The translations under genes and the position numbers were made by a program. A stretch of 51,486 nucleotides of DNA. Source: Betaproteobacteria bacterium. GTDB taxonomy: Bacteria; Pseudomonadota; Gammaproteobacteria; Burkholderiales; SG8-39. The notes under the pieces were generated by a model, which saw only the letters and a program-made list of their open reading frames with translations, had not been told where the DNA came from and made no database searches. The DNA is taken from the NCBI GenBank assembly GCA_039931635.1, contig JBDTRO010000279.1, positions 1-51,486 on the forward strand. The letters run 5' to 3'. Every line of letters starts with the position of its first letter. Position 1 is the first letter of the stretch. Positions 1 through 51,486 of the stretch are shown here, one piece after another.

Positions 1-2075
1 TCGGCCTGCTGCATCACATCTTCAAGAACGGCTGGGAAGACAAGCAGTACATCCATGACCGCGTCTATGGCATGGACAAGGTCAAGGAAGAGGTGATGGC
101 GAAGTACACGCCGGCCGCGGTCGAGGAAATCACTGGCGTGCCCGAGAAGGAGATGTTCGAGGTCGCCAAGATGCTGGCCGAGAATCGCCCGGGATTCATC
201 ATCTGGGCAATGGGGCAGACGCAGCACACCAACGGCAACGCCATCGTGCGCGCGAGCGCGGTCCTGATGCTGGCGCTGGGCAACGTCGGGCGGCCGGGCG
301 GCGGCTGCAACATCTACCGCGGCCATGACAACGTGCAGGGTGCGACCGACCTCGGCCCGAACCCGGATTCGCTGCCGGGCTACTACGGCCTGGCGCCGGG
401 CGCGTTCAACCACTGGGCGCGCGTGTGGAATATCGATCCGAAGTGGATCACGGCCCAGTACGCGTCGCCGGCGATGCAAGGCAAGCCCGGCATCACGGTA
501 TCGCGCTGGTTCGACGCCATCACGGAGAAGAACGAGAACATCGACCAGGACAACAACCTGCGCGCGGTGATCTTCTGGGGCCATGCACCGAACTCGCAGA
601 GTCGCGGCGCCGACATGCTCGAGGCGATGAAGAAGCTCGAGCTGATGGTCGTGATCGACCCGTATCCATCGGCCTCCGCCGCCATGTTCGCGATGGCGCG
701 CAAGGAAGGCGCCTACCTGCTGCCGGCGGCTACGCAGCTGGAGTGCGAAGGCAGCGTCACCGCCTCGAACCGCTCGCTGCAGTGGCGCGAGAAGGTCATC
801 GAGCCGATGTTCGAATCGCGCACCGACCACATGATCATGTACCAGCTCGCGCAGAAACTCGGCTTCGCCGACCAGTTCATCGGCAAGAAGGACGGCAAGC
901 AATCCATCAAGCTGGTGAAGGGCAAGAGCGGCATGGAAGAGCCGAGCATCGAGGACACGACGCTGGAGTTCAACCGCGGTGGCTGGACCATCGGCTACAC
1001 CGGCCAGTCGCCGATGAGGCTGCAGGCGCATATGCGCAACATGCACCTCTTCGACGTCAAGACGCTCAGGGCCAAGGGCGGCAAGGACGCGAAGACCGGC
1101 TATGACCTGACGGGCGACTACTACGGCCTGCCGTGGCCCTGCTACGGTACCGCCGAGATCAAGCACCCGGGGTCGCCAAATCTGTACGACACCACGCGGC
1201 ACGTCATGGAGGGCGGCGGATGCTTCCGCGCCAACTTCGGCGTCGAGCGCGATGGCGTCAATCTGCTTGCGGAAGACGGTTCGCACTCCAAGGGCTCGGA
1301 GATCACGACCGGCTATCCCGAGTTCGATCACGTGCTGCTGAAGAAACTCGGTTGGTGGGACGACCTTACGGAGGAAGAGAAGAAGGAGGCCGAGGGCAAG
1401 AACTGGAAGACCGATCTCCTGGGCGGCATCCAGCGCGTGACGATGAAGCACGGCTGCCACCCGTTCGGCAACGCCAAGGCGCGCGCGGTCGTCTGGAATT
1501 TCCCGGACGGCGTGCCGCTGCACCGCGAGCCGCTGTATTCGCCGCGGCCGGACATGGTCGCGAAGTGGCCGACGCACGACGACGTCAAGACCTTGTGGCG
1601 CCTGCCGACGCTGTTCAAGTCGGTGCAGCAGAAGGCGGTGGCGGACGGGGCGCACAAGAATTTCCCCTTGATCCTGACCAGTGGCCGGCTGGTGGAGTAC
1701 GAGGGTGGCGGCGAGGAAACTCGCTCCAACCCCTGGCTCGCCGAACTGCAGCAGGACAACTTCGTCGAGATAAATCCGAAATCGGCGGCCGATCGCGGTA
1801 TCCGCAACGGCGAGTACGTCTGGGTGAGTACGCCGTCGGGCGCGAAGCTAAAGGTGAAGGCTCAGGTTACCGAGCGCGTCGGCCCGGACACCTGCTTCAT
1901 CCCGTTCCACTTCTCGGGCTGGTGGCAGGGGCAGGACATGCTGCCCTACTACCCGGACGGCGCCGCGCCGATCGTGCGCGGCGAAGCGGTGAACACGGCG
2001 ACCACCTACGGCTACGACCGGGTCACCATGATGCAGGAAACCAAGACGACGCTTTGCCAGGTCGCGAAGGCATAA
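1..2075 (+). CDS. Formate dehydrogenase catalytic alpha subunit (bis-MGD Mo/W oxidoreductase family). Only the 3' ~690 codons are present; the 5' end lies off-window.
   Basis: The frame of ORF 72..2075 stays open back to base 3 (GLLHHIFKNGWEDKQYIHDRVYG precedes the first Met). The translation reads like the molybdopterin oxidoreductase / formate dehydrogenase family: AMGQTQHTNGNA, ELMVVIDPYPS, LILTSGRLVEYEGGGEETRSNPWLAELQ, and a C-terminal barrel EYVWVSTPSGAKLKVKAQVTERV. A 4Fe-4S partner and a cytochrome b subunit follow. Confidence 0.85.
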   Translation, partial: GLLHHIFKNGWEDKQYIHDRVYGMDKVKEEVMAKYTPAAVEEITGVPEKEMFEVAKMLAENRPGFIIWAMGQTQHTNGNAIVRASAVLMLALGNVGRPGGGCNIYRGHDNVQGATDLGPNPDSLPGYYGLAPGAFNHWARVWNIDPKWITAQYASPAMQGKPGITVSRWFDAITEKNENIDQDNNLRAVIFWGHAPNSQSRGADMLEAMKKLELMVVIDPYPSASAAMFAMARKEGAYLLPAATQLECEGSVTASNRSLQWREKVIEPMFESRTDHMIMYQLAQKLGFADQFIGKKDGKQSIKLVKGKSGMEEPSIEDTTLEFNRGGWTIGYTGQSPMRLQAHMRNMHLFDVKTLRAKGGKDAKTGYDLTGDYYGLPWPCYGTAEIKHPGSPNLYDTTRHVMEGGGCFRANFGVERDGVNLLAEDGSHSKGSEITTGYPEFDHVLLKKLGWWDDLTEEEKKEAEGKNWKTDLLGGIQRVTMKHGCHPFGNAKARAVVWNFPDGVPLHREPLYSPRPDMVAKWPTHDDVKTLWRLPTLFKSVQQKAVADGAHKNFPLILTSGRLVEYEGGGEETRSNPWLAELQQDNFVEINPKSAADRGIRNGEYVWVSTPSGAKLKVKAQVTERVGPDTCFIPFHFSGWWQGQDMLPYYPDGAAPIVRGEAVNTATTYGYDRVTMMQETKTTLCQVAKA

Positions 2076-2085
2076 GGAGAACGCC

Positions 2086-2724
2086 ATGGCCAGAATGAAA
2101 TTCCTGTGCGACGCCGAGCGCTGCATCGAGTGCAACGGTTGCGTAACCGCCTGCAAGCAGGAGCACGAGGTGCCCTGGGGCGTCAATCGCCGCCGCGTGG
2201 TGACGATCAATGACGGCGTCGTCGGGGCGGAAAAGTCGATCTCGGTCGCCTGCATGCACTGTTCGGACGCGCCTTGCATGGCGGTTTGCCCGGTGGATTG
2301 CTTCTACAAGACCGCCGACGGCGTAGTGCTGCACGACAAGGACCTGTGCATCGGTTGCGGCTACTGCTTTTACGCCTGCCCGTTCGGCGCGCCGCAGTTC
2401 CCGCAGGCGGGCGCCTTCGGCCTGCGCGGCAAGATGGACAAATGCACCTTCTGCGCCGGCGGCCCGGAAGCGGACAAGAGCGACGCCGAGTTCAAGAAAT
2501 ACGGCCGCAACCGCCTGGCGGAGGGCAAGTTGCCCGCCTGCGCTGAAATGTGCTCGACCAAGGCGCTGCTGGGCGGCGACGGCGACGTCATCGCCGACAT
2601 CTTTCGCGAGCGCGTCCTGCGCCGCGGCAAGAAAGGCGACGAGGCCTGGGGCTGGGGCAGCGCCTACGGCCAGCCACCCAAGGGTGGTGCGGCGCCGGCG
2701 GCTCCCGCCGGAGGCAAGTCGTGA
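2086..2724 (+). CDS. Formate dehydrogenase iron-sulfur (beta) subunit, multi-[4Fe-4S] ferredoxin type
   Basis: Cys clusters CIECNGCVTAC, CMHCSDAPCMAVC, CIGCGYCFYAC and CTFC...C. SD AAGGAGA lies 5 nt upstream of the ATG, 10 nt after the alpha-subunit stop. Confidence 0.85.
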   Translation: MARMKFLCDAERCIECNGCVTACKQEHEVPWGVNRRRVVTINDGVVGAEKSISVACMHCSDAPCMAVCPVDCFYKTADGVVLHDKDLCIGCGYCFYACPFGAPQFPQAGAFGLRGKMDKCTFCAGGPEADKSDAEFKKYGRNRLAEGKLPACAEMCSTKALLGGDGDVIADIFRERVLRRGKKGDEAWGWGSAYGQPPKGGAAPAAPAGGKS

Positions 2725-2972
2725 TGCGGCGCCTGTTGGTGACGACGGTGGTGCTGTCCGGCGTTCTGACTCTTCCCGCATGCATGGAAGTCGAGCAGAC
2801 GACTTCGCCGGAGAGGCAAGCCGGCCAGACGGTCAGGCGCGACACGGCGGCCTGGAACAACGAGCCGCTTGCCAATGGCCCGAAGTGGAGCAAGGGCGAC
2901 CGCACGAGCTGGGAAGAGCAGATCAAGCGGCGCCAGCTGACCCAGCACGAAGACCGTCGTATCTACCAGTAA
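2724..2972 (+). CDS. Small putative lipoprotein (82 aa) encoded between the FDH beta and gamma genes
   Basis: The in-frame ATG at 2724 shares its A with the beta-subunit TGA (gTGATG). MRRLLVTTVVLSGVLTLPAC reads as a signal peptide plus a lipobox-like LPAC. The remainder is hydrophilic. I recognise no family. Confidence 0.5.
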   Translation: MRRLLVTTVVLSGVLTLPACMEVEQTTSPERQAGQTVRRDTAAWNNEPLANGPKWSKGDRTSWEEQIKRRQLTQHEDRRIYQ

Positions 2973-2976
2973 CGCC

Positions 2977-4077
2977 ATGAACATTCTTTCCCGCACTACG
3001 GGTTTGCTGTTCCTCGCGCTGGCTTTTTCGCTGCCCGTGACCGCGCAAACGCCGCCGGCTCCCGCCGCGCAGCCGGCCGCGCCAGTCGACCAGGCGAAGG
3101 ATCAGCAGAAGCGCACGGTCGACCAGCCGGGCAACAATGCGCCCGTGTGGCGCGAGGTGCGTTCCGGCGAGGCGAACACCACGACCACGCAGGGCCGCGA
3201 AGCCGGCGTGCTGATCCAGCCGCAGGCGAGGTTCCCCGGCCAGGGGGTGATGTCCACGGCCGGCGAGGCGTGGCGCAATTTCAGGAACGGACCGATCACG
3301 TTCTACGGCGGCTGGCTGGTAGTCGTGGTGGCGGCGATCATCGCCGCGATTTACTTCACCCTGGGGCCGATCAAGCTGCACGACAAGCCCACCGGCCGGA
3401 TGATCGAGCGCTTTTCGCTCACGGAGCGCTGGGCGCACTGGGTGTTGGCGATCAGCTTCTGCGTGCTGGGCGTCTCCGGCCTGATCATCATCTTCGGCAA
3501 GCATGTGCTGCTGCCGGTGATCGGCTACACGCTGTTCGCGTGGCTCACCGCGCTCGCCAAGAATCTGCACAATTTCGTCGCGCCGCTGTTTATCGTCAGC
3601 CTGCTGGTGTTCATCGTGATTTATATCAAGGACAACCTGCCGGAGAAGGGCGACCTCGCGTGGCTCACCCAGGGCTGGAAGATATTCAAGGGCGAACACA
3701 TGCCGTCGGGCCGCTTCAATGCAGGCGAGAAGGCCTGGTTCTGGGGCGGCGTTGTGGTCCTTAGCCTGATCATCTGCGCCTCCGGCCTGGTACTGCTGTT
3801 CCCCAACTTCGACCAGGTGCGCGCCACCATGCAGCAGGCGAGCGTGGTGCACGCGGTCGCGGCGCTGCTGGTGATCGCGGCCGGCCTGGGCCATATCTAC
3901 ATCGGCACGATCGGCATGGAAGGCGCCTACGGCAACATGCGCGACGGCGTGACCGACGAGACCTGGGCCAAAGAACACCACGAGAACTGGTACAACGACG
4001 TGAAGTCCGGCAAGGTGGCCGCGAAGTCCGGCGCTGTGCCACAGACGCAGCATTTAGGAGGAACAAGGACATCATGA
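2977..4077 (+). CDS. Formate dehydrogenase cytochrome b (gamma) subunit with an N-terminal secreted extension
   Basis: The C-terminal ~250 aa form hydrophobic helices carrying conserved His (RWAHWVLAISF, LHNFVAPLF, VVHAVAALLVIAAGLGHIYIG), typical of FdnI/FdhC-type cytochrome b. The N-terminus is a signal peptide (MNILSRTTGLLFLALAFSLPVTAQ) followed by a Pro/Ala/Gln-rich stretch. Confidence 0.8.
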   Translation: MNILSRTTGLLFLALAFSLPVTAQTPPAPAAQPAAPVDQAKDQQKRTVDQPGNNAPVWREVRSGEANTTTTQGREAGVLIQPQARFPGQGVMSTAGEAWRNFRNGPITFYGGWLVVVVAAIIAAIYFTLGPIKLHDKPTGRMIERFSLTERWAHWVLAISFCVLGVSGLIIIFGKHVLLPVIGYTLFAWLTALAKNLHNFVAPLFIVSLLVFIVIYIKDNLPEKGDLAWLTQGWKIFKGEHMPSGRFNAGEKAWFWGGVVVLSLIICASGLVLLFPNFDQVRATMQQASVVHAVAALLVIAAGLGHIYIGTIGMEGAYGNMRDGVTDETWAKEHHENWYNDVKSGKVAAKSGAVPQTQHLGGTRTS

Positions 4078-4346
4078 AAAAGCTCGCGATTGCCGTCACT
4101 CTCGCTGCCGGTCTTGGAATTGGCTCTCTTGCAGGCGTGCAGGCCAAGCTGCCGCCGGCAGCGCCGATGGGCGATGCCGACAAGGCTGCGAAGGCCGCGA
4201 AGGACGCTGCCACCAAGGCGAAAGAAGGGGAAGACATGGCGAAGGCGCAGGACAGGGCCGTCGCCAATTTCAAGAAAAACAAGGGCATCGCCGAGTCCAA
4301 GACGCCGGCCAAGCCATCTGCTGCATCTGCATCCGGCAAGAAGTAG
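4074..4346 (+). CDS. Small secreted Lys/Ala-rich low-complexity protein (90 aa), translationally coupled to the FDH gamma gene
   Basis: ATG 4074 overlaps the gamma stop (ATGA, 4074..4077). AGGAGG lies 12 nt upstream. Signal peptide MKKLAIAVTLAAGLGIGSLAGVQA; the mature part is KAAKAAKDAATKAKEGED-type low complexity. Confidence 0.55.
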   Translation: MKKLAIAVTLAAGLGIGSLAGVQAKLPPAAPMGDADKAAKAAKDAATKAKEGEDMAKAQDRAVANFKKNKGIAESKTPAKPSAASASGKK

Positions 4347-4391
4347 CATTGTAGTCAACTCGCGCAGCGCCTGCGCCGTCATCCAGCGCAG

Positions 4392-5585
4392 CTAGGGTTT
4401 TTCTTCAGGCGGCTTGATGTTGCGGAATGCCGCCAGCAACAGCAGGTCGTAGAAGATCTTCAGTCCCCCGCATAGCAGCAGCGGCCAGACCTGGTAGCCC
4501 GCCGCGAACAGCGCACCGGCTAGCACCGGACTGGCTGCCGAGGCGAGGCTGCGGGGCACCGCGGTCACGCTCGCGGCCGCAGGCCGTTCGGCCTCGGTGA
4601 CCACGGCCATCACGTAGGACGAGCGCGTCGGCACGTCCATCTGCGACAGCGCGGCGCGCACCATCAGCAGCCCCAGTGCCCACGCGACCGAGGGCGCGAA
4701 TGCCGCGCCGATCAGGCACAGGCTGGACGGAATGTGGGTGAAGACCATGGTGTTCACCAGCCCGATGCGCGACCCGATCCAGGCGGCGACCGGGAAGGAA
4801 AAAGCAGACAGCGTGCCGGTCCAGAAGAAGAACAGGCTCGCCGCCGTCAGCGACAGGTCGAAGCGCTCGAACAGCCAGAGCGCGAGCATCGACTGGACGA
4901 CGAACCCGCCTGCGAATGCATCGATGCTGAACAGCGCCGCCAGCCTGTAAACGATGCCTCGCGAAGGACCGAGAGCGGATGCAGGTTTTACGTCCGTCGC
5001 ACGCGCCGGTACCCTGATGCGCGAATAGGCCAGGCCTCCGGCGATCCCGAGAACCGCGTAAACGACGAACATGATCTTGATCGCGGCAAGCTTGCCGATG
5101 CCAAGCGGCGCGAGCCACTCCGGCATGCCCGCGAGCAGCGAACCGAAGGCGCCGGCGAGTGCGCCGATCAGGCTGTAGCGCGCGAACGCACGCGTCCTCT
5201 GCGCCGGCGTGACTGCACCCGTCAATACCGTGTGCTCGAGCGGCACGAAGATGCTGGTACTGCCGCCGGAAGGGTTGATCGTGCCGACGAAAGCGACGAC
5301 CAGCAGGATCGCGTATTCGCTTGCGGCCGCGTAGGCGAGGCCGGTTGCGGCCATGAGAGCCGAAGCGGCGAGCAGGAGGACGCGATGGTCGCGTCCCCCG
5401 CCGAGCAGTCCGATTCCGAGAGTAAGGATCGCCGAGCCGAGCAACGCCAGCGTAGCAACCACGCCGACCTCGAATATCGACAGCCCGAGGGCGGTGAGGT
5501 AGACCGGGAGAAGTATCGCGACGAAGCCGTCGCCGAAGTCGCGGATCGCCCGGGCGAGGTAAACGCTATGCGCTGCGCTAGACAC
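4392..5585 (-). CDS. MFS-type transporter
   Basis: 397-aa polytopic hydrophobic protein with an MFS-like helix pattern. Its GTG start overlaps the stop of the upstream DUF1330 gene by 8 nt. Confidence 0.7.
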   Translation of the reverse strand: MSSAAHSVYLARAIRDFGDGFVAILLPVYLTALGLSIFEVGVVATLALLGSAILTLGIGLLGGGRDHRVLLLAASALMAATGLAYAAASEYAILLVVAFVGTINPSGGSTSIFVPLEHTVLTGAVTPAQRTRAFARYSLIGALAGAFGSLLAGMPEWLAPLGIGKLAAIKIMFVVYAVLGIAGGLAYSRIRVPARATDVKPASALGPSRGIVYRLAALFSIDAFAGGFVVQSMLALWLFERFDLSLTAASLFFFWTGTLSAFSFPVAAWIGSRIGLVNTMVFTHIPSSLCLIGAAFAPSVAWALGLLMVRAALSQMDVPTRSSYVMAVVTEAERPAAASVTAVPRSLASAASPVLAGALFAAGYQVWPLLLCGGLKIFYDLLLLAAFRNIKPPEEKP

Positions 5586-5865
5586 CTTCGACCAGGATCA
5601 GCTTCGCGTTCGCAGCCTTCAGGCGCATCTCGAGGGCGGGCGCGTATTCCGGCGAGTCGTACCACTTGCGCGCCTGCTCCATGGTCGGAAATTCCAGCAC
5701 CACCAGGCGCGCGGGATTCCAGTCGCCTTCTTTCCGCTCCACGGTGCCGCCGCGCACGGCGAAGCGGCCGCCGTACTTTTCCACCGTGGCGGGGACGAGC
5801 TTCTTGTAGTCGTCGTAAAGCTTCGGATCGGTAACGTTTACTTCGACAATGACGTAGGCACTCAA
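5578..5865 (-). CDS. DUF1330-family small protein
   Basis: 95 aa: SAYVIVEVNVTDPKLYDDYKK...RFAVRGG...VVLEFPTMEQARKWYDSPEY, which reads as DUF1330 (dimeric alpha/beta barrel). TTG start with GGGAG 6 nt upstream. Confidence 0.7.
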   Translation of the reverse strand: MSAYVIVEVNVTDPKLYDDYKKLVPATVEKYGGRFAVRGGTVERKEGDWNPARLVVLEFPTMEQARKWYDSPEYAPALEMRLKAANAKLILVEGV

Positions 5866-5883
5866 GTTGCACTCCCTGGTCGG

Positions 5884-6507
5884 TTACTTTGCTGACGGGC
5901 CCCAGCCGAAATCGTCGAAAGCGGTAACGCTGTCCGCCTTGGTCCAGACGCCGACTGCGCCCGGGCCCGAGATCTGGCGGTCGTCGAGATCAATATACGC
6001 CTTGCCGTCGAGAGATACGCGGACGCGGGTCCCGGAAAACTCCACGCGCAGCGTGTGCCAGGTGGCAGTGGCGACCGGCGCGTCCACGTACTTGATCGTC
6101 TTCCGTGAGCCGCCCGTGGTGTGGTAGAGCGAGACATTGTTCTCGAGCGCATTGGCTCGCGCCACGTAATAGTTGTCGCCATTCTTCCACCGCCATACCA
6201 GTCCGCCGGCCTGGTCTCGTCTGCCGGATATCGGCTTGAATTTCACTTCGACGAAGCCATTTTCGAGTTGTATGTCCTGATTGACCGCCCACGGATACAC
6301 GCCACTGCCCGATTGCTTCAGGACATTCGGCTTCGATGGTGCGGAGGCATCGGCTTCGACCGCCCATTTCGGCTTTCCACCTCCTGTCGCACCGCTCACC
6401 CACCCGGCGGGGAGAGTGTCCGCCGCCGTCTCGTCAAAGCCGATCGATTGGGCTGAAGCGGCGATCATGAAAATTCCCAGATAGAGAAACAGCAATAGTC
6501 GCAGCAT
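5884..6507 (-). CDS. Secreted LamG/DUF1080-like (3-keto-disaccharide hydrolase fold) protein
   Basis: Only the last 207 codons of tracked ORF 5884..7872 look real. They start at ATG 6507 (MLRLLLFLYLGIFMIAASAQS signal peptide). Motifs GWVSG..., FVEVKFKP..., GLVWRWKNGDNYYVARAN and WHTLRVEF fit a concanavalin-like jelly roll. Confidence 0.55.
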   Translation of the reverse strand: MLRLLLFLYLGIFMIAASAQSIGFDETAADTLPAGWVSGATGGGKPKWAVEADASAPSKPNVLKQSGSGVYPWAVNQDIQLENGFVEVKFKPISGRRDQAGGLVWRWKNGDNYYVARANALENNVSLYHTTGGSRKTIKYVDAPVATATWHTLRVEFSGTRVRVSLDGKAYIDLDDRQISGPGAVGVWTKADSVTAFDDFGWGPSAK

Positions 6508-6527
6508 ATCGTCGCTCCTTTCATGCG

Positions 6528-7826
6528 CTAGATGAGCGGCGTCACGAGCGTCACAATCAGCCCTGCCAGTGCGCATGCGCCGATCACCGGCATAACGCCG
6601 GTCTTGAAGCGGAACAGCGCAACCAGGGCCGCCAGGCCGATCGCCGCGGAAATCCAGTCGAACGGGCCGTCCGTGCCCTGCGGCCACAGCACGTGGTACG
6701 CGAAGAACATTGCGAGATTCAGGATCACTCCCACCACGGCGGCGGTGATGCCCGTCAGCGGCGCGCTGAATTTGAGGTTGCCGTGGGTGGTTTCGATGAA
6801 CGGCGCGCCCATGAATATGAAGATGAAAGAGGGGAGGAACGTGAAGTACGTCGCCACCAGCGCACCTGCGACGCCCGCGCCCATGAAGCCCACGAAGGCC
6901 ACCACCATGATGAGCGGACCGGGCGTGGTTTCGCCCAGCGCCAGGCCGTCGATCATCTGCGGTGCAGTCAGCCAGCCGTAGTGCTCGACGCCGCCCTGGA
7001 ACACATAGGGCAGCACGGCGTAGGCGCCGCCGAAGGTGAGCAGCGCGGCCTTGGTGAAGAACCAGCCCATCTGCGTGAGCGTGCCCTCCCAGCCCCAAGC
7101 AAGGAGGAGCGCGGCCATCGTCAGCGCCCAGAGCGCAAGCCCCGCGACGGCGTAGGCCCAGAGCTTCGTCCACGAGAACACGGCGTGCGCCGGCGTCGGC
7201 GTGGCGTCGTCGATGACGGCGGGCCCGTAGGCGGTTTTTGCAGCCCCGTGGCCGCCGCTGGAGGCGAACACACCTGGCGCGAATCTGCCGCCGAGGTATC
7301 CGATTGCGCCGGCGGCCAGGACAATCAAGGGGAAGGGCAGCTTGGCTGCAAAAATCGCGACGAACGCGGCGGCCGCGATCGCCCACAGTGCGGGATGCTT
7401 GAGTGCGCGCGAACCGATGCGGTGCGCTGCGGCGACCACGATCGCCGTTACTGCCGGCTTGATGCCGTAGAAGATGCCCGCCACCACCGGCACGTTGCCC
7501 CAGGTTACGTAGATCCACGACAGCGCGATCAGGATGAACACCGAAGGCAGCACGAACAGCCCGCCCGCGACGATGCCGCCCCAGGTGCGGTGCATCAGCC
7601 AGCCGATGTACGTGGCTAGCTGCTGTGCTTCGGGTCCGGGAAGCACCATGCAGTAGTTGAGCGCGTGCAGAAACCGGTTTTCCGAAATCCAGCGCCGGCG
7701 TTCGACCAGCTCCTGGTGCATGATCGCGATCTGCCCGGTCGGCCCGCCGAAGCTGATGAAGCCGAGCTTCAGCCAGAAACGGAAGGCTTCTCCGAACGAG
7801 ACGGGGTCGGGTCTGGTCGAGTTCAT
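6528..7826 (-). CDS. chrA: Chromate efflux transporter ChrA
   Basis: Hallmark N-terminus [66 protein letters not shown], and a duplicated CHR domain (second copy [14 protein letters not shown]...[13 protein letters not shown]). The ATG at 7826 overlaps the upstream stop (ATGA). The 118 codons upstream of it in the tracked ORF look non-coding. Confidence 0.9.
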
Positions 7827-8743
7827 TTCGGTTCGATCGGCCTGCCGGATTTCTTCCAGTCCTCGATGCCACCCGACAGGAAGCGCGCCGTGATGCCTGC
7901 GTCGCGCAGCCGTGCCGCGGTGGACTGACCTACCTCGTGCCCATACACGCAATACACCACCACTTCGGCGCCGGCATACTCGGCCGCCCATTCGTCCACG
8001 CGCTCGGGATCGCGCCACACCGCGCCTTCGATCAAGTCGGGCGCAGCGTCGTAGGCCCCCTTGCGCCGAACGTCGATGCGCTTGATCCCGCCCGAGCTCA
8101 ACAGGATTGCGGCGGAGGCAGCAAGCGCCGTGGTCGAGGCATCGACCGCCGCAGCATAGCGCAGCGCCACGCCATCCCAATCGATGTTCTCCATGTACGC
8201 GGCCACGTATGCCTTGGCGTTGGCGCCATAGTCCATGTGATACGAATGCTCGTACATATCGAGGGCCAGGATCGGCGCCGCGCCAGCGAGCAAATGGGTG
8301 TGATCGGCAGCCCAGTGATTCAGGAGCCGGTTCTCGCGCGTGGACCAGGAGAGCAGGACCCAGCCCGACCCGCCACCCATCGCCGTCGCCAACGCGACAA
8401 ACTCATCCCGCCATCGCTCGAAGCTGCCAAAGTCGCGCTTCAGCCCGACGCCGAAACCTGCCGGCTTGCCTGCCGACTTGAGGGTGCCATCGCCGCCCAG
8501 GCTGGCGAAGTAAAGTTCGTGCAAGCCCATGGAGTTGGCCGCGATCAGTTCTTCGCGTTTCAGCCCGTTGATGCGGAAGCCGGGCGCCGATGCCCAGTCG
8601 AGCCCGGCGAGTTCGGCGCGGATCGCGTGCAGGCGCTTGACGGCGCCGCTGTAATTGTTCTGGTGATGGGATTGCAGCAGGCGCTCGGAAAGGCCTTTCA
8701 GCTTCGCGGCATCGAAGGGCAGGGGAAGGATGGCAGGGATCAT
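7823..8743 (-). CDS. Fe/Mn-SOD-like (ChrC-like) domain fused to a C-terminal single-domain rhodanese
   Basis: The N-terminal ~200 aa read as [24 protein letters not shown]...GLHELYFAS...GSGWVLL...[15 protein letters not shown], an SOD fold with the four metal ligands present. The C-terminal ~90 aa read as IDVRR...[10 protein letters not shown]...[23 protein letters not shown], a rhodanese with its catalytic Cys. ATG 8743 overlaps the upstream stop (ATGA). Confidence 0.8.
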
Positions 8744-9519
8744 TTGTAGGTCTCCGGGTTCCAGGTGTGGATTTCCGACTTGCCTTCCTTGCACCAACGG
8801 TAGAGCGCGTCGTACAGGGTCATGCCGTGCTCGAGCATCTCATGGTCGTTCCTGAAAACGAGCGACAGCCCCAGGGACACGGCCAGCAGTCCCGCCGCCT
8901 GCGGTGCAAGGCCGAGCTTGCCGGTATCGGCGGCGCGCACGATCCGTGCAAGCTTGTCCAGCGCGGGGTCTTTCAGGCGGTACCGCGCGATGAACGCGTC
9001 GAAGCTGCAGAAGTCCCCTTCGTGCGTGAATTCGACGTCTGCGACGTCGTAGGGCACAGCTTCCCGTTCAGCCGCGATCTTTCTTACATCCTGCGTTGGC
9101 ACGTAGAGGAATTCGGCATCCGGATCGATGAACCGCTTCACCAGCCACGGGCAGGCGATGCGGTCGATCTTCGGCCGCTCGCGCGTTACCCAGCGGGAGC
9201 TTGCCCCTTTTGGCTTGCCAAAGAGCGCCCCGCCGGCTTCGCGCCAGGCTTCCAGTCCGCCTTCGAGGTAACGGGCGCCCAACGCCATTGCCGCGTTCTG
9301 GCTGACCTCATGCCCGTGAACGCAATACACGACCACGTCGGTTTCGCCGGGGAGGCTCTTGCGCCACTCGGCGACCCGCAGCGGATCGCGCCGCAGCGCG
9401 CCGCGGACCAGATCCGGGGCGCCGAGGAAGGTGGGGCTCTTGCGCACGTCGATGACGATGGGCGGCGCGCTGGAAACCAGGCGCGCATGGAGTTCAGCCG
9501 GCGTTATGGATGCATTCAT
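8740..9519 (-). CDS. N-terminal rhodanese fused to a ChrB C-terminal (chromate-resistance) domain
   Basis: aa 1-100 read as VIDVRKS...RRDPLRVAEW...VVVYCVHGHEVSQNAAMAL (rhodanese). aa ~105-259 read as WVTRERPKIDRIACPWLVKRFIDPDAEFLYVP...EFTHEGDFCSFDAF, clearly paralogous to the C-domain of ChrB at 11632..12588 (WATRKDPWVDRLASAWLIKRFIDPAARFVWLD). Confidence 0.8.
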   Translation of the reverse strand: MNASITPAELHARLVSSAPPIVIDVRKSPTFLGAPDLVRGALRRDPLRVAEWRKSLPGETDVVVYCVHGHEVSQNAAMALGARYLEGGLEAWREAGGALFGKPKGASSRWVTRERPKIDRIACPWLVKRFIDPDAEFLYVPTQDVRKIAAEREAVPYDVADVEFTHEGDFCSFDAFIARYRLKDPALDKLARIVRAADTGKLGLAPQAAGLLAVSLGLSLVFRNDHEMLEHGMTLYDALYRWCKEGKSEIHTWNPETYK

Positions 9520-9594
9520 GATTTCCTCATTCTTTCACTATCGGATTGCAAACGAGGTCGGCCAGGCAGTTACGCCACCTTCTCCTCGAATCAA

Positions 9595-10545
9595 TTACGT
9601 GTGCATCCTGATCGCGCCGCCGGCCGCCTTCCATCCCGAATGGCCGACATTCATGTACCGAGCGTCGAAGCCGGCGTCGCGCAGCGCGATCGCGGTCTTG
9701 CAGCCGACGTGGAAGCCGTAGGCGCAGTACACCACCACGGGCTTCTCCTTGGAGAGCTCGCCCATCCATTCCCCGACGCGCTCGGGATCGCGCCACTCCA
9801 CGCCGTCGGCGATGTCCTGCTGGCGCGAGACGAAATGCTTGGGCCGCGTGTCGATGAGCTGGACTTTGCCCTCTGCCAGCATCTCCCTGACTTCCTCGAC
9901 GCCAACACCCTGGATGTCGCCGAACTCAGGCTGCAGCAGCGGCCGCGGCGGCGCCGCCTTCGTCGCGTCCTCGTAGCGTTCCCCGATCCCCTGCCAGTCG
10001 ACATTGCGCAGAAACGTGTCGACATAGGCCTTCACGTTCGCGCCAAAATCGATGTGGTAGGCATGCTCATACATGTCGAGCGCAAGTATCGGGATGCCGC
10101 CCGCCACCGACTGGCTGTGATCTGCCGCGTACTGGTTGATGAGGCGCCCGTCGCGCGGCATCCAGGTGAGCAGCACCCAGCCGGAGCCGCCGCCGAGCGC
10201 ATAGCCCATGGCGGAGAATTCGGCGCGCCAGCGCTGCAAGGAGCCGAAGTCGCGCGCCAGCGCTTCGGACATCGGCGGGATCACCCTTCCTTCGCCGCCC
10301 ATGCTGGCGAAATAGAGCTCGTGCAAGAGCGTGGAATTAAGCGCTACCAGCTCCTCGCGCTTTAGCCCGTTGATGACGTTTACGGGCGCCTTGGCATAGT
10401 CGAGCGCTTCGAGCTGCTCGGTAATGGCGTTCAGGCGCCGCAGTGCGCCGCCGTAATTGTTCTCGTAGTGGCTCTCGATGAGTTTCAGCGATAGACCGCT
10501 GAGGGTCCAGGGACGGCAATGGATCTGTTTCAATTGATATTTCAT
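9595..10545 (-). CDS. Second Fe/Mn-SOD-like (ChrC-like)::rhodanese fusion protein
   Basis: Same architecture as 7823..8743: LIESHYENNYGG...LLHELYFAS...GSGWVLLTW...[15 protein letters not shown], then IDTRPK...WRDPERVGEW...VVVYCAYGFHVGCKTAIALRDAG. Strong SD GAGGAG lies 6 nt upstream and overlaps the OCD stop. Confidence 0.8.
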   Translation of the reverse strand: MKYQLKQIHCRPWTLSGLSLKLIESHYENNYGGALRRLNAITEQLEALDYAKAPVNVINGLKREELVALNSTLLHELYFASMGGEGRVIPPMSEALARDFGSLQRWRAEFSAMGYALGGGSGWVLLTWMPRDGRLINQYAADHSQSVAGGIPILALDMYEHAYHIDFGANVKAYVDTFLRNVDWQGIGERYEDATKAAPPRPLLQPEFGDIQGVGVEEVREMLAEGKVQLIDTRPKHFVSRQQDIADGVEWRDPERVGEWMGELSKEKPVVVYCAYGFHVGCKTAIALRDAGFDARYMNVGHSGWKAAGGAIRMHT

Positions 10546-10557
10546 CGCTTGCTCCTC

Positions 10558-11547
10558 TTAAGAAAAAGGAAATCGGGTTCCCGCGCCTGCATTGAGCGCG
10601 TGACGGTAAGTGGCAATCGCCGCAGCGACATCCTGGAGTCCGGTGCCTGTTGAATCGAATACGACGATCTCGTCGGTGGACATGCGCCCTTGCTTCCTGC
10701 CGCTCACCACTTCGCCGAGCTCAGCGTGAACATCGCCAGGAGTCATCGTTCCGGCGGCGATGGCATGATGGAGATCGCCGATCCTGCAAGCCTGCTCGGT
10801 CAGATCGGTGACGACGGTCGCCTGCGCCATCAGGTCGGGATCGATCTCCTGCTTGCTCTCGCTGTCCGCACCCACTGCGGCGATGAAGGTTCCGGGGCGC
10901 ACCATTTTCCTCGTCACGAAGAAGCGCTGAGCAGTGGTGCAGGTGACGACGAGGTCGCTCTGTCCCACGGCCTCAGCCAGGTTCGGCGCAGCCACGATCG
11001 GGATAGCGAGTTCCTTCCCGAGCGAGATGGCGAAGGCCGCCGCTTTGGCGGCGGCCTGGTCGTACGCCAGGACCTGGCGCGGCCTGCGCACCCGCAGCAG
11101 CGCGCGCAATTGAGCCGCCGCCTGTCCGCCGCACCCGCAAATCAGTGCCGTCCCGCATTCCTCCCGTGCCAGGTATTTCGCTGCCACGGCCGTTGCAGCA
11201 GCGGTGCGCAGCGCTGTAATGGAGATCGAATCCATGATTGCGAGCGGCGCGCCATTGCCGGCATCGGAGAGGATCACGGCGCCCTGGATCGTTGGGAGTC
11301 CGTTGCGGATCGCATTCTGCGGGAAGTTGGCATTGAGCTTGGCGGCAAAGTACGGCCGGTCAAGCGCCAGAAATCCGGCCTTGACGTGAAATCCACCATC
11401 CCCGGAGTGCATGCCCAGGATTCCCGGCGGCGGTACCTGGCCGAGCGCGAGCTGCCTGAAGGCGTCCTCGACCGCGGCTATGCATGCATCCGGTGTAAGG
11501 AGCCGCTCGACGTCGCCCCGTGACAGCAGCAGTGTTCCGTTGTTCAT
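10558..11547 (-). CDS. Ornithine cyclodeaminase / mu-crystallin family protein
   Basis: 329 aa, with a Rossmann segment LICGCGGQAAAQLRAL and family-typical ITALRTAAATAVAAKYLA and IAAVGADSESKQEID. It is the first gene of the minus-strand chr operon. Confidence 0.8.
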   Translation of the reverse strand: MNNGTLLLSRGDVERLLTPDACIAAVEDAFRQLALGQVPPPGILGMHSGDGGFHVKAGFLALDRPYFAAKLNANFPQNAIRNGLPTIQGAVILSDAGNGAPLAIMDSISITALRTAAATAVAAKYLAREECGTALICGCGGQAAAQLRALLRVRRPRQVLAYDQAAAKAAAFAISLGKELAIPIVAAPNLAEAVGQSDLVVTCTTAQRFFVTRKMVRPGTFIAAVGADSESKQEIDPDLMAQATVVTDLTEQACRIGDLHHAIAAGTMTPGDVHAELGEVVSGRKQGRMSTDEIVVFDSTGTGLQDVAAAIATYRHALNAGAGTRFPFS

Positions 11548-11602
11548 GGGGACAGAGCGTAGTCAGTCGCCCGAGCTTCGTCCAGAGGGTTTGGCTAGTT
11601 AT

Positions 11603-11620
11603 TATCACTAATATGTGATA
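11603..11620. promoter_or_regulatory. Perfect inverted repeat TATCAC-N6-GTGATA in the chrB / chr-operon divergent promoter region (candidate operator)
   Basis: TATCACtaatatGTGATA read directly from an AT-rich 84-bp spacer, 12 nt upstream of the chrB ATG (11632). It is flanked by -10-like hexamers (TAATAT, TATAAC). Confidence 0.5.
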
Positions 11621-11631
11621 TCTATAACACA

Positions 11632-12588
11632 ATGACTATTCTCGATGCGCTGATTCTCAGTCTGCCGACCCGGAACTCGACCGTCCGCATGCGCGCATGG
11701 CGCGCCCTGAAAGACTCTGGCTGCGGCGTGCTGCGAGACGGTGTCTATGTCCTGCCCGCCAGCGCGGTGGCAAACGCCGCACTCGGGGAGGTTGAATCGG
11801 ACATCCGTTCAAGCGGTGGCTTCGCCATGCGGGTCGAGCTGCACCTCAAGACCGACGAGCAGCGCGCGCATCTGCGCGGCCTTTTCGATCGCAGCCCCGA
11901 CTACGCGGCGCTGCTTGGCGAGATCAAGGACGCTCGCGCACGACTTCGGCGTCTCGGTCCGCGCAAGGCGCAAACCTGCGTCCACCGGTTGCAGCGCCAG
12001 TTCGACAAGCTTGCTGCCGTTGACTTCTTTCCCGGCGCGGCGAAAACCCAGGCGGCAGACGCCATCGCGACGCTGAAAAGAGATTATCGGGAGACTTACG
12101 CGCAGGGCGAACCGCGCGTATCCCGCCGGCGGCTGCGACCGGCCGATCGGGCGAAATACGAGACCCGCACCTGGGCGACACGTAAGGATCCGTGGGTAGA
12201 CCGCCTCGCAAGCGCATGGCTCATCAAACGATTCATCGATCCTGCTGCGCGGTTCGTCTGGCTCGATCGTCCGAGCAACCTGCCGCGCAAAGCGGTCGGA
12301 TACGACTTCGACGGCGCTGAATTCACCCATGTCGGAAACCGCGTGACTTTCGAAGTGCTCATGGAAACCTTTGGTCTGGACAAGGACCCGGCGCTTGCCG
12401 CCATCGCCGCGTCCGTGCACTTCCTCGATGTGGGCGGCGCCACTGCGGCAGACGCCAAGGGCCTGGAAACTGTCCTCAAGGGAGTGAAGGAGAAAGCCCG
12501 CAATGACGATGCGATGCTCGCCGAGGCAGTCCGCATCTTTGACCACTTTTATTCGGCGTACGCAGAGAGAAAATCCGTTTCCGCCTAA
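11632..12588 (+). CDS. chrB: Chromate resistance regulator ChrB (N and C domains)
   Basis: 318 aa. The N-terminus LILSLPTRNSTVRMRAWRALKDSGCGVLRDGVYVLP and the C-domain WATRKDPWVDRLASAWLIKRFIDP...FDGAEFTHVGNRVTFEVL are typical of ChrB. It is divergent from the chrA-containing operon. Confidence 0.85.
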   Translation: MTILDALILSLPTRNSTVRMRAWRALKDSGCGVLRDGVYVLPASAVANAALGEVESDIRSSGGFAMRVELHLKTDEQRAHLRGLFDRSPDYAALLGEIKDARARLRRLGPRKAQTCVHRLQRQFDKLAAVDFFPGAAKTQAADAIATLKRDYRETYAQGEPRVSRRRLRPADRAKYETRTWATRKDPWVDRLASAWLIKRFIDPAARFVWLDRPSNLPRKAVGYDFDGAEFTHVGNRVTFEVLMETFGLDKDPALAAIAASVHFLDVGGATAADAKGLETVLKGVKEKARNDDAMLAEAVRIFDHFYSAYAERKSVSA

Positions 12589-13619
12589 GCTGCCCGCTTT
12601 CGCGGACGCGGTTGTTTCAGCCATGTGAGCGCCGCGCCCAATTCCTCCCGATCGCCGGCATTGGCGGCATCGTAGCCGGCGAGCTGCAACGCTTCCTTCT
12701 GGAATCCGCTGCTGCGCATCGCAGCGAGCAGCAGCTGCAACGGCGGCTCGCGGAAAGTCTTGCGCTGGAGCGCCAGATAGTAACGTTCGGTGGCGAGCGG
12801 AACAAACTCGAGGCTATAGCGTGCCGCGGCCGCGCGCAGCCCGAAGCCTGCGTCCGCGCGTCCATCCGCGACCGCGGCTGCGACCGCCAGATCCACGTCG
12901 TCATGCGGGCCTGGGCCCGGCGGCCGGTTCATGAAGCGCAGGCCGGCGCGCGCGAGGTCGCGAACGCCGCGCACCCGCACGCCAGGGCGGACGATGATGC
13001 CTTGCTCGCGGGTCACGAAATGCAGCAACTGGTGCCGCTGCGGATCGAGCCAGCGTCCGAGCGCGGCGGCGGCGGCGGCGGCGCGCGGCAGGGCGTCGGC
13101 AACATGGAATCCCGCCAGGTCGCATTCCCCCCGCGCCAGCGCGGCGAGGCATTCGTCGGCGCCCCGGAAGGCGATGTCCAGGCGCAGGCGCGGCGCGCAT
13201 AGCCGCGCGAGCACGGGAAGGGCCAGGTCGTGGCTCGCACGCAGGGAAAGATGCGATGCCTGTCCGGGCCCCGCGCCTGCGAGCATCTCCTGCACCTCCC
13301 GGCGCAGCCGTTCCAGTTGCGCGTCGAGAGTAGTGCGCACGTGAGCATCCGCTGCCAGGAGTTTGCGACCGTAGTCCGTGAGACGCGCGCCCTTGCCCCG
13401 TTGCATATCCACAAGCGGAAAACCCAGCGCGCGCGCGCCGGCGCCCAGCAGTCCCCAGGCGTGACGGTAGGAAAGACCTGCCGCATGCGCGGCTTCGCGC
13501 AACGAGGCGGCACGCGAGAGCGCCGAAAGCAGGGCGAGCAGCGCCTGGCCGTGGCGGGGCGACAGGCCTTCGCCCGCGAGCCAGCTTGGCTTCAGGTCAA
13601 TGTCCGGGCTTATATGCAA
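12585..13619 (-). CDS. ModE-type winged-helix DNA-binding domain fused to a periplasmic-binding-protein-like sensor domain (TunR-like tungstate/molybdate regulator)
   Basis: The N-terminus ...ASLREAAHAAGLSYRHAWGLL...GFPLVDMQRGKGARLTDYGRKLL resembles the ModE N-domain. The C-terminal ~230 aa are PBP-like (no Mop domains). The TTG start at 13619 is the only start in frame near the spacer. Divergent from tupBCA. Confidence 0.7.
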   Translation of the reverse strand: MHISPDIDLKPSWLAGEGLSPRHGQALLALLSALSRAASLREAAHAAGLSYRHAWGLLGAGARALGFPLVDMQRGKGARLTDYGRKLLAADAHVRTTLDAQLERLRREVQEMLAGAGPGQASHLSLRASHDLALPVLARLCAPRLRLDIAFRGADECLAALARGECDLAGFHVADALPRAAAAAAALGRWLDPQRHQLLHFVTREQGIIVRPGVRVRGVRDLARAGLRFMNRPPGPGPHDDVDLAVAAAVADGRADAGFGLRAAAARYSLEFVPLATERYYLALQRKTFREPPLQLLLAAMRSSGFQKEALQLAGYDAANAGDREELGAALTWLKQPRPRKRAA

Positions 13620-13691
13620 AAGATTACCTATTTATTCTTCCGCTGCTGTTCGCATACAGTGATGTTGTCTCAATTAATATGCAAATGCAAA
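13612..13691. promoter_or_regulatory. Direct repeats of ATATGCAAA in the regulator / tupB divergent spacer (candidate regulator sites)
   Basis: ATATGCAAA occurs at 13612..13620 (overlapping the TTG start of the regulator) and again at 13677..13685. A third ATGCAAA follows at 13685..13691. The spacer is visibly AT-rich. TAATAT (13675..13680) is -10-like. Confidence 0.3.
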
Positions 13692-13698
13692 CATAAGT

Positions 13699-14349
13699 AT
13701 GGATACGCTCGGCCAGATTGTTGCCCTGAGCCTCGCGGTGAGCCTTTCGGCTGTGCTGCTGGCGGCGTTGATCGGATTGCCACTGGGCGCCGCCATTGCC
13801 GTCGGGCGCTTTCCCGGCCGGCGCGCGCTGATCGTGCTGCTCAATGCATTGATGGGGCTGCCACCGGTTGTGGTCGGGCTGCTGGTCTACCTGCTCCTGT
13901 CGCGGGCTGGACCGCTGGGGGAAATGGGATTGCTGTTTACGCCGCCGGCAATGGTGATCGCGCAAACCCTCCTGGTGCTGCCGATCATCGCCGCGCTTTG
14001 CCGTCAGTCGGTGGAAGACGCCTGGGTCGAGTACGAGGAGCAACTGCGTTCGCTGGGCGCCCACGGCCTTCGCGCCGCCGTGACCCTGGTCTGGGATATC
14101 CGCTTTTCCCTGGTGACCGTGGTACTCGCCGGGCTGGGGCGGGCGCTCGCCGAAGTGGGCGCGGTAATCATCGTTGGCGGCAACATCGATGGCGTCACGC
14201 GCGTAATGACCACCACCATCGCGCTCGAGACCTCGAAGGGCGATCTGCCCCTTGCGTTGTCGCTCGGCTTCATTCTTATTTCGCTGGTGATCCTGCTGAA
14301 CGCAGCGGCCCATCTCATCAAGGAAGCCGCGCAGCGGCGCTACGGCTGA
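13699..14349 (+). CDS. tupB: Tungstate ABC transporter permease (TupB-like)
   Basis: 216-aa ABC permease with five hydrophobic helices and an EAA-like loop. Its stop overlaps the start of the ATPase gene (14349). Confidence 0.8.
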   Translation: MDTLGQIVALSLAVSLSAVLLAALIGLPLGAAIAVGRFPGRRALIVLLNALMGLPPVVVGLLVYLLLSRAGPLGEMGLLFTPPAMVIAQTLLVLPIIAALCRQSVEDAWVEYEEQLRSLGAHGLRAAVTLVWDIRFSLVTVVLAGLGRALAEVGAVIIVGGNIDGVTRVMTTTIALETSKGDLPLALSLGFILISLVILLNAAAHLIKEAAQRRYG

Positions 14350-15077
14350 TGGCGGCCTCCGGGAGCATCCTGCCCTTGTCGCTGCGCGGCGTTCGTTTTG
14401 CCGCCGGCGGGCGCAACATCATCGACGGCATGTCGGCCACAATCGGCGCCGGGCCGGCGACCATCATCCTGGGCGCCAATGGCGCCGGCAAGAGCGTGCT
14501 GATGCGACTGATGCATGGCCTGCTGCAGCCGACGTCGGGAGAAATTGCCTGGCGCGCCCAGGACGCGGAGCGGGTGCGGCGTGGGCAGGCGATGGTGTTC
14601 CAGCGGCCGGTGCTGCTGCGCCGTTCGGCACTTGCCAACATCCTCTATGCGCTGGAACTCGCGCGCGTCCCGGCTGCGGAATGCGCGCGGCAGGCGATGG
14701 ACGCGCTGCGCGAAGTTGGCCTTGCCGACGTGGCGCACCGGCCGGCGCGCGTCCTCTCCGGCGGCGAACAGCAGCGCCTTGCGCTGGCGCGCGCCTGGGC
14801 GCTGCACCCCGAAGTGCTGTTCCTGGATGAGCCGACCGCGAACCTGGATCCCGGCGCGACGCGCGAGATCGAAAGCGTGATCAAGGCGTTCGACGCGTCC
14901 GGAACCAAGATCGTCATGTCGACACACAACCTCGGCCAGGCGCGCCGGCTCGGCGACGAAGTGCTGTTCATCCATCAGGGGCGTCTGGTCGAGAGCGCGC
15001 CGGTGGATGCATTTTTCGGCGAACCCGCCTCCGCTGAAGCGGCAGCGTTCGTCAAAGGAGAACTGCCTTGGGTCTAG
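14349..15077 (+). CDS. tupC: Tungstate ABC transporter ATP-binding protein (TupC-like)
   Basis: Internal ATG at 14349 of tracked ORF 13230..15077 (TGATG overlap with tupB). Walker A GANGAGKS, signature LSGGEQQRLALARA, Walker B VLFLDEPT. The 373 codons upstream in the tracked ORF run antisense to the regulator and are spurious. Confidence 0.85.
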   Translation: MAASGSILPLSLRGVRFAAGGRNIIDGMSATIGAGPATIILGANGAGKSVLMRLMHGLLQPTSGEIAWRAQDAERVRRGQAMVFQRPVLLRRSALANILYALELARVPAAECARQAMDALREVGLADVAHRPARVLSGGEQQRLALARAWALHPEVLFLDEPTANLDPGATREIESVIKAFDASGTKIVMSTHNLGQARRLGDEVLFIHQGRLVESAPVDAFFGEPASAEAAAFVKGELPWV

Positions 15078-15877
15078 TCGTGAAGTTCGTGCTTGCGTCG
15101 CTGCTTTGTACCCCGGTCTACGCGCAGCAGAGATTCATAACAGTCGCATCCACGACCTCAACCGAGCAGTCGGGCCTTTTCAAGTACCTGCTGCCACTGT
15201 TCGAGAACAAGACCGGCATCCAGGTGCGCGTGGTTGCGCTGGGTACGGGTCAGTCGCTCGACATGGGCAGGCGCGGCGACGCAGACGTGGTGTTTGTCCA
15301 TGCCAAGCCGCTCGAGGAGAAGTTCGTCGCCGATGGCTTCGGTGTGCAGCGCTTCGAGGTCATGTACAACGACTTCGTGCTGGTCGGACCGAAGTCCGAT
15401 CCGGCGAAGGTGGGCGGCAGCAAGGACATCGTTACGGCGCTGCAGAAGATCCGGGGCGCGCAGGCGCCATTCGCCTCGCGAGGCGACAAGAGCGGCACGC
15501 ATTTCGCCGAGCTCGAACTCTGGCAAGCCGCCGGCATCGATATCGCTAAGGACAAGGGACCGTGGTACCGGGACACCGGTTCCGGCATGGGCCCGACGCT
15601 CAATACTGCGTCTGGAATGAATGCGTATGCGCTCGCGGACCGGGGAACGTGGCTGTCGTTCAAAAACCGCGGCGCGCTGGTCATCTCCGTGGAGGGCGAC
15701 CGGCGTCTGTTCAACCAGTACGGCGTGATCCTGGTGAATCCGGCGAAGCATCCCCACGTGAAAAGAGAAATGGGCCAGGCCTTCGTCGATTGGGTGATTT
15801 CGCTTGAAGGACAGAACGCCATTGCGTCCTACAAAATCGGTGGCGAGCAGCTATTCTTCCCGAATGCGGCGAACTGA
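15068..15877 (+). CDS. tupA: Tungstate ABC transporter substrate-binding protein (TupA-like)
   Basis: Signal peptide ...LASLLCTPVYAQ, then ITVASTTSTEQSGLFKYLLPLFE, GTGQSLDMGRRGDADVVFVHA and RGDKSGTHFAE, typical of TupA/WtpA-type binding proteins. TTG start with GGAG 7 nt upstream, overlapping the tupC end. Confidence 0.8.
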   Translation: MGLVVKFVLASLLCTPVYAQQRFITVASTTSTEQSGLFKYLLPLFENKTGIQVRVVALGTGQSLDMGRRGDADVVFVHAKPLEEKFVADGFGVQRFEVMYNDFVLVGPKSDPAKVGGSKDIVTALQKIRGAQAPFASRGDKSGTHFAELELWQAAGIDIAKDKGPWYRDTGSGMGPTLNTASGMNAYALADRGTWLSFKNRGALVISVEGDRRLFNQYGVILVNPAKHPHVKREMGQAFVDWVISLEGQNAIASYKIGGEQLFFPNAAN

Positions 15878-16232
15878 CCGGACGCGGTATCGCGGCCTGA
15901 CCCTGCGGGTGCTCGCCAGGTCCGGCGCCGCGATGGGGCCGGGCAAGGCGGAGCTCGTCGAGCGCATCGGCGGGACCGGGTCGATCTCCGCGGCGGCGCG
16001 GGAGATCGGCATGTCGTACCGGCGCGCCTGGCAGCTCGTCGAATCGCTGAATGCGGATTTTCGCGAACCGGTCGTGGAGACGGCAACCGGGGGCGCGCGT
16101 GGCGGCGGGGCGCGCGTGACGCCGTTCGGCGCACGCGTCGTGGCGCAGTTCCGGGCAATGGAGCATAAGGCCTCGAAAGCGGTCGCCGCCGACCTGAAGC
16201 GCTTCGCCAGCCATCTGGGAAGGAAAAAGTAA
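15864..16232 (+). CDS. ModE N-terminal-domain-only DNA-binding protein (no Mop domains)
   Basis: Internal ATG 15864 of ORF 15804..16232, overlapping the tupA stop by 14 nt. MGPGKAELVERIGGTGSISAAAREIGMSYRRAWQLVESLN...ATGGARGGGARVTPFG matches the ModE wHTH signature (GSIS..A...G.SY..AW....TGG..GGGA). 122 aa. Confidence 0.75.
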   Translation: MRRTDRTRYRGLTLRVLARSGAAMGPGKAELVERIGGTGSISAAAREIGMSYRRAWQLVESLNADFREPVVETATGGARGGGARVTPFGARVVAQFRAMEHKASKAVAADLKRFASHLGRKK

Positions 16233-16244
16233 TCGCGCCGGCTT

Positions 16245-16268
16245 CGTTATATTCCGTGGTATATAACG
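16245..16268. promoter_or_regulatory. ModE-type operator (Mo box): CGTTATAT-N8-ATATAACG
   Basis: Perfect 8-nt inverted arms. It matches 17/18 specified positions of the remembered consensus CGnTATATA-N6-TATATAnCG and the TATAT-N7-TAYAT core. It ends immediately before the TTG(16269)/ATG(16272) of the TauE gene. Confidence 0.8.
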
Positions 16269-17027
16269 TTGATGCAGTTCCCGGACCCCGCGCTCGTCGC
16301 CTTGCTCGCCGCCGGCATGCTGCTGGCTGCTTTTCTATACGCGTCGGTCGGCCATGGCGGGGCGTCCGCGTACCTTGCGGCGATGGCCATTGCCGGAATT
16401 GCGCCGGCCGAAATGCGGCCGATCGCGTTGATGTTGAACGTGTTGGTGTCATCGCTTGCGACTTACAAATTCTGGCGCGCCGGCCACTTTCATTGGGCCC
16501 TGTTCTGGCCTTTCGCCGCGGTTTCCATCCCGGCCGCCTACCTGGGTGGCGCAATCACTCTCCCGGGCGCGGCCTACAAGGTGCTTGTCGGACTGGTGCT
16601 GTTGTACGCGGGTTGGCAACTATGGTGGAGCGCCCGCCTGGGAGAGGAACTGCGCCCGGCGCGGCGGTTGCCGGTAACGCTGGCCATGGCGATAGGTGCC
16701 GTGCTCGGCGTGCTTTCCGGCCTCACTGGTGTGGGCGGCGGGATATTCCTGAGTCCGTTGCTGCTGCTGTTCGGCTGGGCGGGAACCAAGCAGACCTCCG
16801 CGGTCGCAGCGCCGTTCATTCTGGTCAATTCGCTGGCGGCCCTGGCGGCCGGTTTTGTAAGGAATCCAGCCCTCCCGCCCGACTATGTCTGGTGGCTGAT
16901 GGCGACGGTGGCCATGGGGGGCTGGGCAGGGGCGGAATACGGCAGCCGGCGCTTCGCCAACCCGCTCATCCGCCAGGTGCTGGCCGTGGTCCTCGCTATC
17001 GCCGGAGGGAAAATGGTTCTGGTGTAG
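16269..17027 (+). CDS. TauE/SafE-family anion (sulfite-type) permease
   Basis: 252 aa, 7-8 hydrophobic helices, with the family-typical motifs SVGHGGASAYLAAM and GVGGGIFLSPLLLL. The start is TTG 16269 or ATG 16272. Confidence 0.75.
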   Translation: MMQFPDPALVALLAAGMLLAAFLYASVGHGGASAYLAAMAIAGIAPAEMRPIALMLNVLVSSLATYKFWRAGHFHWALFWPFAAVSIPAAYLGGAITLPGAAYKVLVGLVLLYAGWQLWWSARLGEELRPARRLPVTLAMAIGAVLGVLSGLTGVGGGIFLSPLLLLFGWAGTKQTSAVAAPFILVNSLAALAAGFVRNPALPPDYVWWLMATVAMGGWAGAEYGSRRFANPLIRQVLAVVLAIAGGKMVLV

Positions 17028-17052
17028 ATTGCGCCTTCTCCAAAGGATCCCC

Positions 17053-17388
17053 ATGAGCAGCTACTACGAATCCGAAGACCTGAAGAAGTTCGGCGACATC
17101 GGCCAGCACGCGAAGAAGCTCGCGGATGGATTTTTCAAGTATTACGGCGACGTCACCGGCACCGATGGCGCGCTTACGAAGCGCGAGAAGGCGCTCATCG
17201 CTTTGGCCGTGTCGCACGCCCAGAGGTGCCCGTACTGCATCGACGCCTATACGACGCAGTGCCTGGAGACCGGTTCCAACCCGGAGCAGATGATGGAGGC
17301 GGTGCACGTGGCCGCGGTGATGCAGGCCGGTATCACGCTGGTGCACTCGGTGCAGATGCAGAACCACCTGAAGAAGATGGTTCTTTGA
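17053..17388 (+). CDS. AhpD/carboxymuconolactone-decarboxylase-fold 'peroxidase-like' protein, partner of the ArsS-type radical SAM enzyme
   Basis: 111 aa: MSSYYESEDLKKFGDIG...LTKREKALIALAVSHAQRCPYCIDAYT... (CxxC redox motif). AAGGA lies 5 nt upstream of ATG 17053. From memory this matches the family found next to ArsS / rSAM-Cys-rich enzymes. Confidence 0.7.
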   Translation: MSSYYESEDLKKFGDIGQHAKKLADGFFKYYGDVTGTDGALTKREKALIALAVSHAQRCPYCIDAYTTQCLETGSNPEQMMEAVHVAAVMQAGITLVHSVQMQNHLKKMVL

Positions 17389-18407
17389 GCACGGCGGTTT
17401 CCCTGAAGCTGGTGAAAGCGAAGTCGAAATACGACTTCGACGGCTTGCTGCGCGAGCGCGGTATCGAGCTGCCGCCGCTGTCCATCGACACGCTGCAGGT
17501 GAATGTCACCAAGCTGTGCAACCAGGTCTGCCGGCACTGCCACGTCGACGCAGGGCCTCAGCGCAAGGAGATGCTTTCGCCCGAGGGCGTCGCCAAGTGC
17601 CTGGAGATCCTGGAGAAGCAGCCGCAGATCGCCAAGCTCGACATCACCGGCGGCGCGCCCGAGCTGCATCCCGCCTTCGATGCCTTCGTCGAGAAGGCAG
17701 TTGCGCTGGGCAAGCACGTGATGGTGCGGCACAACCTGACGGTGCAGCTGGACGGCAATCCGCAGACGAAGGAGAGCAAGGAATACCTGCCGGGTTTCTT
17801 CGCCAGGAACCGCATCGAGGTCATTTCCTCGCTGCCGTACTACCAGGAGTACTTCACCGACGCGCAGCGCGGGTCGGGCGTGTTCAAGAAGAGCATGGAA
17901 GCGATGCGGCGCCTGAATGCCGAGGGCTATGGCGTCGAGGGCAGCGGGCTGCAGCTGAATCTGGTCTACAACCCGGTCGGGCCCTACCTGCCGGCGGCGC
18001 AGGCCGGCCTGGAAGCGGACTACAAGCGCGAGTTGAAGGACAAATTCGGGTTGGTGTTCAACAACCTGTTTACGATCACCAACATGCCGATCAACCGCTT
18101 CAAGTTGCACCTGGACAAGTCGGGGCAGTACGAGGCCTACATGGAGAAGCTGCTCGCGGCCTTCAACCCGGCGGCGGCTGGCGGCGTGATGTGCCGGAGC
18201 CTGATCAGCGTCGGTCATGACGGCCGGATCTACGACTGCGATTTCAACCAGATGCTGGAAATGGATGCGGCGGACGCGAATGGCCGGAGGCTGAGCATTT
18301 TCGATTTCGAGTTCGAGCGCGCGATCCAGCGGCCGATTCGCTTCGGCGACCATTGCCTGGGCTGTACCGCGGGCGCCGGCAGTTCCTGCGGCGGAGCGAC
18401 CGCGTGA
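17385..18407 (+). CDS. Radical SAM / Cys-rich-domain protein of the ArsS (arsenosugar-type) family
   Basis: CNQVCRHC (CxxxCxxC) about 45 aa from the start, and a C-terminal Cys-rich tail MCRSLISVGHDGRIYDCDFNQ...FGDHCLGCTAGAGSSCGG. The start is uncertain: TTG 17385 overlaps the upstream TGA (TTGA), with GTG 17412 as the alternative. The tracked ORF start at 17226 lies inside the previous gene. Confidence 0.75.
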   Translation: MSTAVSLKLVKAKSKYDFDGLLRERGIELPPLSIDTLQVNVTKLCNQVCRHCHVDAGPQRKEMLSPEGVAKCLEILEKQPQIAKLDITGGAPELHPAFDAFVEKAVALGKHVMVRHNLTVQLDGNPQTKESKEYLPGFFARNRIEVISSLPYYQEYFTDAQRGSGVFKKSMEAMRRLNAEGYGVEGSGLQLNLVYNPVGPYLPAAQAGLEADYKRELKDKFGLVFNNLFTITNMPINRFKLHLDKSGQYEAYMEKLLAAFNPAAAGGVMCRSLISVGHDGRIYDCDFNQMLEMDAADANGRRLSIFDFEFERAIQRPIRFGDHCLGCTAGAGSSCGGATA

Positions 18408-18898
18408 AGACTTTTGGGTTCGCTGGCTGGTCCGGCAGCGGCAAGACCACGCTGATCGAAAAACTGATCCCGCTGTTCGTGCAACGAGGTTTGCGCGTCT
18501 CGCTGATCAAGCACGCGCACCATTCGTTTGACGTCGACGTGCCTGGCAAGGATTCCTACCGCCACCGCCATGCCGGCGCGTCGGAGGTGCTGGTGACTTC
18601 GTCGCGGCGCTGGGTGCTGATGCACGAGCTGCGCGGCGCGCGGGAGCCGTCGTTCGAGGAGCAGGTCAAGCACTTCTCGCCTTGCGACCTGCTGATCGTC
18701 GAGGGCTATAAATTCGCGCCCATCCCCAAGCTCGAGGTATACCGTGCCGAAACGGGAGAGGGATTTCTGCACCCGAAGGACCCGCACATCGTCGCCATCG
18801 CGACCGACGCGCGCGTGGAGACCACGTTGCAGCAGCTCGACCTGAACGACCACCAGGGGATCGCCGCTTTTATCATGACGCACCAGAAGTTCGCATGA
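18404..18898 (+). CDS. mobB: Molybdopterin-guanine dinucleotide biosynthesis adapter MobB
   Basis: GTG 18404 overlaps the rSAM stop (GTGA). VKTFGFAGWSGSGKTTLIEKLIP (P-loop)...LLIVEGYK is typical of MobB. Confidence 0.85.
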   Translation: MKTFGFAGWSGSGKTTLIEKLIPLFVQRGLRVSLIKHAHHSFDVDVPGKDSYRHRHAGASEVLVTSSRRWVLMHELRGAREPSFEEQVKHFSPCDLLIVEGYKFAPIPKLEVYRAETGEGFLHPKDPHIVAIATDARVETTLQQLDLNDHQGIAAFIMTHQKFA

Positions 18899-20100
18899 AC
18901 AATGGGCTGCTGTCCGTAGACGAAGCGCTCGAAACCCTGCTTGCCGGCGCGAAACCCGTGTCCGCGGTCGAACAGGTGCCGACCATGGATGCGGTGAATC
19001 GCGTGCTCGCGCGCGACCAGACCTCCACCATGGACGTGCCGCCAATGGACAACAGCGCCATGGATGGTTACGCGGTGCGCCTTGTCGACCTGAAGGGGCC
19101 GGACACGAAACTGCGCGTGGCGCAGCGCATTCCCGCCGGCTCCGTGGGTAAGCCGCTGGAGGCAGGCACGGCGGCGCGAATTTTCACTGGCGCCCCGGTG
19201 CCGGCTGGCGCAGACGCGATCGTGATGCAGGAATTCACCGAGGTGGAAAGAGAAACCGTAAAAGTAAAAAAGATGCCCAGGCCGGGCGAATGGATAAGGT
19301 TGACCGCCAGCGACATTCGCAAGGGTGGCACAGTTCTAGCGGCCGGAAAGCGCCTGCTGCCGCAGGACACGGGTCTCGCGGCCTCGGTCGGCATCAAGGC
19401 GCTGCCCGTTTTCCGGAAAGTGCGGCTAGGACTGTTCTTCACAGGCGATGAGCTGGTGATGCCCGGCGACCCGCTGCCCCCGGGACGGATCTACAACTCC
19501 AACCGCTTCACGCTGAACGGCCTTGCCGCCGCCTTCGGCTGCGAGGTGCGCGACTACGGCATTGTGCCGGACAGGCTGGAGGCGACACGCGAAGTATTGC
19601 GCCGCGCCGCGGCCGAGAACGACATCATCGTCACTTCCGGTGGAGTATCGGTAGGCGACGAGGACCACGTAAAGCCGGCGGTGGAGGCCGAGGGATCGCT
19701 GCTCATGTGGAAGATCGCGATGAAGCCCGGGCGGCCGCTCGCGTTCGGCAGGGTGAAGGACGCCGCGTTCATCGGCCTGCCGGGCAACCCGGTGTCCAGT
19801 TTCGTCACCTTCCTGATTTTTGTCCGGCCTTTTCTTCTGAAAACCCAGGGACAGATAGATACCCAACCCAGAACAATTGATGCTCGTGCGGATTTCGACT
19901 GGCCGGAACCCGACGCGAGACGCGAATTCCTGCGCGTAAAGTGGAATGCGCAAGGCGGGCTGGATCTCTATTCGACGCAGGACTCGGCGGTGATGACCTC
20001 CACCGCGTGGGCAGACGGGCTGCTGGACAACCCGGCGGCCGGCGCGATCCGCAAGGGCGACCGCGTCCGCTTCTTGCCATATTCGGAGCTATACCGATGA
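18895..20100 (+). CDS. moeA: Molybdopterin molybdotransferase MoeA
   Basis: 401 aa with MoeA motifs: LSVDEAL, PPMDNSAMDGYAV, TSGGVSVGDEDHVK and GLPGNPVSSFVTF. Its ATG overlaps the mobB stop. Confidence 0.9.
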   Translation: MNNGLLSVDEALETLLAGAKPVSAVEQVPTMDAVNRVLARDQTSTMDVPPMDNSAMDGYAVRLVDLKGPDTKLRVAQRIPAGSVGKPLEAGTAARIFTGAPVPAGADAIVMQEFTEVERETVKVKKMPRPGEWIRLTASDIRKGGTVLAAGKRLLPQDTGLAASVGIKALPVFRKVRLGLFFTGDELVMPGDPLPPGRIYNSNRFTLNGLAAAFGCEVRDYGIVPDRLEATREVLRRAAAENDIIVTSGGVSVGDEDHVKPAVEAEGSLLMWKIAMKPGRPLAFGRVKDAAFIGLPGNPVSSFVTFLIFVRPFLLKTQGQIDTQPRTIDARADFDWPEPDARREFLRVKWNAQGGLDLYSTQDSAVMTSTAWADGLLDNPAAGAIRKGDRVRFLPYSELYR

Positions 20101-20354
20101 AAGTGAGAGTTCTCTATTTCGCGGGCATCCGGGAAAAGCTGGGCCGGGACGCGGAGGATCTCGTCCTGCCGGCGGGCGTCGGCACGGTTGCCGAGCTCCG
20201 GGTCCACCTCCGGGGCCGCGGCGATGCCTGGGCGGAGGCGCTGGATGAAGGCAAACTGCTGCGCGCGGCGGTGAACCAGGACATGGCGCATCCGACGGCT
20301 GCGATCAAGGCAGGCGACGAGGTGGCTTTTTTCCCGCCGGTGACCGGCGGATGA
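20097..20354 (+). CDS. moaD: Molybdopterin synthase sulfur-carrier subunit MoaD
   Basis: 85 aa starting at ATG 20097 (ATGA overlap with moeA), with a ubiquitin-like fold and the C-terminal FFPPVTGG. Confidence 0.85.
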   Translation: MKVRVLYFAGIREKLGRDAEDLVLPAGVGTVAELRVHLRGRGDAWAEALDEGKLLRAAVNQDMAHPTAAIKAGDEVAFFPPVTGG

Positions 20355-20776
20355 AAATTTCGGTGCAACCGGGTGATTTTGATGTTGGTGTTGAAATAAA
20401 AAATATCTCAAAAAACAACAGCATCGGGGCCGTCGCCAGTTTTGTCGGTTTGGTGCGCGACGTGGCCATGACGCTGGAGCATTACCCCGGCATGACCGAG
20501 CGCGCGATCGCCAAAATCGTCGACGAGGCGAAAGCCCGCTGGCAGGTGATCGACTGCGCCGTGATCCACCGCTACGGCGCGCTCCAGCCGAACGACCAGA
20601 TCGTCATGGTGGCGGTGGCGAGCGGGCATCGCGGCGACGCTTTCGCCGCCTGCGAATTCATCATGGACTACCTCAAGACCCAGGCGCCGTTCTGGAAAAA
20701 GGAGCACACGCCCGGGGGCGCGCAATGGGTGGAAGCGAAGGCGGTCGACGACCAGGCGGCGGAACGCTGGAAATGA
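20351..20776 (+). CDS. moaE: Molybdopterin synthase catalytic subunit MoaE
   Basis: 141 aa: GAVASFVGLVRD...HYPGMTE...VAVASGHRGDAFAACEFIMDYLKTQAPFWKKE. ATGA overlap with moaD. Confidence 0.9.
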   Translation: MKISVQPGDFDVGVEIKNISKNNSIGAVASFVGLVRDVAMTLEHYPGMTERAIAKIVDEAKARWQVIDCAVIHRYGALQPNDQIVMVAVASGHRGDAFAACEFIMDYLKTQAPFWKKEHTPGGAQWVEAKAVDDQAAERWK

Positions 20777-21159
20777 CAGACCTCAGGATGATCCTTGCCG
20801 TCGCGGCCGGCGGCGCCCTCGGGTCCGTCGCGCGCTTCCTGGTGGGCATTGGCGCCACGAGGCTTTTCGGCCTGGCCTTCCCGTGGGGAACGTTGCTCGT
20901 CAACATCGCCGGCTCTTTCCTGATCGGCGTGTTGGTCGAACTGTTCGCCCTGAAATTGGACCTGCCGCAGGAGGCGCGCGGGTTTCTCACCGTCGGCATC
21001 TGCGGCGGATTTACGACCTTTTCGACGTTCTCGCTGGATGCCTACGTATTGATCGAGCGTGGAGACTGGTGGCTCGCGGCTGGCTACGTCGTCGGATCCG
21101 TGGCCCTTTCGATCGGTGCCCTGATTGCGGCCCTCCACCTGGTGCGCTCGCTCGCCTAG
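20773..21159 (+). CDS. crcB: Fluoride channel CrcB/FluC
   Basis: 128 aa from ATG 20773 (ATGA overlap with moaE). GGALGSVARF, WGTLLVNIAGSFLIG and GFTTFSTFS are CrcB hallmarks. Confidence 0.85.
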   Translation: MTDLRMILAVAAGGALGSVARFLVGIGATRLFGLAFPWGTLLVNIAGSFLIGVLVELFALKLDLPQEARGFLTVGICGGFTTFSTFSLDAYVLIERGDWWLAAGYVVGSVALSIGALIAALHLVRSLA

Positions 21160-22430
21160 GCGTCGTCCCTCGCCAGCCGCAGCCCGCTGAACTGCCAGCG
21201 CGCGTCGGGCGGGAAGAAGTTTCGGTAGCTCGCGCGAATGTGGCTCGCTGGCGTGCCGCAAGAGCCGCCGCGCAGCACGTACTGACCCGACATGAATTTG
21301 CCGTTGTATTCGCCCACTGCGCCCGCGGCGATGCGTAAACCCGGGTAGGGCGAGTAGTCGCTGCGCGTCCACTCCCATACATCGCCAAAAATCTGGGCGG
21401 GAGTGCCGTTCGCGGGGCTTTCGCGCAACGGAAGCGGGTGTAGCGCGCCACTTTCCACGAAGTTGCCTTCGCGGGGCGAGTTCCTAGCGGCAACTTCCCA
21501 CTCGGCCTCGGTCGGCAGCCGTTCCTTTGCCCAGCGTGCAAAGGCCTCGGCTTCGTAGAAGCTAACGTGGCAAATCGGCGTGTTCGGATCCACCGGCACC
21601 ATGCCGTGCAGCGTGAAGGTGCGCCACTCGCCGCCGTGGCGCTCCCAGTACGCGGGTGCCTGCCAGCCGAGCGCATTGACAGCGTCCCAGCCTGCGGACA
21701 GCCACAATTCGGGCCTGCGGTAGCCGCCGTCTTCCACAAAGTCGATAAAGTCACCATGCGTCACGGGGTGGGTCGCGATGCTGAACGCGTCCAGCCAGGC
21801 GCGATGGCGCGGCATTTCATTGTCGAAGCAGAATCCGTCTCCGTCGTGCCCGATCTCGCTCAGCCCTTCCGCATGGAAGATCCATCCCCGTACCCGTGCG
21901 CGGATCGGCGTGAGAGGCCAGGGTTTCTGGTATGCGGGCTTGAGCGGATTGCGCGAAAGCAGGTGCTTCAGATCGGTGAGGATCAATTCCTGGTGCTGCT
22001 GCTCGTGGTGCTGGCCCAGTTCAATCAAATCCGCAATCGAAGCGGAGACGCTTGTCCCGGAGAGAAGCTGCTGCATCGAGGCGTCCACGTGGCGCCGGTA
22101 CGCCAGTACCTCGTCCAGTCGCGGGCGCGACAGCATGCCTCGCTCCGCCCGCGGATGCTTTTCGCCGATCGCGTTGTAGTACGAATTGAACAGCACGCGG
22201 TACGCCGGATCGAACGGCCGGTATCCCCGCAAATACGGCTCGAGCACGAAGGTCTCGAAGAACCAGCTGGTGTGCGCCAGGTGCCACTTGACCGGGCTCG
22301 CGTCCGGCATCGACTGCAGCGTGCAGTCTTCCGCTGAAAGCCCCTGCGTGAGGGCCTCGGTGGCACTGCGCACCTGTGCGTAGCTCACGCCGACGTCGGC
22401 GCGGTGGGTCCTGCCGCTGTCCGGATGCAT
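21156..22430 (-). CDS. egtB: EgtB-like sulfoxide synthase (DinB-like N-domain plus FGE-sulfatase/SUMF1 domain)
   Basis: 424 aa: ...[25 protein letters not shown]...[15 protein letters not shown]...[20 protein letters not shown] (DinB_2-like), then a C-terminal GNVWEWT-type FGE domain ([17 protein letters not shown]...LRGGSC). Its stop overlaps the crcB stop (CTAG). Confidence 0.75.
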
Positions 22431-22491
22431 GGCCCTTGGTCTCCTCCTGGGGCTTGCGCATTTCAGGCTTGAACAGGAACACTATACCCGG

Positions 22492-22519
22492 CTTGATTCC
22501 GGTCAAAATGCCCCCATCT
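22492..22519 (+). promoter_or_regulatory. Sigma-32 (RpoH)-type heat-shock promoter of clpB
   Basis: CTTGATT (22492..22498), 13 nt, then CCCCATCT (22512..22519), against the consensus CTTGAAA-N13/14-CCCCATnT. It lies 33 nt upstream of the clpB ATG. Confidence 0.7.
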
Positions 22520-22552
22520 GCGACCGGGTAAAAGACTATTGGGATCAGACCC

Positions 22553-25144
<2,592 letters not shown>

Positions 25145-25152
25145 CGGCTGTC

Positions 25153-25181
25153 GTCCCCGCGCAGGCGGGGACCCATGTTTT
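25153..25181. terminator. GC-rich hairpin (GTCCCCGC-gcag-GCGGGGAC) followed by ccatgTTTT; likely the clpB terminator
   Basis: Perfect 8-bp stem at 25153..25172, 9 nt after the clpB stop, with a T-run at 25178..25181. It sits inside the 3' end of the convergent ORF 25090..25773. Confidence 0.55.
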
Positions 25182-25748
25182 CAGCCCTGACGCGCCGGGT
25201 CTGCTGCAGCATTTCCTCCCACAAGCCGTCCATGTCCTTGCGGAAGACCACGTCCATGTCCGCGCCCAGCACCGACCAGATGCCGCGATCGATCTCGGAC
25301 TTCAGTTCGCCCGGCCGCCAGCCGACGTAGCCGACGTAGTAGCGCGCGTCGTTCGGTTTGGATTCGATCACCTGGTCGATGGTGTTGACGCGAAATGCCA
25401 TGTACAGGTTCTTCATCACCTGCACCGAACCCGCGCCGGGCGCCGCATCGGTCTTCACCAGCGCCACCAGGGCGCCGCGCGAAAACGGCCCGCCGTAGTA
25501 CACCGGTTCCATCACCTTTTTCGACGGTTCATGTTCGGGGAACAGGCTGCTGAGCGAGCGGCGGGTGGGACGGTTCAGGATCACGCCGACGTGCCCGCCA
25601 TTGGGCCCGGGCGCCGCGAACAGCACGGCCTGCCGGTAGTCGACATCGCGGAATGCCGGGTGCGCCACGAGCAGCATCGCGGATTCCTCGTCCTGGGCCA
25701 GCGCAGGCGGGGACCACGGCGCCGCACAGGCGAGAAAAGCGATGCCAA

Positions 25749-26384
25749 TCAACAGTCGCAGGGCGCGGACCATCCAGCAAATATTGTAACGCCGGAATTG
25801 TGCGTCCGGGGGCCGCTGCGCGCGGCCCGTTCCACCAGTTCCTCCCACAGTCCTTCGGCGCTTTTGCGAAACACCATCGACTCGTCGGCCGGCAGCAGGA
25901 ACCAGCCGTCGCGCGTGACCTCGCTCTCGAGCTGGCGCGGCATCCAGCCGGCGAATCCGGCGTAGAGTCGGTACTGCGCGTCCGGCGCCGCCAGCAGCAG
26001 GTTGATGTTGTCCGGGTGCATCGTAAGGTAGATGTTCTTCAGGACGTGGAACGCCGCGGCCGCGGGCGCGGTATCGGAACGGTACACGGCGATGATCGCC
26101 CGGCGCATCACCGGTCCACCGATGTAGATCGGGTCGCGGTAGTTCTGTGTCGGGTACTCCTGCGACAGGAATTGCGACAGTTTGAGCCGGCTGGGCCGGT
26201 TGACGATCACGCCGACCGTGCTGCCGTCTTCGGTCTGCGTGACCAGGACCACAGATTTAGCGAAATTCGGATCCGTGAGCGACGGTTTCGCGATCAGGAA
26301 CAGGCCATTGGCGGGCAGATTCTGCTGCGCCAGTGCCGGCGCGGAAATCGCCAGCGCCAGCAGGAGGGCGGCCGCGCGCCGCAT
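25749..26384 (-). CDS. Second YqgE/AlgH-family protein with a signal peptide
   Basis: MRRAAALLLALAISAPALAQQ, then LFLIAKPSLTDPNFAKSVVLV...VGVIVNRP...IYIGGP...GFAGWMPRQLESEV...W. Its 3' end overlaps the next paralogue's start by 25 nt. Confidence 0.75.
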   Translation of the reverse strand: MRRAAALLLALAISAPALAQQNLPANGLFLIAKPSLTDPNFAKSVVLVTQTEDGSTVGVIVNRPSRLKLSQFLSQEYPTQNYRDPIYIGGPVMRRAIIAVYRSDTAPAAAAFHVLKNIYLTMHPDNINLLLAAPDAQYRLYAGFAGWMPRQLESEVTRDGWFLLPADESMVFRKSAEGLWEELVERAARSGPRTHNSGVTIFAGWSAPCDC

Positions 26385-26387
26385 GTG

Positions 26388-26531
26388 CTACTTCGGTTTT
26401 CCGGCCTCTTGCGCCGGCGCCGGCTTGCTATCGTCGGGCTTGTAATCTCCGATGACGCCCTTCAGCGGGCAGACCTTGAATGCGGGACAACTCCTGCAGC
26501 CGGCGACGATCGCGATCGGGCATAGCGTCAT
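26388..26531 (-). CDS. Untracked 47-aa Cys4 micro-protein (MTLCPIAIVAGCRSCPAFKVCPLKGVIGDYKPDDSKPAPAQEAGKPK)
   Basis: Hand-translated from the minus strand; it falls below the ORF-track length cut-off. Consensus SD AAGGAG (26539..26544) lies 7 nt upstream of ATG 26531. The stop is 3 nt before the AlgH-like start. High GC3. Pattern CP-x7-CxxCP-x4-CP. Confidence 0.6.
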   Translation of the reverse strand: MTLCPIAIVAGCRSCPAFKVCPLKGVIGDYKPDDSKPAPAQEAGKPK

Positions 26532-26551
26532 ATTGCTGCTCCTTTGGCCTG

Positions 26552-27751
26552 TCAGCTGAAAGCCTGGATCCCGGTCATTGCGCGACCGAGGATCAGGGCG
26601 TGGATGTCGTGCGTGCCTTCGTAGGTGTTGACCACTTCGAGATTGACCAGATGGCGCGCGACGCCGAATTCGTCCGAGATGCCGTTACCGCCCATCATGT
26701 CGCGCGCGAGGCGGGCGATGTCGAGGGATTTGCCGCAGGAGTTGCGCTTGAGGATGGAGGTGATCTCCACCGACGCCGTGCCCTCGTCCTTCATGCGCCC
26801 CAGGCGCAGGCAGCCCTGCAGGCCAAGCGTGATTTCAGTCTGCATGTCGGCGAGTTTTTTCTGGATCAGCTGGTTGGCGGCGAGCGGGCGGCCGAACTGC
26901 TTGCGGTCCAGCACGTACTGGCGCGCGCGGTGCCAGCAGTCTTCCGCCGCCCCCAGCGCGCCCCAGGCGATGCCGTAGCGCGCCGAGTCGAGGCAGGTGA
27001 ACGGGCCTTTCAGTCCGCGCACTTCGGGGAACGCGTTCTCTTCCGGGCAGAACACGCCATCCATCACGATTTCGCCGGTGATGGAGGCGCGCAGGCCTAC
27101 TTTGCCGTGGATCGCAGGAGCACTCAATCCTTTAGATTGTTTTTCCAATACAAAACCTCTAATTGCGCCCTCGTCGTCTTTCGCCCACACCACGAACACG
27201 TCGGCGATCGGCGAATTGGAGATCCACATCTTCGCGCCGCTCAGGCTGTAGCCGCCTTCGACTTTTTTCGCGCGCGTTACCATCGAGGCCGGGTCGGAGC
27301 CGTGGTTGGGCTCGGTAAGGCCGAAGCAGCCGATCCATTCGCCGCTGGCCAGCTTCGGCAGGTACTTCTTCTTCGTCTCCTCGTTGCCGAAAGCGTGGAT
27401 CGGCACCATCACCAGCGACGACTGCACGCTCATCATCGAGCGGTAGCCCGAGTCCACGCGCTCCACCTCGCGCGCGATCAGGCCGTAGCTGACGTAGTTC
27501 AGGCCGGGACCGCCGTATTGCTCCGGGATCGTCGGCCCGAGCAGGCCAAGCGCGCCCATCTCGGGAAAAATCTCGGGATCGGTTTTTTCGTTACGGAACG
27601 CCTGCACGACGCGCGGCGCCAGCTTGTCCTGGCAGTAGGCGCGCGCCGCGTCGCGCACCATGCGCTCGTCGTCCGTCAACTGGTCGTTCAGGAGGAGCGG
27701 GTCCTCCCAGACGAAGCGGGCCTTGGCTTTCTGCTTTTCGGGGGCGTTCAT
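26552..27751 (-). CDS. gcdH: Glutaryl-CoA dehydrogenase
   Basis: Acyl-CoA dehydrogenase with GcdH-typical features ([27 protein letters not shown]..., [28 protein letters not shown]). I prefer ATG 27751 (AGGAG 5 nt upstream) over the tracked GTG 27757. Confidence 0.9.
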
Positions 27752-27792
27752 CGGCACTCCTGATCGTAGCCAGTCATTCTATCGCCGCGCGG

Positions 27793-27811
27793 ATGCATTC
27801 GCGCAAAGCAT
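27793..27811. promoter_or_regulatory. ATGC-N11-GCAT dyad upstream of gcdH (LysR-type T-N11-A-like site)
   Basis: ATGCattcgcgcaaaGCAT lies 42-60 nt upstream of the gcdH start. No LysR-type gene is adjacent in this window. Confidence 0.3.
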
Positions 27812-28009
27812 GCTCAACTGGCGGCACACAGGATGCTTCGCTGGAGAAGATGTCCTACGAGCCGGATTCCGGGACGGTCATCTAGGTGACGTAGGCTGCA
27901 TTGTGCGGACTCGGCCAGGCTCACGAACCTGCGAACGGACCTTTGTGATGCGCCAGCGGGACGGCAGGGCCGGATTGATTTACCTATCTCTTTTCGAAGC
28001 CATGCATGC

Positions 28010-28044
28010 TTGAGTAATATAAAGTTGTACTTTAGAATACTCAA
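28010..28044 (+). promoter_or_regulatory. AT-rich 35-bp imperfect palindrome containing sigma-70-like -35/-10 hexamers, directly abutting the ATPase start codon
   Basis: TTGAGT (28010..28015), 17 nt, TAGAAT (28033..28038), then 8 nt to ATG 28047 with no SD. The arms TTGAGTAATATAAAGT and ACTTTAGAATACTCAA pair at 14/16 positions around a TGT centre. Confidence 0.5.
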
Positions 28045-28046
28045 TC

Positions 28047-29222
28047 ATGCGCAATGTTCATCGAGAACTTCAACAGGCCGTCACGCTGGCGGCGCGGAGT
28101 TTTCCGGCCGTGGTGCTGACCGGGCCGCGGCGGGCCGGGAAGACCTGGCTGCTGCGCCATTTGCTGCCCAAGGCCAGCTATTTCCTGCTCGAAGACCCGA
28201 CGGTGGTGGCCCGCTTGCGGGCCGATCCGCAGGGCTTTCTCGACGCGCTCAAGACTCCCGCGATTCTGGACGAAGTGCAAAACGTGCCGGAGGTGTTCGC
28301 GCTGGTGCGCGCCCGCATCGACCGGCAGCCGCGGCGGACCGGCCAGTGGTTTCTGACCGGTTCGCAGGAAACGTCGCTGATGCAGGGTGTGACGGAATCC
28401 ATGGCCGGCCGGGCGGCAGTGCTGCAATTGCGCCCGCTGTCAACGCGCGAGAGCGCCAAGGTGAGCCTGCTGCGGGGCGGCTATCCGGAAGCGATCGCGC
28501 GCCCCGGCGCGGCGCGCTTGTGGTTCAGTTCATACGTGCAAACCTATCTCGAGCGCGACGTGCGGGCGGTGACGGCGGTGAGGGACCTTGCGACGTTCCG
28601 GAGATTCCTTGCGCTGGTGGCGAGCCGACACGGGCAGGTGCTCAACAAGACCGACCTCGCCGCGCCGCTGGGCTTGAGTGTGCCGACGATCGCGCAATGG
28701 CTTGGCGTGTTGGAGACCACCGCCCAGGTGTTGATCGTGCCGCCGTTTTACGAGAATCTCGGCAAGCGGCTGATCAAGTCGCCCAAAGTGTATCTGGCCG
28801 ACTCGGGTCTGGCCTGCCACCTGCTGGGCATCGATTCTGCCGCTGAACTGGCGAAGTCGCCATTCCTGGGCGCGCTGTTCGAAGGCTTCATCGCCGCCGA
28901 GATGATCAAGGCCCAAACCAACCGGGGCCGGCGGCCGGAGTTGTACTATTTCCGTGATGAACAGGGGCTGGAGGTCGATTTCATCTTGCCGCAAAAGAGC
29001 GGTTCCGTCGCGCTGGTGGAATGCAAGGCGGCGCGCACCGTGACGCCCGCGATGGCGGCGCCGATGCGGCGGCTGGCGGAGGCGATGAAGAGAAAGCGTC
29101 CCCGCGCAATCCGCGTGGCAATGTCCCTTGTCCACCAAAGCCCGAAAAACCCAGTGGAGACCCAGGCGGTGGCTCCCGGCGTCCGCGCCTGGGCATGGCA
29201 GGATTTCGTCCGCCAACTTTGA
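28047..29222 (+). CDS. AAA+ ATPase of the AAA_14 / DUF4143 type
   Basis: 391 aa. P-loop VVLTGPRRAGKT, ILDEVQNVPEVF (Walker B-like), and a C-terminal DUF4143-like region (...KVYLADSGLACHLLG...GALFEGFIAAEM...YYFRDEQGLEVDFI). Confidence 0.75.
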   Translation: MRNVHRELQQAVTLAARSFPAVVLTGPRRAGKTWLLRHLLPKASYFLLEDPTVVARLRADPQGFLDALKTPAILDEVQNVPEVFALVRARIDRQPRRTGQWFLTGSQETSLMQGVTESMAGRAAVLQLRPLSTRESAKVSLLRGGYPEAIARPGAARLWFSSYVQTYLERDVRAVTAVRDLATFRRFLALVASRHGQVLNKTDLAAPLGLSVPTIAQWLGVLETTAQVLIVPPFYENLGKRLIKSPKVYLADSGLACHLLGIDSAAELAKSPFLGALFEGFIAAEMIKAQTNRGRRPELYYFRDEQGLEVDFILPQKSGSVALVECKAARTVTPAMAAPMRRLAEAMKRKRPRAIRVAMSLVHQSPKNPVETQAVAPGVRAWAWQDFVRQL

Positions 29223-29228
29223 CGCGCC

Positions 29229-30440
29229 TTATCCTTCCACGCGCTCGAGAATCACCGCAAGGCCTTGTCCCACTCCTATGCACAGCGACACCGCGGCGTA
29301 TTTGCCGCCGGTTTCCTTCAACTGGCGTGACACGGTGAGGGCGAGGCGCGCGCCCGAGCAGCCGAGCGGGTGCCCGATGGCGATGGCGCCGCCGTTGGGA
29401 TTGACGCGCGGATCCTTGAAATCCACCTTCATGATCGCCAGGCAGCCCAGCACCTGGCTCGCGAAGGCTTCGTTGATTTCGATAATCTCCATGTCCGTGA
29501 GCGACAGCCCGGCGCGCTCGAGCGCTTTCGGGATCGCAAAGGCCGGACCGACGCCCATGATGCGCGGCTCCACGGCGGCGGAAGCAGCGGCAAGAATCTT
29601 CGCAATCGGCTTCTTGCCGTTCTTCTCGCCCCACCTGCGGCTGGCGATGATCAGGGCAGCAGCTCCGTCGTTCACGCCTGACGCATTGCCGGCCGTCACC
29701 ACGCCGCCTTCGTAAAGAGGCTTGAGCCTGGTGAGCGACTCCATCGTGGAATCGCGGCGCGGATGCTCGTCCTGCATGACGATGGTCGGTGGGGCATCAC
29801 GTTTTTTATTGGGGATTTTTATTTCCAGAATCTCCCCTTTGTAAAAACCTTCCGCCTCCGCCTGCGCGTACTTTTTCTGCGAACCCAGCGCGAACTCATC
29901 CGCCTGCTCGCGCGACACGCCGAATTCCTTCGCCACGTTGTCGCCGGTCTCCGGCATCGCCTGGTCGCCGAACTGTTTCTTGAAGCGCGGATTGGTGAAG
30001 CGCGAGCCGATGGTGGTGTCGTACATCCTCACGTCGCGCGAGTAGGGCGACTCGGCTTTCGCCATCACGAAGGGCGCGCGCGACATGCTCTCCACGCCGC
30101 CCGCGATGTAGAGGTCGCCTTCGCCTGCGGTGATCGCGCGCGCCGCGTCGGTCACGGCCTGCAGGCCCGAAGCGCACAGGCGGTTCACCGTTACGCCCGG
30201 CACCGTGGGCGGCAGCCCCGCCATCAGCGTGGCGAAGCGCGCCACGTTGCGGCAATCCTCGCCGGCCTGCGTGACGCAGCCGAGGATTACGTCGCTGATG
30301 TCTTCGGACCTGACCGCGTTGCGCTTGACCACTTCGGCGATCACTTCGCCGGCCAGGTCGTCCGGGCGCAGGCCCGCGAGCTTGCCCGCGTGCCGGCCGA
30401 TGGGGGAACGCAGTCCGTCATAGATGTAGGCATCGAGCAT
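29229..30440 (-). CDS. Acetyl-CoA C-acyltransferase (3-oxoadipyl-CoA / beta-ketothiolase type)
   Basis: 403 aa. Active-site NRLCASGLQA, with NEAFASQ and GHPLGCSGARL. Confidence 0.9.
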   Translation of the reverse strand: MLDAYIYDGLRSPIGRHAGKLAGLRPDDLAGEVIAEVVKRNAVRSEDISDVILGCVTQAGEDCRNVARFATLMAGLPPTVPGVTVNRLCASGLQAVTDAARAITAGEGDLYIAGGVESMSRAPFVMAKAESPYSRDVRMYDTTIGSRFTNPRFKKQFGDQAMPETGDNVAKEFGVSREQADEFALGSQKKYAQAEAEGFYKGEILEIKIPNKKRDAPPTIVMQDEHPRRDSTMESLTRLKPLYEGGVVTAGNASGVNDGAAALIIASRRWGEKNGKKPIAKILAAASAAVEPRIMGVGPAFAIPKALERAGLSLTDMEIIEINEAFASQVLGCLAIMKVDFKDPRVNPNGGAIAIGHPLGCSGARLALTVSRQLKETGGKYAAVSLCIGVGQGLAVILERVEG

Positions 30441-30461
30441 AGGGGTACCTTTTTTCTGTCT

Positions 30462-31961
30462 CTATGAATCTTTTGAAAGTAAGGAAACGCCGAGCTGAGC
30501 TCTGCGCTTCAGCCACGGGCTGGGCCGGTATCGGGTTTCGCCGTAGAACGAATGCATCGCCTCCAGGATCGCGAGGATCTTCGGCCCGCCCACTGAATCG
30601 CCCATTGCGAGCGGACCGTGCGGATAGCCTAGTCCCAGCACCACGGCGGAGTCCAGGTCTTCTGGCGAAGCGATGCGCTGCTGCACGATGTCGCAGCCGA
30701 TGTTGACGACGTGCGCCACCACGCGCTGCGCGACGAAGCCCGCCGAATCGCGGATCACGGACACGGGCACGCCATCGGAGGCGAGCAGTGCGTGCGCGGC
30801 GTCGCGCACTTCGGGCAGGGTCACGGGTGTCGTCATCAGTGTGCGACGCTTGCTGAAGCCGAAGATCGGATCGACCGCGACCGTGCGCGCCGGGTCGAGC
30901 TTGAGCTGCAGCGCGGTGGTCGTGGCGTCGTGACCGAGCGGCGCGACGAAACAGACAGAATCCGGGCCGGGTCTGGAAACTGTTTTCGCCCCGAGTTTCG
31001 CCAGAAGATCCTTCAATTCGGGAACGCACCAGACCGAACCTAAAGCTTCCGAGGGAATTTTTTGCTCCGGAATTTTCTCGGCAGTCCCGTCCTTGCCATA
31101 TTTGTACCAGCCGCGCGCCGTTTTCCTTCCAAGCAATCCGGCAGCAACGCGCGGATCCGACAGGAAGGAGGGTTGGTATTTCGGCTCACCGTAGTATTGC
31201 GCGTGCATGGACTTCATCACGCCGTGCGCGATGTCGAGGCCGACGAGGTCGAGCAGGCCGAAGGGCCCCAGCCGGAAACCCGCCGCCTCCACGAGAATCC
31301 GGTCGATGGCAGCGACGTCCGCGACGCCTTCCTGCAGCACGCGCAGGCTTTCCGGCACGTAGCCGCGCCCGGCGTGATTGACGATGAAGCCGGGGGTGTC
31401 CTTGCAGCGCACCGGCTTGTGGCCGTAGCGCTTCGCGAGCGCGATCAGCGCGTCGCCCACCCAGGGTTCGGTCAGTTCGCCTTCCACGACTTCGACGATT
31501 TTCATCACCGGGACCGGATTGAAGAAGTGATAGCCCGCGATGCGCCCAGGTCTGGCGCAGGCCGAGGCCATCGCGGTGACTGAAAGAGAGGAGGTGTTGG
31601 AGGCAAGGATGCAATTTTCCGACACCACCGCCTCGAGGGCCTTGAACAATTCCTGTTTTGGACCCAGCAGCTCGACGATGGCCTCGACGACCACGTGGCA
31701 GGGCTTGAGCGCGGCGAGTGAATCGACGATCTCGACGCGCGCCAGCGCCTGGTCCGCGTCGGATTGGAGCACGCGCCCCTTTTGCACCAGTCCGGTGAGC
31801 GTCTTGCCGATGGCGTCCTTCGCCGCCTGCGCCGCGCCGGGCTTGGCATCGAACACCAGCGTGCGCACGCCGCACTGCGCCAGCACCTGCGCGATCCCGC
31901 GCCCCATGGTGCCGCTGCCGGCGACGCCGGCGACCAGATCTTCACGATGGATATCGAGCAT
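30462..31961 (-). CDS. 3-hydroxyacyl-CoA dehydrogenase (long form with duplicated C-terminal domain)
   Basis: 499 aa. NAD-binding VAGSGTMGRGIAQVL, and HFFNPVPVMKIVEVV. Confidence 0.85.
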   Translation of the reverse strand: MLDIHREDLVAGVAGSGTMGRGIAQVLAQCGVRTLVFDAKPGAAQAAKDAIGKTLTGLVQKGRVLQSDADQALARVEIVDSLAALKPCHVVVEAIVELLGPKQELFKALEAVVSENCILASNTSSLSVTAMASACARPGRIAGYHFFNPVPVMKIVEVVEGELTEPWVGDALIALAKRYGHKPVRCKDTPGFIVNHAGRGYVPESLRVLQEGVADVAAIDRILVEAAGFRLGPFGLLDLVGLDIAHGVMKSMHAQYYGEPKYQPSFLSDPRVAAGLLGRKTARGWYKYGKDGTAEKIPEQKIPSEALGSVWCVPELKDLLAKLGAKTVSRPGPDSVCFVAPLGHDATTTALQLKLDPARTVAVDPIFGFSKRRTLMTTPVTLPEVRDAAHALLASDGVPVSVIRDSAGFVAQRVVAHVVNIGCDIVQQRIASPEDLDSAVVLGLGYPHGPLAMGDSVGGPKILAILEAMHSFYGETRYRPSPWLKRRAQLGVSLLSKDS

Positions 31962-32015
31962 GGAAGGCGGATTCTAGAGGATATAATTCCCGAACCACAC
32001 GAGGAGGAGAACTCG

Positions 32016-32972
32016 ATGAAGGTAAACGCGTTGAGCGCGGCACTCTTTGCCGCCTGTACCGTGTTCGCCATTCCGACGTTCGCGCAGAGTTTTCCATCCA
32101 AGCCGATCGTCATGATCTGCCCCTGGCCGGCGGGCGGTTCCACCGACCAGCACCTGCGCGCGTTCGCGCAGATCGCCTCCAAGTACGTCGGCCAGAACAT
32201 CGTGGTCGAGAACAAGCCCGGTGCCGGCGGCATGCTCGGGCCGGGCAACATGGCGAAACTCGCGCCGCCGGACGGCTACACCATTTCCCAGCTGCCGGTC
32301 GGCGCGTTCCGTATCCCGTACATGCAGAAGGTGGACTGGGATCCGCTCAGGGATTTCACCTACATCATCGGCATCACCGGCTACACCTTCGGCATCGTGG
32401 TGAAGTCGGAATCCCAGTTCAAGACGCTGGAGGAAATGATCGCTTTCGCCAAGGCCAATCCCGGCAAGATGAGCTACGGCTCGACGGGCAACGGCACCTC
32501 GCCACACCTGCTGATGGAAGAGCTCGGGCTGAAGACAGGCGTGGAGTTTCTGCATGTGCCATTCAAGGGCAACGCCGATTCGACCCAGGCGCTGCTGGGC
32601 GGCCACATCATGGCGCAGTCAGATGCGACGGGCTGGGGCCGGCAGGTGGATGCCGGCGCCTTCCGCCTGCTGGTCACCTTCGGCGAAAAGCGCACCAAGT
32701 GGAACGCGCCGACCGCCAAGGAGCTGGGCATCGACATCGTGTCGTATTCACCCTACGGGTTCGTCGCGCCGAAGGGCATGGACCCGAAGGTTCAGAGATT
32801 TCTGCACGATGCGTTCAAGAAGGCGCTCGACGATCCGGAGCACATGAAAGTGCTCGCCCAGCTGGACCAGGTGTATTGGTATAAATCCAGCGAGGACTAC
32901 GCCAAGTGGGCCGCGGAGACGTTCAAGGCCGAACGCGCGACGATAGAGCGGGTAGGATTGCTGCTGAAGTAA
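32016..32972 (+). CDS. Tripartite tricarboxylate transporter substrate-binding protein (Bug/TctC family)
   Basis: Internal ATG 32016 with GAGGAGGAG upstream. Signal peptide MKVNALSAALFAACTVFAIPTFAQ, then SFPSKPIVMICPWPAGGSTD and VENKPGAGG, which are Bug hallmarks. Confidence 0.85.
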   Translation: MKVNALSAALFAACTVFAIPTFAQSFPSKPIVMICPWPAGGSTDQHLRAFAQIASKYVGQNIVVENKPGAGGMLGPGNMAKLAPPDGYTISQLPVGAFRIPYMQKVDWDPLRDFTYIIGITGYTFGIVVKSESQFKTLEEMIAFAKANPGKMSYGSTGNGTSPHLLMEELGLKTGVEFLHVPFKGNADSTQALLGGHIMAQSDATGWGRQVDAGAFRLLVTFGEKRTKWNAPTAKELGIDIVSYSPYGFVAPKGMDPKVQRFLHDAFKKALDDPEHMKVLAQLDQVYWYKSSEDYAKWAAETFKAERATIERVGLLLK

Positions 32973-32982
32973 TTCGAAGGGG

Positions 32983-33429
32983 GTGCGCATGAAATATCGC
33001 AAGATTCTCCTCGCGTACAACGGCTCGGTAGAGGGCAAGCGGGCCTTGTTCGAGACCGCCGACCTGGCGGGCTTTCTGAACGCCGAGATGCACTTGCTGG
33101 CGGTGGCAAGCATGCCGCCAAGCCTGTTCCTCACCGAGGGCTTCGTGCCCGAGGAACTGCTGGAGGAAGAAAAGAAACGCACCCGGGCGGTGCTGGACGA
33201 AGGCATCAAGGGCCTCACCGACAAGGGATTCAAGGCTGAAGGGCACCTCGCGGTCGGCGAGCCGGTGGAGGAAATCTGCCGCGCCGCCAAAGAGGTAGGC
33301 GCCGACCTGATCGTGGTCGGCCACAACCAGAGCACCTCCTGGGCGGCTCGCTGGTGGAAGGGGTCGGTCGGGGCTTCGCTGCTGGACTATGCCCCCTGCA
33401 GCATCCTGATTGCCCTATCGAAGGCGTAA
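32983..33429 (+). CDS. Universal stress protein (UspA family)
   Basis: 148 aa: KILLAYNGS...ADLIVVGHNQST...GSVGASLLDYAPCSILI. Confidence 0.8.
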   Translation: MRMKYRKILLAYNGSVEGKRALFETADLAGFLNAEMHLLAVASMPPSLFLTEGFVPEELLEEEKKRTRAVLDEGIKGLTDKGFKAEGHLAVGEPVEEICRAAKEVGADLIVVGHNQSTSWAARWWKGSVGASLLDYAPCSILIALSKA

Positions 33430-33448
33430 TTCAGCGAATAGCGAAAGA

Positions 33449-33474
33449 GCCCGCGCCGGCGGGCTTTTTTGTTT
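33449..33474 (+). terminator. Rho-independent terminator after usp
   Basis: GCCCGC-gccg-GCGGGC (33449..33464) followed by TTTTTTGTTT. Confidence 0.75.
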
Positions 33475-33490
33475 CTACAATCTGTCTCAA

Positions 33491-35833
33491 ATGACGACAT
33501 CTTTCGGCGGGTCGAGCAGCAACATGCGGGGCAGGCTCGAAGACGAGCGCATGCTCAAGGGGCGGGGGCGCTACGTCTCCGACTGGACGCTTCCCAACCA
33601 GGCCTACGGGCATTTCCTGCGCTCGGACCGGCCGCACGCGAAGATCGTGTCGATCGACGCATCCGCGGCGCTGGCGATGCCCGGCGTGATTGCCGTGGTC
33701 ACGGGCGCGGAGCTTGCGGCTGCCGGCTTGAAGCCGATCCCGGCCGCGGCGCCATTCAAGTGGCGCGATGGCTCCGAGCAGCGTCCGGCATTGCGTCCAT
33801 CGCTCGCGCACGAAGTCGTACGGCACGTCGGAGAGCCCGTCGCCCTCATTGTCGCGGCGACAGCGGCGCAGGCGCAGGACGCCGCGGAAGCGGTGGCCGT
33901 GGAGTTCGACGAACTGCCGGCGGTAACCACTGCGACGGCAGCGCTCGCCAAGGGCGCGCCGCAGCTGCATGCGGGTGCGCCCGGAAACCTGGTGCTCGAC
34001 TTCGAAGGCGGCGATGCGGCAGCCACCGCTGCTGCATTCTCGAAAGCGGCCAAGGTCGTGAAGCTGCGCGCCTATCACTCGCGCGTGGTCGGCAATCCGA
34101 TGGAACCGCGCGCCGCGACGGGTTCCTACGATCCCGGGACGGACATGTACTTCCTGCACGGTACGACGCAGGGCGTGGGCCCCATGCGCGGGCAGCTCTC
34201 CACCGTCCTTGGCGTGCCGCCGGAAAAGATTCGCGTCGTGGCCGAGGAAGTGGGCGGCGGATTCGGCGTGCGCTTCAACGCCTATCCGGAGTACGGCGCG
34301 CTGCTCTACGCGGCGAAGAAGCTCGGGCGCCCGGTGAAATGGACCGGCACGCGCTCGGAAGTGTTCCTCGGCGACGAGCAGGCGCGCGACATCTTGCATT
34401 CGGGCGAGATGGCGCTGGACGCGAGCGGCCGGATCCTCGGCATGCGCTTCGATTACCTTTCCAATCTCGGCGCCTACGTTGCCTTTACCGGCGCGGTCGT
34501 CAACACCATCGGCCTGGTGAACGTGAACTGCGGCGTCTACGACGTGCAGGCGGTACACGTGCGCGGGCGGCTCGTGCTCACCAACACCATTCCGACGGCA
34601 GCGTACCGAGGCGCCGGCCGGCCGGTGGCGTCCTACGCGCTCGAGCGCATGGTGGATGAGGCGGCGCGCGAGCTGGGCCTCGATCCGGCCGAGTTCCGCC
34701 GACGCAACATGATCCCGAAGGCGAAGATGCCCTACAAGCTCGTCGGCGGCTTCGAGTACGACTGCGGGGATTTCGAAGGCGTCATGGACAAGGCACTGGC
34801 CGAAATCGGCTGGAACAGCTTCGACGAGCGCAGAAAAAAATCGCGCGCGAACGGCAAGCTGCGCGGCCGCGGCATGGCCACGTACATCGAGATGACCGCG
34901 CCCGGCGGCTTCGCGCCCTACGACCAGGCGCACATTACCTGGGACGAGGACGGCGGCGTCACGCTGCGCACGGCCTCGCATAACCACGGCCAGAGCCACG
35001 AAACCACGTTCGCGCAGGTCGTGTCCGGCGTGCTCGGCATTCCAATGGAAAAAATCCGCCTGCGCACGTCCGAACCCGACTTCAACCTCACGGCGAATCC
35101 AACCGGCGGGTCGCGCACGCTGCATGGCCTGGGCAGCGCGATGTTCCTCGCGTCGCAGGAAATCGTGAAGAACGGCATGGCGCTCGCGGCTGACGCGCTG
35201 GAAAGCGCGCAGATGGATCTGGAGTTTTCGTCGGGGCTCTACAGGATCAAAGGAACGGATAGAAACATCAGCATTTCGGCATTGGCGAAGAAATACCCGG
35301 GCAAGCTTGACCTCGACTACAAGGACCGCCCGAAGGTGCCGGGTACGTTTCCCAACGGTTGCCACGTCTCGGAGGTGGAGATCGACCCGGAGACCGGCGA
35401 ATGCGACATCGTTTCCTATGTTGCCTGCGACGACGCCGGGAACATCATCAACCACCAGGTCGTGGAAGGTCAGATGCAGGGCGGGATCACCCAGGGCGCG
35501 GGCCATATCTTTGCCGAACAGGCGGTTTACGACGCCTCCGGCCAGCTGCTCACCGGCAGCTTCATGGACTACGCCATGCCGCGCGCGGGCCTGGTCGGCG
35601 GGCTGAAGGTGACGGACTTCGCGGTGCCGACGGCCACCAACCCGCTTGGGGCCAAGGGCGTGGGTGAGGGCGGGGTCACGGGCGCCATGCCCTGTCTCAT
35701 GAACGCGGTGCTGGACGCACTGCGCACGGCAGGAGTACAACGTTTCGACATGCCGGCTTCGCCGCAGCGGGTCTGGGCGGCGTTGCGAGCGGCAAAGGAA
35801 GGCAAGCCCGAAGCGCTGGCGATCCAGGAATGA
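33491..35833 (+). CDS. Xanthine dehydrogenase/CODH-family molybdopterin-binding large subunit (form-II CoxL-like, AYRGAGR motif)
   Basis: Internal ATG 33491. RLEDERMLKGRGRYVSD..., GHFLRSDRPHAKI and TAAYRGAGRPVASYALERM are present. 780 aa. No adjacent FeS (CoxS) or FAD (CoxM) subunit genes. Confidence 0.85.
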   Translation: MTTSFGGSSSNMRGRLEDERMLKGRGRYVSDWTLPNQAYGHFLRSDRPHAKIVSIDASAALAMPGVIAVVTGAELAAAGLKPIPAAAPFKWRDGSEQRPALRPSLAHEVVRHVGEPVALIVAATAAQAQDAAEAVAVEFDELPAVTTATAALAKGAPQLHAGAPGNLVLDFEGGDAAATAAAFSKAAKVVKLRAYHSRVVGNPMEPRAATGSYDPGTDMYFLHGTTQGVGPMRGQLSTVLGVPPEKIRVVAEEVGGGFGVRFNAYPEYGALLYAAKKLGRPVKWTGTRSEVFLGDEQARDILHSGEMALDASGRILGMRFDYLSNLGAYVAFTGAVVNTIGLVNVNCGVYDVQAVHVRGRLVLTNTIPTAAYRGAGRPVASYALERMVDEAARELGLDPAEFRRRNMIPKAKMPYKLVGGFEYDCGDFEGVMDKALAEIGWNSFDERRKKSRANGKLRGRGMATYIEMTAPGGFAPYDQAHITWDEDGGVTLRTASHNHGQSHETTFAQVVSGVLGIPMEKIRLRTSEPDFNLTANPTGGSRTLHGLGSAMFLASQEIVKNGMALAADALESAQMDLEFSSGLYRIKGTDRNISISALAKKYPGKLDLDYKDRPKVPGTFPNGCHVSEVEIDPETGECDIVSYVACDDAGNIINHQVVEGQMQGGITQGAGHIFAEQAVYDASGQLLTGSFMDYAMPRAGLVGGLKVTDFAVPTATNPLGAKGVGEGGVTGAMPCLMNAVLDALRTAGVQRFDMPASPQRVWAALRAAKEGKPEALAIQE

Positions 35834-36711
35834 AACGAGCCTCTCTTTACAGCAGTTCGCGCCCGAAGGCGGCGAGCGAGGTATTGCCGCCGCAGCAGAT
35901 CGCAGCCAAACGCAAACCAGGGGAGTGGCTGCGCAGGCACCGTGTCCCGTTACTCGCCGCGACGCCCGGCGCGCTCGCGCTGCTATTTGTGCTGGCGCAA
36001 TGGGGAGGCACGCTTTCCCCGCAGCGGTTGACGCAGGAGGACATCGACGCGGCAGTCACCAGCGCGCTCGAGACCGTACCCCTGCCGTCGGTCGCAACCA
36101 AGGCTTACGAAGCAGTGCGCGGCTCGGTGGTTCGCGTGCGGGGATTCGTGATCGGACCGGATGGCGACGAGTTGCAGTCCAGCGTCGGCACGGGCGTGGT
36201 GATCCTCGACACCGGAGTAATCCTCACCAACATCCACGTGGTGGCAGGCGCCAGGCGCATCAGCCTTACGTTCGCCACCGGCATGGAATCGGATGCCGTG
36301 GTTACCGGTACGCGCCCGCAGGATGATCTCGCGGTGCTGCAGGCGGTCACCATTCCCGACGATCTGATGGCCGCTACGCTGCAATCCACGAGCGGCTTGT
36401 CGCCGGGCGACCATGTCACCGCGGTCGGTTTTCCCTTCGGCTTCGGGCCGTCGGTCTCCTCGGGCGTGGTCTCCGGATTGGGGCGCGAATTCCGCAACCC
36501 CGAAGGCCAGCGCGTCCTCACCAATTTGATCCAGTTCGATGCGGCGGCGAATCCCGGCAACTCCGGCGGTCCGCTGGTGAATGCGTCGGGCGAGGTGGTC
36601 GGCATCGTCACCGGGATACTCAATCCGACCCAGCAGCGCGTATTCGTCGGCATCGGCTTTGCCGTGCCGATTGAAAACGCCGCCATGGCAGTGGGCGTGC
36701 CGCCGTTCTAA
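35830..36711 (+). CDS. Membrane-anchored trypsin-like serine protease (S1C/HtrA-like, no PDZ domain)
   Basis: ATGA overlap with the CoxL-like stop. N-terminal TM LLAATPGALALLFVLAQW. Triad context TNIHVV / DDLAVLQ / GNSGGPLV. Confidence 0.8.
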   Translation: MKRASLYSSSRPKAASEVLPPQQIAAKRKPGEWLRRHRVPLLAATPGALALLFVLAQWGGTLSPQRLTQEDIDAAVTSALETVPLPSVATKAYEAVRGSVVRVRGFVIGPDGDELQSSVGTGVVILDTGVILTNIHVVAGARRISLTFATGMESDAVVTGTRPQDDLAVLQAVTIPDDLMAATLQSTSGLSPGDHVTAVGFPFGFGPSVSSGVVSGLGREFRNPEGQRVLTNLIQFDAAANPGNSGGPLVNASGEVVGIVTGILNPTQQRVFVGIGFAVPIENAAMAVGVPPF

Positions 36712-36725
36712 CCTGGAGCAGGGCA

Positions 36726-37700
36726 ATGGAAAAGATCCTCTACGAGGTCAAGAAAATCGTCGTTGGCCAGGACCACTTCCTGGAGCGCGTCATGGTGGCG
36801 ATCCTGGCGCAGGGCCACCTGCTGGTCGAAGGCGTACCGGGCCTCGCGAAGACGCTCACCGTGAAGACGCTGGCGCGCACCATTCGCGGCACCTTCCGCC
36901 GCATCCAGTTCACGCCGGATCTGGTGCCCGCCGACCTCGTTGGAACGCGCATCTACAGCCAGAAGACCGGCGAATTCTCGACTTCGCTCGGGCCCGTGTT
37001 CACCAACCTGCTGCTGGCGGACGAAATCAACCGGGCGCCGGCCAAGGTGCAGAGCGCGCTGCTGGAAGTGATGCAGGAACGGCAGGTGACCATTGCGGGC
37101 GAAACGCACAAGGTCCCCGAACCATTCCTCGTGATGGCGACGCAGAACCCGATCGAAACCGAAGGCACCTATCCGCTGCCCGAGGCGCAGGTGGACCGCT
37201 TCATGATGAAGGTGCTGGTTGGCTATCCGACCGAGGAGGAGGAATTCGTTATCGTCGAAAGGGTGACGGGCGTCGAGAACGCCGTGGCCGCGGTGAGCAG
37301 CACCGATGAACTGGCCGCGCTGCAGCGCGAATGCCGCAAGGTGTATGTCGATCCGTCGCTGATCAAGTTCGCGGTGAAACTGGCGGCCGCGACGCGCGAT
37401 CCCGCACGGCACGGCCTGGCGGATCAGGCAAAATTCATCTCCTTCGGCGTCAGCCCGCGCGGCCCGATCCATCTCATCGAGGGTTCCCGCGCGCTCGCCT
37501 ACCTGCGCGGCCGCACCTATGTCCTGCCGCAGGACGTGATCGATCTGGTGCCCGACGTGTTCCGGCACCGCCTGGTGCTGACCTACGAAGCGCTGGCCGA
37601 GGCGATCACGGCGGATGAACTGGTGCACCGCTTCCTGCGCAAGATCCCGGCGCCGGAAAAGCCGCTGGAGACCCATGTCAGCGTTGCTGAAAAATCCTGA
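36726..37700 (+). CDS. MoxR-family AAA+ ATPase
   Basis: Walker A GVPGLAKT, Walker B LLADEINRA, plus ATQNPIETEGTYPLPEAQVDRF. Confidence 0.9.
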   Translation: MEKILYEVKKIVVGQDHFLERVMVAILAQGHLLVEGVPGLAKTLTVKTLARTIRGTFRRIQFTPDLVPADLVGTRIYSQKTGEFSTSLGPVFTNLLLADEINRAPAKVQSALLEVMQERQVTIAGETHKVPEPFLVMATQNPIETEGTYPLPEAQVDRFMMKVLVGYPTEEEEFVIVERVTGVENAVAAVSSTDELAALQRECRKVYVDPSLIKFAVKLAAATRDPARHGLADQAKFISFGVSPRGPIHLIEGSRALAYLRGRTYVLPQDVIDLVPDVFRHRLVLTYEALAEAITADELVHRFLRKIPAPEKPLETHVSVAEKS

Positions 37701-38610
37701 GCAGATCCTGCGCCGGCTGGAGTGGACGGTCATCCGCCGTCTGGACGGCCTGCTGCACGGCGACTACCGGACCCTGTTCCGCGGCACGGGGCTCGACCTG
37801 GCCGACCTGCGCGAGTACCAGTATCACGACGACGTGCGTCATATCGACTGGAACGTGACCGCGCGCCTGCAGACCCCGTACGTACGCGAATTTCACGAAG
37901 ACCGGGAGGTGACCGCCTGGTTTTTGCTGGATCTCAGCCCCTCGGTGGATTTCGGCTCGCGGACCAGGAAGCGCGCTGTCTCCACCGAGTTCATTGCCGT
38001 GCTCGCACGCCTCTTGACGCGCCAGGGCAACCGGGTCGGGACCTTGTTCTACGGCGACCGGGTGGATACCGTGATCCCGGCGCGTGGCGGCAGGCGCCAT
38101 GTGTTGAGCGTGCTGCACAAGCTGATGGCGCGCCCGGAACAGCAGGGATCGGAAGGAACCGACCTGCGGGAATTCCTGCGTACCGCCTTCCAGGTGATGC
38201 GGCGGCGCTCGATCGTATTCATCGTGTCGGACTTTTTCAGCGCGCCCGGCTGGGCGGAACCGCTCGCGCACCTGTCGCAGCGCCACGAGGTGGTGGCGGT
38301 GCGCCTTTACGACCCGCTTGAGCGTGAGCTGCCCGACATGGGCATGCTGGTGATGCAGGATTCCGAGACCGGCGAGCAGTTGTTCGTGGATACGCACGAC
38401 AAGGGGTTCCGCAAGCGCTTCGCCTCGGTTGCCGAGCGGCGCGAGCGGGAACTGCGCCTTGCGCTTTCGCGCGCGGGCGTGGATTGCCTGGAGCTGTCCA
38501 CCGACGGCGACCTGGTGGATGCGCTGATGCGCTTTGCCGACCTGCGCAAGCGCCGCAGCCGCCTCGCGGGTGGGGGAAGTATCCCGAAGCACCTGGAGAA
38601 GGTGGCATGA
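37675..38610 (+). CDS. DUF58-domain protein (MoxR partner)
   Basis: Internal ATG 37675, overlapping moxR by 26 nt. LREYQYHDDVRHIDWNVTARL is the DUF58 signature. Confidence 0.8.
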   Translation: MSALLKNPEQILRRLEWTVIRRLDGLLHGDYRTLFRGTGLDLADLREYQYHDDVRHIDWNVTARLQTPYVREFHEDREVTAWFLLDLSPSVDFGSRTRKRAVSTEFIAVLARLLTRQGNRVGTLFYGDRVDTVIPARGGRRHVLSVLHKLMARPEQQGSEGTDLREFLRTAFQVMRRRSIVFIVSDFFSAPGWAEPLAHLSQRHEVVAVRLYDPLERELPDMGMLVMQDSETGEQLFVDTHDKGFRKRFASVAERRERELRLALSRAGVDCLELSTDGDLVDALMRFADLRKRRSRLAGGGSIPKHLEKVA

Positions 38611-39659
38611 AGCTCTTCAGCTTCGCCTGGCCGGAGATGCTCTGGCTGCTCCTCCTCCTTCCGGCGCTGATCGGCCTGTACGTCTGGCTGCTGAGGCGCA
38701 AGCGCAAGGGCGCGGTGCGCTATGCCAACCTCGGCATGATCAAGGAGGCGATGGGCGTGGGCTCGAAATTCCGGCGGCACGTGCCGCCGGTCCTGTTCCT
38801 GCTCGCGATTGCAATGCTGATCGTCGCGATGGCGCGGCCCTCTGCAACCGTCACGCTGCCGACCCAGAAGCAGACCATCGTCCTGGCGCTGGATGCTTCC
38901 GGCAGCATGCGCGCCAAGGACGTCCTGCCCAGCCGGCTCGAGGCGGCACAGGCCGCGGCCAAGCAGTTCGTCGCCGATCTTCCCACCAAGGCACAGGTCG
39001 GCATCGTCACCTTTGCGGCGACCGCGACCCTGGTGCAGCCACCGACCAACGACCGCGAGGCCATCAACGCCGCCATCGACCGGATGCAGCTGCAACGCGC
39101 TACCGCCACCGGCAGCGGCCTGATCGTGTCGCTCGCGACCCTGTTTCCGGATGCCGGCTTCGATGTCAGCACCGCGCTATTCGGCCGCGACGCGCCGCGC
39201 AATGCGCCCATCGGCGAAGGCAGGAAGGATCCGAAGAAGGATTTCAAACCGGTGCCGCCGGGTTCCTACAATTCGGCGGTGATCATCCTCCTCACCGACG
39301 GGCAGCGGACCACCGGCCCGGATCCGATCGAAATCGCCAAGATGGCCGCCGACCGCGGCGTGCGCGTCTACACGGTGGGCTTCGGCACCACCTCGGGAGA
39401 GGTGATCGGCTTCGAAGGCTGGTCTTTCCGCGTGCGACTGGACGAAGAGACCCTCAAGACCATTGCCACCATGACCCAGGGCGAATATTTCCATGCCGGC
39501 ACCGCCGCCGACCTGAAGAAAGTCTACGAGACCCTGAATTCCAGGCTCAGCCTGGAGAAGAAGGAAACCGAAGTCACCGCGCTCTTCTCCGCCGTCGCCG
39601 CGCTTCTCACGCTGCTCGCGGGCCTGCTTTCGATCCTCTGGTTCAACCGGATTCTGTAA
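38607..39659 (+). CDS. BatA-like membrane protein with a von Willebrand factor A domain
   Basis: ATGA overlap with the DUF58 gene. N-terminal TMs (FSFAWPEMLWLLLLLPALIGLYVWLL). MIDAS motif LALDASGSM. C-terminal TM. Confidence 0.85.
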   Translation: MKLFSFAWPEMLWLLLLLPALIGLYVWLLRRKRKGAVRYANLGMIKEAMGVGSKFRRHVPPVLFLLAIAMLIVAMARPSATVTLPTQKQTIVLALDASGSMRAKDVLPSRLEAAQAAAKQFVADLPTKAQVGIVTFAATATLVQPPTNDREAINAAIDRMQLQRATATGSGLIVSLATLFPDAGFDVSTALFGRDAPRNAPIGEGRKDPKKDFKPVPPGSYNSAVIILLTDGQRTTGPDPIEIAKMAADRGVRVYTVGFGTTSGEVIGFEGWSFRVRLDEETLKTIATMTQGEYFHAGTAADLKKVYETLNSRLSLEKKETEVTALFSAVAALLTLLAGLLSILWFNRIL

Positions 39660-39664
39660 TTCGC

Positions 39665-40915
39665 CTAGCGCCGCAACGGTTCCACTTCCGGCCGGCGCCC
39701 GCTGATGAGGTCGGCCACGATGCGGCCCGAGCCGCAGGCGTGCGTCCAGCCCAGCGTGCCGTGGCCGGTATTGAGGAAGAGATTCGGGTATTTCGTGCGC
39801 CCGATGTAGGGGATATTGCTCGGCGTCGAGGGCCTGAGGCCGGTCCAGAACTGCGCCTTTGCCGGGTCGCCTGCATCCGGGAAGAGATCCATCGTGCGCT
39901 TCACGATTGCCTCGCAGCGCACCGTGTTGATGTCCAGGTTGTAGCCCGTGAGCTCGGCGGTGCCGGCGACACGCAGCCGGTCGCCCAGGCGCGAGTACAC
40001 CAGCTTGTGCTCGTCGTCAGTAAGCGAGACCGACCAGGCCGCCTTCGGATCTTTTACCGGCATGGTTACCGAGTAGCCCTTGGCGGGGTAGATGGCGAGG
40101 GATATGCCCAGCGTGCTGGCGAATAGCGGCGAGTAGCTGCCCAGCGCGAGGACGTAAGCGTCGGCGCGGATGGTTTCGGGCCGGCCGTCCTTGCGCAGGA
40201 TCTCGATCCCGGTGATCTCCTGTCCCGCGGCGGAAATGCGCTTTAGTTCAACGCCAAAATCGAACAGCACGCCTCGTTGCGCGCCGAGTCCGGCCAGTTC
40301 AGTGGTGAATTTGTGCGCGTCGCCGGATTCGTCGCTGTCGGAGTAGGTGCCGCCGGCCAGCAGGTGCTTGCAGGAGGCAAGCGCGGGCTCGATCGCGGCG
40401 CATTCCTCCGGCGTTTTCAGCTGCCGGTCCATGCCCATGGCGCGCATGAGTCCGGCGGGCGCCTTGCAGGCCTCGAATTCCTCCGGATCGGTATACAGGT
40501 GCAGGATGCCGCGCGTTAGCTCGTCGTAATGGATGCCGGTTTCCCGCCGCAGTTCCTGGAGCGAGGCGCGGCTGTACATGCCCAGCTTCACCAGCGCGGC
40601 GGTGTTGTGCCTGGCGCGCGCTGGCAGGCATTCGATCAGGAACTGCAGTCCCCACAGCCACTGGCGATAGTCGGCCCGGAGGCGAAAGAGCAGCGGCGCA
40701 TCCTCGCGCGCCAGCCACTTGAGGACCTTCAGTGGAGCGCCCGGGTTGGCCCAGGGTTCAGCGTGGCTGACCGAGATCTGGCCGCCATTGGCGAAGCTGG
40801 TTTCCATGCCGGCGGCCGCCTGGCGCTCGAGCACCGTGACGTCGTGCCCGGCGGCGCGCAGGTACCAGGCGCTGGCGGTGCCTTCGAGGCCGGCGCCGAG
40901 CACGATGACCTTCAT
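39665..40915 (-). CDS. dadA: D-amino-acid dehydrogenase (FAD)
   Basis: Internal ATG 40915 (MKVIVLGAGLEGTASAWYL, a dinucleotide fold). 416 aa. The tracked 120-codon N-terminal extension is spurious. ATGA overlap with the upstream gene. Confidence 0.85.
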   Translation of the reverse strand: MKVIVLGAGLEGTASAWYLRAAGHDVTVLERQAAAGMETSFANGGQISVSHAEPWANPGAPLKVLKWLAREDAPLLFRLRADYRQWLWGLQFLIECLPARARHNTAALVKLGMYSRASLQELRRETGIHYDELTRGILHLYTDPEEFEACKAPAGLMRAMGMDRQLKTPEECAAIEPALASCKHLLAGGTYSDSDESGDAHKFTTELAGLGAQRGVLFDFGVELKRISAAGQEITGIEILRKDGRPETIRADAYVLALGSYSPLFASTLGISLAIYPAKGYSVTMPVKDPKAAWSVSLTDDEHKLVYSRLGDRLRVAGTAELTGYNLDINTVRCEAIVKRTMDLFPDAGDPAKAQFWTGLRPSTPSNIPYIGRTKYPNLFLNTGHGTLGWTHACGSGRIVADLISGRRPEVEPLRR

Positions 40916-41769
40916 TTGAACGGCCGTTCGTCCCACCAGGGATAGAAGGGCGGCATATCGCTGCTCGGCTTCATGCCGAAGCGCGGCGCGCGCTTTTCCT
41001 TGAAGGCGGTGATGCCTTCCTTGACGTCGGGCGAGGCGCCCATCGCGAAGATGCCGCGCGAGTCCACCTTGTGCGCCTCCATCGGGTGGTCGGCGCCCGC
41101 CATGCGCCAGAGCATCTGGCGGGCCAGCGCAACCGCAACCGGCGAAGTGTTGTCCGCGATCTCCCTCGCCAGCGTCTGCGCGGCGGGCAGGAGTTCGTCC
41201 GGCGCGACGACTCGGGAAACCAGGCCGCCCGCCAGCGCCTCGTCGGCGCCGAAGACGCGCCCGGTGTAAAGCCACTCCGCGGCGCGGCTGATGCCGACTA
41301 CTTTGGGCAGGAACCAGCTCGAGCAGGCTTCGGGCACGATGCCGCGGCGGGCGAACACGAAACCGAACTTCGCCGCGCTCGAAGCGATGCGGATGTCCAT
41401 CGGCAGCGTCATGGTGACGCCCACGCCGACCGCCGGGCCGTTGATCGCCGCGATGACCGGTTTTTTCAGCCCGTAGATGGCCAGCGACACGCGGCCGCCG
41501 CCGTCGCGGTGGTCCTCCAGGCCGGCGTCGTCGCGTTTCGCATAGTCGAACGTGCTGCCTCCGCCAGAAAGGTCCGCGCCGGCGCAGAACGCACGCCCGG
41601 CACCGGTGACGATCACGGCGCGCACCCCATCGTCGGCATCGGCGCTCGCGAAAGCGCCGATCAGCTCGTCGCGCATGCGCCGCGTGAAGGCGTTCAGCTT
41701 GTCGGGGCGGTTGAGCGTGACCGTGGCGACGCGGTCCTGCACGGCGTAGAGAATTTCGAGGCAGTCCAT
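40912..41769 (-). CDS. Enoyl-CoA hydratase/isomerase (crotonase) family protein
   Basis: Internal ATG 41769. VATVTLNRPDKLNAF...VIVTGAGRAFCAGADL. Confidence 0.85.
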   Translation of the reverse strand: MDCLEILYAVQDRVATVTLNRPDKLNAFTRRMRDELIGAFASADADDGVRAVIVTGAGRAFCAGADLSGGGSTFDYAKRDDAGLEDHRDGGGRVSLAIYGLKKPVIAAINGPAVGVGVTMTLPMDIRIASSAAKFGFVFARRGIVPEACSSWFLPKVVGISRAAEWLYTGRVFGADEALAGGLVSRVVAPDELLPAAQTLAREIADNTSPVAVALARQMLWRMAGADHPMEAHKVDSRGIFAMGASPDVKEGITAFKEKRAPRFGMKPSSDMPPFYPWWDERPFK

Positions 41770-41803
41770 GGGAGGGATTTTATTCCCACGCATACAATTG
41801 GGC

Positions 41804-42616
41804 ATGACCGAGAAGGACAAAGTCGACGACTCCGGCCAATTCATCAAGAAGATGGATGGGCAGTTGCTCGGCTGGGACCAGCCGGCCGCGCGCCTGCGCG
41901 AAGCCCTCGACTACGACCATTTCCGCCTTTATGCGCAGCCAATCGTCGCGTTGGCACCGCCGGGCGGGATCGCGCTCGCCGAAGTGCTGGTGCGACTGCG
42001 CGAGGAGGAGACGCGGATGCTGCCGCCGGGCGATTTCCTGCCGGCCTTCGAGCATTACAAGATGATGGGGGAACTGGACCGCTGGGTGGTGCGCAGCGCC
42101 CTCCGGCGGCTGGAGCACGGCGGCACCGTCAAGCGCCTGACGGTCAATGTGTCAGGCCAGACCATGGAGGAACCGGGCTTCGTGGCCTTTGTCGCGGTAC
42201 AGCTGCGGCTGGCGTCGCTCGATCCGGCCTCCCTGGTGTTCGAAATCGACGAAAACGACGCGCTGGACCGGCGCCCGGCGGCCGAGCGCTTCGCCGCCGA
42301 GATGAAGGGTATCGGCTGCCAGCTGCTGCTGGACGGCTTCGCGCGCCGCTCGGTGTCCTTCGAGCCGCTCAAGGCACTGCTGGTGGATTACGTCAAGGTG
42401 GACGGCAGCATCATCCGCAACATCCTGCGCTCGGGCAGCGCCGTGGCGAAGCTGAAGGCGATCCTGCGCGTGGGCCAGGTCACCGGGGTGAAGGTGATCG
42501 CCGAATGTGTGGAGGACGCCGACGTGCTGGCACACCTGAAGCTGCTGAAGGCCGATTACGTGCAGGGATTCGGTGTGCACAAGCCCGAACCGATCGACGA
42601 ATTGTTCAAAACCTGA
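41804..42616 (+). CDS. Stand-alone EAL-domain protein with a degenerate DDFGTG loop
   Basis: Internal ATG 41804. FRLYAQPIV...EVLVRL...VNVS...FEIDEND...LLLDGFARR...VKVD...AECVE...VQGF. Confidence 0.75.
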   Translation: MTEKDKVDDSGQFIKKMDGQLLGWDQPAARLREALDYDHFRLYAQPIVALAPPGGIALAEVLVRLREEETRMLPPGDFLPAFEHYKMMGELDRWVVRSALRRLEHGGTVKRLTVNVSGQTMEEPGFVAFVAVQLRLASLDPASLVFEIDENDALDRRPAAERFAAEMKGIGCQLLLDGFARRSVSFEPLKALLVDYVKVDGSIIRNILRSGSAVAKLKAILRVGQVTGVKVIAECVEDADVLAHLKLLKADYVQGFGVHKPEPIDELFKT

Positions 42617-42636
42617 CCGGATGCACAACTTCAAAT

Positions 42637-42666
42637 TTGCATAGATTTGCGCAAAGGTGTATTAAT
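42637..42666 (+). promoter_or_regulatory. Sigma-70-like promoter (TTGCAT-N17-TATTAA[T]) about 200 nt upstream of the poly-Lys micro-ORF
   Basis: TTGCAT at 42637..42642, a 17-nt spacer, then TATTAA at 42660..42665, with a TG 1-2 nt upstream of the -10. It sits in an AT-richer spacer after the EAL gene. Confidence 0.4.
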
Positions 42667-42872
42667 CACACCGTGCTGACTACCGAATCTCATCTTGTTG
42701 CCTAGTTCAAGGCCAATCGTTGCATTCGGTATTCCCGTTGTCACCAACGCTTTTCCCCATCTGATTTCCGCATTCGTTGCGACGAGGCTTGCCTCGCCGC
42801 ATGGATCGCTTGTGCCTTTCCTTTTGGAAAGACCAGGCGTGACTGTTCCCCCAAACCTCTAAGGAGCCGATC

Positions 42873-42917
42873 ATGGCGAAGAAAAAAGCCAAGAAAAAAG
42901 GCAAAAAAAAGAAGTAG
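42873..42917 (+). CDS. 14-codon poly-lysine micro-ORF (MAKKKAKKKGKKKK)
   Basis: ATG 42873 is preceded by consensus SD AAGGAG (42861..42866) at 6-nt spacing. TAG at 42915..42917. A long hairpin follows 9 nt later. The run is strikingly A-rich within a GC-rich genome. Not in the ORF track (too short). Confidence 0.4.
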   Translation: MAKKKAKKKGKKKK

Positions 42918-42926
42918 TTGGAACAT

Positions 42927-42961
42927 CCGCGGAACAGCCCGGTCTCCGGGCCGTTCCGCGG
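42927..42961. terminator. 16-bp stem hairpin (one mismatch, TCT loop) between the micro-ORF and the convergent acyl-CoA synthetase gene
   Basis: CCGCGGAACAGCCCGG-tct-CCGGGCCGTTCCGCGG. It lies 7 nt beyond the synthetase stop (42969) on the other strand. No adjacent T-run on the plus strand. Confidence 0.55.
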
Positions 42962-42968
42962 GCGCCAA

Positions 42969-44495
42969 TCAGTTGACGCGGCGTGTCCTGCCCCTCCAGT
43001 AAGGCTCCCGCAGCACCCGTTTCAGGATTTTCCCGGTCGGGTTGCGTGGAATCGTCTCCAGGAAGTCCACCGAAGCCGGGCACTTGTAGTGCGCGATGCG
43101 ATCGCGCATGAAGCCGATGATGTCCGCCGCCGTTGCCGGGGCGCCGGGCTTCAGCACGACGCAGGCCTTCACCGCTTCGCCCCATTTTTCGTCCGGCACG
43201 CCGATTACCGCGCTGTCGGCCACCGCCGGGTGCAGCATCAGCGCGTTTTCGACCTCGGCCGGATAGATGTTCTCGCCGCCGGACACGATCATGTCCTTGA
43301 TGCGGTCGTGCAGGAACAGGTACCCCTCCTTCAGGTAGCCCGCGTCGCCTGACCGGAACCAGCCCATCCCGTCCGGCCGGCGATCCACGAAGGCGTCGCC
43401 GGTGGCCTTCGGGTTGGCCCAGTAGCCTTTCATGTTCTGCGCGCAGCGGATCCAGACCTCGCCGACTTCGCCCTGCGCGCAGTCTCGGCCCGCCGCGTCC
43501 GCCACCCTCAGTTCGACCCCGTCGATCGGCTTGCCAGCCGAGCGCAGCAGATCCTTCTTCGGCCCCGCCGGGTCATGGTCCTCCGGCGGCAGGCAGGTGA
43601 TGGCGCCGGTGGTCTCGGTCAGGCCGTAGACCTGCATGAAGTGGCATTTGAAAGTGCGCATCGCGTCCAGAAGCACTGTCTCGGTGATCGGCGAGGCGCC
43701 GTAGGAGATGCCCTTCAGCGAGGAAAAATCCGCCTTTTCGGCACCCGGCACCTGCAGCATGAATTGAATCATCGCGGGCACCAGGAAGGAGTGCGTGATG
43801 CGGTGCTCGGCGATGGCGGCGACCACCTTCGCCGGATCGAAGTCCGGGAACAGCACGCTCATGCCGCCCTTGGAGGCGGTGAGCAGCGCGACCCCGATGC
43901 CGGCGATGTGATACGTCGGCAGCGCGTTCAGCATCACGTCCGGCGCGCCGTCGTAGCCGATCGCCTTCGACACTGACTGCACCATGCTCACCATCAGGTT
44001 GCGGTGCGTCAATTCCACGCCTTTCGGCAGCCCGGTGGTGCCGGAGGAGTAGAGCTGGAGGGCCGTGTCGTCTAGATTGACTTGAATTTGACCTTTCAAT
44101 TCATCGAATTTTCCATACCAGGCCGGAAAATCCTCCGTGATAAAAGTCCTGATTTTTCCGTAGGGAAACGCGCGATCGGCCATCATCAGCCTGGCCTGCC
44201 CGTTTTCCACGATGTAGTCGATCTCAGGCGGCGCGAGGCGCCAGTTCACCGGCATGCAGACCGCGCCGACCTTGTTCGCGCCCAGCACCAGCACCACGCA
44301 GTCGGCGGTGCGCTTGGTCAGGCAGGCGACGCGGTCGCCGGCCACGATGCCCAGGCTTTTCAGGCCCGCGGCGATCCGGTTCGAGGCGTCGTCCAGTTCG
44401 GCGAAGGTCCAGCGGCGCGAAGGCGTCCAGTAGGCGGCGTCGCTGCCCTTGACGCGCGCGTGCCGGACGATCGCCTCCAGTACGGTTTCGGTCAT
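42969..44495 (-). CDS. AMP-dependent acyl-CoA synthetase/ligase
   Basis: LYSSGTTGLPKGV, GEVWIRC...GYW and FRSGDAGY...DRIKDMI. I prefer ATG 44495 (AGGAAG 8 nt upstream) over the tracked GTG 44519, which would overlap the upstream gene. Confidence 0.85.
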   Translation of the reverse strand: MTETVLEAIVRHARVKGSDAAYWTPSRRWTFAELDDASNRIAAGLKSLGIVAGDRVACLTKRTADCVVLVLGANKVGAVCMPVNWRLAPPEIDYIVENGQARLMMADRAFPYGKIRTFITEDFPAWYGKFDELKGQIQVNLDDTALQLYSSGTTGLPKGVELTHRNLMVSMVQSVSKAIGYDGAPDVMLNALPTYHIAGIGVALLTASKGGMSVLFPDFDPAKVVAAIAEHRITHSFLVPAMIQFMLQVPGAEKADFSSLKGISYGASPITETVLLDAMRTFKCHFMQVYGLTETTGAITCLPPEDHDPAGPKKDLLRSAGKPIDGVELRVADAAGRDCAQGEVGEVWIRCAQNMKGYWANPKATGDAFVDRRPDGMGWFRSGDAGYLKEGYLFLHDRIKDMIVSGGENIYPAEVENALMLHPAVADSAVIGVPDEKWGEAVKACVVLKPGAPATAADIIGFMRDRIAHYKCPASVDFLETIPRNPTGKILKRVLREPYWRGRTRRVN

Positions 44496-44506
44496 CGCGG
44501 CGCTTC

Positions 44507-46192
44507 CTAGGCCACCCACTCACTCACCGGCGCGCGCGCATCCTGCAGCGGCTGCGTTAGGACATCCACCAGCGCCGGACCGCCGTATTCCGCGGCGGCA
44601 ATGAGTGCTGGCTTGAGGCCTTCCGGTTTTTCAACCCTGAATGCCTTTACGCCAAATGCTTCCGCGACGCGGGCATGGTCGGTGCGCGAGAAATCCACCG
44701 AGTAGTAGCGCTCCTGGAAGCCGGTCTTCTGGCCGGCCTTGATCCAGCCGTAGCTGCTGTTGGAAATCACCACCATCATCAACGGCACTTTCAGCCGCAC
44801 GATGGTCTCCAGTTCCCCGGCAGTGAAGCCGAAGCTGCCGTCGCCCATCACCGAGACTGTCTTCGTGGCGGGGCGACCGAAATGCGCGCCTACCCCGGCC
44901 GCCATCGAGTAGCCGAGGGCGCCATGGGCGCGGTTGGAGATGAAGTGCCGGCCGGCTTCGAGAAATTCGTAATAGGCCGAGAAGTAGGGGCAGGGCGTGC
45001 CCGGATCGCAGACCACGGTGGCGTCGCGCGGCAGGATCTGGTTCAGGGTGGCGACGATGCGCTCCGGCAGGATCGGGGTGTCGTTGCTGGCGGCAAGCTC
45101 CCTGAAGGCATCGAACTTCGCGGTTTTTGCCGTTTTCACGATTTCCCTGCCGTTACTGTTCCAACCCTTTTCCAGGCCCTTCAATTCGTCCGCCAGCGCC
45201 TGCAGTGCCAGCTTCGCGTCGGCGACGATCGCGATGTCGGTCTTGTAATTCGTTCCGGGCACCATCGGGTCGGCGTCGATATGGATCACCGGGACGCCAG
45301 GCGCCGGATAGCGCCAGCGCTCGGTGGTCACCGAGCCCGCGCGGCAGCCCACGAAGACCACCAGATCCGCCTTCGACAGCACTTCGCGCGTTGGCAGGGT
45401 GCCGCCGTTGCTGCCGACCACGCCCAGGCAAAGCGGGTGATCGTCCGCCAGGCTGCCGTGGCCGCTAACGGTGGTGGCGACCACCGCGCCCAGCAGCGTT
45501 GCGGCTGCGGCCAGTTCTTCTTCAGCGTTGGCGATTACCACGCCGCCTCCGCAGACGAACACCGGCATCCTTGCCTTCCGCAGCGCAGCGGCAGCGCGCT
45601 TTACCGCCTCCGCCTCCGGCGCCGCGCGCCGGGCAGGGTAGCGGCCGAGTTCCTCCTGGGCCCAAACAGTATCCCCTGCGACTTCACCGTTTTGCACGTC
45701 GAAGGGCAGCCCCAAGTGCGCGGTGCCCGGCCGGCCCGTGGTCATGACGCGAAACGCGCGCCGTACCGCTTCGGGCAGGCGGTCGGCCCGGTCGATGACT
45801 TCGCTGCGCTTGGTGAGCGGCCGGTAGAGCGCTTCCTGGTCGAGTTCGGTCAGCGTGTAGCGGCCGCGCGAGGTCGTGGCAATGTCGGTGGTGATGCCGA
45901 GCACGGGAATCGAGCTCTCATTGGCCTCGACAATTCCCGGCAGGAGATAGGTCGCGCCGCCTCCGGACGGACCCTCGCAGACGCCGACCCTGCCGCTCAC
46001 GCGCGCATAGCCGTCGGCCATATAGGCGGCCGATCGCTCGTCGCGCGTCAGGATGTGCTGCATGCCGTGGTCCAGGCGGTAGAGCGCATCGTAGAAGGGC
46101 AGGCTCGTGTCGCCGCACAGGCCGAAGATGTGCTTCACGCCATGCAGTTGCAGCATCCGCACCATCGCCTCGGCGCCCGACATCCGGCTCAT
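44507..46192 (-). CDS. Thiamine-diphosphate-dependent enzyme (acetolactate synthase large-subunit-like)
   Basis: 561 aa. N-terminal Pyr domain (GAEAMVRMLQLHGVKHIFGLCGD...ERSAAYMADGYARV) and a ThDP motif GDGSFGF...VVISNSSYG. Confidence 0.8.
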   Translation of the reverse strand: MSRMSGAEAMVRMLQLHGVKHIFGLCGDTSLPFYDALYRLDHGMQHILTRDERSAAYMADGYARVSGRVGVCEGPSGGGATYLLPGIVEANESSIPVLGITTDIATTSRGRYTLTELDQEALYRPLTKRSEVIDRADRLPEAVRRAFRVMTTGRPGTAHLGLPFDVQNGEVAGDTVWAQEELGRYPARRAAPEAEAVKRAAAALRKARMPVFVCGGGVVIANAEEELAAAATLLGAVVATTVSGHGSLADDHPLCLGVVGSNGGTLPTREVLSKADLVVFVGCRAGSVTTERWRYPAPGVPVIHIDADPMVPGTNYKTDIAIVADAKLALQALADELKGLEKGWNSNGREIVKTAKTAKFDAFRELAASNDTPILPERIVATLNQILPRDATVVCDPGTPCPYFSAYYEFLEAGRHFISNRAHGALGYSMAAGVGAHFGRPATKTVSVMGDGSFGFTAGELETIVRLKVPLMMVVISNSSYGWIKAGQKTGFQERYYSVDFSRTDHARVAEAFGVKAFRVEKPEGLKPALIAAAEYGGPALVDVLTQPLQDARAPVSEWVA

Positions 46193-46890
46193 CGGGCGAT
46201 GCCGTCCAGCAGGGCGGCGAGCGCGTCCGGCGCAGTGATGTGCGGGTTGTGGCTGGCGTCGATTTCGTGGTGGCCCCAGCCTTCGCGTTTCGCGCGCTCG
46301 TAGAACTGCCGGAAGCTGTCGTCGGGCCGGCAGCGCTTGCAGTAGATGTAGTGGCGTGGCAGGGTCGGTTCGCCATGTTTCAAAAGCAGTTTCTGCTCGA
46401 AGGTCTTGAGCGGCTGCGGCATGCGGCGCGGCATGGCCCAGGCCTGGTCGGCTTCGGCGGTATCGGGCGGCATCGGGCTGGGCGGCATTTTCCAGCCGTC
46501 GCCGCTCTTGCGCGTGGCCTCGAGCATGGCTTCCCGGCGCGCGGGTGTCAGGTCGAAGACGCTTTCGCCGTCCCTGGGCGCGAAGGCGTCGACGTACACC
46601 AGGGCCGCGATCCGGTCGCGCGCCCGGTCGGCGACGCCGGTGGCGACCATGCCGCCGTAGCTGTGGCCGATCAGGATCACCTCGCGCAGGTCCTCGAGCT
46701 CGAGCACGGCGGCGATGTCCGCGATGTGCGCCTCAAGGTCGATGGCGGGCGAGGCGAGATGGGCGCGCTCGCCCAGGCCGGTATGGGTCGGCGTGATCAG
46801 CTCATGCCCGCGCGCACGCAACAACGGCCGCATCTTCTTCCAGGCCCAGCCGGCCGACCAGGCGCCGTGTGCCACCGCAAAGATTGCCAT
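46189..46890 (-). CDS. Alpha/beta hydrolase (esterase-like)
   Basis: 233 aa with the nucleophile elbow LIGHSYGGMV. ATGA-type overlap with the downstream ThDP enzyme gene. Confidence 0.75.
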   Translation of the reverse strand: MAIFAVAHGAWSAGWAWKKMRPLLRARGHELITPTHTGLGERAHLASPAIDLEAHIADIAAVLELEDLREVILIGHSYGGMVATGVADRARDRIAALVYVDAFAPRDGESVFDLTPARREAMLEATRKSGDGWKMPPSPMPPDTAEADQAWAMPRRMPQPLKTFEQKLLLKHGEPTLPRHYIYCKRCRPDDSFRQFYERAKREGWGHHEIDASHNPHITAPDALAALLDGIAR

Positions 46891-46910
46891 TGCCTGCGTC
46901 CCCCTTTGAA

Positions 46911-48173
46911 TTATTCGTCGGCGCGCGGCGCAATGCCCAGATTCTGATAGATCGGCCGGATCGCGTCGCGTATTTTCTCAAGTTTCATCCAGTACGTGAA
47001 TGCGGCGAGGAGCACCAGCGCGCCGCCCAGCGTAAGCGTAGCCGGCGGCCCGATGCGCTCGGCCAGCAGCCCGGCCGATAGCGCTCCCAACGGTATGACT
47101 CCGAGGAAGGACATCATGTAGATGGAGACCACGCGCGCGCGCATGCGGTCTTCGACGATCGTCTGCAGCACCGTATTCGTGGAAGCGGCGCTCAGCATGG
47201 AGCCCATCCCCACCAGGAACAGCATCGGCAGCGCGAGCCAAAGGGTGTGCGTGAAGGAGAATACGATCAGCGCAACGCCCGCCGTTGCCGCCGTGAAAGG
47301 GATCAGGCTGAGCAGCCCGCGCACCGAGGGCTTCATGGCGAGGTAGGCCATGCCCGAAACCGCTCCGAAGCCACCGGCGCCGATCAGGTAGCCAAGCGTC
47401 TCCGAGCCGCCGTGGAACACGTCGCGCGCGAAATACGGAGCGAGCGACTGGTAGGGCTGGACCGAGAAGCTCACCGCCGAAATGAGCAGCAGGGCGCTGC
47501 GCGTCGGCAGGAAGCCATAGGCATAGCGGAATCCGGCGGCGAGTTGTTCCCGCCAGCCCGTATCGGTTTTTTCGGTCGGACGCGGCGTCGCGCGGATCAG
47601 CAGCAGGGCCGCGAGCACCGCGACGCGCATCAGGCTGTTCAGGCCGAAGCCCCACACTTCGCCCAGTCCCGCGATCACCGCGCCGCCGATCATCGGGCCG
47701 ACGAAGCGCGCGCCGTTCATGAGCACCGAGCTGAACGCGATCGCATTGGGCAGGTCTTCCTTGCCGCCGACCAGTTCCACCAGCTGCGCCTGGCGCGCCG
47801 GCGAGTCGATCGCGTTCAGGATCCCGAGCACCAGGTTGGCCGCGATCAGGTGCCAGGCCTGCACGTGGCCCGAAGCCACCAGGACCAGCATCGCGAGCGA
47901 CTGCGCGAGCGCGAAGCTTTGCGTGATCATGAGAACCTTGCGCTTGCGCTGCCGGTCCACCCAGACGCCGGCGAACGGACCGAGCAGCAGCATCGGAATG
48001 AACTGCGCGAAGGACGCGAGGCCGAGCAGGAACGCGGAACCTGTCAGGTGGTAGATCAGCCAACTGGTGGCGATCATCTGCAGCCAGGTGCCGGTCTGCG
48101 AAATGCCCTGGCCGGCGAAGTAAAGCCGGAAATCCCGGTGGCGAAACGCCCGCAGGCTACGCGGCAACGGCAC
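46911..48173 (-). CDS. MFS transporter (EntS/MFS_3-like)
   Basis: Family-typical N-terminus ...RSLRAFRHRDFRLYFAGQGISQTGTWLQ. I prefer GTG 48173 (GGGAGA 4 nt upstream), because the tracked start at 48557 and Met 48236 would overlap the divergent gene. The start is uncertain. Confidence 0.7.
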   Translation of the reverse strand: MPLPRSLRAFRHRDFRLYFAGQGISQTGTWLQMIATSWLIYHLTGSAFLLGLASFAQFIPMLLLGPFAGVWVDRQRKRKVLMITQSFALAQSLAMLVLVASGHVQAWHLIAANLVLGILNAIDSPARQAQLVELVGGKEDLPNAIAFSSVLMNGARFVGPMIGGAVIAGLGEVWGFGLNSLMRVAVLAALLLIRATPRPTEKTDTGWREQLAAGFRYAYGFLPTRSALLLISAVSFSVQPYQSLAPYFARDVFHGGSETLGYLIGAGGFGAVSGMAYLAMKPSVRGLLSLIPFTAATAGVALIVFSFTHTLWLALPMLFLVGMGSMLSAASTNTVLQTIVEDRMRARVVSIYMMSFLGVIPLGALSAGLLAERIGPPATLTLGGALVLLAAFTYWMKLEKIRDAIRPIYQNLGIAPRADE

Positions 48174-48219
48174 GGGTCTCCCGGGGCGGGCGGTGGTTAC
48201 AATGCATGAAGGGAGGATT

Positions 48220-49449
48220 ATGGGGGCGTTTTCCATCGAAGGCCTGCGGCAGGCCGCGCGGCGCAGAGTGCCGCGCGCCGTATTCGACTTCATCGACGGT
48301 GGAGCGGAAGACGAGCGGACGCTGCGGGGAAATCGCGCGGCTTTCGAAAAACTCGAACTTTTGCGACGGGTGCTGGTGGGGGTATCCGAGGTCAGTACGG
48401 AGACCTCGATCCTGGGAAAGACCGCGAAACTTCCCATCGCCATCGCGCCAACGGGCGCCGTCGGCTTCGGCTGGCGTGGCGGCGACATCGCCCTCGCGAG
48501 AGCGGCGGCGGCTTTCGGCATCCCGTTCTCGCTCTCGACCTCGGGAACCGCGAGCATCGAGAAGATCGCCGAATCCGCGCCCGGGCGGCTCTGGTTCCAG
48601 GCCTACTTCTTCAAGGACCGGGAATTTACCTTCGGCCTCATCGAGCGCGCGCGCCAGGCAGGCTACGAGACCGTCATGGTGACCGCGGACCTGCCGGTGG
48701 GCGGCAAGCGCGAGCGCGACTTGCGCAACGATTTTTCCATTCCATTTCGCTTCACGCCGAAGAACTTGCTCGATTTCGCCACGCGCCCAGCCTGGGCGCT
48801 GGACATGCTGCTGCGCGGCGTGCCGGCGATGGACAATCTCATCGGCATGGCGGTGGCGGGTACGGACACCCGTAATCTTGTGTCCTCCATCGGCCGCAAC
48901 CAGGACGCGGCGCTCGACTGGGAAGTCATCAAGCGCGTGCGCGACGTCTGGCCGGGCAAGCTGCTGATCAAGGGCCTGGTGCATCCGGCCGACGCGGAGC
49001 GCGCGGTCTCGGTGGGCTGCGACGGCGTGATTGTTTCCAACCACGGCGGCCGCCAGCTCGACAGCGAGGTCGCATCATTGGACGCTTTGCCCGGCGTGGT
49101 GCGCGCGATTGGCGGCCGGTCCGCGGTGTTGATGGATGGCGGCATCCGGCGCGGCTCGGACATCGTCAAGGCGCTCGCGCGGGGCGCGGACGCGGTCATG
49201 ATCGGCCGTGCGACCTTCTACGGCGTTTGCGCGGACGGCGAGGCGGGCGCGAAGCGCGCGCTGGCGATTCTGCAGGACGAACTGGTGCGTACAATGCAGC
49301 TGTGCGGCAGCCGCCGTATCAGCGAAATCGGCCCGGAGCTCCTGTTCCGTGACTCAAGCACTGCCCTGGTGGAAAAACTGGAAGGTGATGGTGCTGCTCT
49401 GGCTGGTGATGATCGGCATGATCTGGTGGGCCGTCGAGGCGCGCGTTAG
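48220..49449 (+). CDS. FMN-dependent alpha-hydroxy-acid dehydrogenase (L-lactate / mandelate dehydrogenase-like)
   Basis: ATG 48220 with GGGAGG 3 nt upstream. ...RRVPRAVFDFIDGGAEDE..., SNHGGRQLD and GGIRRGSDIVKALARGADAVMIGR. Confidence 0.85.
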   Translation: MGAFSIEGLRQAARRRVPRAVFDFIDGGAEDERTLRGNRAAFEKLELLRRVLVGVSEVSTETSILGKTAKLPIAIAPTGAVGFGWRGGDIALARAAAAFGIPFSLSTSGTASIEKIAESAPGRLWFQAYFFKDREFTFGLIERARQAGYETVMVTADLPVGGKRERDLRNDFSIPFRFTPKNLLDFATRPAWALDMLLRGVPAMDNLIGMAVAGTDTRNLVSSIGRNQDAALDWEVIKRVRDVWPGKLLIKGLVHPADAERAVSVGCDGVIVSNHGGRQLDSEVASLDALPGVVRAIGGRSAVLMDGGIRRGSDIVKALARGADAVMIGRATFYGVCADGEAGAKRALAILQDELVRTMQLCGSRRISEIGPELLFRDSSTALVEKLEGDGAALAGDDRHDLVGRRGAR

Positions 49450-49726
49450 TCCTTCCGTGATCGCGGGCAGCGTGGTGGTGGTCGGCCTGGTGACCAACGC
49501 CTTCGCCTGGCTGCTTGGCGTCATCACGCTGGTGCCGCTGATCGGGCCGCTGATCGTGAAAATCCTGTCCATCGGCTTCATCTGGCTGCTGAACGCGGTC
49601 GGCTACCTGGTTTCCTTCATCGCCATCAAGCGCGGCTACGCGAAAGACGTGCTGACCTACCGCGGCCTCACGATCGCGGTGATCATCGGCGTCGTCATCG
49701 GTTACGTGCTTGGCAAACTGATCTAG
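49388..49726 (+). CDS. Small polytopic membrane protein (about 112 aa, 3-4 TM), unknown family
   Basis: Internal ATG 49388 of ORF 49208..49726. MVLLWLVMIGMIWW...VVVVGLVTNAFAWLLGVITLVPLIGPLIV...IAVIIGVVIGYVLG. It overlaps the tail of the dehydrogenase gene by 62 nt in another frame. Confidence 0.55.
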   Translation: MVLLWLVMIGMIWWAVEARVSPSVIAGSVVVVGLVTNAFAWLLGVITLVPLIGPLIVKILSIGFIWLLNAVGYLVSFIAIKRGYAKDVLTYRGLTIAVIIGVVIGYVLGKLI

Positions 49727-49735
49727 GGAGAGGCA

Positions 49736-50449
49736 GTGCAGAAGCTCAGTGACGAAACCCGCCAGCGCCTGTCGGCCTGCTCCAGCGCCACGCTGTCCAC
49801 GCAACTTTTCAAGCGCGGCTTGCGCAACCAGGTGCTCCAGGGCGTTTCGCGCCTGACGCCGAAAGCGCCGACGCTGGTGGGCGAAGCCTACACGCTGCGC
49901 AACATTCCGGCGCGCGAGGACATCGACCATATCGGCGTCTACGACAATCCCGAGCATCCGCAGCGCAAGGCGATCGAGACCGCGCCGCCGGGCAGCGTGC
50001 TCGTGATCGACTGCCGGGAGGATGCGCGCTTCGCGTCTGCGGGCGGCATCCTGCTGCGCCGGCTCGAAGTGCGCGGCGTCGCGGGCATGGTGACCGACGG
50101 TGGCCTGCGCGACACGCCGGAAATCGCGGCACGCAGCTTTCCGGTCTATTGCAAGGCGCCGGCGGCGCCGATCAGCCTGATCGGCCACCATGCCGTCGAA
50201 AGCAATGTGCCGATCGCCTGCGGCGGCGTCGCGGTCTATCCGGGCGACGTGATCGTCGGCGACGGCGAAGGCGTGATCGTGATCCCGCGCGGCATCGCCG
50301 ACGAGGTCGCCGCCGACACGTTCGAGCAGGAAAAGCTGGAGGAGTTCGTACAGCAAGAAATTGCCTCGGGCCATCCGCTGCCCGGCACCTATCCGCCCAA
50401 TGCGGAAACGAAAGCGCGCTACGAAGTCTGGAGGAAGGAGCGCCATTGA
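49736..50449 (+). CDS. RraA-family protein (RraA / HMG-CHA aldolase-type fold)
   Basis: 237 aa, GTG start with GGGAGAGG upstream. ...ATLSTQLFKRGL...GSVLVID...ASAGGILLRRLEVRGVAGMVTDGGLRD...GDVIVGDGEGVIVIP. Confidence 0.75.
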   Translation: MQKLSDETRQRLSACSSATLSTQLFKRGLRNQVLQGVSRLTPKAPTLVGEAYTLRNIPAREDIDHIGVYDNPEHPQRKAIETAPPGSVLVIDCREDARFASAGGILLRRLEVRGVAGMVTDGGLRDTPEIAARSFPVYCKAPAAPISLIGHHAVESNVPIACGGVAVYPGDVIVGDGEGVIVIPRGIADEVAADTFEQEKLEEFVQQEIASGHPLPGTYPPNAETKARYEVWRKERH

Positions 50450-50576
50450 AAAAAATCCCGCTGTCATGACAGACGTCCAGGAAGTGAATTCACTTGGCAG
50501 GTAACAGGCGGCGAGCGCTTCGACGGCGTTGGGAACGAGTGAACGCGGGGCGTTGGCGCGGAATTTCTCTTTCACC

Positions 50577-50672
50577 CTATCGTCGGAGGGCGGCCGCCTG
50601 GCGAATGAGCGCCTTGACGGCGGCCTTGTCGACTTCCTCGCCTTCGTGGATGTCGATCGCGCCGCGCCTCAT
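50577..50672 (-). CDS. 31-codon ORF (MRRGAIDIHEGEEVDKAAVKALIRQAAALRR), either translationally coupled to the upstream gene or a gene remnant
   Basis: ATG 50672 overlaps the stop of 50669..51256 (ATGA). High GC3. It is only the C-terminal part of tracked ORF 50577..51188; the rest of that ORF is an out-of-frame shadow. Confidence 0.3.
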   Translation of the reverse strand: MRRGAIDIHEGEEVDKAAVKALIRQAAALRR

Positions 50673-51256
50673 TGCCTTGTCACCAGCACCGTGATTCGCC
50701 GATACTTGTCCGTTGTCTGGAATACGACGTCGATCATGTGGGGTTCGTCGTTCACCAGCAGCACGAACAGCCGGTATTCGAATCCCTGGTTGCTGAGCAG
50801 GTCGTAGAGATAGCCCTTGCGGTACGGCCCGGCGTAGCCGTTTTGCCTGGACACGGCATCGTTGGTGCCGACCAGGAAATCGTCCGTGATCGGAAAGATG
50901 CGCGACTTCGCGAAGAACGCGTCGTGCGGGGATATCAGCGCACCGCCCTCGAGCGGCGCATAAGTGCCGGTCGGACTCTTCACCATGAGCACGCCCTTCA
51001 CCTCGTTCACCGGCACGCCGGCCGGCCCCAACGCCGGGAACTTGAGTGGCTGGCCGCCGGAATTCGCGCGCCAAAAATAGCCCCGGGCAGGGCTGATCAC
51101 ATGCCCGGCGTCGCCGCAGTCGATGGTGATCCACTTGCGCAGTTCCGGCGGAACGACCACCTGCGCGTTCGCCGGCGCCGATTCGCACGACGGCGAGCGC
51201 TGCGCAAGCACGATTGGCGCAACAAGGGCGAGCAGCAATGCGATGATATTGCGCAT
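50669..51256 (-). CDS. Secreted hypothetical protein (195 aa)
   Basis: Signal peptide MRNIIALLLALVAPIVLAQ. Balanced composition and high GC3. I recognise no family. Confidence 0.65.
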   Translation of the reverse strand: MRNIIALLLALVAPIVLAQRSPSCESAPANAQVVVPPELRKWITIDCGDAGHVISPARGYFWRANSGGQPLKFPALGPAGVPVNEVKGVLMVKSPTGTYAPLEGGALISPHDAFFAKSRIFPITDDFLVGTNDAVSRQNGYAGPYRKGYLYDLLSNQGFEYRLFVLLVNDEPHMIDVVFQTTDKYRRITVLVTRQ

Positions 51257-51349
51257 ACTGAAGATAGTCCCGCAGATAGGAAGACTGCTTCGACCGCCCG
51301 TGGCTGGAATGGTTGCCGGTTACGCGCGATCGAGCGGAGGCTTAGCCTG

Positions 51350-51486
51350 CTATGCCGGCCCGCGGCAAAGTCGCTCGATCCGCGGCTGAAATCCAACCCA
51401 TTGCGGACGCATTTCATCGGCGCGCTTCTCCACGTTCCAGACGCGCCCCTTGGCCAGCACCAGCGCAATGAGCACGGCGCGGTCGG
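51350..51486 (-). CDS. 3' end (45 codons) of a gene that starts off-window
   Basis: The minus-strand frame is open from the window edge: DRAVLIALVLAKGRVWNVEKRADEMRPQWVGFQPRIERLCRGPA, then stop (51350..51352). GC3-rich. Product unknown. Confidence 0.35.
   Translation of the reverse strand, partial: DRAVLIALVLAKGRVWNVEKRADEMRPQWVGFQPRIERLCRGPA

Follow-up and report, generated by a model that had tools for sequence, protein, structure and literature searches.

Why should a chromate-resistance (chr) locus carry three rhodanese modules, each fused to another protein domain, and what would such modules contribute to the handling of chromate? The locus in question lies in a window of 51,486 nucleotides from a betaproteobacterium and, among the 164 sources scanned (the window plus 163 loci), it is the only one with three rhodanese modules. 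A sequence-only reading took the fusions to be a novelty, on the ground that chr determinants are not described with sulfurtransferases. That premise falls, as chrE of the chr1 operon on plasmid pMOL28 is a rhodanese, which has an NCBIfam equivalog model (NF033833), a SEED/RAST role and citations in the literature; the claim of novelty falls with it, since the accessory genes chrC, chrE and chrF have already been named. The reading favored here, to which we assign a probability of roughly 0.55, is that the locus is a chr1-type operon in which the functions of ChrC, ChrE and ChrF are provided as two-domain fusions, working by the mechanism proposed below.

The Chromate-Resistance Locus

The operon is on the minus strand and begins with a gene of the ornithine cyclodeaminase/mu-crystallin (OCD) family (10558–11547; Pfam OCD_Mu_crystall, 226 bits), followed after a gap of 12 nt by the upstream copy of chrC::chrE (9595–10545, 316 amino acids), then chrE::chrF (8740–9519, 259 amino acids), the downstream copy of chrC::chrE (7823–8743, 306 amino acids), the chromate efflux transporter gene chrA (6528–7826), a gene for an exported ConA-like protein resembling “cep” (5884–6507), a DUF1330 gene (5578–5865; Pfam, 123 bits) and a gene for a ChrP-like MFS transporter (4392–5585; Pfam MFS_1). 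The regulator gene chrB (11632–12588, plus strand) adjoins the operon and is divergent from it. The coordinates and sequence strings that the sequence-only reading gave for the three fusion genes are all correct, as is its linkage of them to chrA: the ATGA stop/start overlaps at 8740–8743 and 7823–7826 are both present and chain chrE::chrF, the downstream chrC::chrE and chrA, the downstream chrC::chrE overlapping its neighbors at both ends.

The product of chrA scores 251.1 bits against TIGR00937 (cutoff 171.7) and 270.7 bits against Chromate_transp (cutoff 28.6), with two Chromate_transp stretches. That of chrB has ChrB_N (31.3 bits) and ChrB_C (148.4 bits) in one full-length protein, which by BLASTP is 41% identical to pMOL28 ChrB1 over 305 amino acids. 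Homologues of the OCD gene occur in nine other chr loci, in six of which (L168, L131, L126, L145, L161 and L129) the identity is 52–88%. The cep-like product, with homologues in 24 chr loci, matches 3keto-disac_hyd at 24.9 bits, slightly under the gathering score, and its N-terminus looks by eye like a signal peptide; it fits the description of “cep” as a component of a Cupriavidus chr operon (PMC7060636). Fourteen related loci have the DUF1330 gene downstream of chrA, and the ChrP-like protein, 54% identical to pMOL28 ChrP over 393 amino acids, has homologues in 22. The locus is predicted to be a chromosomal chr1-type chromate-resistance operon. Its host is an uncultured Burkholderiales-like bacterium, whose best species-level match is 72% identical.

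Domains of the Three Fusions

The domains that had been read from the sequence, i.e., two ChrC-like superoxide dismutase (SOD) domains, three single-domain rhodaneses and one ChrB C-domain, are supported by Pfam above the gathering scores: Sod_Fe_C at 76.5 bits (gathering score 20.9) and Rhodanese (PF00581) at 36.0 bits (22.2) in the upstream chrC::chrE; Rhodanese at 27.9 bits and ChrB_C at 173.9 bits (25) in chrE::chrF; and Sod_Fe_C at 79.0 bits and Rhodanese at 34.2 bits in the downstream chrC::chrE.

Between the two SOD::rhodanese proteins, identity is 50% over the full length, and by BLASTP their SOD-like parts match ChrC of Cupriavidus metallidurans at 60.2% over 196 and 62.5% over 200 amino acids. 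The metal ligands are H26, H75, D157 and H161 in the upstream copy and H26, H75, D162 and H166 in the downstream copy. We take the assignment of the latter four from the numbering of Escherichia coli SOD; in the alignment all four coincide with residues that bind the metal in solved SODs, and they are invariant, together with the rhodanese cysteine, in 88/88 SOD::rhodanese proteins. Other hallmarks of a canonical Fe/Mn SOD are missing: no Pfam match to Sod_Fe_N was found in the window fusions at E ≤ 0.01; the position of the gateway residue Tyr34 is Ala in 87 of the 88 ChrC-type domains and that of His30 is Asn; and the NCBIfam SOD equivalog models give 40–95 bits against cutoffs of 300–363. 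Because the gateway residues are absent and Sod_Fe_N is undetected, it is not assured that the fusion acts as a plain SOD.

The rhodanese modules are located at about 9622–9900 in the upstream chrC::chrE (catalytic Cys274 at 9724–9726 and a second cysteine, Cys282, at 9700–9702, in the loop CAYGFHVGC), at 9223–9519 in chrE::chrF (Cys66 at 9322–9324, loop CVHGHEVSQ) and at about 7850–8104 in the downstream chrC::chrE (catalytic Cys265 at 7949–7951). All three keep the catalytic cysteine in a C-x-x-G-x-x loop, as had been noted; the corresponding loop of pMOL28 ChrE is CVHGHQVSQ. The cysteine is also invariant among relatives of chrE::chrF (Cys66 in 86/86), and the glycine at +3 is invariant in 88/88 proteins. 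The modules are homologous to one another (36, 46 and 49% identity, E from 2e-16 to 5e-24 by BLASTP), and the best match of each among the pMOL28 proteins is ChrE (38% identity for the upstream chrC::chrE, 36% for chrE::chrF and 45% for the downstream chrC::chrE; E from 8e-17 to 8e-23), so that homology, the cysteine loop and the setting in a chr operon, fused or adjacent to ChrC and ChrF modules, agree in all three. The top rhodanese model for each is NF033833 (rhodan_ChrE), nearly the whole 108-position profile being covered; as the scores of 64.1, 67.8 and 92.0 bits lie under the curated equivalog cutoff of 120 bits, the modules are ChrE-like homologues rather than certified equivalogs.

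The C-terminal part of chrE::chrF (8791–9192) had been described as a stand-alone copy of the ChrB C-domain. The domain is indeed ChrB_C, without ChrB_N, but the gene is one that already has a name, chrF: by BLASTP it is 61.6% identical to ChrF1 and only 36.1% identical to the C-domain of ChrB1. It shares with the ChrB regulators a core of ten residues (W110, T112, R113, D119, R120, W125, R129, D158, H166 and D198; His166 at 9022–9024), whereas Cys123 (9151–9153) and Cys171 (9007–9009) are kept in ChrF-type domains and are replaced in full-length ChrB by Ser (27/31) and Val (24/31), respectively. The identities to ChrC, ChrE and ChrF1 are the basis for naming the three genes chrC::chrE, chrE::chrF and chrC::chrE.

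The AlphaFold2 model of chrE::chrF is confident as a single body (pLDDT 94.3, pTM 0.84), and Foldseek identifies its N-domain, the one module modelled, as a rhodanese fold (TMt 0.82 to 3gk5 and 0.69 to GlpE). Sulfurtransferase-type rhodaneses with a single domain (GlpE, YgaP) and persulfide dioxygenase–rhodanese fusions match it best; the phosphatase-like proteins of rhodanese fold 2hhg, 3fs5 and 3f4a are also in the list.

Distribution and History of the Fusions

A census of both fusion types, which the sequence-only reading had proposed, found each to be common. A relative of the rhodanese::ChrB_C protein occurs in no fewer than 599 species genomes. Its gene as a rule immediately precedes chrA (about 65 of 80 species loci), and in most genomes the fusion plus chrA is the entire cassette, with full-length chrB not nearby; the RefSeq name “sulfurtransferase/chromate resistance protein” is already in use. 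SOD::rhodanese proteins are encoded on at least 583 metagenome stretches. Intermediate arrangements exist in Acidovorax and Comamonas (chrB-chrA-[C::E]-chrF) and in Rhizobium and Agrobacterium ([E::F]-chrA).

The three modules had been called paralogous. Their homology stands, but the duplication within the operon that this implied does not: the type of rhodanese module co-varies with its fusion partner over about 170 loci, which indicates three old fusion families rather than recent duplicates.

The surroundings of the operon are formate dehydrogenase genes on one flank and, on the other, a ModE-like regulator with a PBP_like_2 ABC transporter, TauE, MobB and MoeA. Both flanks are kept in the closest syntenic relatives, L164 and L165, and most of them in L167 and L171. 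A 3.1-kb segment carrying chrB, the OCD gene and the upstream chrC::chrE (9467–12580, from blastn synteny breakpoints and the gene tables of L164, L165 and L168) is missing from L164 and L165. chrB is absent from L164, L165 and L167 and present in L168; thus, the locus is plastic.

Proposed Mechanism and Alternatives

As far as sequences can establish it, two things can be put on the firm side: the domain identities, with orthology to ChrC, ChrF, ChrA, ChrB and ChrP and the ChrE-like nature of the rhodanese modules; and the strict invariance of the residues that form the SOD metal site and of the catalytic cysteine in every rhodanese, in modules that are recurrently linked or fused. The occurrence of both C::E and E::F fusions suggests that ChrE physically works with both partners, and the fusions argue for a joint working of ChrC, ChrE and ChrF. 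In the proposed mechanism, chromate would cause ChrB to turn the operon on, and ChrA would export chromate. The ChrC domain, in the cytoplasm, would clear superoxide arising from one-electron reduction of Cr(VI), while the tethered ChrE cysteine would carry out thiol or persulfide chemistry on Cr–thiol adducts or on the damaged pool of reduced sulfur. ChrF, with the conserved Arg/Lys/His/Trp core of ChrB and a cysteine pair of its own, would hold the oxyanion and, beside ChrA, pass sulfur or electrons to and from ChrE. A bolder proposal, which we consider doubtful, is that ChrF is not a regulator at all but a thiol-active, oxyanion-binding domain that relays catalysis together with the rhodanese of ChrE and the metal center of ChrC. 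The three would form a dedicated cytoplasmic complex for handling Cr(VI), coupled to ChrA, whose task would be either to reduce Cr(VI) in a controlled way or to repair the sulfur pool. If so, the C::E and E::F fusions and the cysteine pair limited to ChrF-type domains would be the footprints of that complex.

Could the fusions simply be errors of sequencing, assembly or frame in separate chrC, chrE and chrF genes? In pMOL28 these modules are separate adjacent genes, and chrE and chrF1 overlap by 4 nt. This explanation, which the sequence-only reading had named as a threat to its own claims, is rejected and retains almost no probability: each fusion is matched in length, coverage and architecture by its 120 top-ranking database clusters, which come from independent assemblies; both kinds occur on completed plasmids of cultured strains and in finished genomes; and the linkers are in frame, with domains that co-vary by family. 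A regulatory role for chrE::chrF is a possibility of more substance, although we would not bet on it. A published account presents ChrF as a putative repressor of transcription and not as an enzyme (PMC7060636), and its domain, sharing the ten core residues with ChrB, could, on binding chromate, act on ChrB or ChrA by repression, by anti-activation or by gating the transporter, the rhodanese reporting redox or sulfur status and the SOD::rhodanese proteins being plain stress enzymes; where no full-length chrB lies near the cassette, as in most cases, the fusion could be the sole sensor. However, ChrF and the fusion lack ChrB_N, which is presumably the DNA-binding part, the ChrF-type cysteine pair and the invariant rhodanese cysteine point to chemistry rather than mere ligand binding, and the same rhodanese type is also joined to an enzyme, ChrC.

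The chemistry itself might be of another kind. Chromate is tetrahedral, as are arsenate and thiosulfate, so the rhodanese loop could serve as an oxyanion pocket, as in the arsenate reductases of rhodanese/Cdc25 fold, making the ChrE modules Cr(VI) reductases (by direct reduction or thiolation) instead of sulfurtransferases. The fold, the invariant Cys and +3 Gly and the matches to phosphatase-like proteins are all consistent with this, but we think it unlikely, given that the loop, CV(Y/H)GHEV(G/S)Q or CAYGFHVGC, lacks the arginine of C-X5-R, that the top structural matches are of the sulfurtransferase type, and that reduction of Cr(VI) by a single thiol would itself yield Cr(V) and radicals. 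Nor does chromate have to be the substrate in this lineage: the flanking genes, kept in relatives, and weak matches of the modules to the MoeB/MoeZ rhodanese domain (E about 0.002–0.009) would suit molybdate, tungstate, sulfate or sulfite. This is more improbable still, as each component finds its nearest counterpart in a named chr protein of pMOL28, the same modules accompany chrA and chrB on plasmids and also in settings unrelated to this one, and the flank synteny is confined to close relatives of a plastic locus.

The sulfurtransferase link of chr systems has thus long been named; our literature search found no reported biochemical activity for ChrE or ChrF. What the analysis yields for use is a set of residues: the invariant metal ligands and catalytic cysteines, and the cysteine pair that is present in ChrF-type domains and not in ChrB regulators.

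Comparison with Known Systems

The closest counterpart is chr1 of C. metallidurans CH34 (chrI / chrB1-chrA1-chrC-chrE-chrF1-chrO-N-P-Y-Z on pMOL28), whose order C-E-F1 is annotated and published. In strain CH34, exposure to the toxic metal mixture MultiTox induces the proteins ChrC and ChrE. The window has the same module set in the same C-E-F order, with identities of 60–62% for ChrC, 62% for ChrF1, 54% for ChrP, 41% for ChrB1, 36–45% for ChrE and 30% for ChrA1. In pMOL28, ChrE (a 113-residue rhodanese) and ChrF1 (140 residues, ChrB_C only) are, like ChrC, products of separate genes, whereas in the window they are fused as C::E, E::F and C::E, the C::E unit occurring twice. Moreover, chrA follows the accessory genes, which in pMOL28 it precedes, chrB is transcribed divergently, the OCD gene standing between, cep and DUF1330 genes are added, and the cluster is chromosomal, in a neighborhood of Mo/W enzymes, rather than plasmid-borne. 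No homologues of chrI, chrO, chrN, chrY or chrZ were found among the window operon proteins compared with pMOL28.

TnOtChr of Ochrobactrum tritici 5bvl1 (chrBACF; PMC3817168), likened to the window by description rather than by sequence, also has ChrB regulation, chrA, an SOD-like chrC and chrF; its published gene list has no rhodanese as a separate gene. The RefSeq cassettes are closer in architecture: “sulfurtransferase/chromate resistance protein”-chrA on Rhizobium, Agrobacterium and Paracoccus plasmids has Rhodanese plus ChrB_C at 46–54% identity, and chrB-chrA-[306-residue “Fe-Mn family superoxide dismutase”]-chrF in Acidovorax sp. T1 (p1-T1) and Comamonas testosteroni ATCC 11996 has Sod_Fe_C plus Rhodanese at 58–60% identity. 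Each of these loci has a single fusion type, whereas the window has both, and a second SOD::rhodanese of the other subfamily. Independent genetic evidence comes from Pseudomonas stutzeri RCH2, in which a rhodanese-related sulfurtransferase shows a chromate-specific fitness defect (PMC5554334).

Beyond chromate resistance, the N-domain of chrE::chrF superposes on GlpE (1gmx) and on the rhodanese domains of the enzyme–rhodanese fusions of sulfur metabolism, namely the persulfide dioxygenase–rhodanese PRF (5ve3) and CoA-disulfide/persulfide reductase-RHD (3ict and 3nta), with TMt of 0.66–0.82 to single-domain rhodaneses at a sequence identity of 17–28%. The ChrC-type SOD and ChrF-type ChrB_C domains are unrelated to the partner enzymes of those fusions, but the logic of construction would be the same, i.e., a redox enzyme tethered to a carrier of cysteine persulfide.

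Organization of the Chromate Operon

The genes for chromate resistance in the window can be assigned, on the evidence of their sequences, to a chr1-type determinant, because their products match ChrC, ChrE, ChrF1, ChrP and ChrB1 of plasmid pMOL28 (Cupriavidus metallidurans CH34) in BLASTP searches and one further gene matches the published description of "cep". The operon reads OCD (ornithine cyclodeaminase/mu-crystallin family), chrC::chrE, chrE::chrF, chrC::chrE, chrA, cep, DUF1330 and chrP, with chrB divergent. The OCD-family gene at its head (10558-11547, minus strand) stops 12 nt short of the upstream copy of chrC::chrE (9595-10545, minus strand; 316 aa; Pfam Sod_Fe_C and Rhodanese), which is followed by chrE::chrF (8740-9519, minus strand; 259 aa; Rhodanese and ChrB_C), the downstream copy of chrC::chrE (7823-8743, minus strand; 306 aa; Sod_Fe_C and Rhodanese) and chrA (6528-7826, minus strand), which passed both Pfam Chromate_transp and TIGR00937. 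After chrA, also on the minus strand, are a cep-like gene for a small exported ConA-like protein (5884-6507), a gene for a DUF1330 protein (5578-5865) and a gene for a ChrP-like MFS transporter (4392-5585; 54% identity to ChrP). The divergent chrB (11632-12588, plus strand) encodes a protein with 41% identity to ChrB1.

The sequence-only reading had described three minus-strand genes with rhodanese modules, chained to chrA by ATGA overlaps. Their coordinates proved exact, both overlaps are present in the sequence, and the Pfam calls behind the SOD, rhodanese and ChrB_C assignments all exceed their gathering scores. The three rhodanese modules share 36-49% identity in pairwise comparison (E values of 2e-16 to 5e-24), and the top rhodanese model for each of them is NCBIfam NF033833, "rhodanese family chromate resistance protein ChrE". 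Aligned along their whole length, the two SOD::rhodanese proteins share 50% identity.

Among the related chr loci gathered for comparison, homologues of the OCD gene occur in nine, with 52-88% identity in six of them (L168, L131, L126, L145, L161 and L129), and cep-like, DUF1330 and ChrP-like MFS genes recur in 24, 14 and 22 loci, respectively. A scan for sigma-70 promoters found none, terminator-like sites were no more numerous than in the shuffle background (8 vs 6.1), and the chrB/OCD intergenic region held no inverted repeat that would fit a ChrB operator.

Distribution of the Fusions

Both fused architectures are already catalogued in databases. The best 120 clusters for each fusion, taken from a database of 5.8 billion proteins, match in length and coverage: for SOD::rhodanese the identity is 76-100% and both Pfam domains are found in 120 of 120, and for rhodanese::ChrB_C the identity is 73-100%, with a weak rhodanese call recorded for only some. 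The fusions as artefacts are excluded, as these clusters agree and the fusions also occur on plasmids of cultured strains. They have been found in culture in, among others, Acidovorax sp. T1, Comamonas testosteroni ATCC 11996, Variovorax, Pseudomonas sp. JS3066 and Rhizobium.

Relatives of rhodanese::ChrB_C are encoded by at least 599 stretches (one genome per species) from Beta-, Alpha- and Gammaproteobacteria and a few others, and 306 representatives at 50% clustering match the chrE::chrF query at E<=1e-30. The gene is directly upstream of chrA in about 65 of 80 kept loci, mostly as a two-gene cassette, and on Rhizobium, Agrobacterium and Paracoccus plasmids its product carries the RefSeq name "sulfurtransferase/chromate resistance protein". 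One 2327-aa representative, P0266, has 16 separate stretches that match the rhodanese part of the query and looks like a giant poly-rhodanese protein. SOD::rhodanese was confirmed in at least 583 metagenome stretches, in several recurring arrangements (C::E denoting chrC::chrE, and E::F chrE::chrF): chrB-chrA-[C::E]-chrF, [E::F]-[C::E]-chrA, chrB(-)/[C::E]-[E::F] and chrB(-)/[C::E]-chrF-[C::E]. On plasmids, ChrC is mostly unfused. A full-text literature search found no described SOD-rhodanese or rhodanese-ChrB_C fusion.

Origin of the Three Rhodanese Modules

The upstream type of SOD domain pairs with the upstream type of rhodanese in 52 cases, the downstream types pair with each other in 33, and the middle type of rhodanese is joined to ChrB_C in 74. 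A recent duplication of the rhodanese inside the operon was rejected, as module type follows the fusion partner across loci; because of this co-variation, the three modules represent three old fusion families rather than in-operon duplicates.

Three rhodanese modules were found only in the window, in a scan of the window and 163 loci (many of them on short contigs) in which 146 loci have one module and 16 have two. The three-module state of the window comes from a locally gained chrB-OCD-chrC::chrE segment. In three related loci (L164, L165 and L167), the order is [E::F]-[C::E]-chrA-(DUF1330)-MFS, with formate dehydrogenase genes at the far side. Directly upstream, L164 and L165 have a ModE-like regulator, and these two loci have no counterpart of positions 9467-12580 of the window (chrB, OCD and the upstream chrC::chrE). 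The closest relative among those checked for gene context, L168, whose SOD::rhodanese is 88% identical, has chrB and OCD and lacks the extra chrC::chrE; its cep gene is between its two fusions. The position of cep varies between chr loci. Two close relatives have a gene for a Cu/Zn SOD (Sod_Cu) just downstream of the chr cluster (L169, 4849-5364; L170, 4372-4719), an additional superoxide-defence gene at these loci.

Conserved Residues and Predicted Structure

The rhodanese Cys and each of the four metal ligands are present in 88 of 88 SOD::rhodanese proteins, without exception. The position of the gateway Tyr34 is occupied by Ala in 87 of the 88, that of His30 by Asn, and Pfam Sod_Fe_N was not detected in the SOD domains of 7823-8743 and 9595-10545. 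Judging by these residues, ChrC-type domains are probably metalloenzymes yet not textbook SODs, because the ligands are invariant and the gateway Tyr34 and His30 are replaced; they may differ from ordinary superoxide dismutases. In the rhodanese loop of the upstream copy (CAYGFHVGC, 9700-9726), a second Cys is located eight residues past the catalytic Cys. This is the commonest class of loop, the second Cys being present in 50 of 88 SOD::rhodanese proteins, and it may be a resolving Cys.

The ChrB_C part of chrE::chrF (8791-9192) was compared with the full-length chrB of the window (11632-12588) and with loci L001-L163. ChrF-type domains and full-length ChrB have a common core (W110, T112, R113, D119, R120, W125, R129, D158, H166, F173 and D198). 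Cys123 and Cys171 are specific to the ChrF type (86/86 fused and 22-25/25 standalone domains), whereas ChrB has Ser (27/31) and Val (24/31) at these positions; Cys243, where full-length ChrB has Phe, is often also present. These Cys positions separate ChrF from ChrB at the residue level. Cys66 is invariant in all 86 rhodanese::ChrB_C proteins.

An AF2 model of chrE::chrF, built on a diverse alignment of 62 sequences from 50%-identity representatives, had a pLDDT of 94.3 and a pTM of 0.84, which suggests a fixed two-domain body; a narrower alignment of 18 sequences (73-100% identity) gave a pLDDT of 50.6 and was set aside. With Foldseek, the N-terminal domain resembled single-domain rhodaneses and enzyme-rhodanese fusions of persulfide metabolism, and the ChrB_C half had no match, which points to a ChrB_C fold without a solved relative. 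A PDB sequence search with chrE::chrF gave no match at E<=0.01.

Possible Mechanism and Alternatives

ChrE and ChrF were named as parts of the model chr determinant more than 20 years ago, to our knowledge without an assigned biochemical role since. The existence of alternative fusions, ChrC with ChrE and ChrE with ChrF, can be read as Rosetta-stone evidence for ChrE acting with both partners. These alternate fusions (in hundreds of genomes), the conserved ligands and Cys, and the cysteines found only in ChrF together lead to a specific hypothesis, a ChrC-ChrE-ChrF thiol/persulfide module, in place of accessory genes without a role. The most likely scheme is that ChrB would induce the operon and ChrA export chromate; the ChrC domain would handle superoxide formed as chromium cycles between Cr(VI) and Cr(V), and the tethered Cys of ChrE would carry out thiol or persulfide chemistry; ChrF would bind the oxyanion via the shared basic core, its own cysteines trading sulfur or electrons with ChrE. 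In an unrelated RB-TnSeq study, a rhodanese-related sulfurtransferase had a chromate-specific fitness defect, and the same work concluded that chromate targets the reduced-sulfur pool (PMC5554334).

Among the rivals to this scheme, chrE::chrF could be purely regulatory, ChrF having been described as a putative repressor (PMC7060636), or the rhodanese loop could itself be a direct chromate reductase. A further rival, that the operon serves another oxyanion, is suggested by its conserved Mo/W-gene neighbourhood. The chr cluster is located between formate dehydrogenase genes and a Mo/W-related block (window approximately 800-4077 and 12585-20100); the block includes a ModE-like regulator, a PBP_like_2 ABC transporter (possibly of the tungstate/molybdate type), TauE, CMD, radical-SAM/DUF3641, MobB and MoeA. 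Both flanks are kept in L164 and L165, and most of them in L167 and L171. The thiol/persulfide module is testable. Among cultured strains, the fusions are present in C. testosteroni ATCC 11996 (as chrB-chrA-[C::E]-chrF) and Acidovorax sp. T1 and on plasmids of Agrobacterium and Rhizobium (as [E::F]-chrA in Agrobacterium and Rhizobium rhizogenes).

Comparison with Known chr Determinants

A tblastn search of plasmids with the middle protein (chrE::chrF) led to pMOL28, where the match is divided between two adjacent genes. The annotation of pMOL28 reads chrI / chrB-chrA-SOD (197 aa)-chrE (113 aa)-ChrB_C-only protein (140 aa), followed downstream by two hypothetical proteins, an MFS transporter, a DUF1259 protein and a YncE-family protein; this agrees with the published operon, chrZYPNOF1ECA1B1<->chrI (PMC11647585). 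By BLASTP, full-length pMOL28 ChrC has 60.2% and 62.5% identity to the SOD parts in the window, the ChrB_C part has 61.6% identity to ChrF1 vs 36% to the C-domain of ChrB1, and ChrE has 36-45% identity to the rhodanese parts. The rhodanese loops are much alike (CVHGHQVSQ in pMOL28 ChrE; [18 protein letters not shown] and CAYGFHVGC in the window), and the gene at 5884-6507 fits cep as described for the chr operon of Cupriavidus neocaledonicus (PMC7060636).

The sequence-only reading had supposed that chr determinants were not described with sulfurtransferases. This was wrong, and the premise of novelty fails, because the rhodanese ChrE is a named part of the model chr determinant. The chrE gene is among the chr genes named by Branco and Morais (PMC3817168), and ChrE is a role in the RAST subsystem "resistance to chromium compounds" (PMC5727363). 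A passage of PMC10581121 citing Juhnke et al. presents ChrE as an enzyme of the rhodanese type, with cleavage of chromium-glutathione complexes as its proposed role, and both ChrE and ChrC were present as proteins in CH34 cells exposed to a toxic mixture of metals (PMC11647595). The operon in the window reveals no new kind of system; it is of a known kind, a chrBACEF-type determinant, and its value is in the testable coupling of ChrC, ChrE and ChrF and in the ChrF-specific cysteines, rather than in any novel connection of sulfurtransferases to chromate.

Follow-up and report, generated by a model that had tools for sequence, protein, structure and literature searches.

An ArsS-type radical SAM gene pair within a tup-mob-moe-moa operon of soil Burkholderiales, probably an ordinary module inserted once

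Results

Gene organization of the locus

The DNA analyzed here (51,486 nucleotides, hereafter the window) carries, directly after a palindrome, a one-strand run of genes encoding a TauE/SafE-type permease, an AhpD-like protein, a radical SAM protein, MobB, MoeA, MoaD, MoaE and CrcB, in which neighbouring genes overlap or sit at most 39 nt apart (Table 1). When we re-read the sequence, every feature that the original prediction had listed was found where it had been placed. The TauE and AhpD-like genes are separated by a 25-nt gap containing a Shine-Dalgarno-like AAGGA, the AhpD-like and radical SAM genes share a 4-nt overlap (TTGA), and the GTG start of mobB overlaps the stop codon of the radical SAM gene (GTGA); the mobB/moeA, moeA/moaD, moaD/moaE and moaE/crcB junctions each overlap by 4 nt. 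The chaining of the pair to mobB-moeA-moaDE is physically real and is kept in all 12 close-relative loci examined. The run had been thought to begin at the palindrome; the run itself stands, but not its start, because tupB, tupC, tupA and modE-N lie ahead of the box on the same strand, each overlapping the next (tupC shares 4 nt with tupB and 10 nt with tupA). The formate dehydrogenase noted nearby is present, and, as had been claimed, the window has no ArsM, ArsC, ArsR, MIP channel or arsenosugar glycosyltransferase; arsM and arsenosugar glycosyltransferases were likewise missing within 10 kb of the pair in the related clade loci described below.

Table 1 Features of the locus.
Feature	Position	Strand	Evidence or remark
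Formate dehydrogenase (partial alpha, FDH3 beta, gamma)	72-4077		
Regulator with ModE-like N-terminal HTH and PBP-like domain	12585..13619	-	divergent from tupB
tupB-like ABC permease	13699..14349	+	NF038017, 248 bits (cut-off 100)
tupC-like ABC ATPase	14346..15077	+	generic ABC ATPase matches
tupA-like oxyanion-binding protein	15068..15877	+	NF041772 TupA, E=9e-68, 228.5 bits
modE-N (ModE N-terminal DNA-binding domain only)	15864..16232	+	TIGR00637, Pfam HTH_1
Predicted ModE-type operator	16245..16268	.	8-N8-8 palindrome between modE-N and TauE
TauE/SafE (TSUP family) anion permease	16269..17027	+	PF01925, 116.4 bits (cut-off 32.6)
AhpD/CMD-fold ArsS partner	17053..17388	+	TIGR04169, 166.8 bits (cut-off 120)
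ArsS-type radical SAM protein	17385..18407	+	TIGR04167, 406.4 bits (cut-off 300)
mobB	18404..18898	+	TIGR00176, 160.9 bits (cut-off 76.2)
moeA	18895..20100	+	Pfam MoeA_N, MoCF_biosynth, MoeA_C
moaD	20097..20354	+	TIGR01682, 83.9 bits (cut-off 66)
moaE	20351..20776	+	PF02391, 118.5 bits
crcB fluoride channel, final gene of the co-directional chain	20773..21159	+	NF010791, 166 bits (cut-off 129)

A terminator scan gave no intergenic terminator-like site on the + strand, all + strand hits lying inside coding regions, and a promoter scan found no sigma-70 consensus promoter. The scans showed no obvious interruption of the chain, and since terminators of this kind are missing and the gaps very short, the pair and its neighbours are most probably transcribed together. 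An Rfam scan of the whole window returned no Moco riboswitch, fluoride riboswitch or other RNA family, so no RNA-level regulator explains the chain. The G+C content is uniform from tupB to egtB (0.60-0.69) and gave no compositional trace of a recent insertion.

The radical SAM protein and its partner belong to the ArsS family

Both proteins scored above the curated NCBIfam equivalog cut-offs, which bears out the earlier assignment to ArsS and its peroxidase-like partner. The radical SAM protein also matches Pfam DUF3641 (PF12345, 177.8 bits) and Radical_SAM (34.8 bits), and it shares with ArsS (TIGR04167, 'arsenosugar biosynthesis radical SAM (seleno)protein') the CX3CX2C motif, the DUF3641 domain and the invariant residues. 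In a 50-sequence family alignment it retains 17/17 invariant columns and every invariant Cys, His and Gly; C45, C49 and C52 of the CX3CX2C motif (CNQVCRHC) and C270, C285, C324 and C327 of DUF3641 are invariant. Its tail, GAGSSCGGATA, is kept in 10 clade loci, and the GSSCGG within it corresponds to the Cys form of the ArsS Sec/Cys site. The partner matches Pfam CMD (60 bits) and resembles TIGR04169 proteins ('arsenosugar biosynthesis-associated peroxidase-like protein') in its score, its CxxC motif RCPYC and its place upstream of the radical SAM gene on the same strand, and we detected no structural difference from them. A PDB sequence search found no relative of the radical SAM protein, and for the partner only AhpD/CMD proteins. 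A role of the radical SAM protein as a MoaA replacement was rejected, because only its generic N-terminal radical SAM core matches MoaA (31.8 vs 284 bits) and its C-terminus is DUF3641.

The upstream genes encode oxyanion-transport components and two ModE-like regulators

The original prediction placed the pair next to tupABC. Genes resembling tupBCA do lie directly upstream, but they score short of the tungstate equivalog models: the tupA-like protein falls below the cut-off of 400 and the tupB-like permease reaches just 154.6 bits against the TupB model (cut-off 320). The word 'tungstate' thus applies at the family level and not as an established specificity, and the tup genes of the window encode components of a related oxyanion ABC transporter.

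The modE-N gene, whose start is probably the ATG at 15864 in an ORF opening at 15804, encodes a product of about 122 aa without a Mop/TOBE domain (TIGR00637, 84.8 bits with a cut-off of 98.5; Pfam HTH_1, 27.6 bits), and its orthologues at loci L083 and L162 have 120-121 aa. The gene adjacent to the box is therefore not a full-length ModE with molybdate-binding Mop domains, as it has the N-terminal domain only. The second, divergent regulator has a PBP-like domain instead of Mop domains (TIGR00637 ModE_repress, E=2.6e-9; C-terminal PBP region of PRK14498, E=5e-33), resembling the TunR/ModE-PBP type, and its orthologue at L001 carries PF12727 PBP_like.

The TauE protein, which has an alternative ATG start at 16272, matches PF01925 over its full length and had no NCBIfam match; in a homologue search, the top 120 matches were all from the same clade at 83-92% identity. 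Downstream, MoeA reaches 388 bits with NF007960, short of the cut-off of 440.

The ModE-type operator is restricted to a sub-lineage

At 16245-16268 the sequence CGTTATATTCCGTGGTATATAACG forms a perfect inverted repeat (8+8). It is the sole match in the window, where 0.02 would be expected by chance (0.07 for the pattern TATAT-N7-TAYAT). It agrees at 17/18 specified positions with the consensus core of E. coli ModE, CGNTATATA-N6-TATATANCG (PMC545781), so that the near-consensus ModE operator reported at this position stands. The likeness to E. coli-type operators (ATCGNTATATA-N6-TATATANCGAT) thus lies in the core positions and the perfect palindrome, and like the operators of the ModE regulon the box adjoins oxyanion-uptake and Moco-synthesis genes. 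Unlike E. coli-type systems, the adjacent regulator lacks Mop domains, and the box abuts the TauE start codon after modE-N, whereas E. coli-type operators lie upstream of modABC or moaA. Another difference is its narrow occurrence: the box was found in 3/12 clade loci (the window, L083 and L162), only those with modE-N, and was absent from 9/12. An exact search of the first 81 loci found nothing, and the box was later seen only in loci with modE-N. Because the box appears only alongside modE-N, ModE control would characterize this sub-lineage, not the ArsS-Moco junction as such.

Linkage to Moco genes is confined to one clade

We took a census of 162 ArsS-family loci; more than 1,200 relatives were detected, and the census covers roughly the 160 nearest. 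Neighbours within 5 kb were scored, and the identities of neighbour clusters were confirmed with NCBIfam. The clade of the window consists of 9 scored loci and 3 more, at least 77% identical to the window; 153 other loci remain. Moco genes were found within 5 kb in 9/9 clade loci (and in the 3 more loci) and in 0/153 others, including 0/74 of those flanked by 3 kb or more on each side. The original prediction had named a lack of recurring linkage to such genes in other places as a ground for its refutation, and Moco linkage was indeed not seen outside one monophyletic clade. The other neighbours scored were ArsM (0/9 in the clade, 34/153 in the others), TIGR04282/TIGR04283 glycosyltransferases (0/9, 54/153) and purine nucleoside phosphorylase (PNP; 0/9, 14/153). 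The partner gene was present in 8/9 clade loci and, upstream of the radical SAM gene, in 113/153 others, an arrangement that the window shares. TauE was a neighbour in 6/12 clade loci and in 0/153 others.

Canonical arsenosugar-type clusters (arsM-partner-arsS-TIGR04282/TIGR04283 glycosyltransferases-PNP; for example L088, L089, L099, L101 and L161) share with the window the partner and ArsS core only. Unlike a typical ArsS pair, the window pair has no arsM, glycosyltransferase or PNP gene nearby and sits between the tupBCA-like genes and mobB-moeA-moaDE. At least one of these arsenosugar-type genes was found within 5 kb in just 76/153 non-clade loci, about half, so the association is typical of ArsS but not strictly defining. 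In some family members ArsS is fused to an ArsM-type methyltransferase. A tblastn search of plasmids yielded arsS genes of at most 52% identity, all of them distant and none near Moco genes; those on Burkholderia glumae plasmids, for example, adjoin a second radical SAM gene, DUF547 and MTA phosphorylase.

Origin, conservation and variation of the clade

Neighbour-joining placed the Moco-linked sequences in a single clade (8 leaves) with L087 and L006, both linked to ArsM, as its sisters; the nearest outgroups (69-70% identity) directly adjoin arsM. The spacing between the radical SAM gene and mobB stays within -4 to +27 nt in 10 clade loci across 77-88% protein identity, a tight junction that is compatible with selection for co-expression. 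The slot upstream of the pair is variable. At L002, from a sister species (86% identity), arsR, an LMW-PTP-type arsC and a MIP channel/aquaporin lie immediately upstream of the pair, in the place that modE-N and TauE take in the window, showing that an arsenic context exists at this very site; elsewhere in the clade the slot is occupied by an MBL hydrolase gene, a phosphoesterase-like gene or TauE, or is empty.

The reading frames of the pair are intact in all clade loci, and dN/dS is 0.077 for the partner and 0.20 for the radical SAM protein, compared with 0.16-0.18 for mobB, moeA and moaE. Full-length homologues at 82-88% identity fall into more than 120 distinct 90%-identity clusters in metagenomes. 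Among 111 columns conserved outside the clade, 4 differ inside it, and at 2 of these the change is common to outgroups without Moco linkage. Clade-wide substitutions near the catalytic motifs are G42T, beside CX3CX2C, and W278H/Y/Q, in the Cys-rich domain; these could alter substrate choice.

Discussion

The ArsS reaction joins a 5'-deoxyadenosyl radical to dimethylarsenite, a trivalent arsenical, at its lone pair and yields 5'-deoxy-5'-dimethylarsinoyl-adenosine (DDMAA) (PMC13598754). The explanation that we prefer, and hold to be probable by a modest measure, is that an ordinary ArsS pair entered a tup-mob-moe-moa operon in a single insertion, followed by vertical inheritance. The genes at 17053-18407 form a bona fide ArsS/TIGR04169 two-gene module, in which the AhpD-fold CxxC partner would play an accessory redox role and the arsenical chemistry would be retained. 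A single insertion, in one lineage of uncultivated soil Burkholderiales, would have placed the module between a tupBCA-like oxyanion uptake operon on one side and mobB-moeA-moaD-moaE on the other, at a locus that collects oxyanion and toxic-anion genes, those for tungstate uptake among them, and purifying selection would have kept it there since. In the sub-lineage with modE-N and the operator, which includes the window, TauE and the downstream genes are probably under ModE-type control. Co-expression with Mo/W genes would then be a consequence of where the module landed, and the Moco linkage is not evidence of an enzyme acting on Mo, W or their cofactor. Family membership, synteny, the single origin and the selective constraint are shown by the data; co-transcription, ModE control and retained arsenical chemistry are inferred. 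Points that weigh against our explanation are the lack of arsM and glycosyltransferase genes near the pair, the tight junction with mobB and the two clade-wide substitutions beside the catalytic motifs. The original prediction took the gene context to favour an undescribed Mo/W role over arsenosugar synthesis; the single origin of the linkage, the outgroups adjoining arsM and the arsenic genes at L002 speak against this.

Two other ways of reading a functional pair can be considered. In the first, which we regard as rather unlikely, the arsenical chemistry was kept but its co-expression with Moco synthesis was itself selected. Vicinal dithiols, among them the molybdopterin dithiolene, are targets of trivalent (methyl)arsenicals, and turning these compounds into pentavalent adenosyl-arsenicals during cofactor synthesis would protect assembly of the Moco/W-cofactor. 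Arsenite is indeed known to inhibit molybdoenzymes, and the tight, conserved junction with mobB, a selective constraint equal to that on the Moco genes, and a locus that gathers chrA/chrB, crcB and, at L002, arsRC-aquaporin all fit such a guard. However, with one origin only, selection for co-expression and inertia of gene order cannot be told apart, and no comparable arrangement was found in the 153 other loci.

In the second, the pair, with TauE, gave up arsenic chemistry and was recruited to a Mo/W or related oxyanion/chalcogen task, for example cofactor maturation or metal handling. The translational chaining to mobB-moeA-moaDE in 12/12 clade loci, the ModE operator upstream in the window, the lack of arsM within reach and the few clade-specific substitutions point this way, as does the fact that about half of the family loci have no arsenosugar gene nearby, which suggests that the family function may exceed its name. 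We nevertheless judge such a recruitment improbable: the linkage arose once (0/153 loci elsewhere) and so carries the weight of one evolutionary event, sisters at 69-70% identity adjoin arsM, arsR-arsC-aquaporin takes the corresponding operon position at L002, the family-invariant residues are all kept, and the ModE box is missing in 9/12 clade loci. From known chemistry, moreover, Mo(VI) and W(VI) oxyanions would offer no lone pair for addition of the deoxyadenosyl radical.

It is likewise doubtful that the clade's pair (with TauE in some members) is functionally coupled to Mo/W-cofactor metabolism in whichever form, as a guard or as an enzyme with a non-arsenic substrate. If it were, the guard version would amount to a Mo/W-regulated neutralization of dithiol-reactive trivalent arsenicals, or of another soft metalloid, during molybdopterin synthesis, and the Mo/W regulon would gain a new oxyanion transporter in the ModE-box-controlled TSUP permease. 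That the pair is merely a decaying, non-functional passenger of an old insertion, as the missing arsM and glycosyltransferases nearby might suggest, is hardly credible and is effectively refuted by the intact reading frames in all clade loci, the low dN/dS of both genes, the retention of all invariant residues and the many metagenomic clusters of full-length homologues.

If our preferred explanation of an ordinary pair inserted once holds, the value of the locus is mostly cautionary, since even a tight, translationally coupled operon can be an accident of a single insertion, and operon context without independent recurrences should not be taken as functional coupling. ArsS and its partner commonly occur as a stand-alone pair lacking arsM, as in about half of the examined loci. 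In this lineage of soil Burkholderiales the pair is probably co-expressed with the genes for tungstate uptake and Moco synthesis. Where the substrate comes from and what the partner does could conveniently be studied in an organism whose pair lies in a defined operon that may respond to Mo/W.

Genes related to anion toxicity are gathered at the locus, namely chrA/chrB (chromate) and crcB (fluoride), joined at L002 by arsR-arsC-aquaporin.

The ArsS pair stands in a gene chain with molybdenum cofactor genes

A co-directional run of genes extends without a break along the + strand from tupB-like to crcB (13699-21159). Its junctions are given as 4-nt overlaps, with two exceptions: a spacer of 36-39 nt between TauE and modE-N (a small gene for the ModE N-terminal DNA-binding domain alone), which is occupied by a palindrome, and a gap of 25 nt between TauE and the AhpD-like partner. 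A terminator scan detected no intergenic terminator-like site on the + strand, and no Rfam element was found in the window. The original prediction described the genes and the palindrome accurately (chain, coordinates, junctions and family scores were all checked), and it was right that the partner and radical SAM (rSAM) genes are wired into one operon with mobB, moeA, moaD and moaE (Moco genes), as seen from the one-strand run and the overlapping ends of the rSAM gene and mobB. The pair is probably co-transcribed with its tup-like and Moco neighbours, and the transcript may start in the AT-rich region of the tupB promoter (13620-13698). This 79-nt intergenic region, the likeliest promoter of the whole 7.5-kb chain, separates tupB from a divergent regulator that has a ModE-like HTH and a PBP-like domain and resembles TunR; no ModE-consensus box was found in it. 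Because TupA and TupB score below their equivalog cut-offs, the tungstate specificity of the tup-like transporter is putative and unproven.

Features of the window and of compared loci (L-numbers)
Feature	Location	Strand	Remarks
Formate dehydrogenase	72-4077		
chrA	6528-8180		chromate-resistance-type cluster (6528-12588)
SOD-like + rhodanese fusion proteins (n = 2)	7823-8797 and 9595-10545		same cluster
ChrB_C + rhodanese protein	8740-9519		same cluster
Ornithine-cyclodeaminase-family gene	10558-11547		inserted within same cluster
ChrB-like	11632-12588		same cluster
TunR-like regulator	12585-13698 region		divergent
tupB-like	13699-14349	+	chain position 1
tupC-like	14346-15077	+	position 2
tupA-like	15068-15877	+	position 3
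modE-N	15864 (likely start; ORF opens 15804)-16232	+	position 4
Palindrome CGTTATAT-N8-ATATAACG	16245-16268		position 5
TauE	16269-17027	+	position 6; Pfam TauE 116.4 bits
AhpD/CMD-fold partner	17053-17388	+	position 7; TIGR04169 166.8 bits (curated NCBIfam cut-off 120); Pfam CMD 60.1 bits
rSAM protein	17385-18407	+	position 8; TIGR04167 (ArsS) 406.4 bits (curated NCBIfam cut-off 300); DUF3641 177.8 bits; Radical_SAM 34.8 bits
mobB	18404-18898	+	position 9
moeA	18895-20100	+	position 10
moaD	20097-20354	+	position 11
moaE	20351-20776	+	position 12
crcB	20773-21159	+	position 13
EgtB	21156-22430	-	TIGR03440 583 bits
Molybdenum hydroxylase large subunit	33410-35833		
modE-N + palindrome unit	window 15864-16268; L083:3277-3675; L162:7608-7993		
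ArsR-family regulator, LMW-PTP-type ArsC, MIP/aquaporin channel	L002:8035-9596		
mobB-start tandem duplication	L082:11012-11063; L162:10086-10137		
Second rSAM + DUF547	L003:1040-3176		

The pair belongs to the ArsS family

Every protein belongs to an already described family. Both members of the pair exceed the curated cut-offs, which bears out the assignment to ArsS and its peroxidase-like partner made in the original prediction, and the proposed searches against DUF3641, Radical_SAM and CMD also gave matches. More than 8,000 homologues share words with the rSAM protein. Identity is 82-88% throughout the best 120 of these, whose sources are Burkholderiales or betaproteobacterial MAGs and whose names read ArsS or 'radical SAM/Cys-rich protein'. 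When 50%-identity representatives were searched exhaustively, 480 clusters reached E ≤ 1e-30. Fifty full-length representatives at 34-56% identity were aligned, and the window protein has 17/17 of the invariant positions, among them the radical SAM motif cysteines C45/C49/C52 and, in the Cys-rich domain, C270/C285/C324/C327. These data establish family membership. The protein agrees with ArsS in all membership tests runnable on sequence except the association with arsM or glycosyltransferase genes, which is seen in only about half of the family loci. ArsS adenosylates dimethylarsenite to 5'-deoxy-5'-dimethylarsinoyl-adenosine (PMC13598754); the PDB holds no solved structure for the family. Several representatives are fusion proteins (P0135, P0159, P0173, P0177 and P0143): the ArsS architecture is joined to an ArsM-type Methyltransf_31 domain, in N- or C-terminal order, and in one of them, P0143, to a flavin reductase domain, a hint that a dedicated reductant may exist.

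Linkage to Moco genes arose once

We took 80 loci from species-representative genomes through the family alignment and 80 from metagenome contigs, with further contigs added by exact protein look-up. The ORFs lying up to 5 kb from the rSAM gene were scored in phmmer searches with the window proteins and seeds from the loci themselves as queries, and in parallel neighbours were clustered all against all without supervision and cluster representatives named with NCBIfam; the sample is the closest ~160 of >1,200 detected relatives rather than the whole family. MobB/MoeA/MoaD/MoaE were found in 9/9 loci of the clade of Burkholderiales with an rSAM protein at least 77% identical to the window's (the window, L001, L002, L082-L086 and L092), and in 0/153 other loci (0/74 when only loci with 3 kb or more on each side are counted). 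Three more clade contigs have the same gene order. The AhpD-like partner was present in 8/9 clade and 113/153 other loci. At least one arsenosugar-type gene occurred in 76/153 loci outside the clade (46/74 under the same flank requirement) and in 0/9 inside, the same clade count holding for each class: ArsM (34/153 outside), TIGR04282/TIGR04283 arsenosugar glycosyltransferases (54/153) and purine nucleoside phosphorylase (14/153). TauE and TupA homologues were absent within 5 kb at all census loci outside the clade.

A neighbour-joining tree of 159 rSAM sequences groups the Moco-linked proteins in a single clade, whose eight leaves include no other sequence. Its successive sister lineages have other contexts: in L003 (76% identity) a second radical SAM gene and DUF547 come after the rSAM gene, in L004 (74%) and L005 (71%) a stand-alone pair lies 3' of groEL, and in L087 (70%) and L006 (69%) an ArsM gene abuts the rSAM gene. 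The Moco linkage therefore reflects one evolutionary event, and the data establish both the synteny and its single origin; the operon context of the pair is unusual and restricted to one lineage. The second radical SAM gene with DUF547 recurs at L163, the B. glumae plasmid NZ_CP100267.1, where an MTA phosphorylase gene is also close to the arsS homologue; L003 and L163 lack both arsM and Moco genes.

The segment between tupA and the pair varies within the clade

The clade core (AhpD-like, ArsS, mobB, moeA, moaD, moaE) is constant, and in ten loci the rSAM gene and mobB are -4 to +27 nt apart. A variable slot lies between tupA and the AhpD-like gene. It holds modE-N, the ModE box and TauE in the window, L083 and L162; TauE alone in L001 and two ERZ1305449 contigs; a periplasmic MBL-fold hydrolase in L082; a metallophosphoesterase-like gene in L085; and nothing in L084 and L086. 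In L002 (Burkholderiales MAG DATBQR010000054.1, a sister species whose rSAM is 86% identical) it holds an ArsR-family regulator, ArsC and a MIP channel. The claimed lack of arsenic context thus holds for the window, in which no ArsM, ArsC, ArsR, MIP channel or arsenosugar glycosyltransferase was found, but not for its lineage. In two loci the first ~13 nt of mobB are repeated as a short tandem duplication (A/TTGAARACCTTCG ... ATGAAAACCTTCG) that lies between the stop codon of the rSAM gene and the start of mobB, possibly a scar left by recombination where the insertion took place.

The predicted near-consensus ModE operator is present: the palindrome agrees with the E. coli consensus ATCGNTATATA-N6-TATATANCGAT (PMC545781) at 17/18 core positions and is the sole match in the window (chance expectation 0.02; 0.07 for the pattern TATAT-N7-TAYAT). 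Among clade loci, 3/3 that have modE-N also have the box and no locus lacking modE-N does; in L001 the box is reduced to a degenerate half-site. ModE-type control, probably exerted on TauE and the genes 3' of it in the modE-N sub-lineage, is therefore a sub-lineage trait tied to modE-N and TauE, not general to the ArsS-Moco junction. In all three loci the perfect palindrome lies 3' of modE-N, directly against the TauE start codon; gene and palindrome look like a mobile regulator-plus-operator unit.

The pair is under purifying selection

We favour, with some confidence, reading the pair as an ordinary ArsS module that probably retains its arsenical chemistry. ArsS would add a 5'-deoxyadenosyl radical to a trivalent arsenical, with the CxxC partner in some accessory redox role. 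The module would have entered this site a single time, with a tup-like uptake operon on one side and mobB-moeA-moaDE on the other, and would since be co-transcribed with both; the modE-N sub-lineage, including the window, has in addition a ModE-type operator abutting the TauE start codon. That co-expression is an adaptive guard shielding the molybdopterin dithiolene from trivalent arsenicals seems unlikely. Still less probable, and not supported by the data, is the new Mo/W role that the original prediction drew from gene context: outside the clade 0/153 loci have Moco genes within 5 kb and 34/153 have ArsM, and a linkage that arose once, in one clade, lacks the recurrence elsewhere whose absence the prediction itself had named as refuting it. 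Four of 111 columns at least 85% conserved outside the clade are changed inside (G42T, M64L, L174M, W278H/Y/Q); T42 also occurs in L004 and H278 in L003, both without Moco linkage, so the substitutions do not track Moco context.

Pairwise comparison in the clade gives the partner a dN/dS of 0.077 and the rSAM gene one of 0.20, values that contradict a decaying passenger, a most improbable reading. Neighbours gave 0.18 (MobB), 0.16 (MoeA), 0.17 (MoaE) and 0.16 (TupA), and dN is alike for pair and neighbours, about 0.12. These values establish selective constraint: the pair is kept under purifying selection and has co-diverged with its neighbours. G+C content is even across the region, so any insertion is old.

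The wider locus gathers anion-handling genes, namely formate dehydrogenase, chrA, the SOD-like/rhodanese fusions and ChrB-like genes of 7823-12588, the tup-like transporter and crcB. The gene for EgtB, the sulfoxide synthase of ergothioneine synthesis, is convergent with crcB, their 3' ends overlapping by 4 nt, and scores 367 bits against the SenA model, under its cut-off of 420. The second Mo enzyme of the window, an XDH/CODH-family molybdenum hydroxylase, lies ~15 kb downstream of the Moco genes and is followed 3', to 38610, by a trypsin-like protease, a MoxR AAA+ ATPase and a DUF58/VWA protein.
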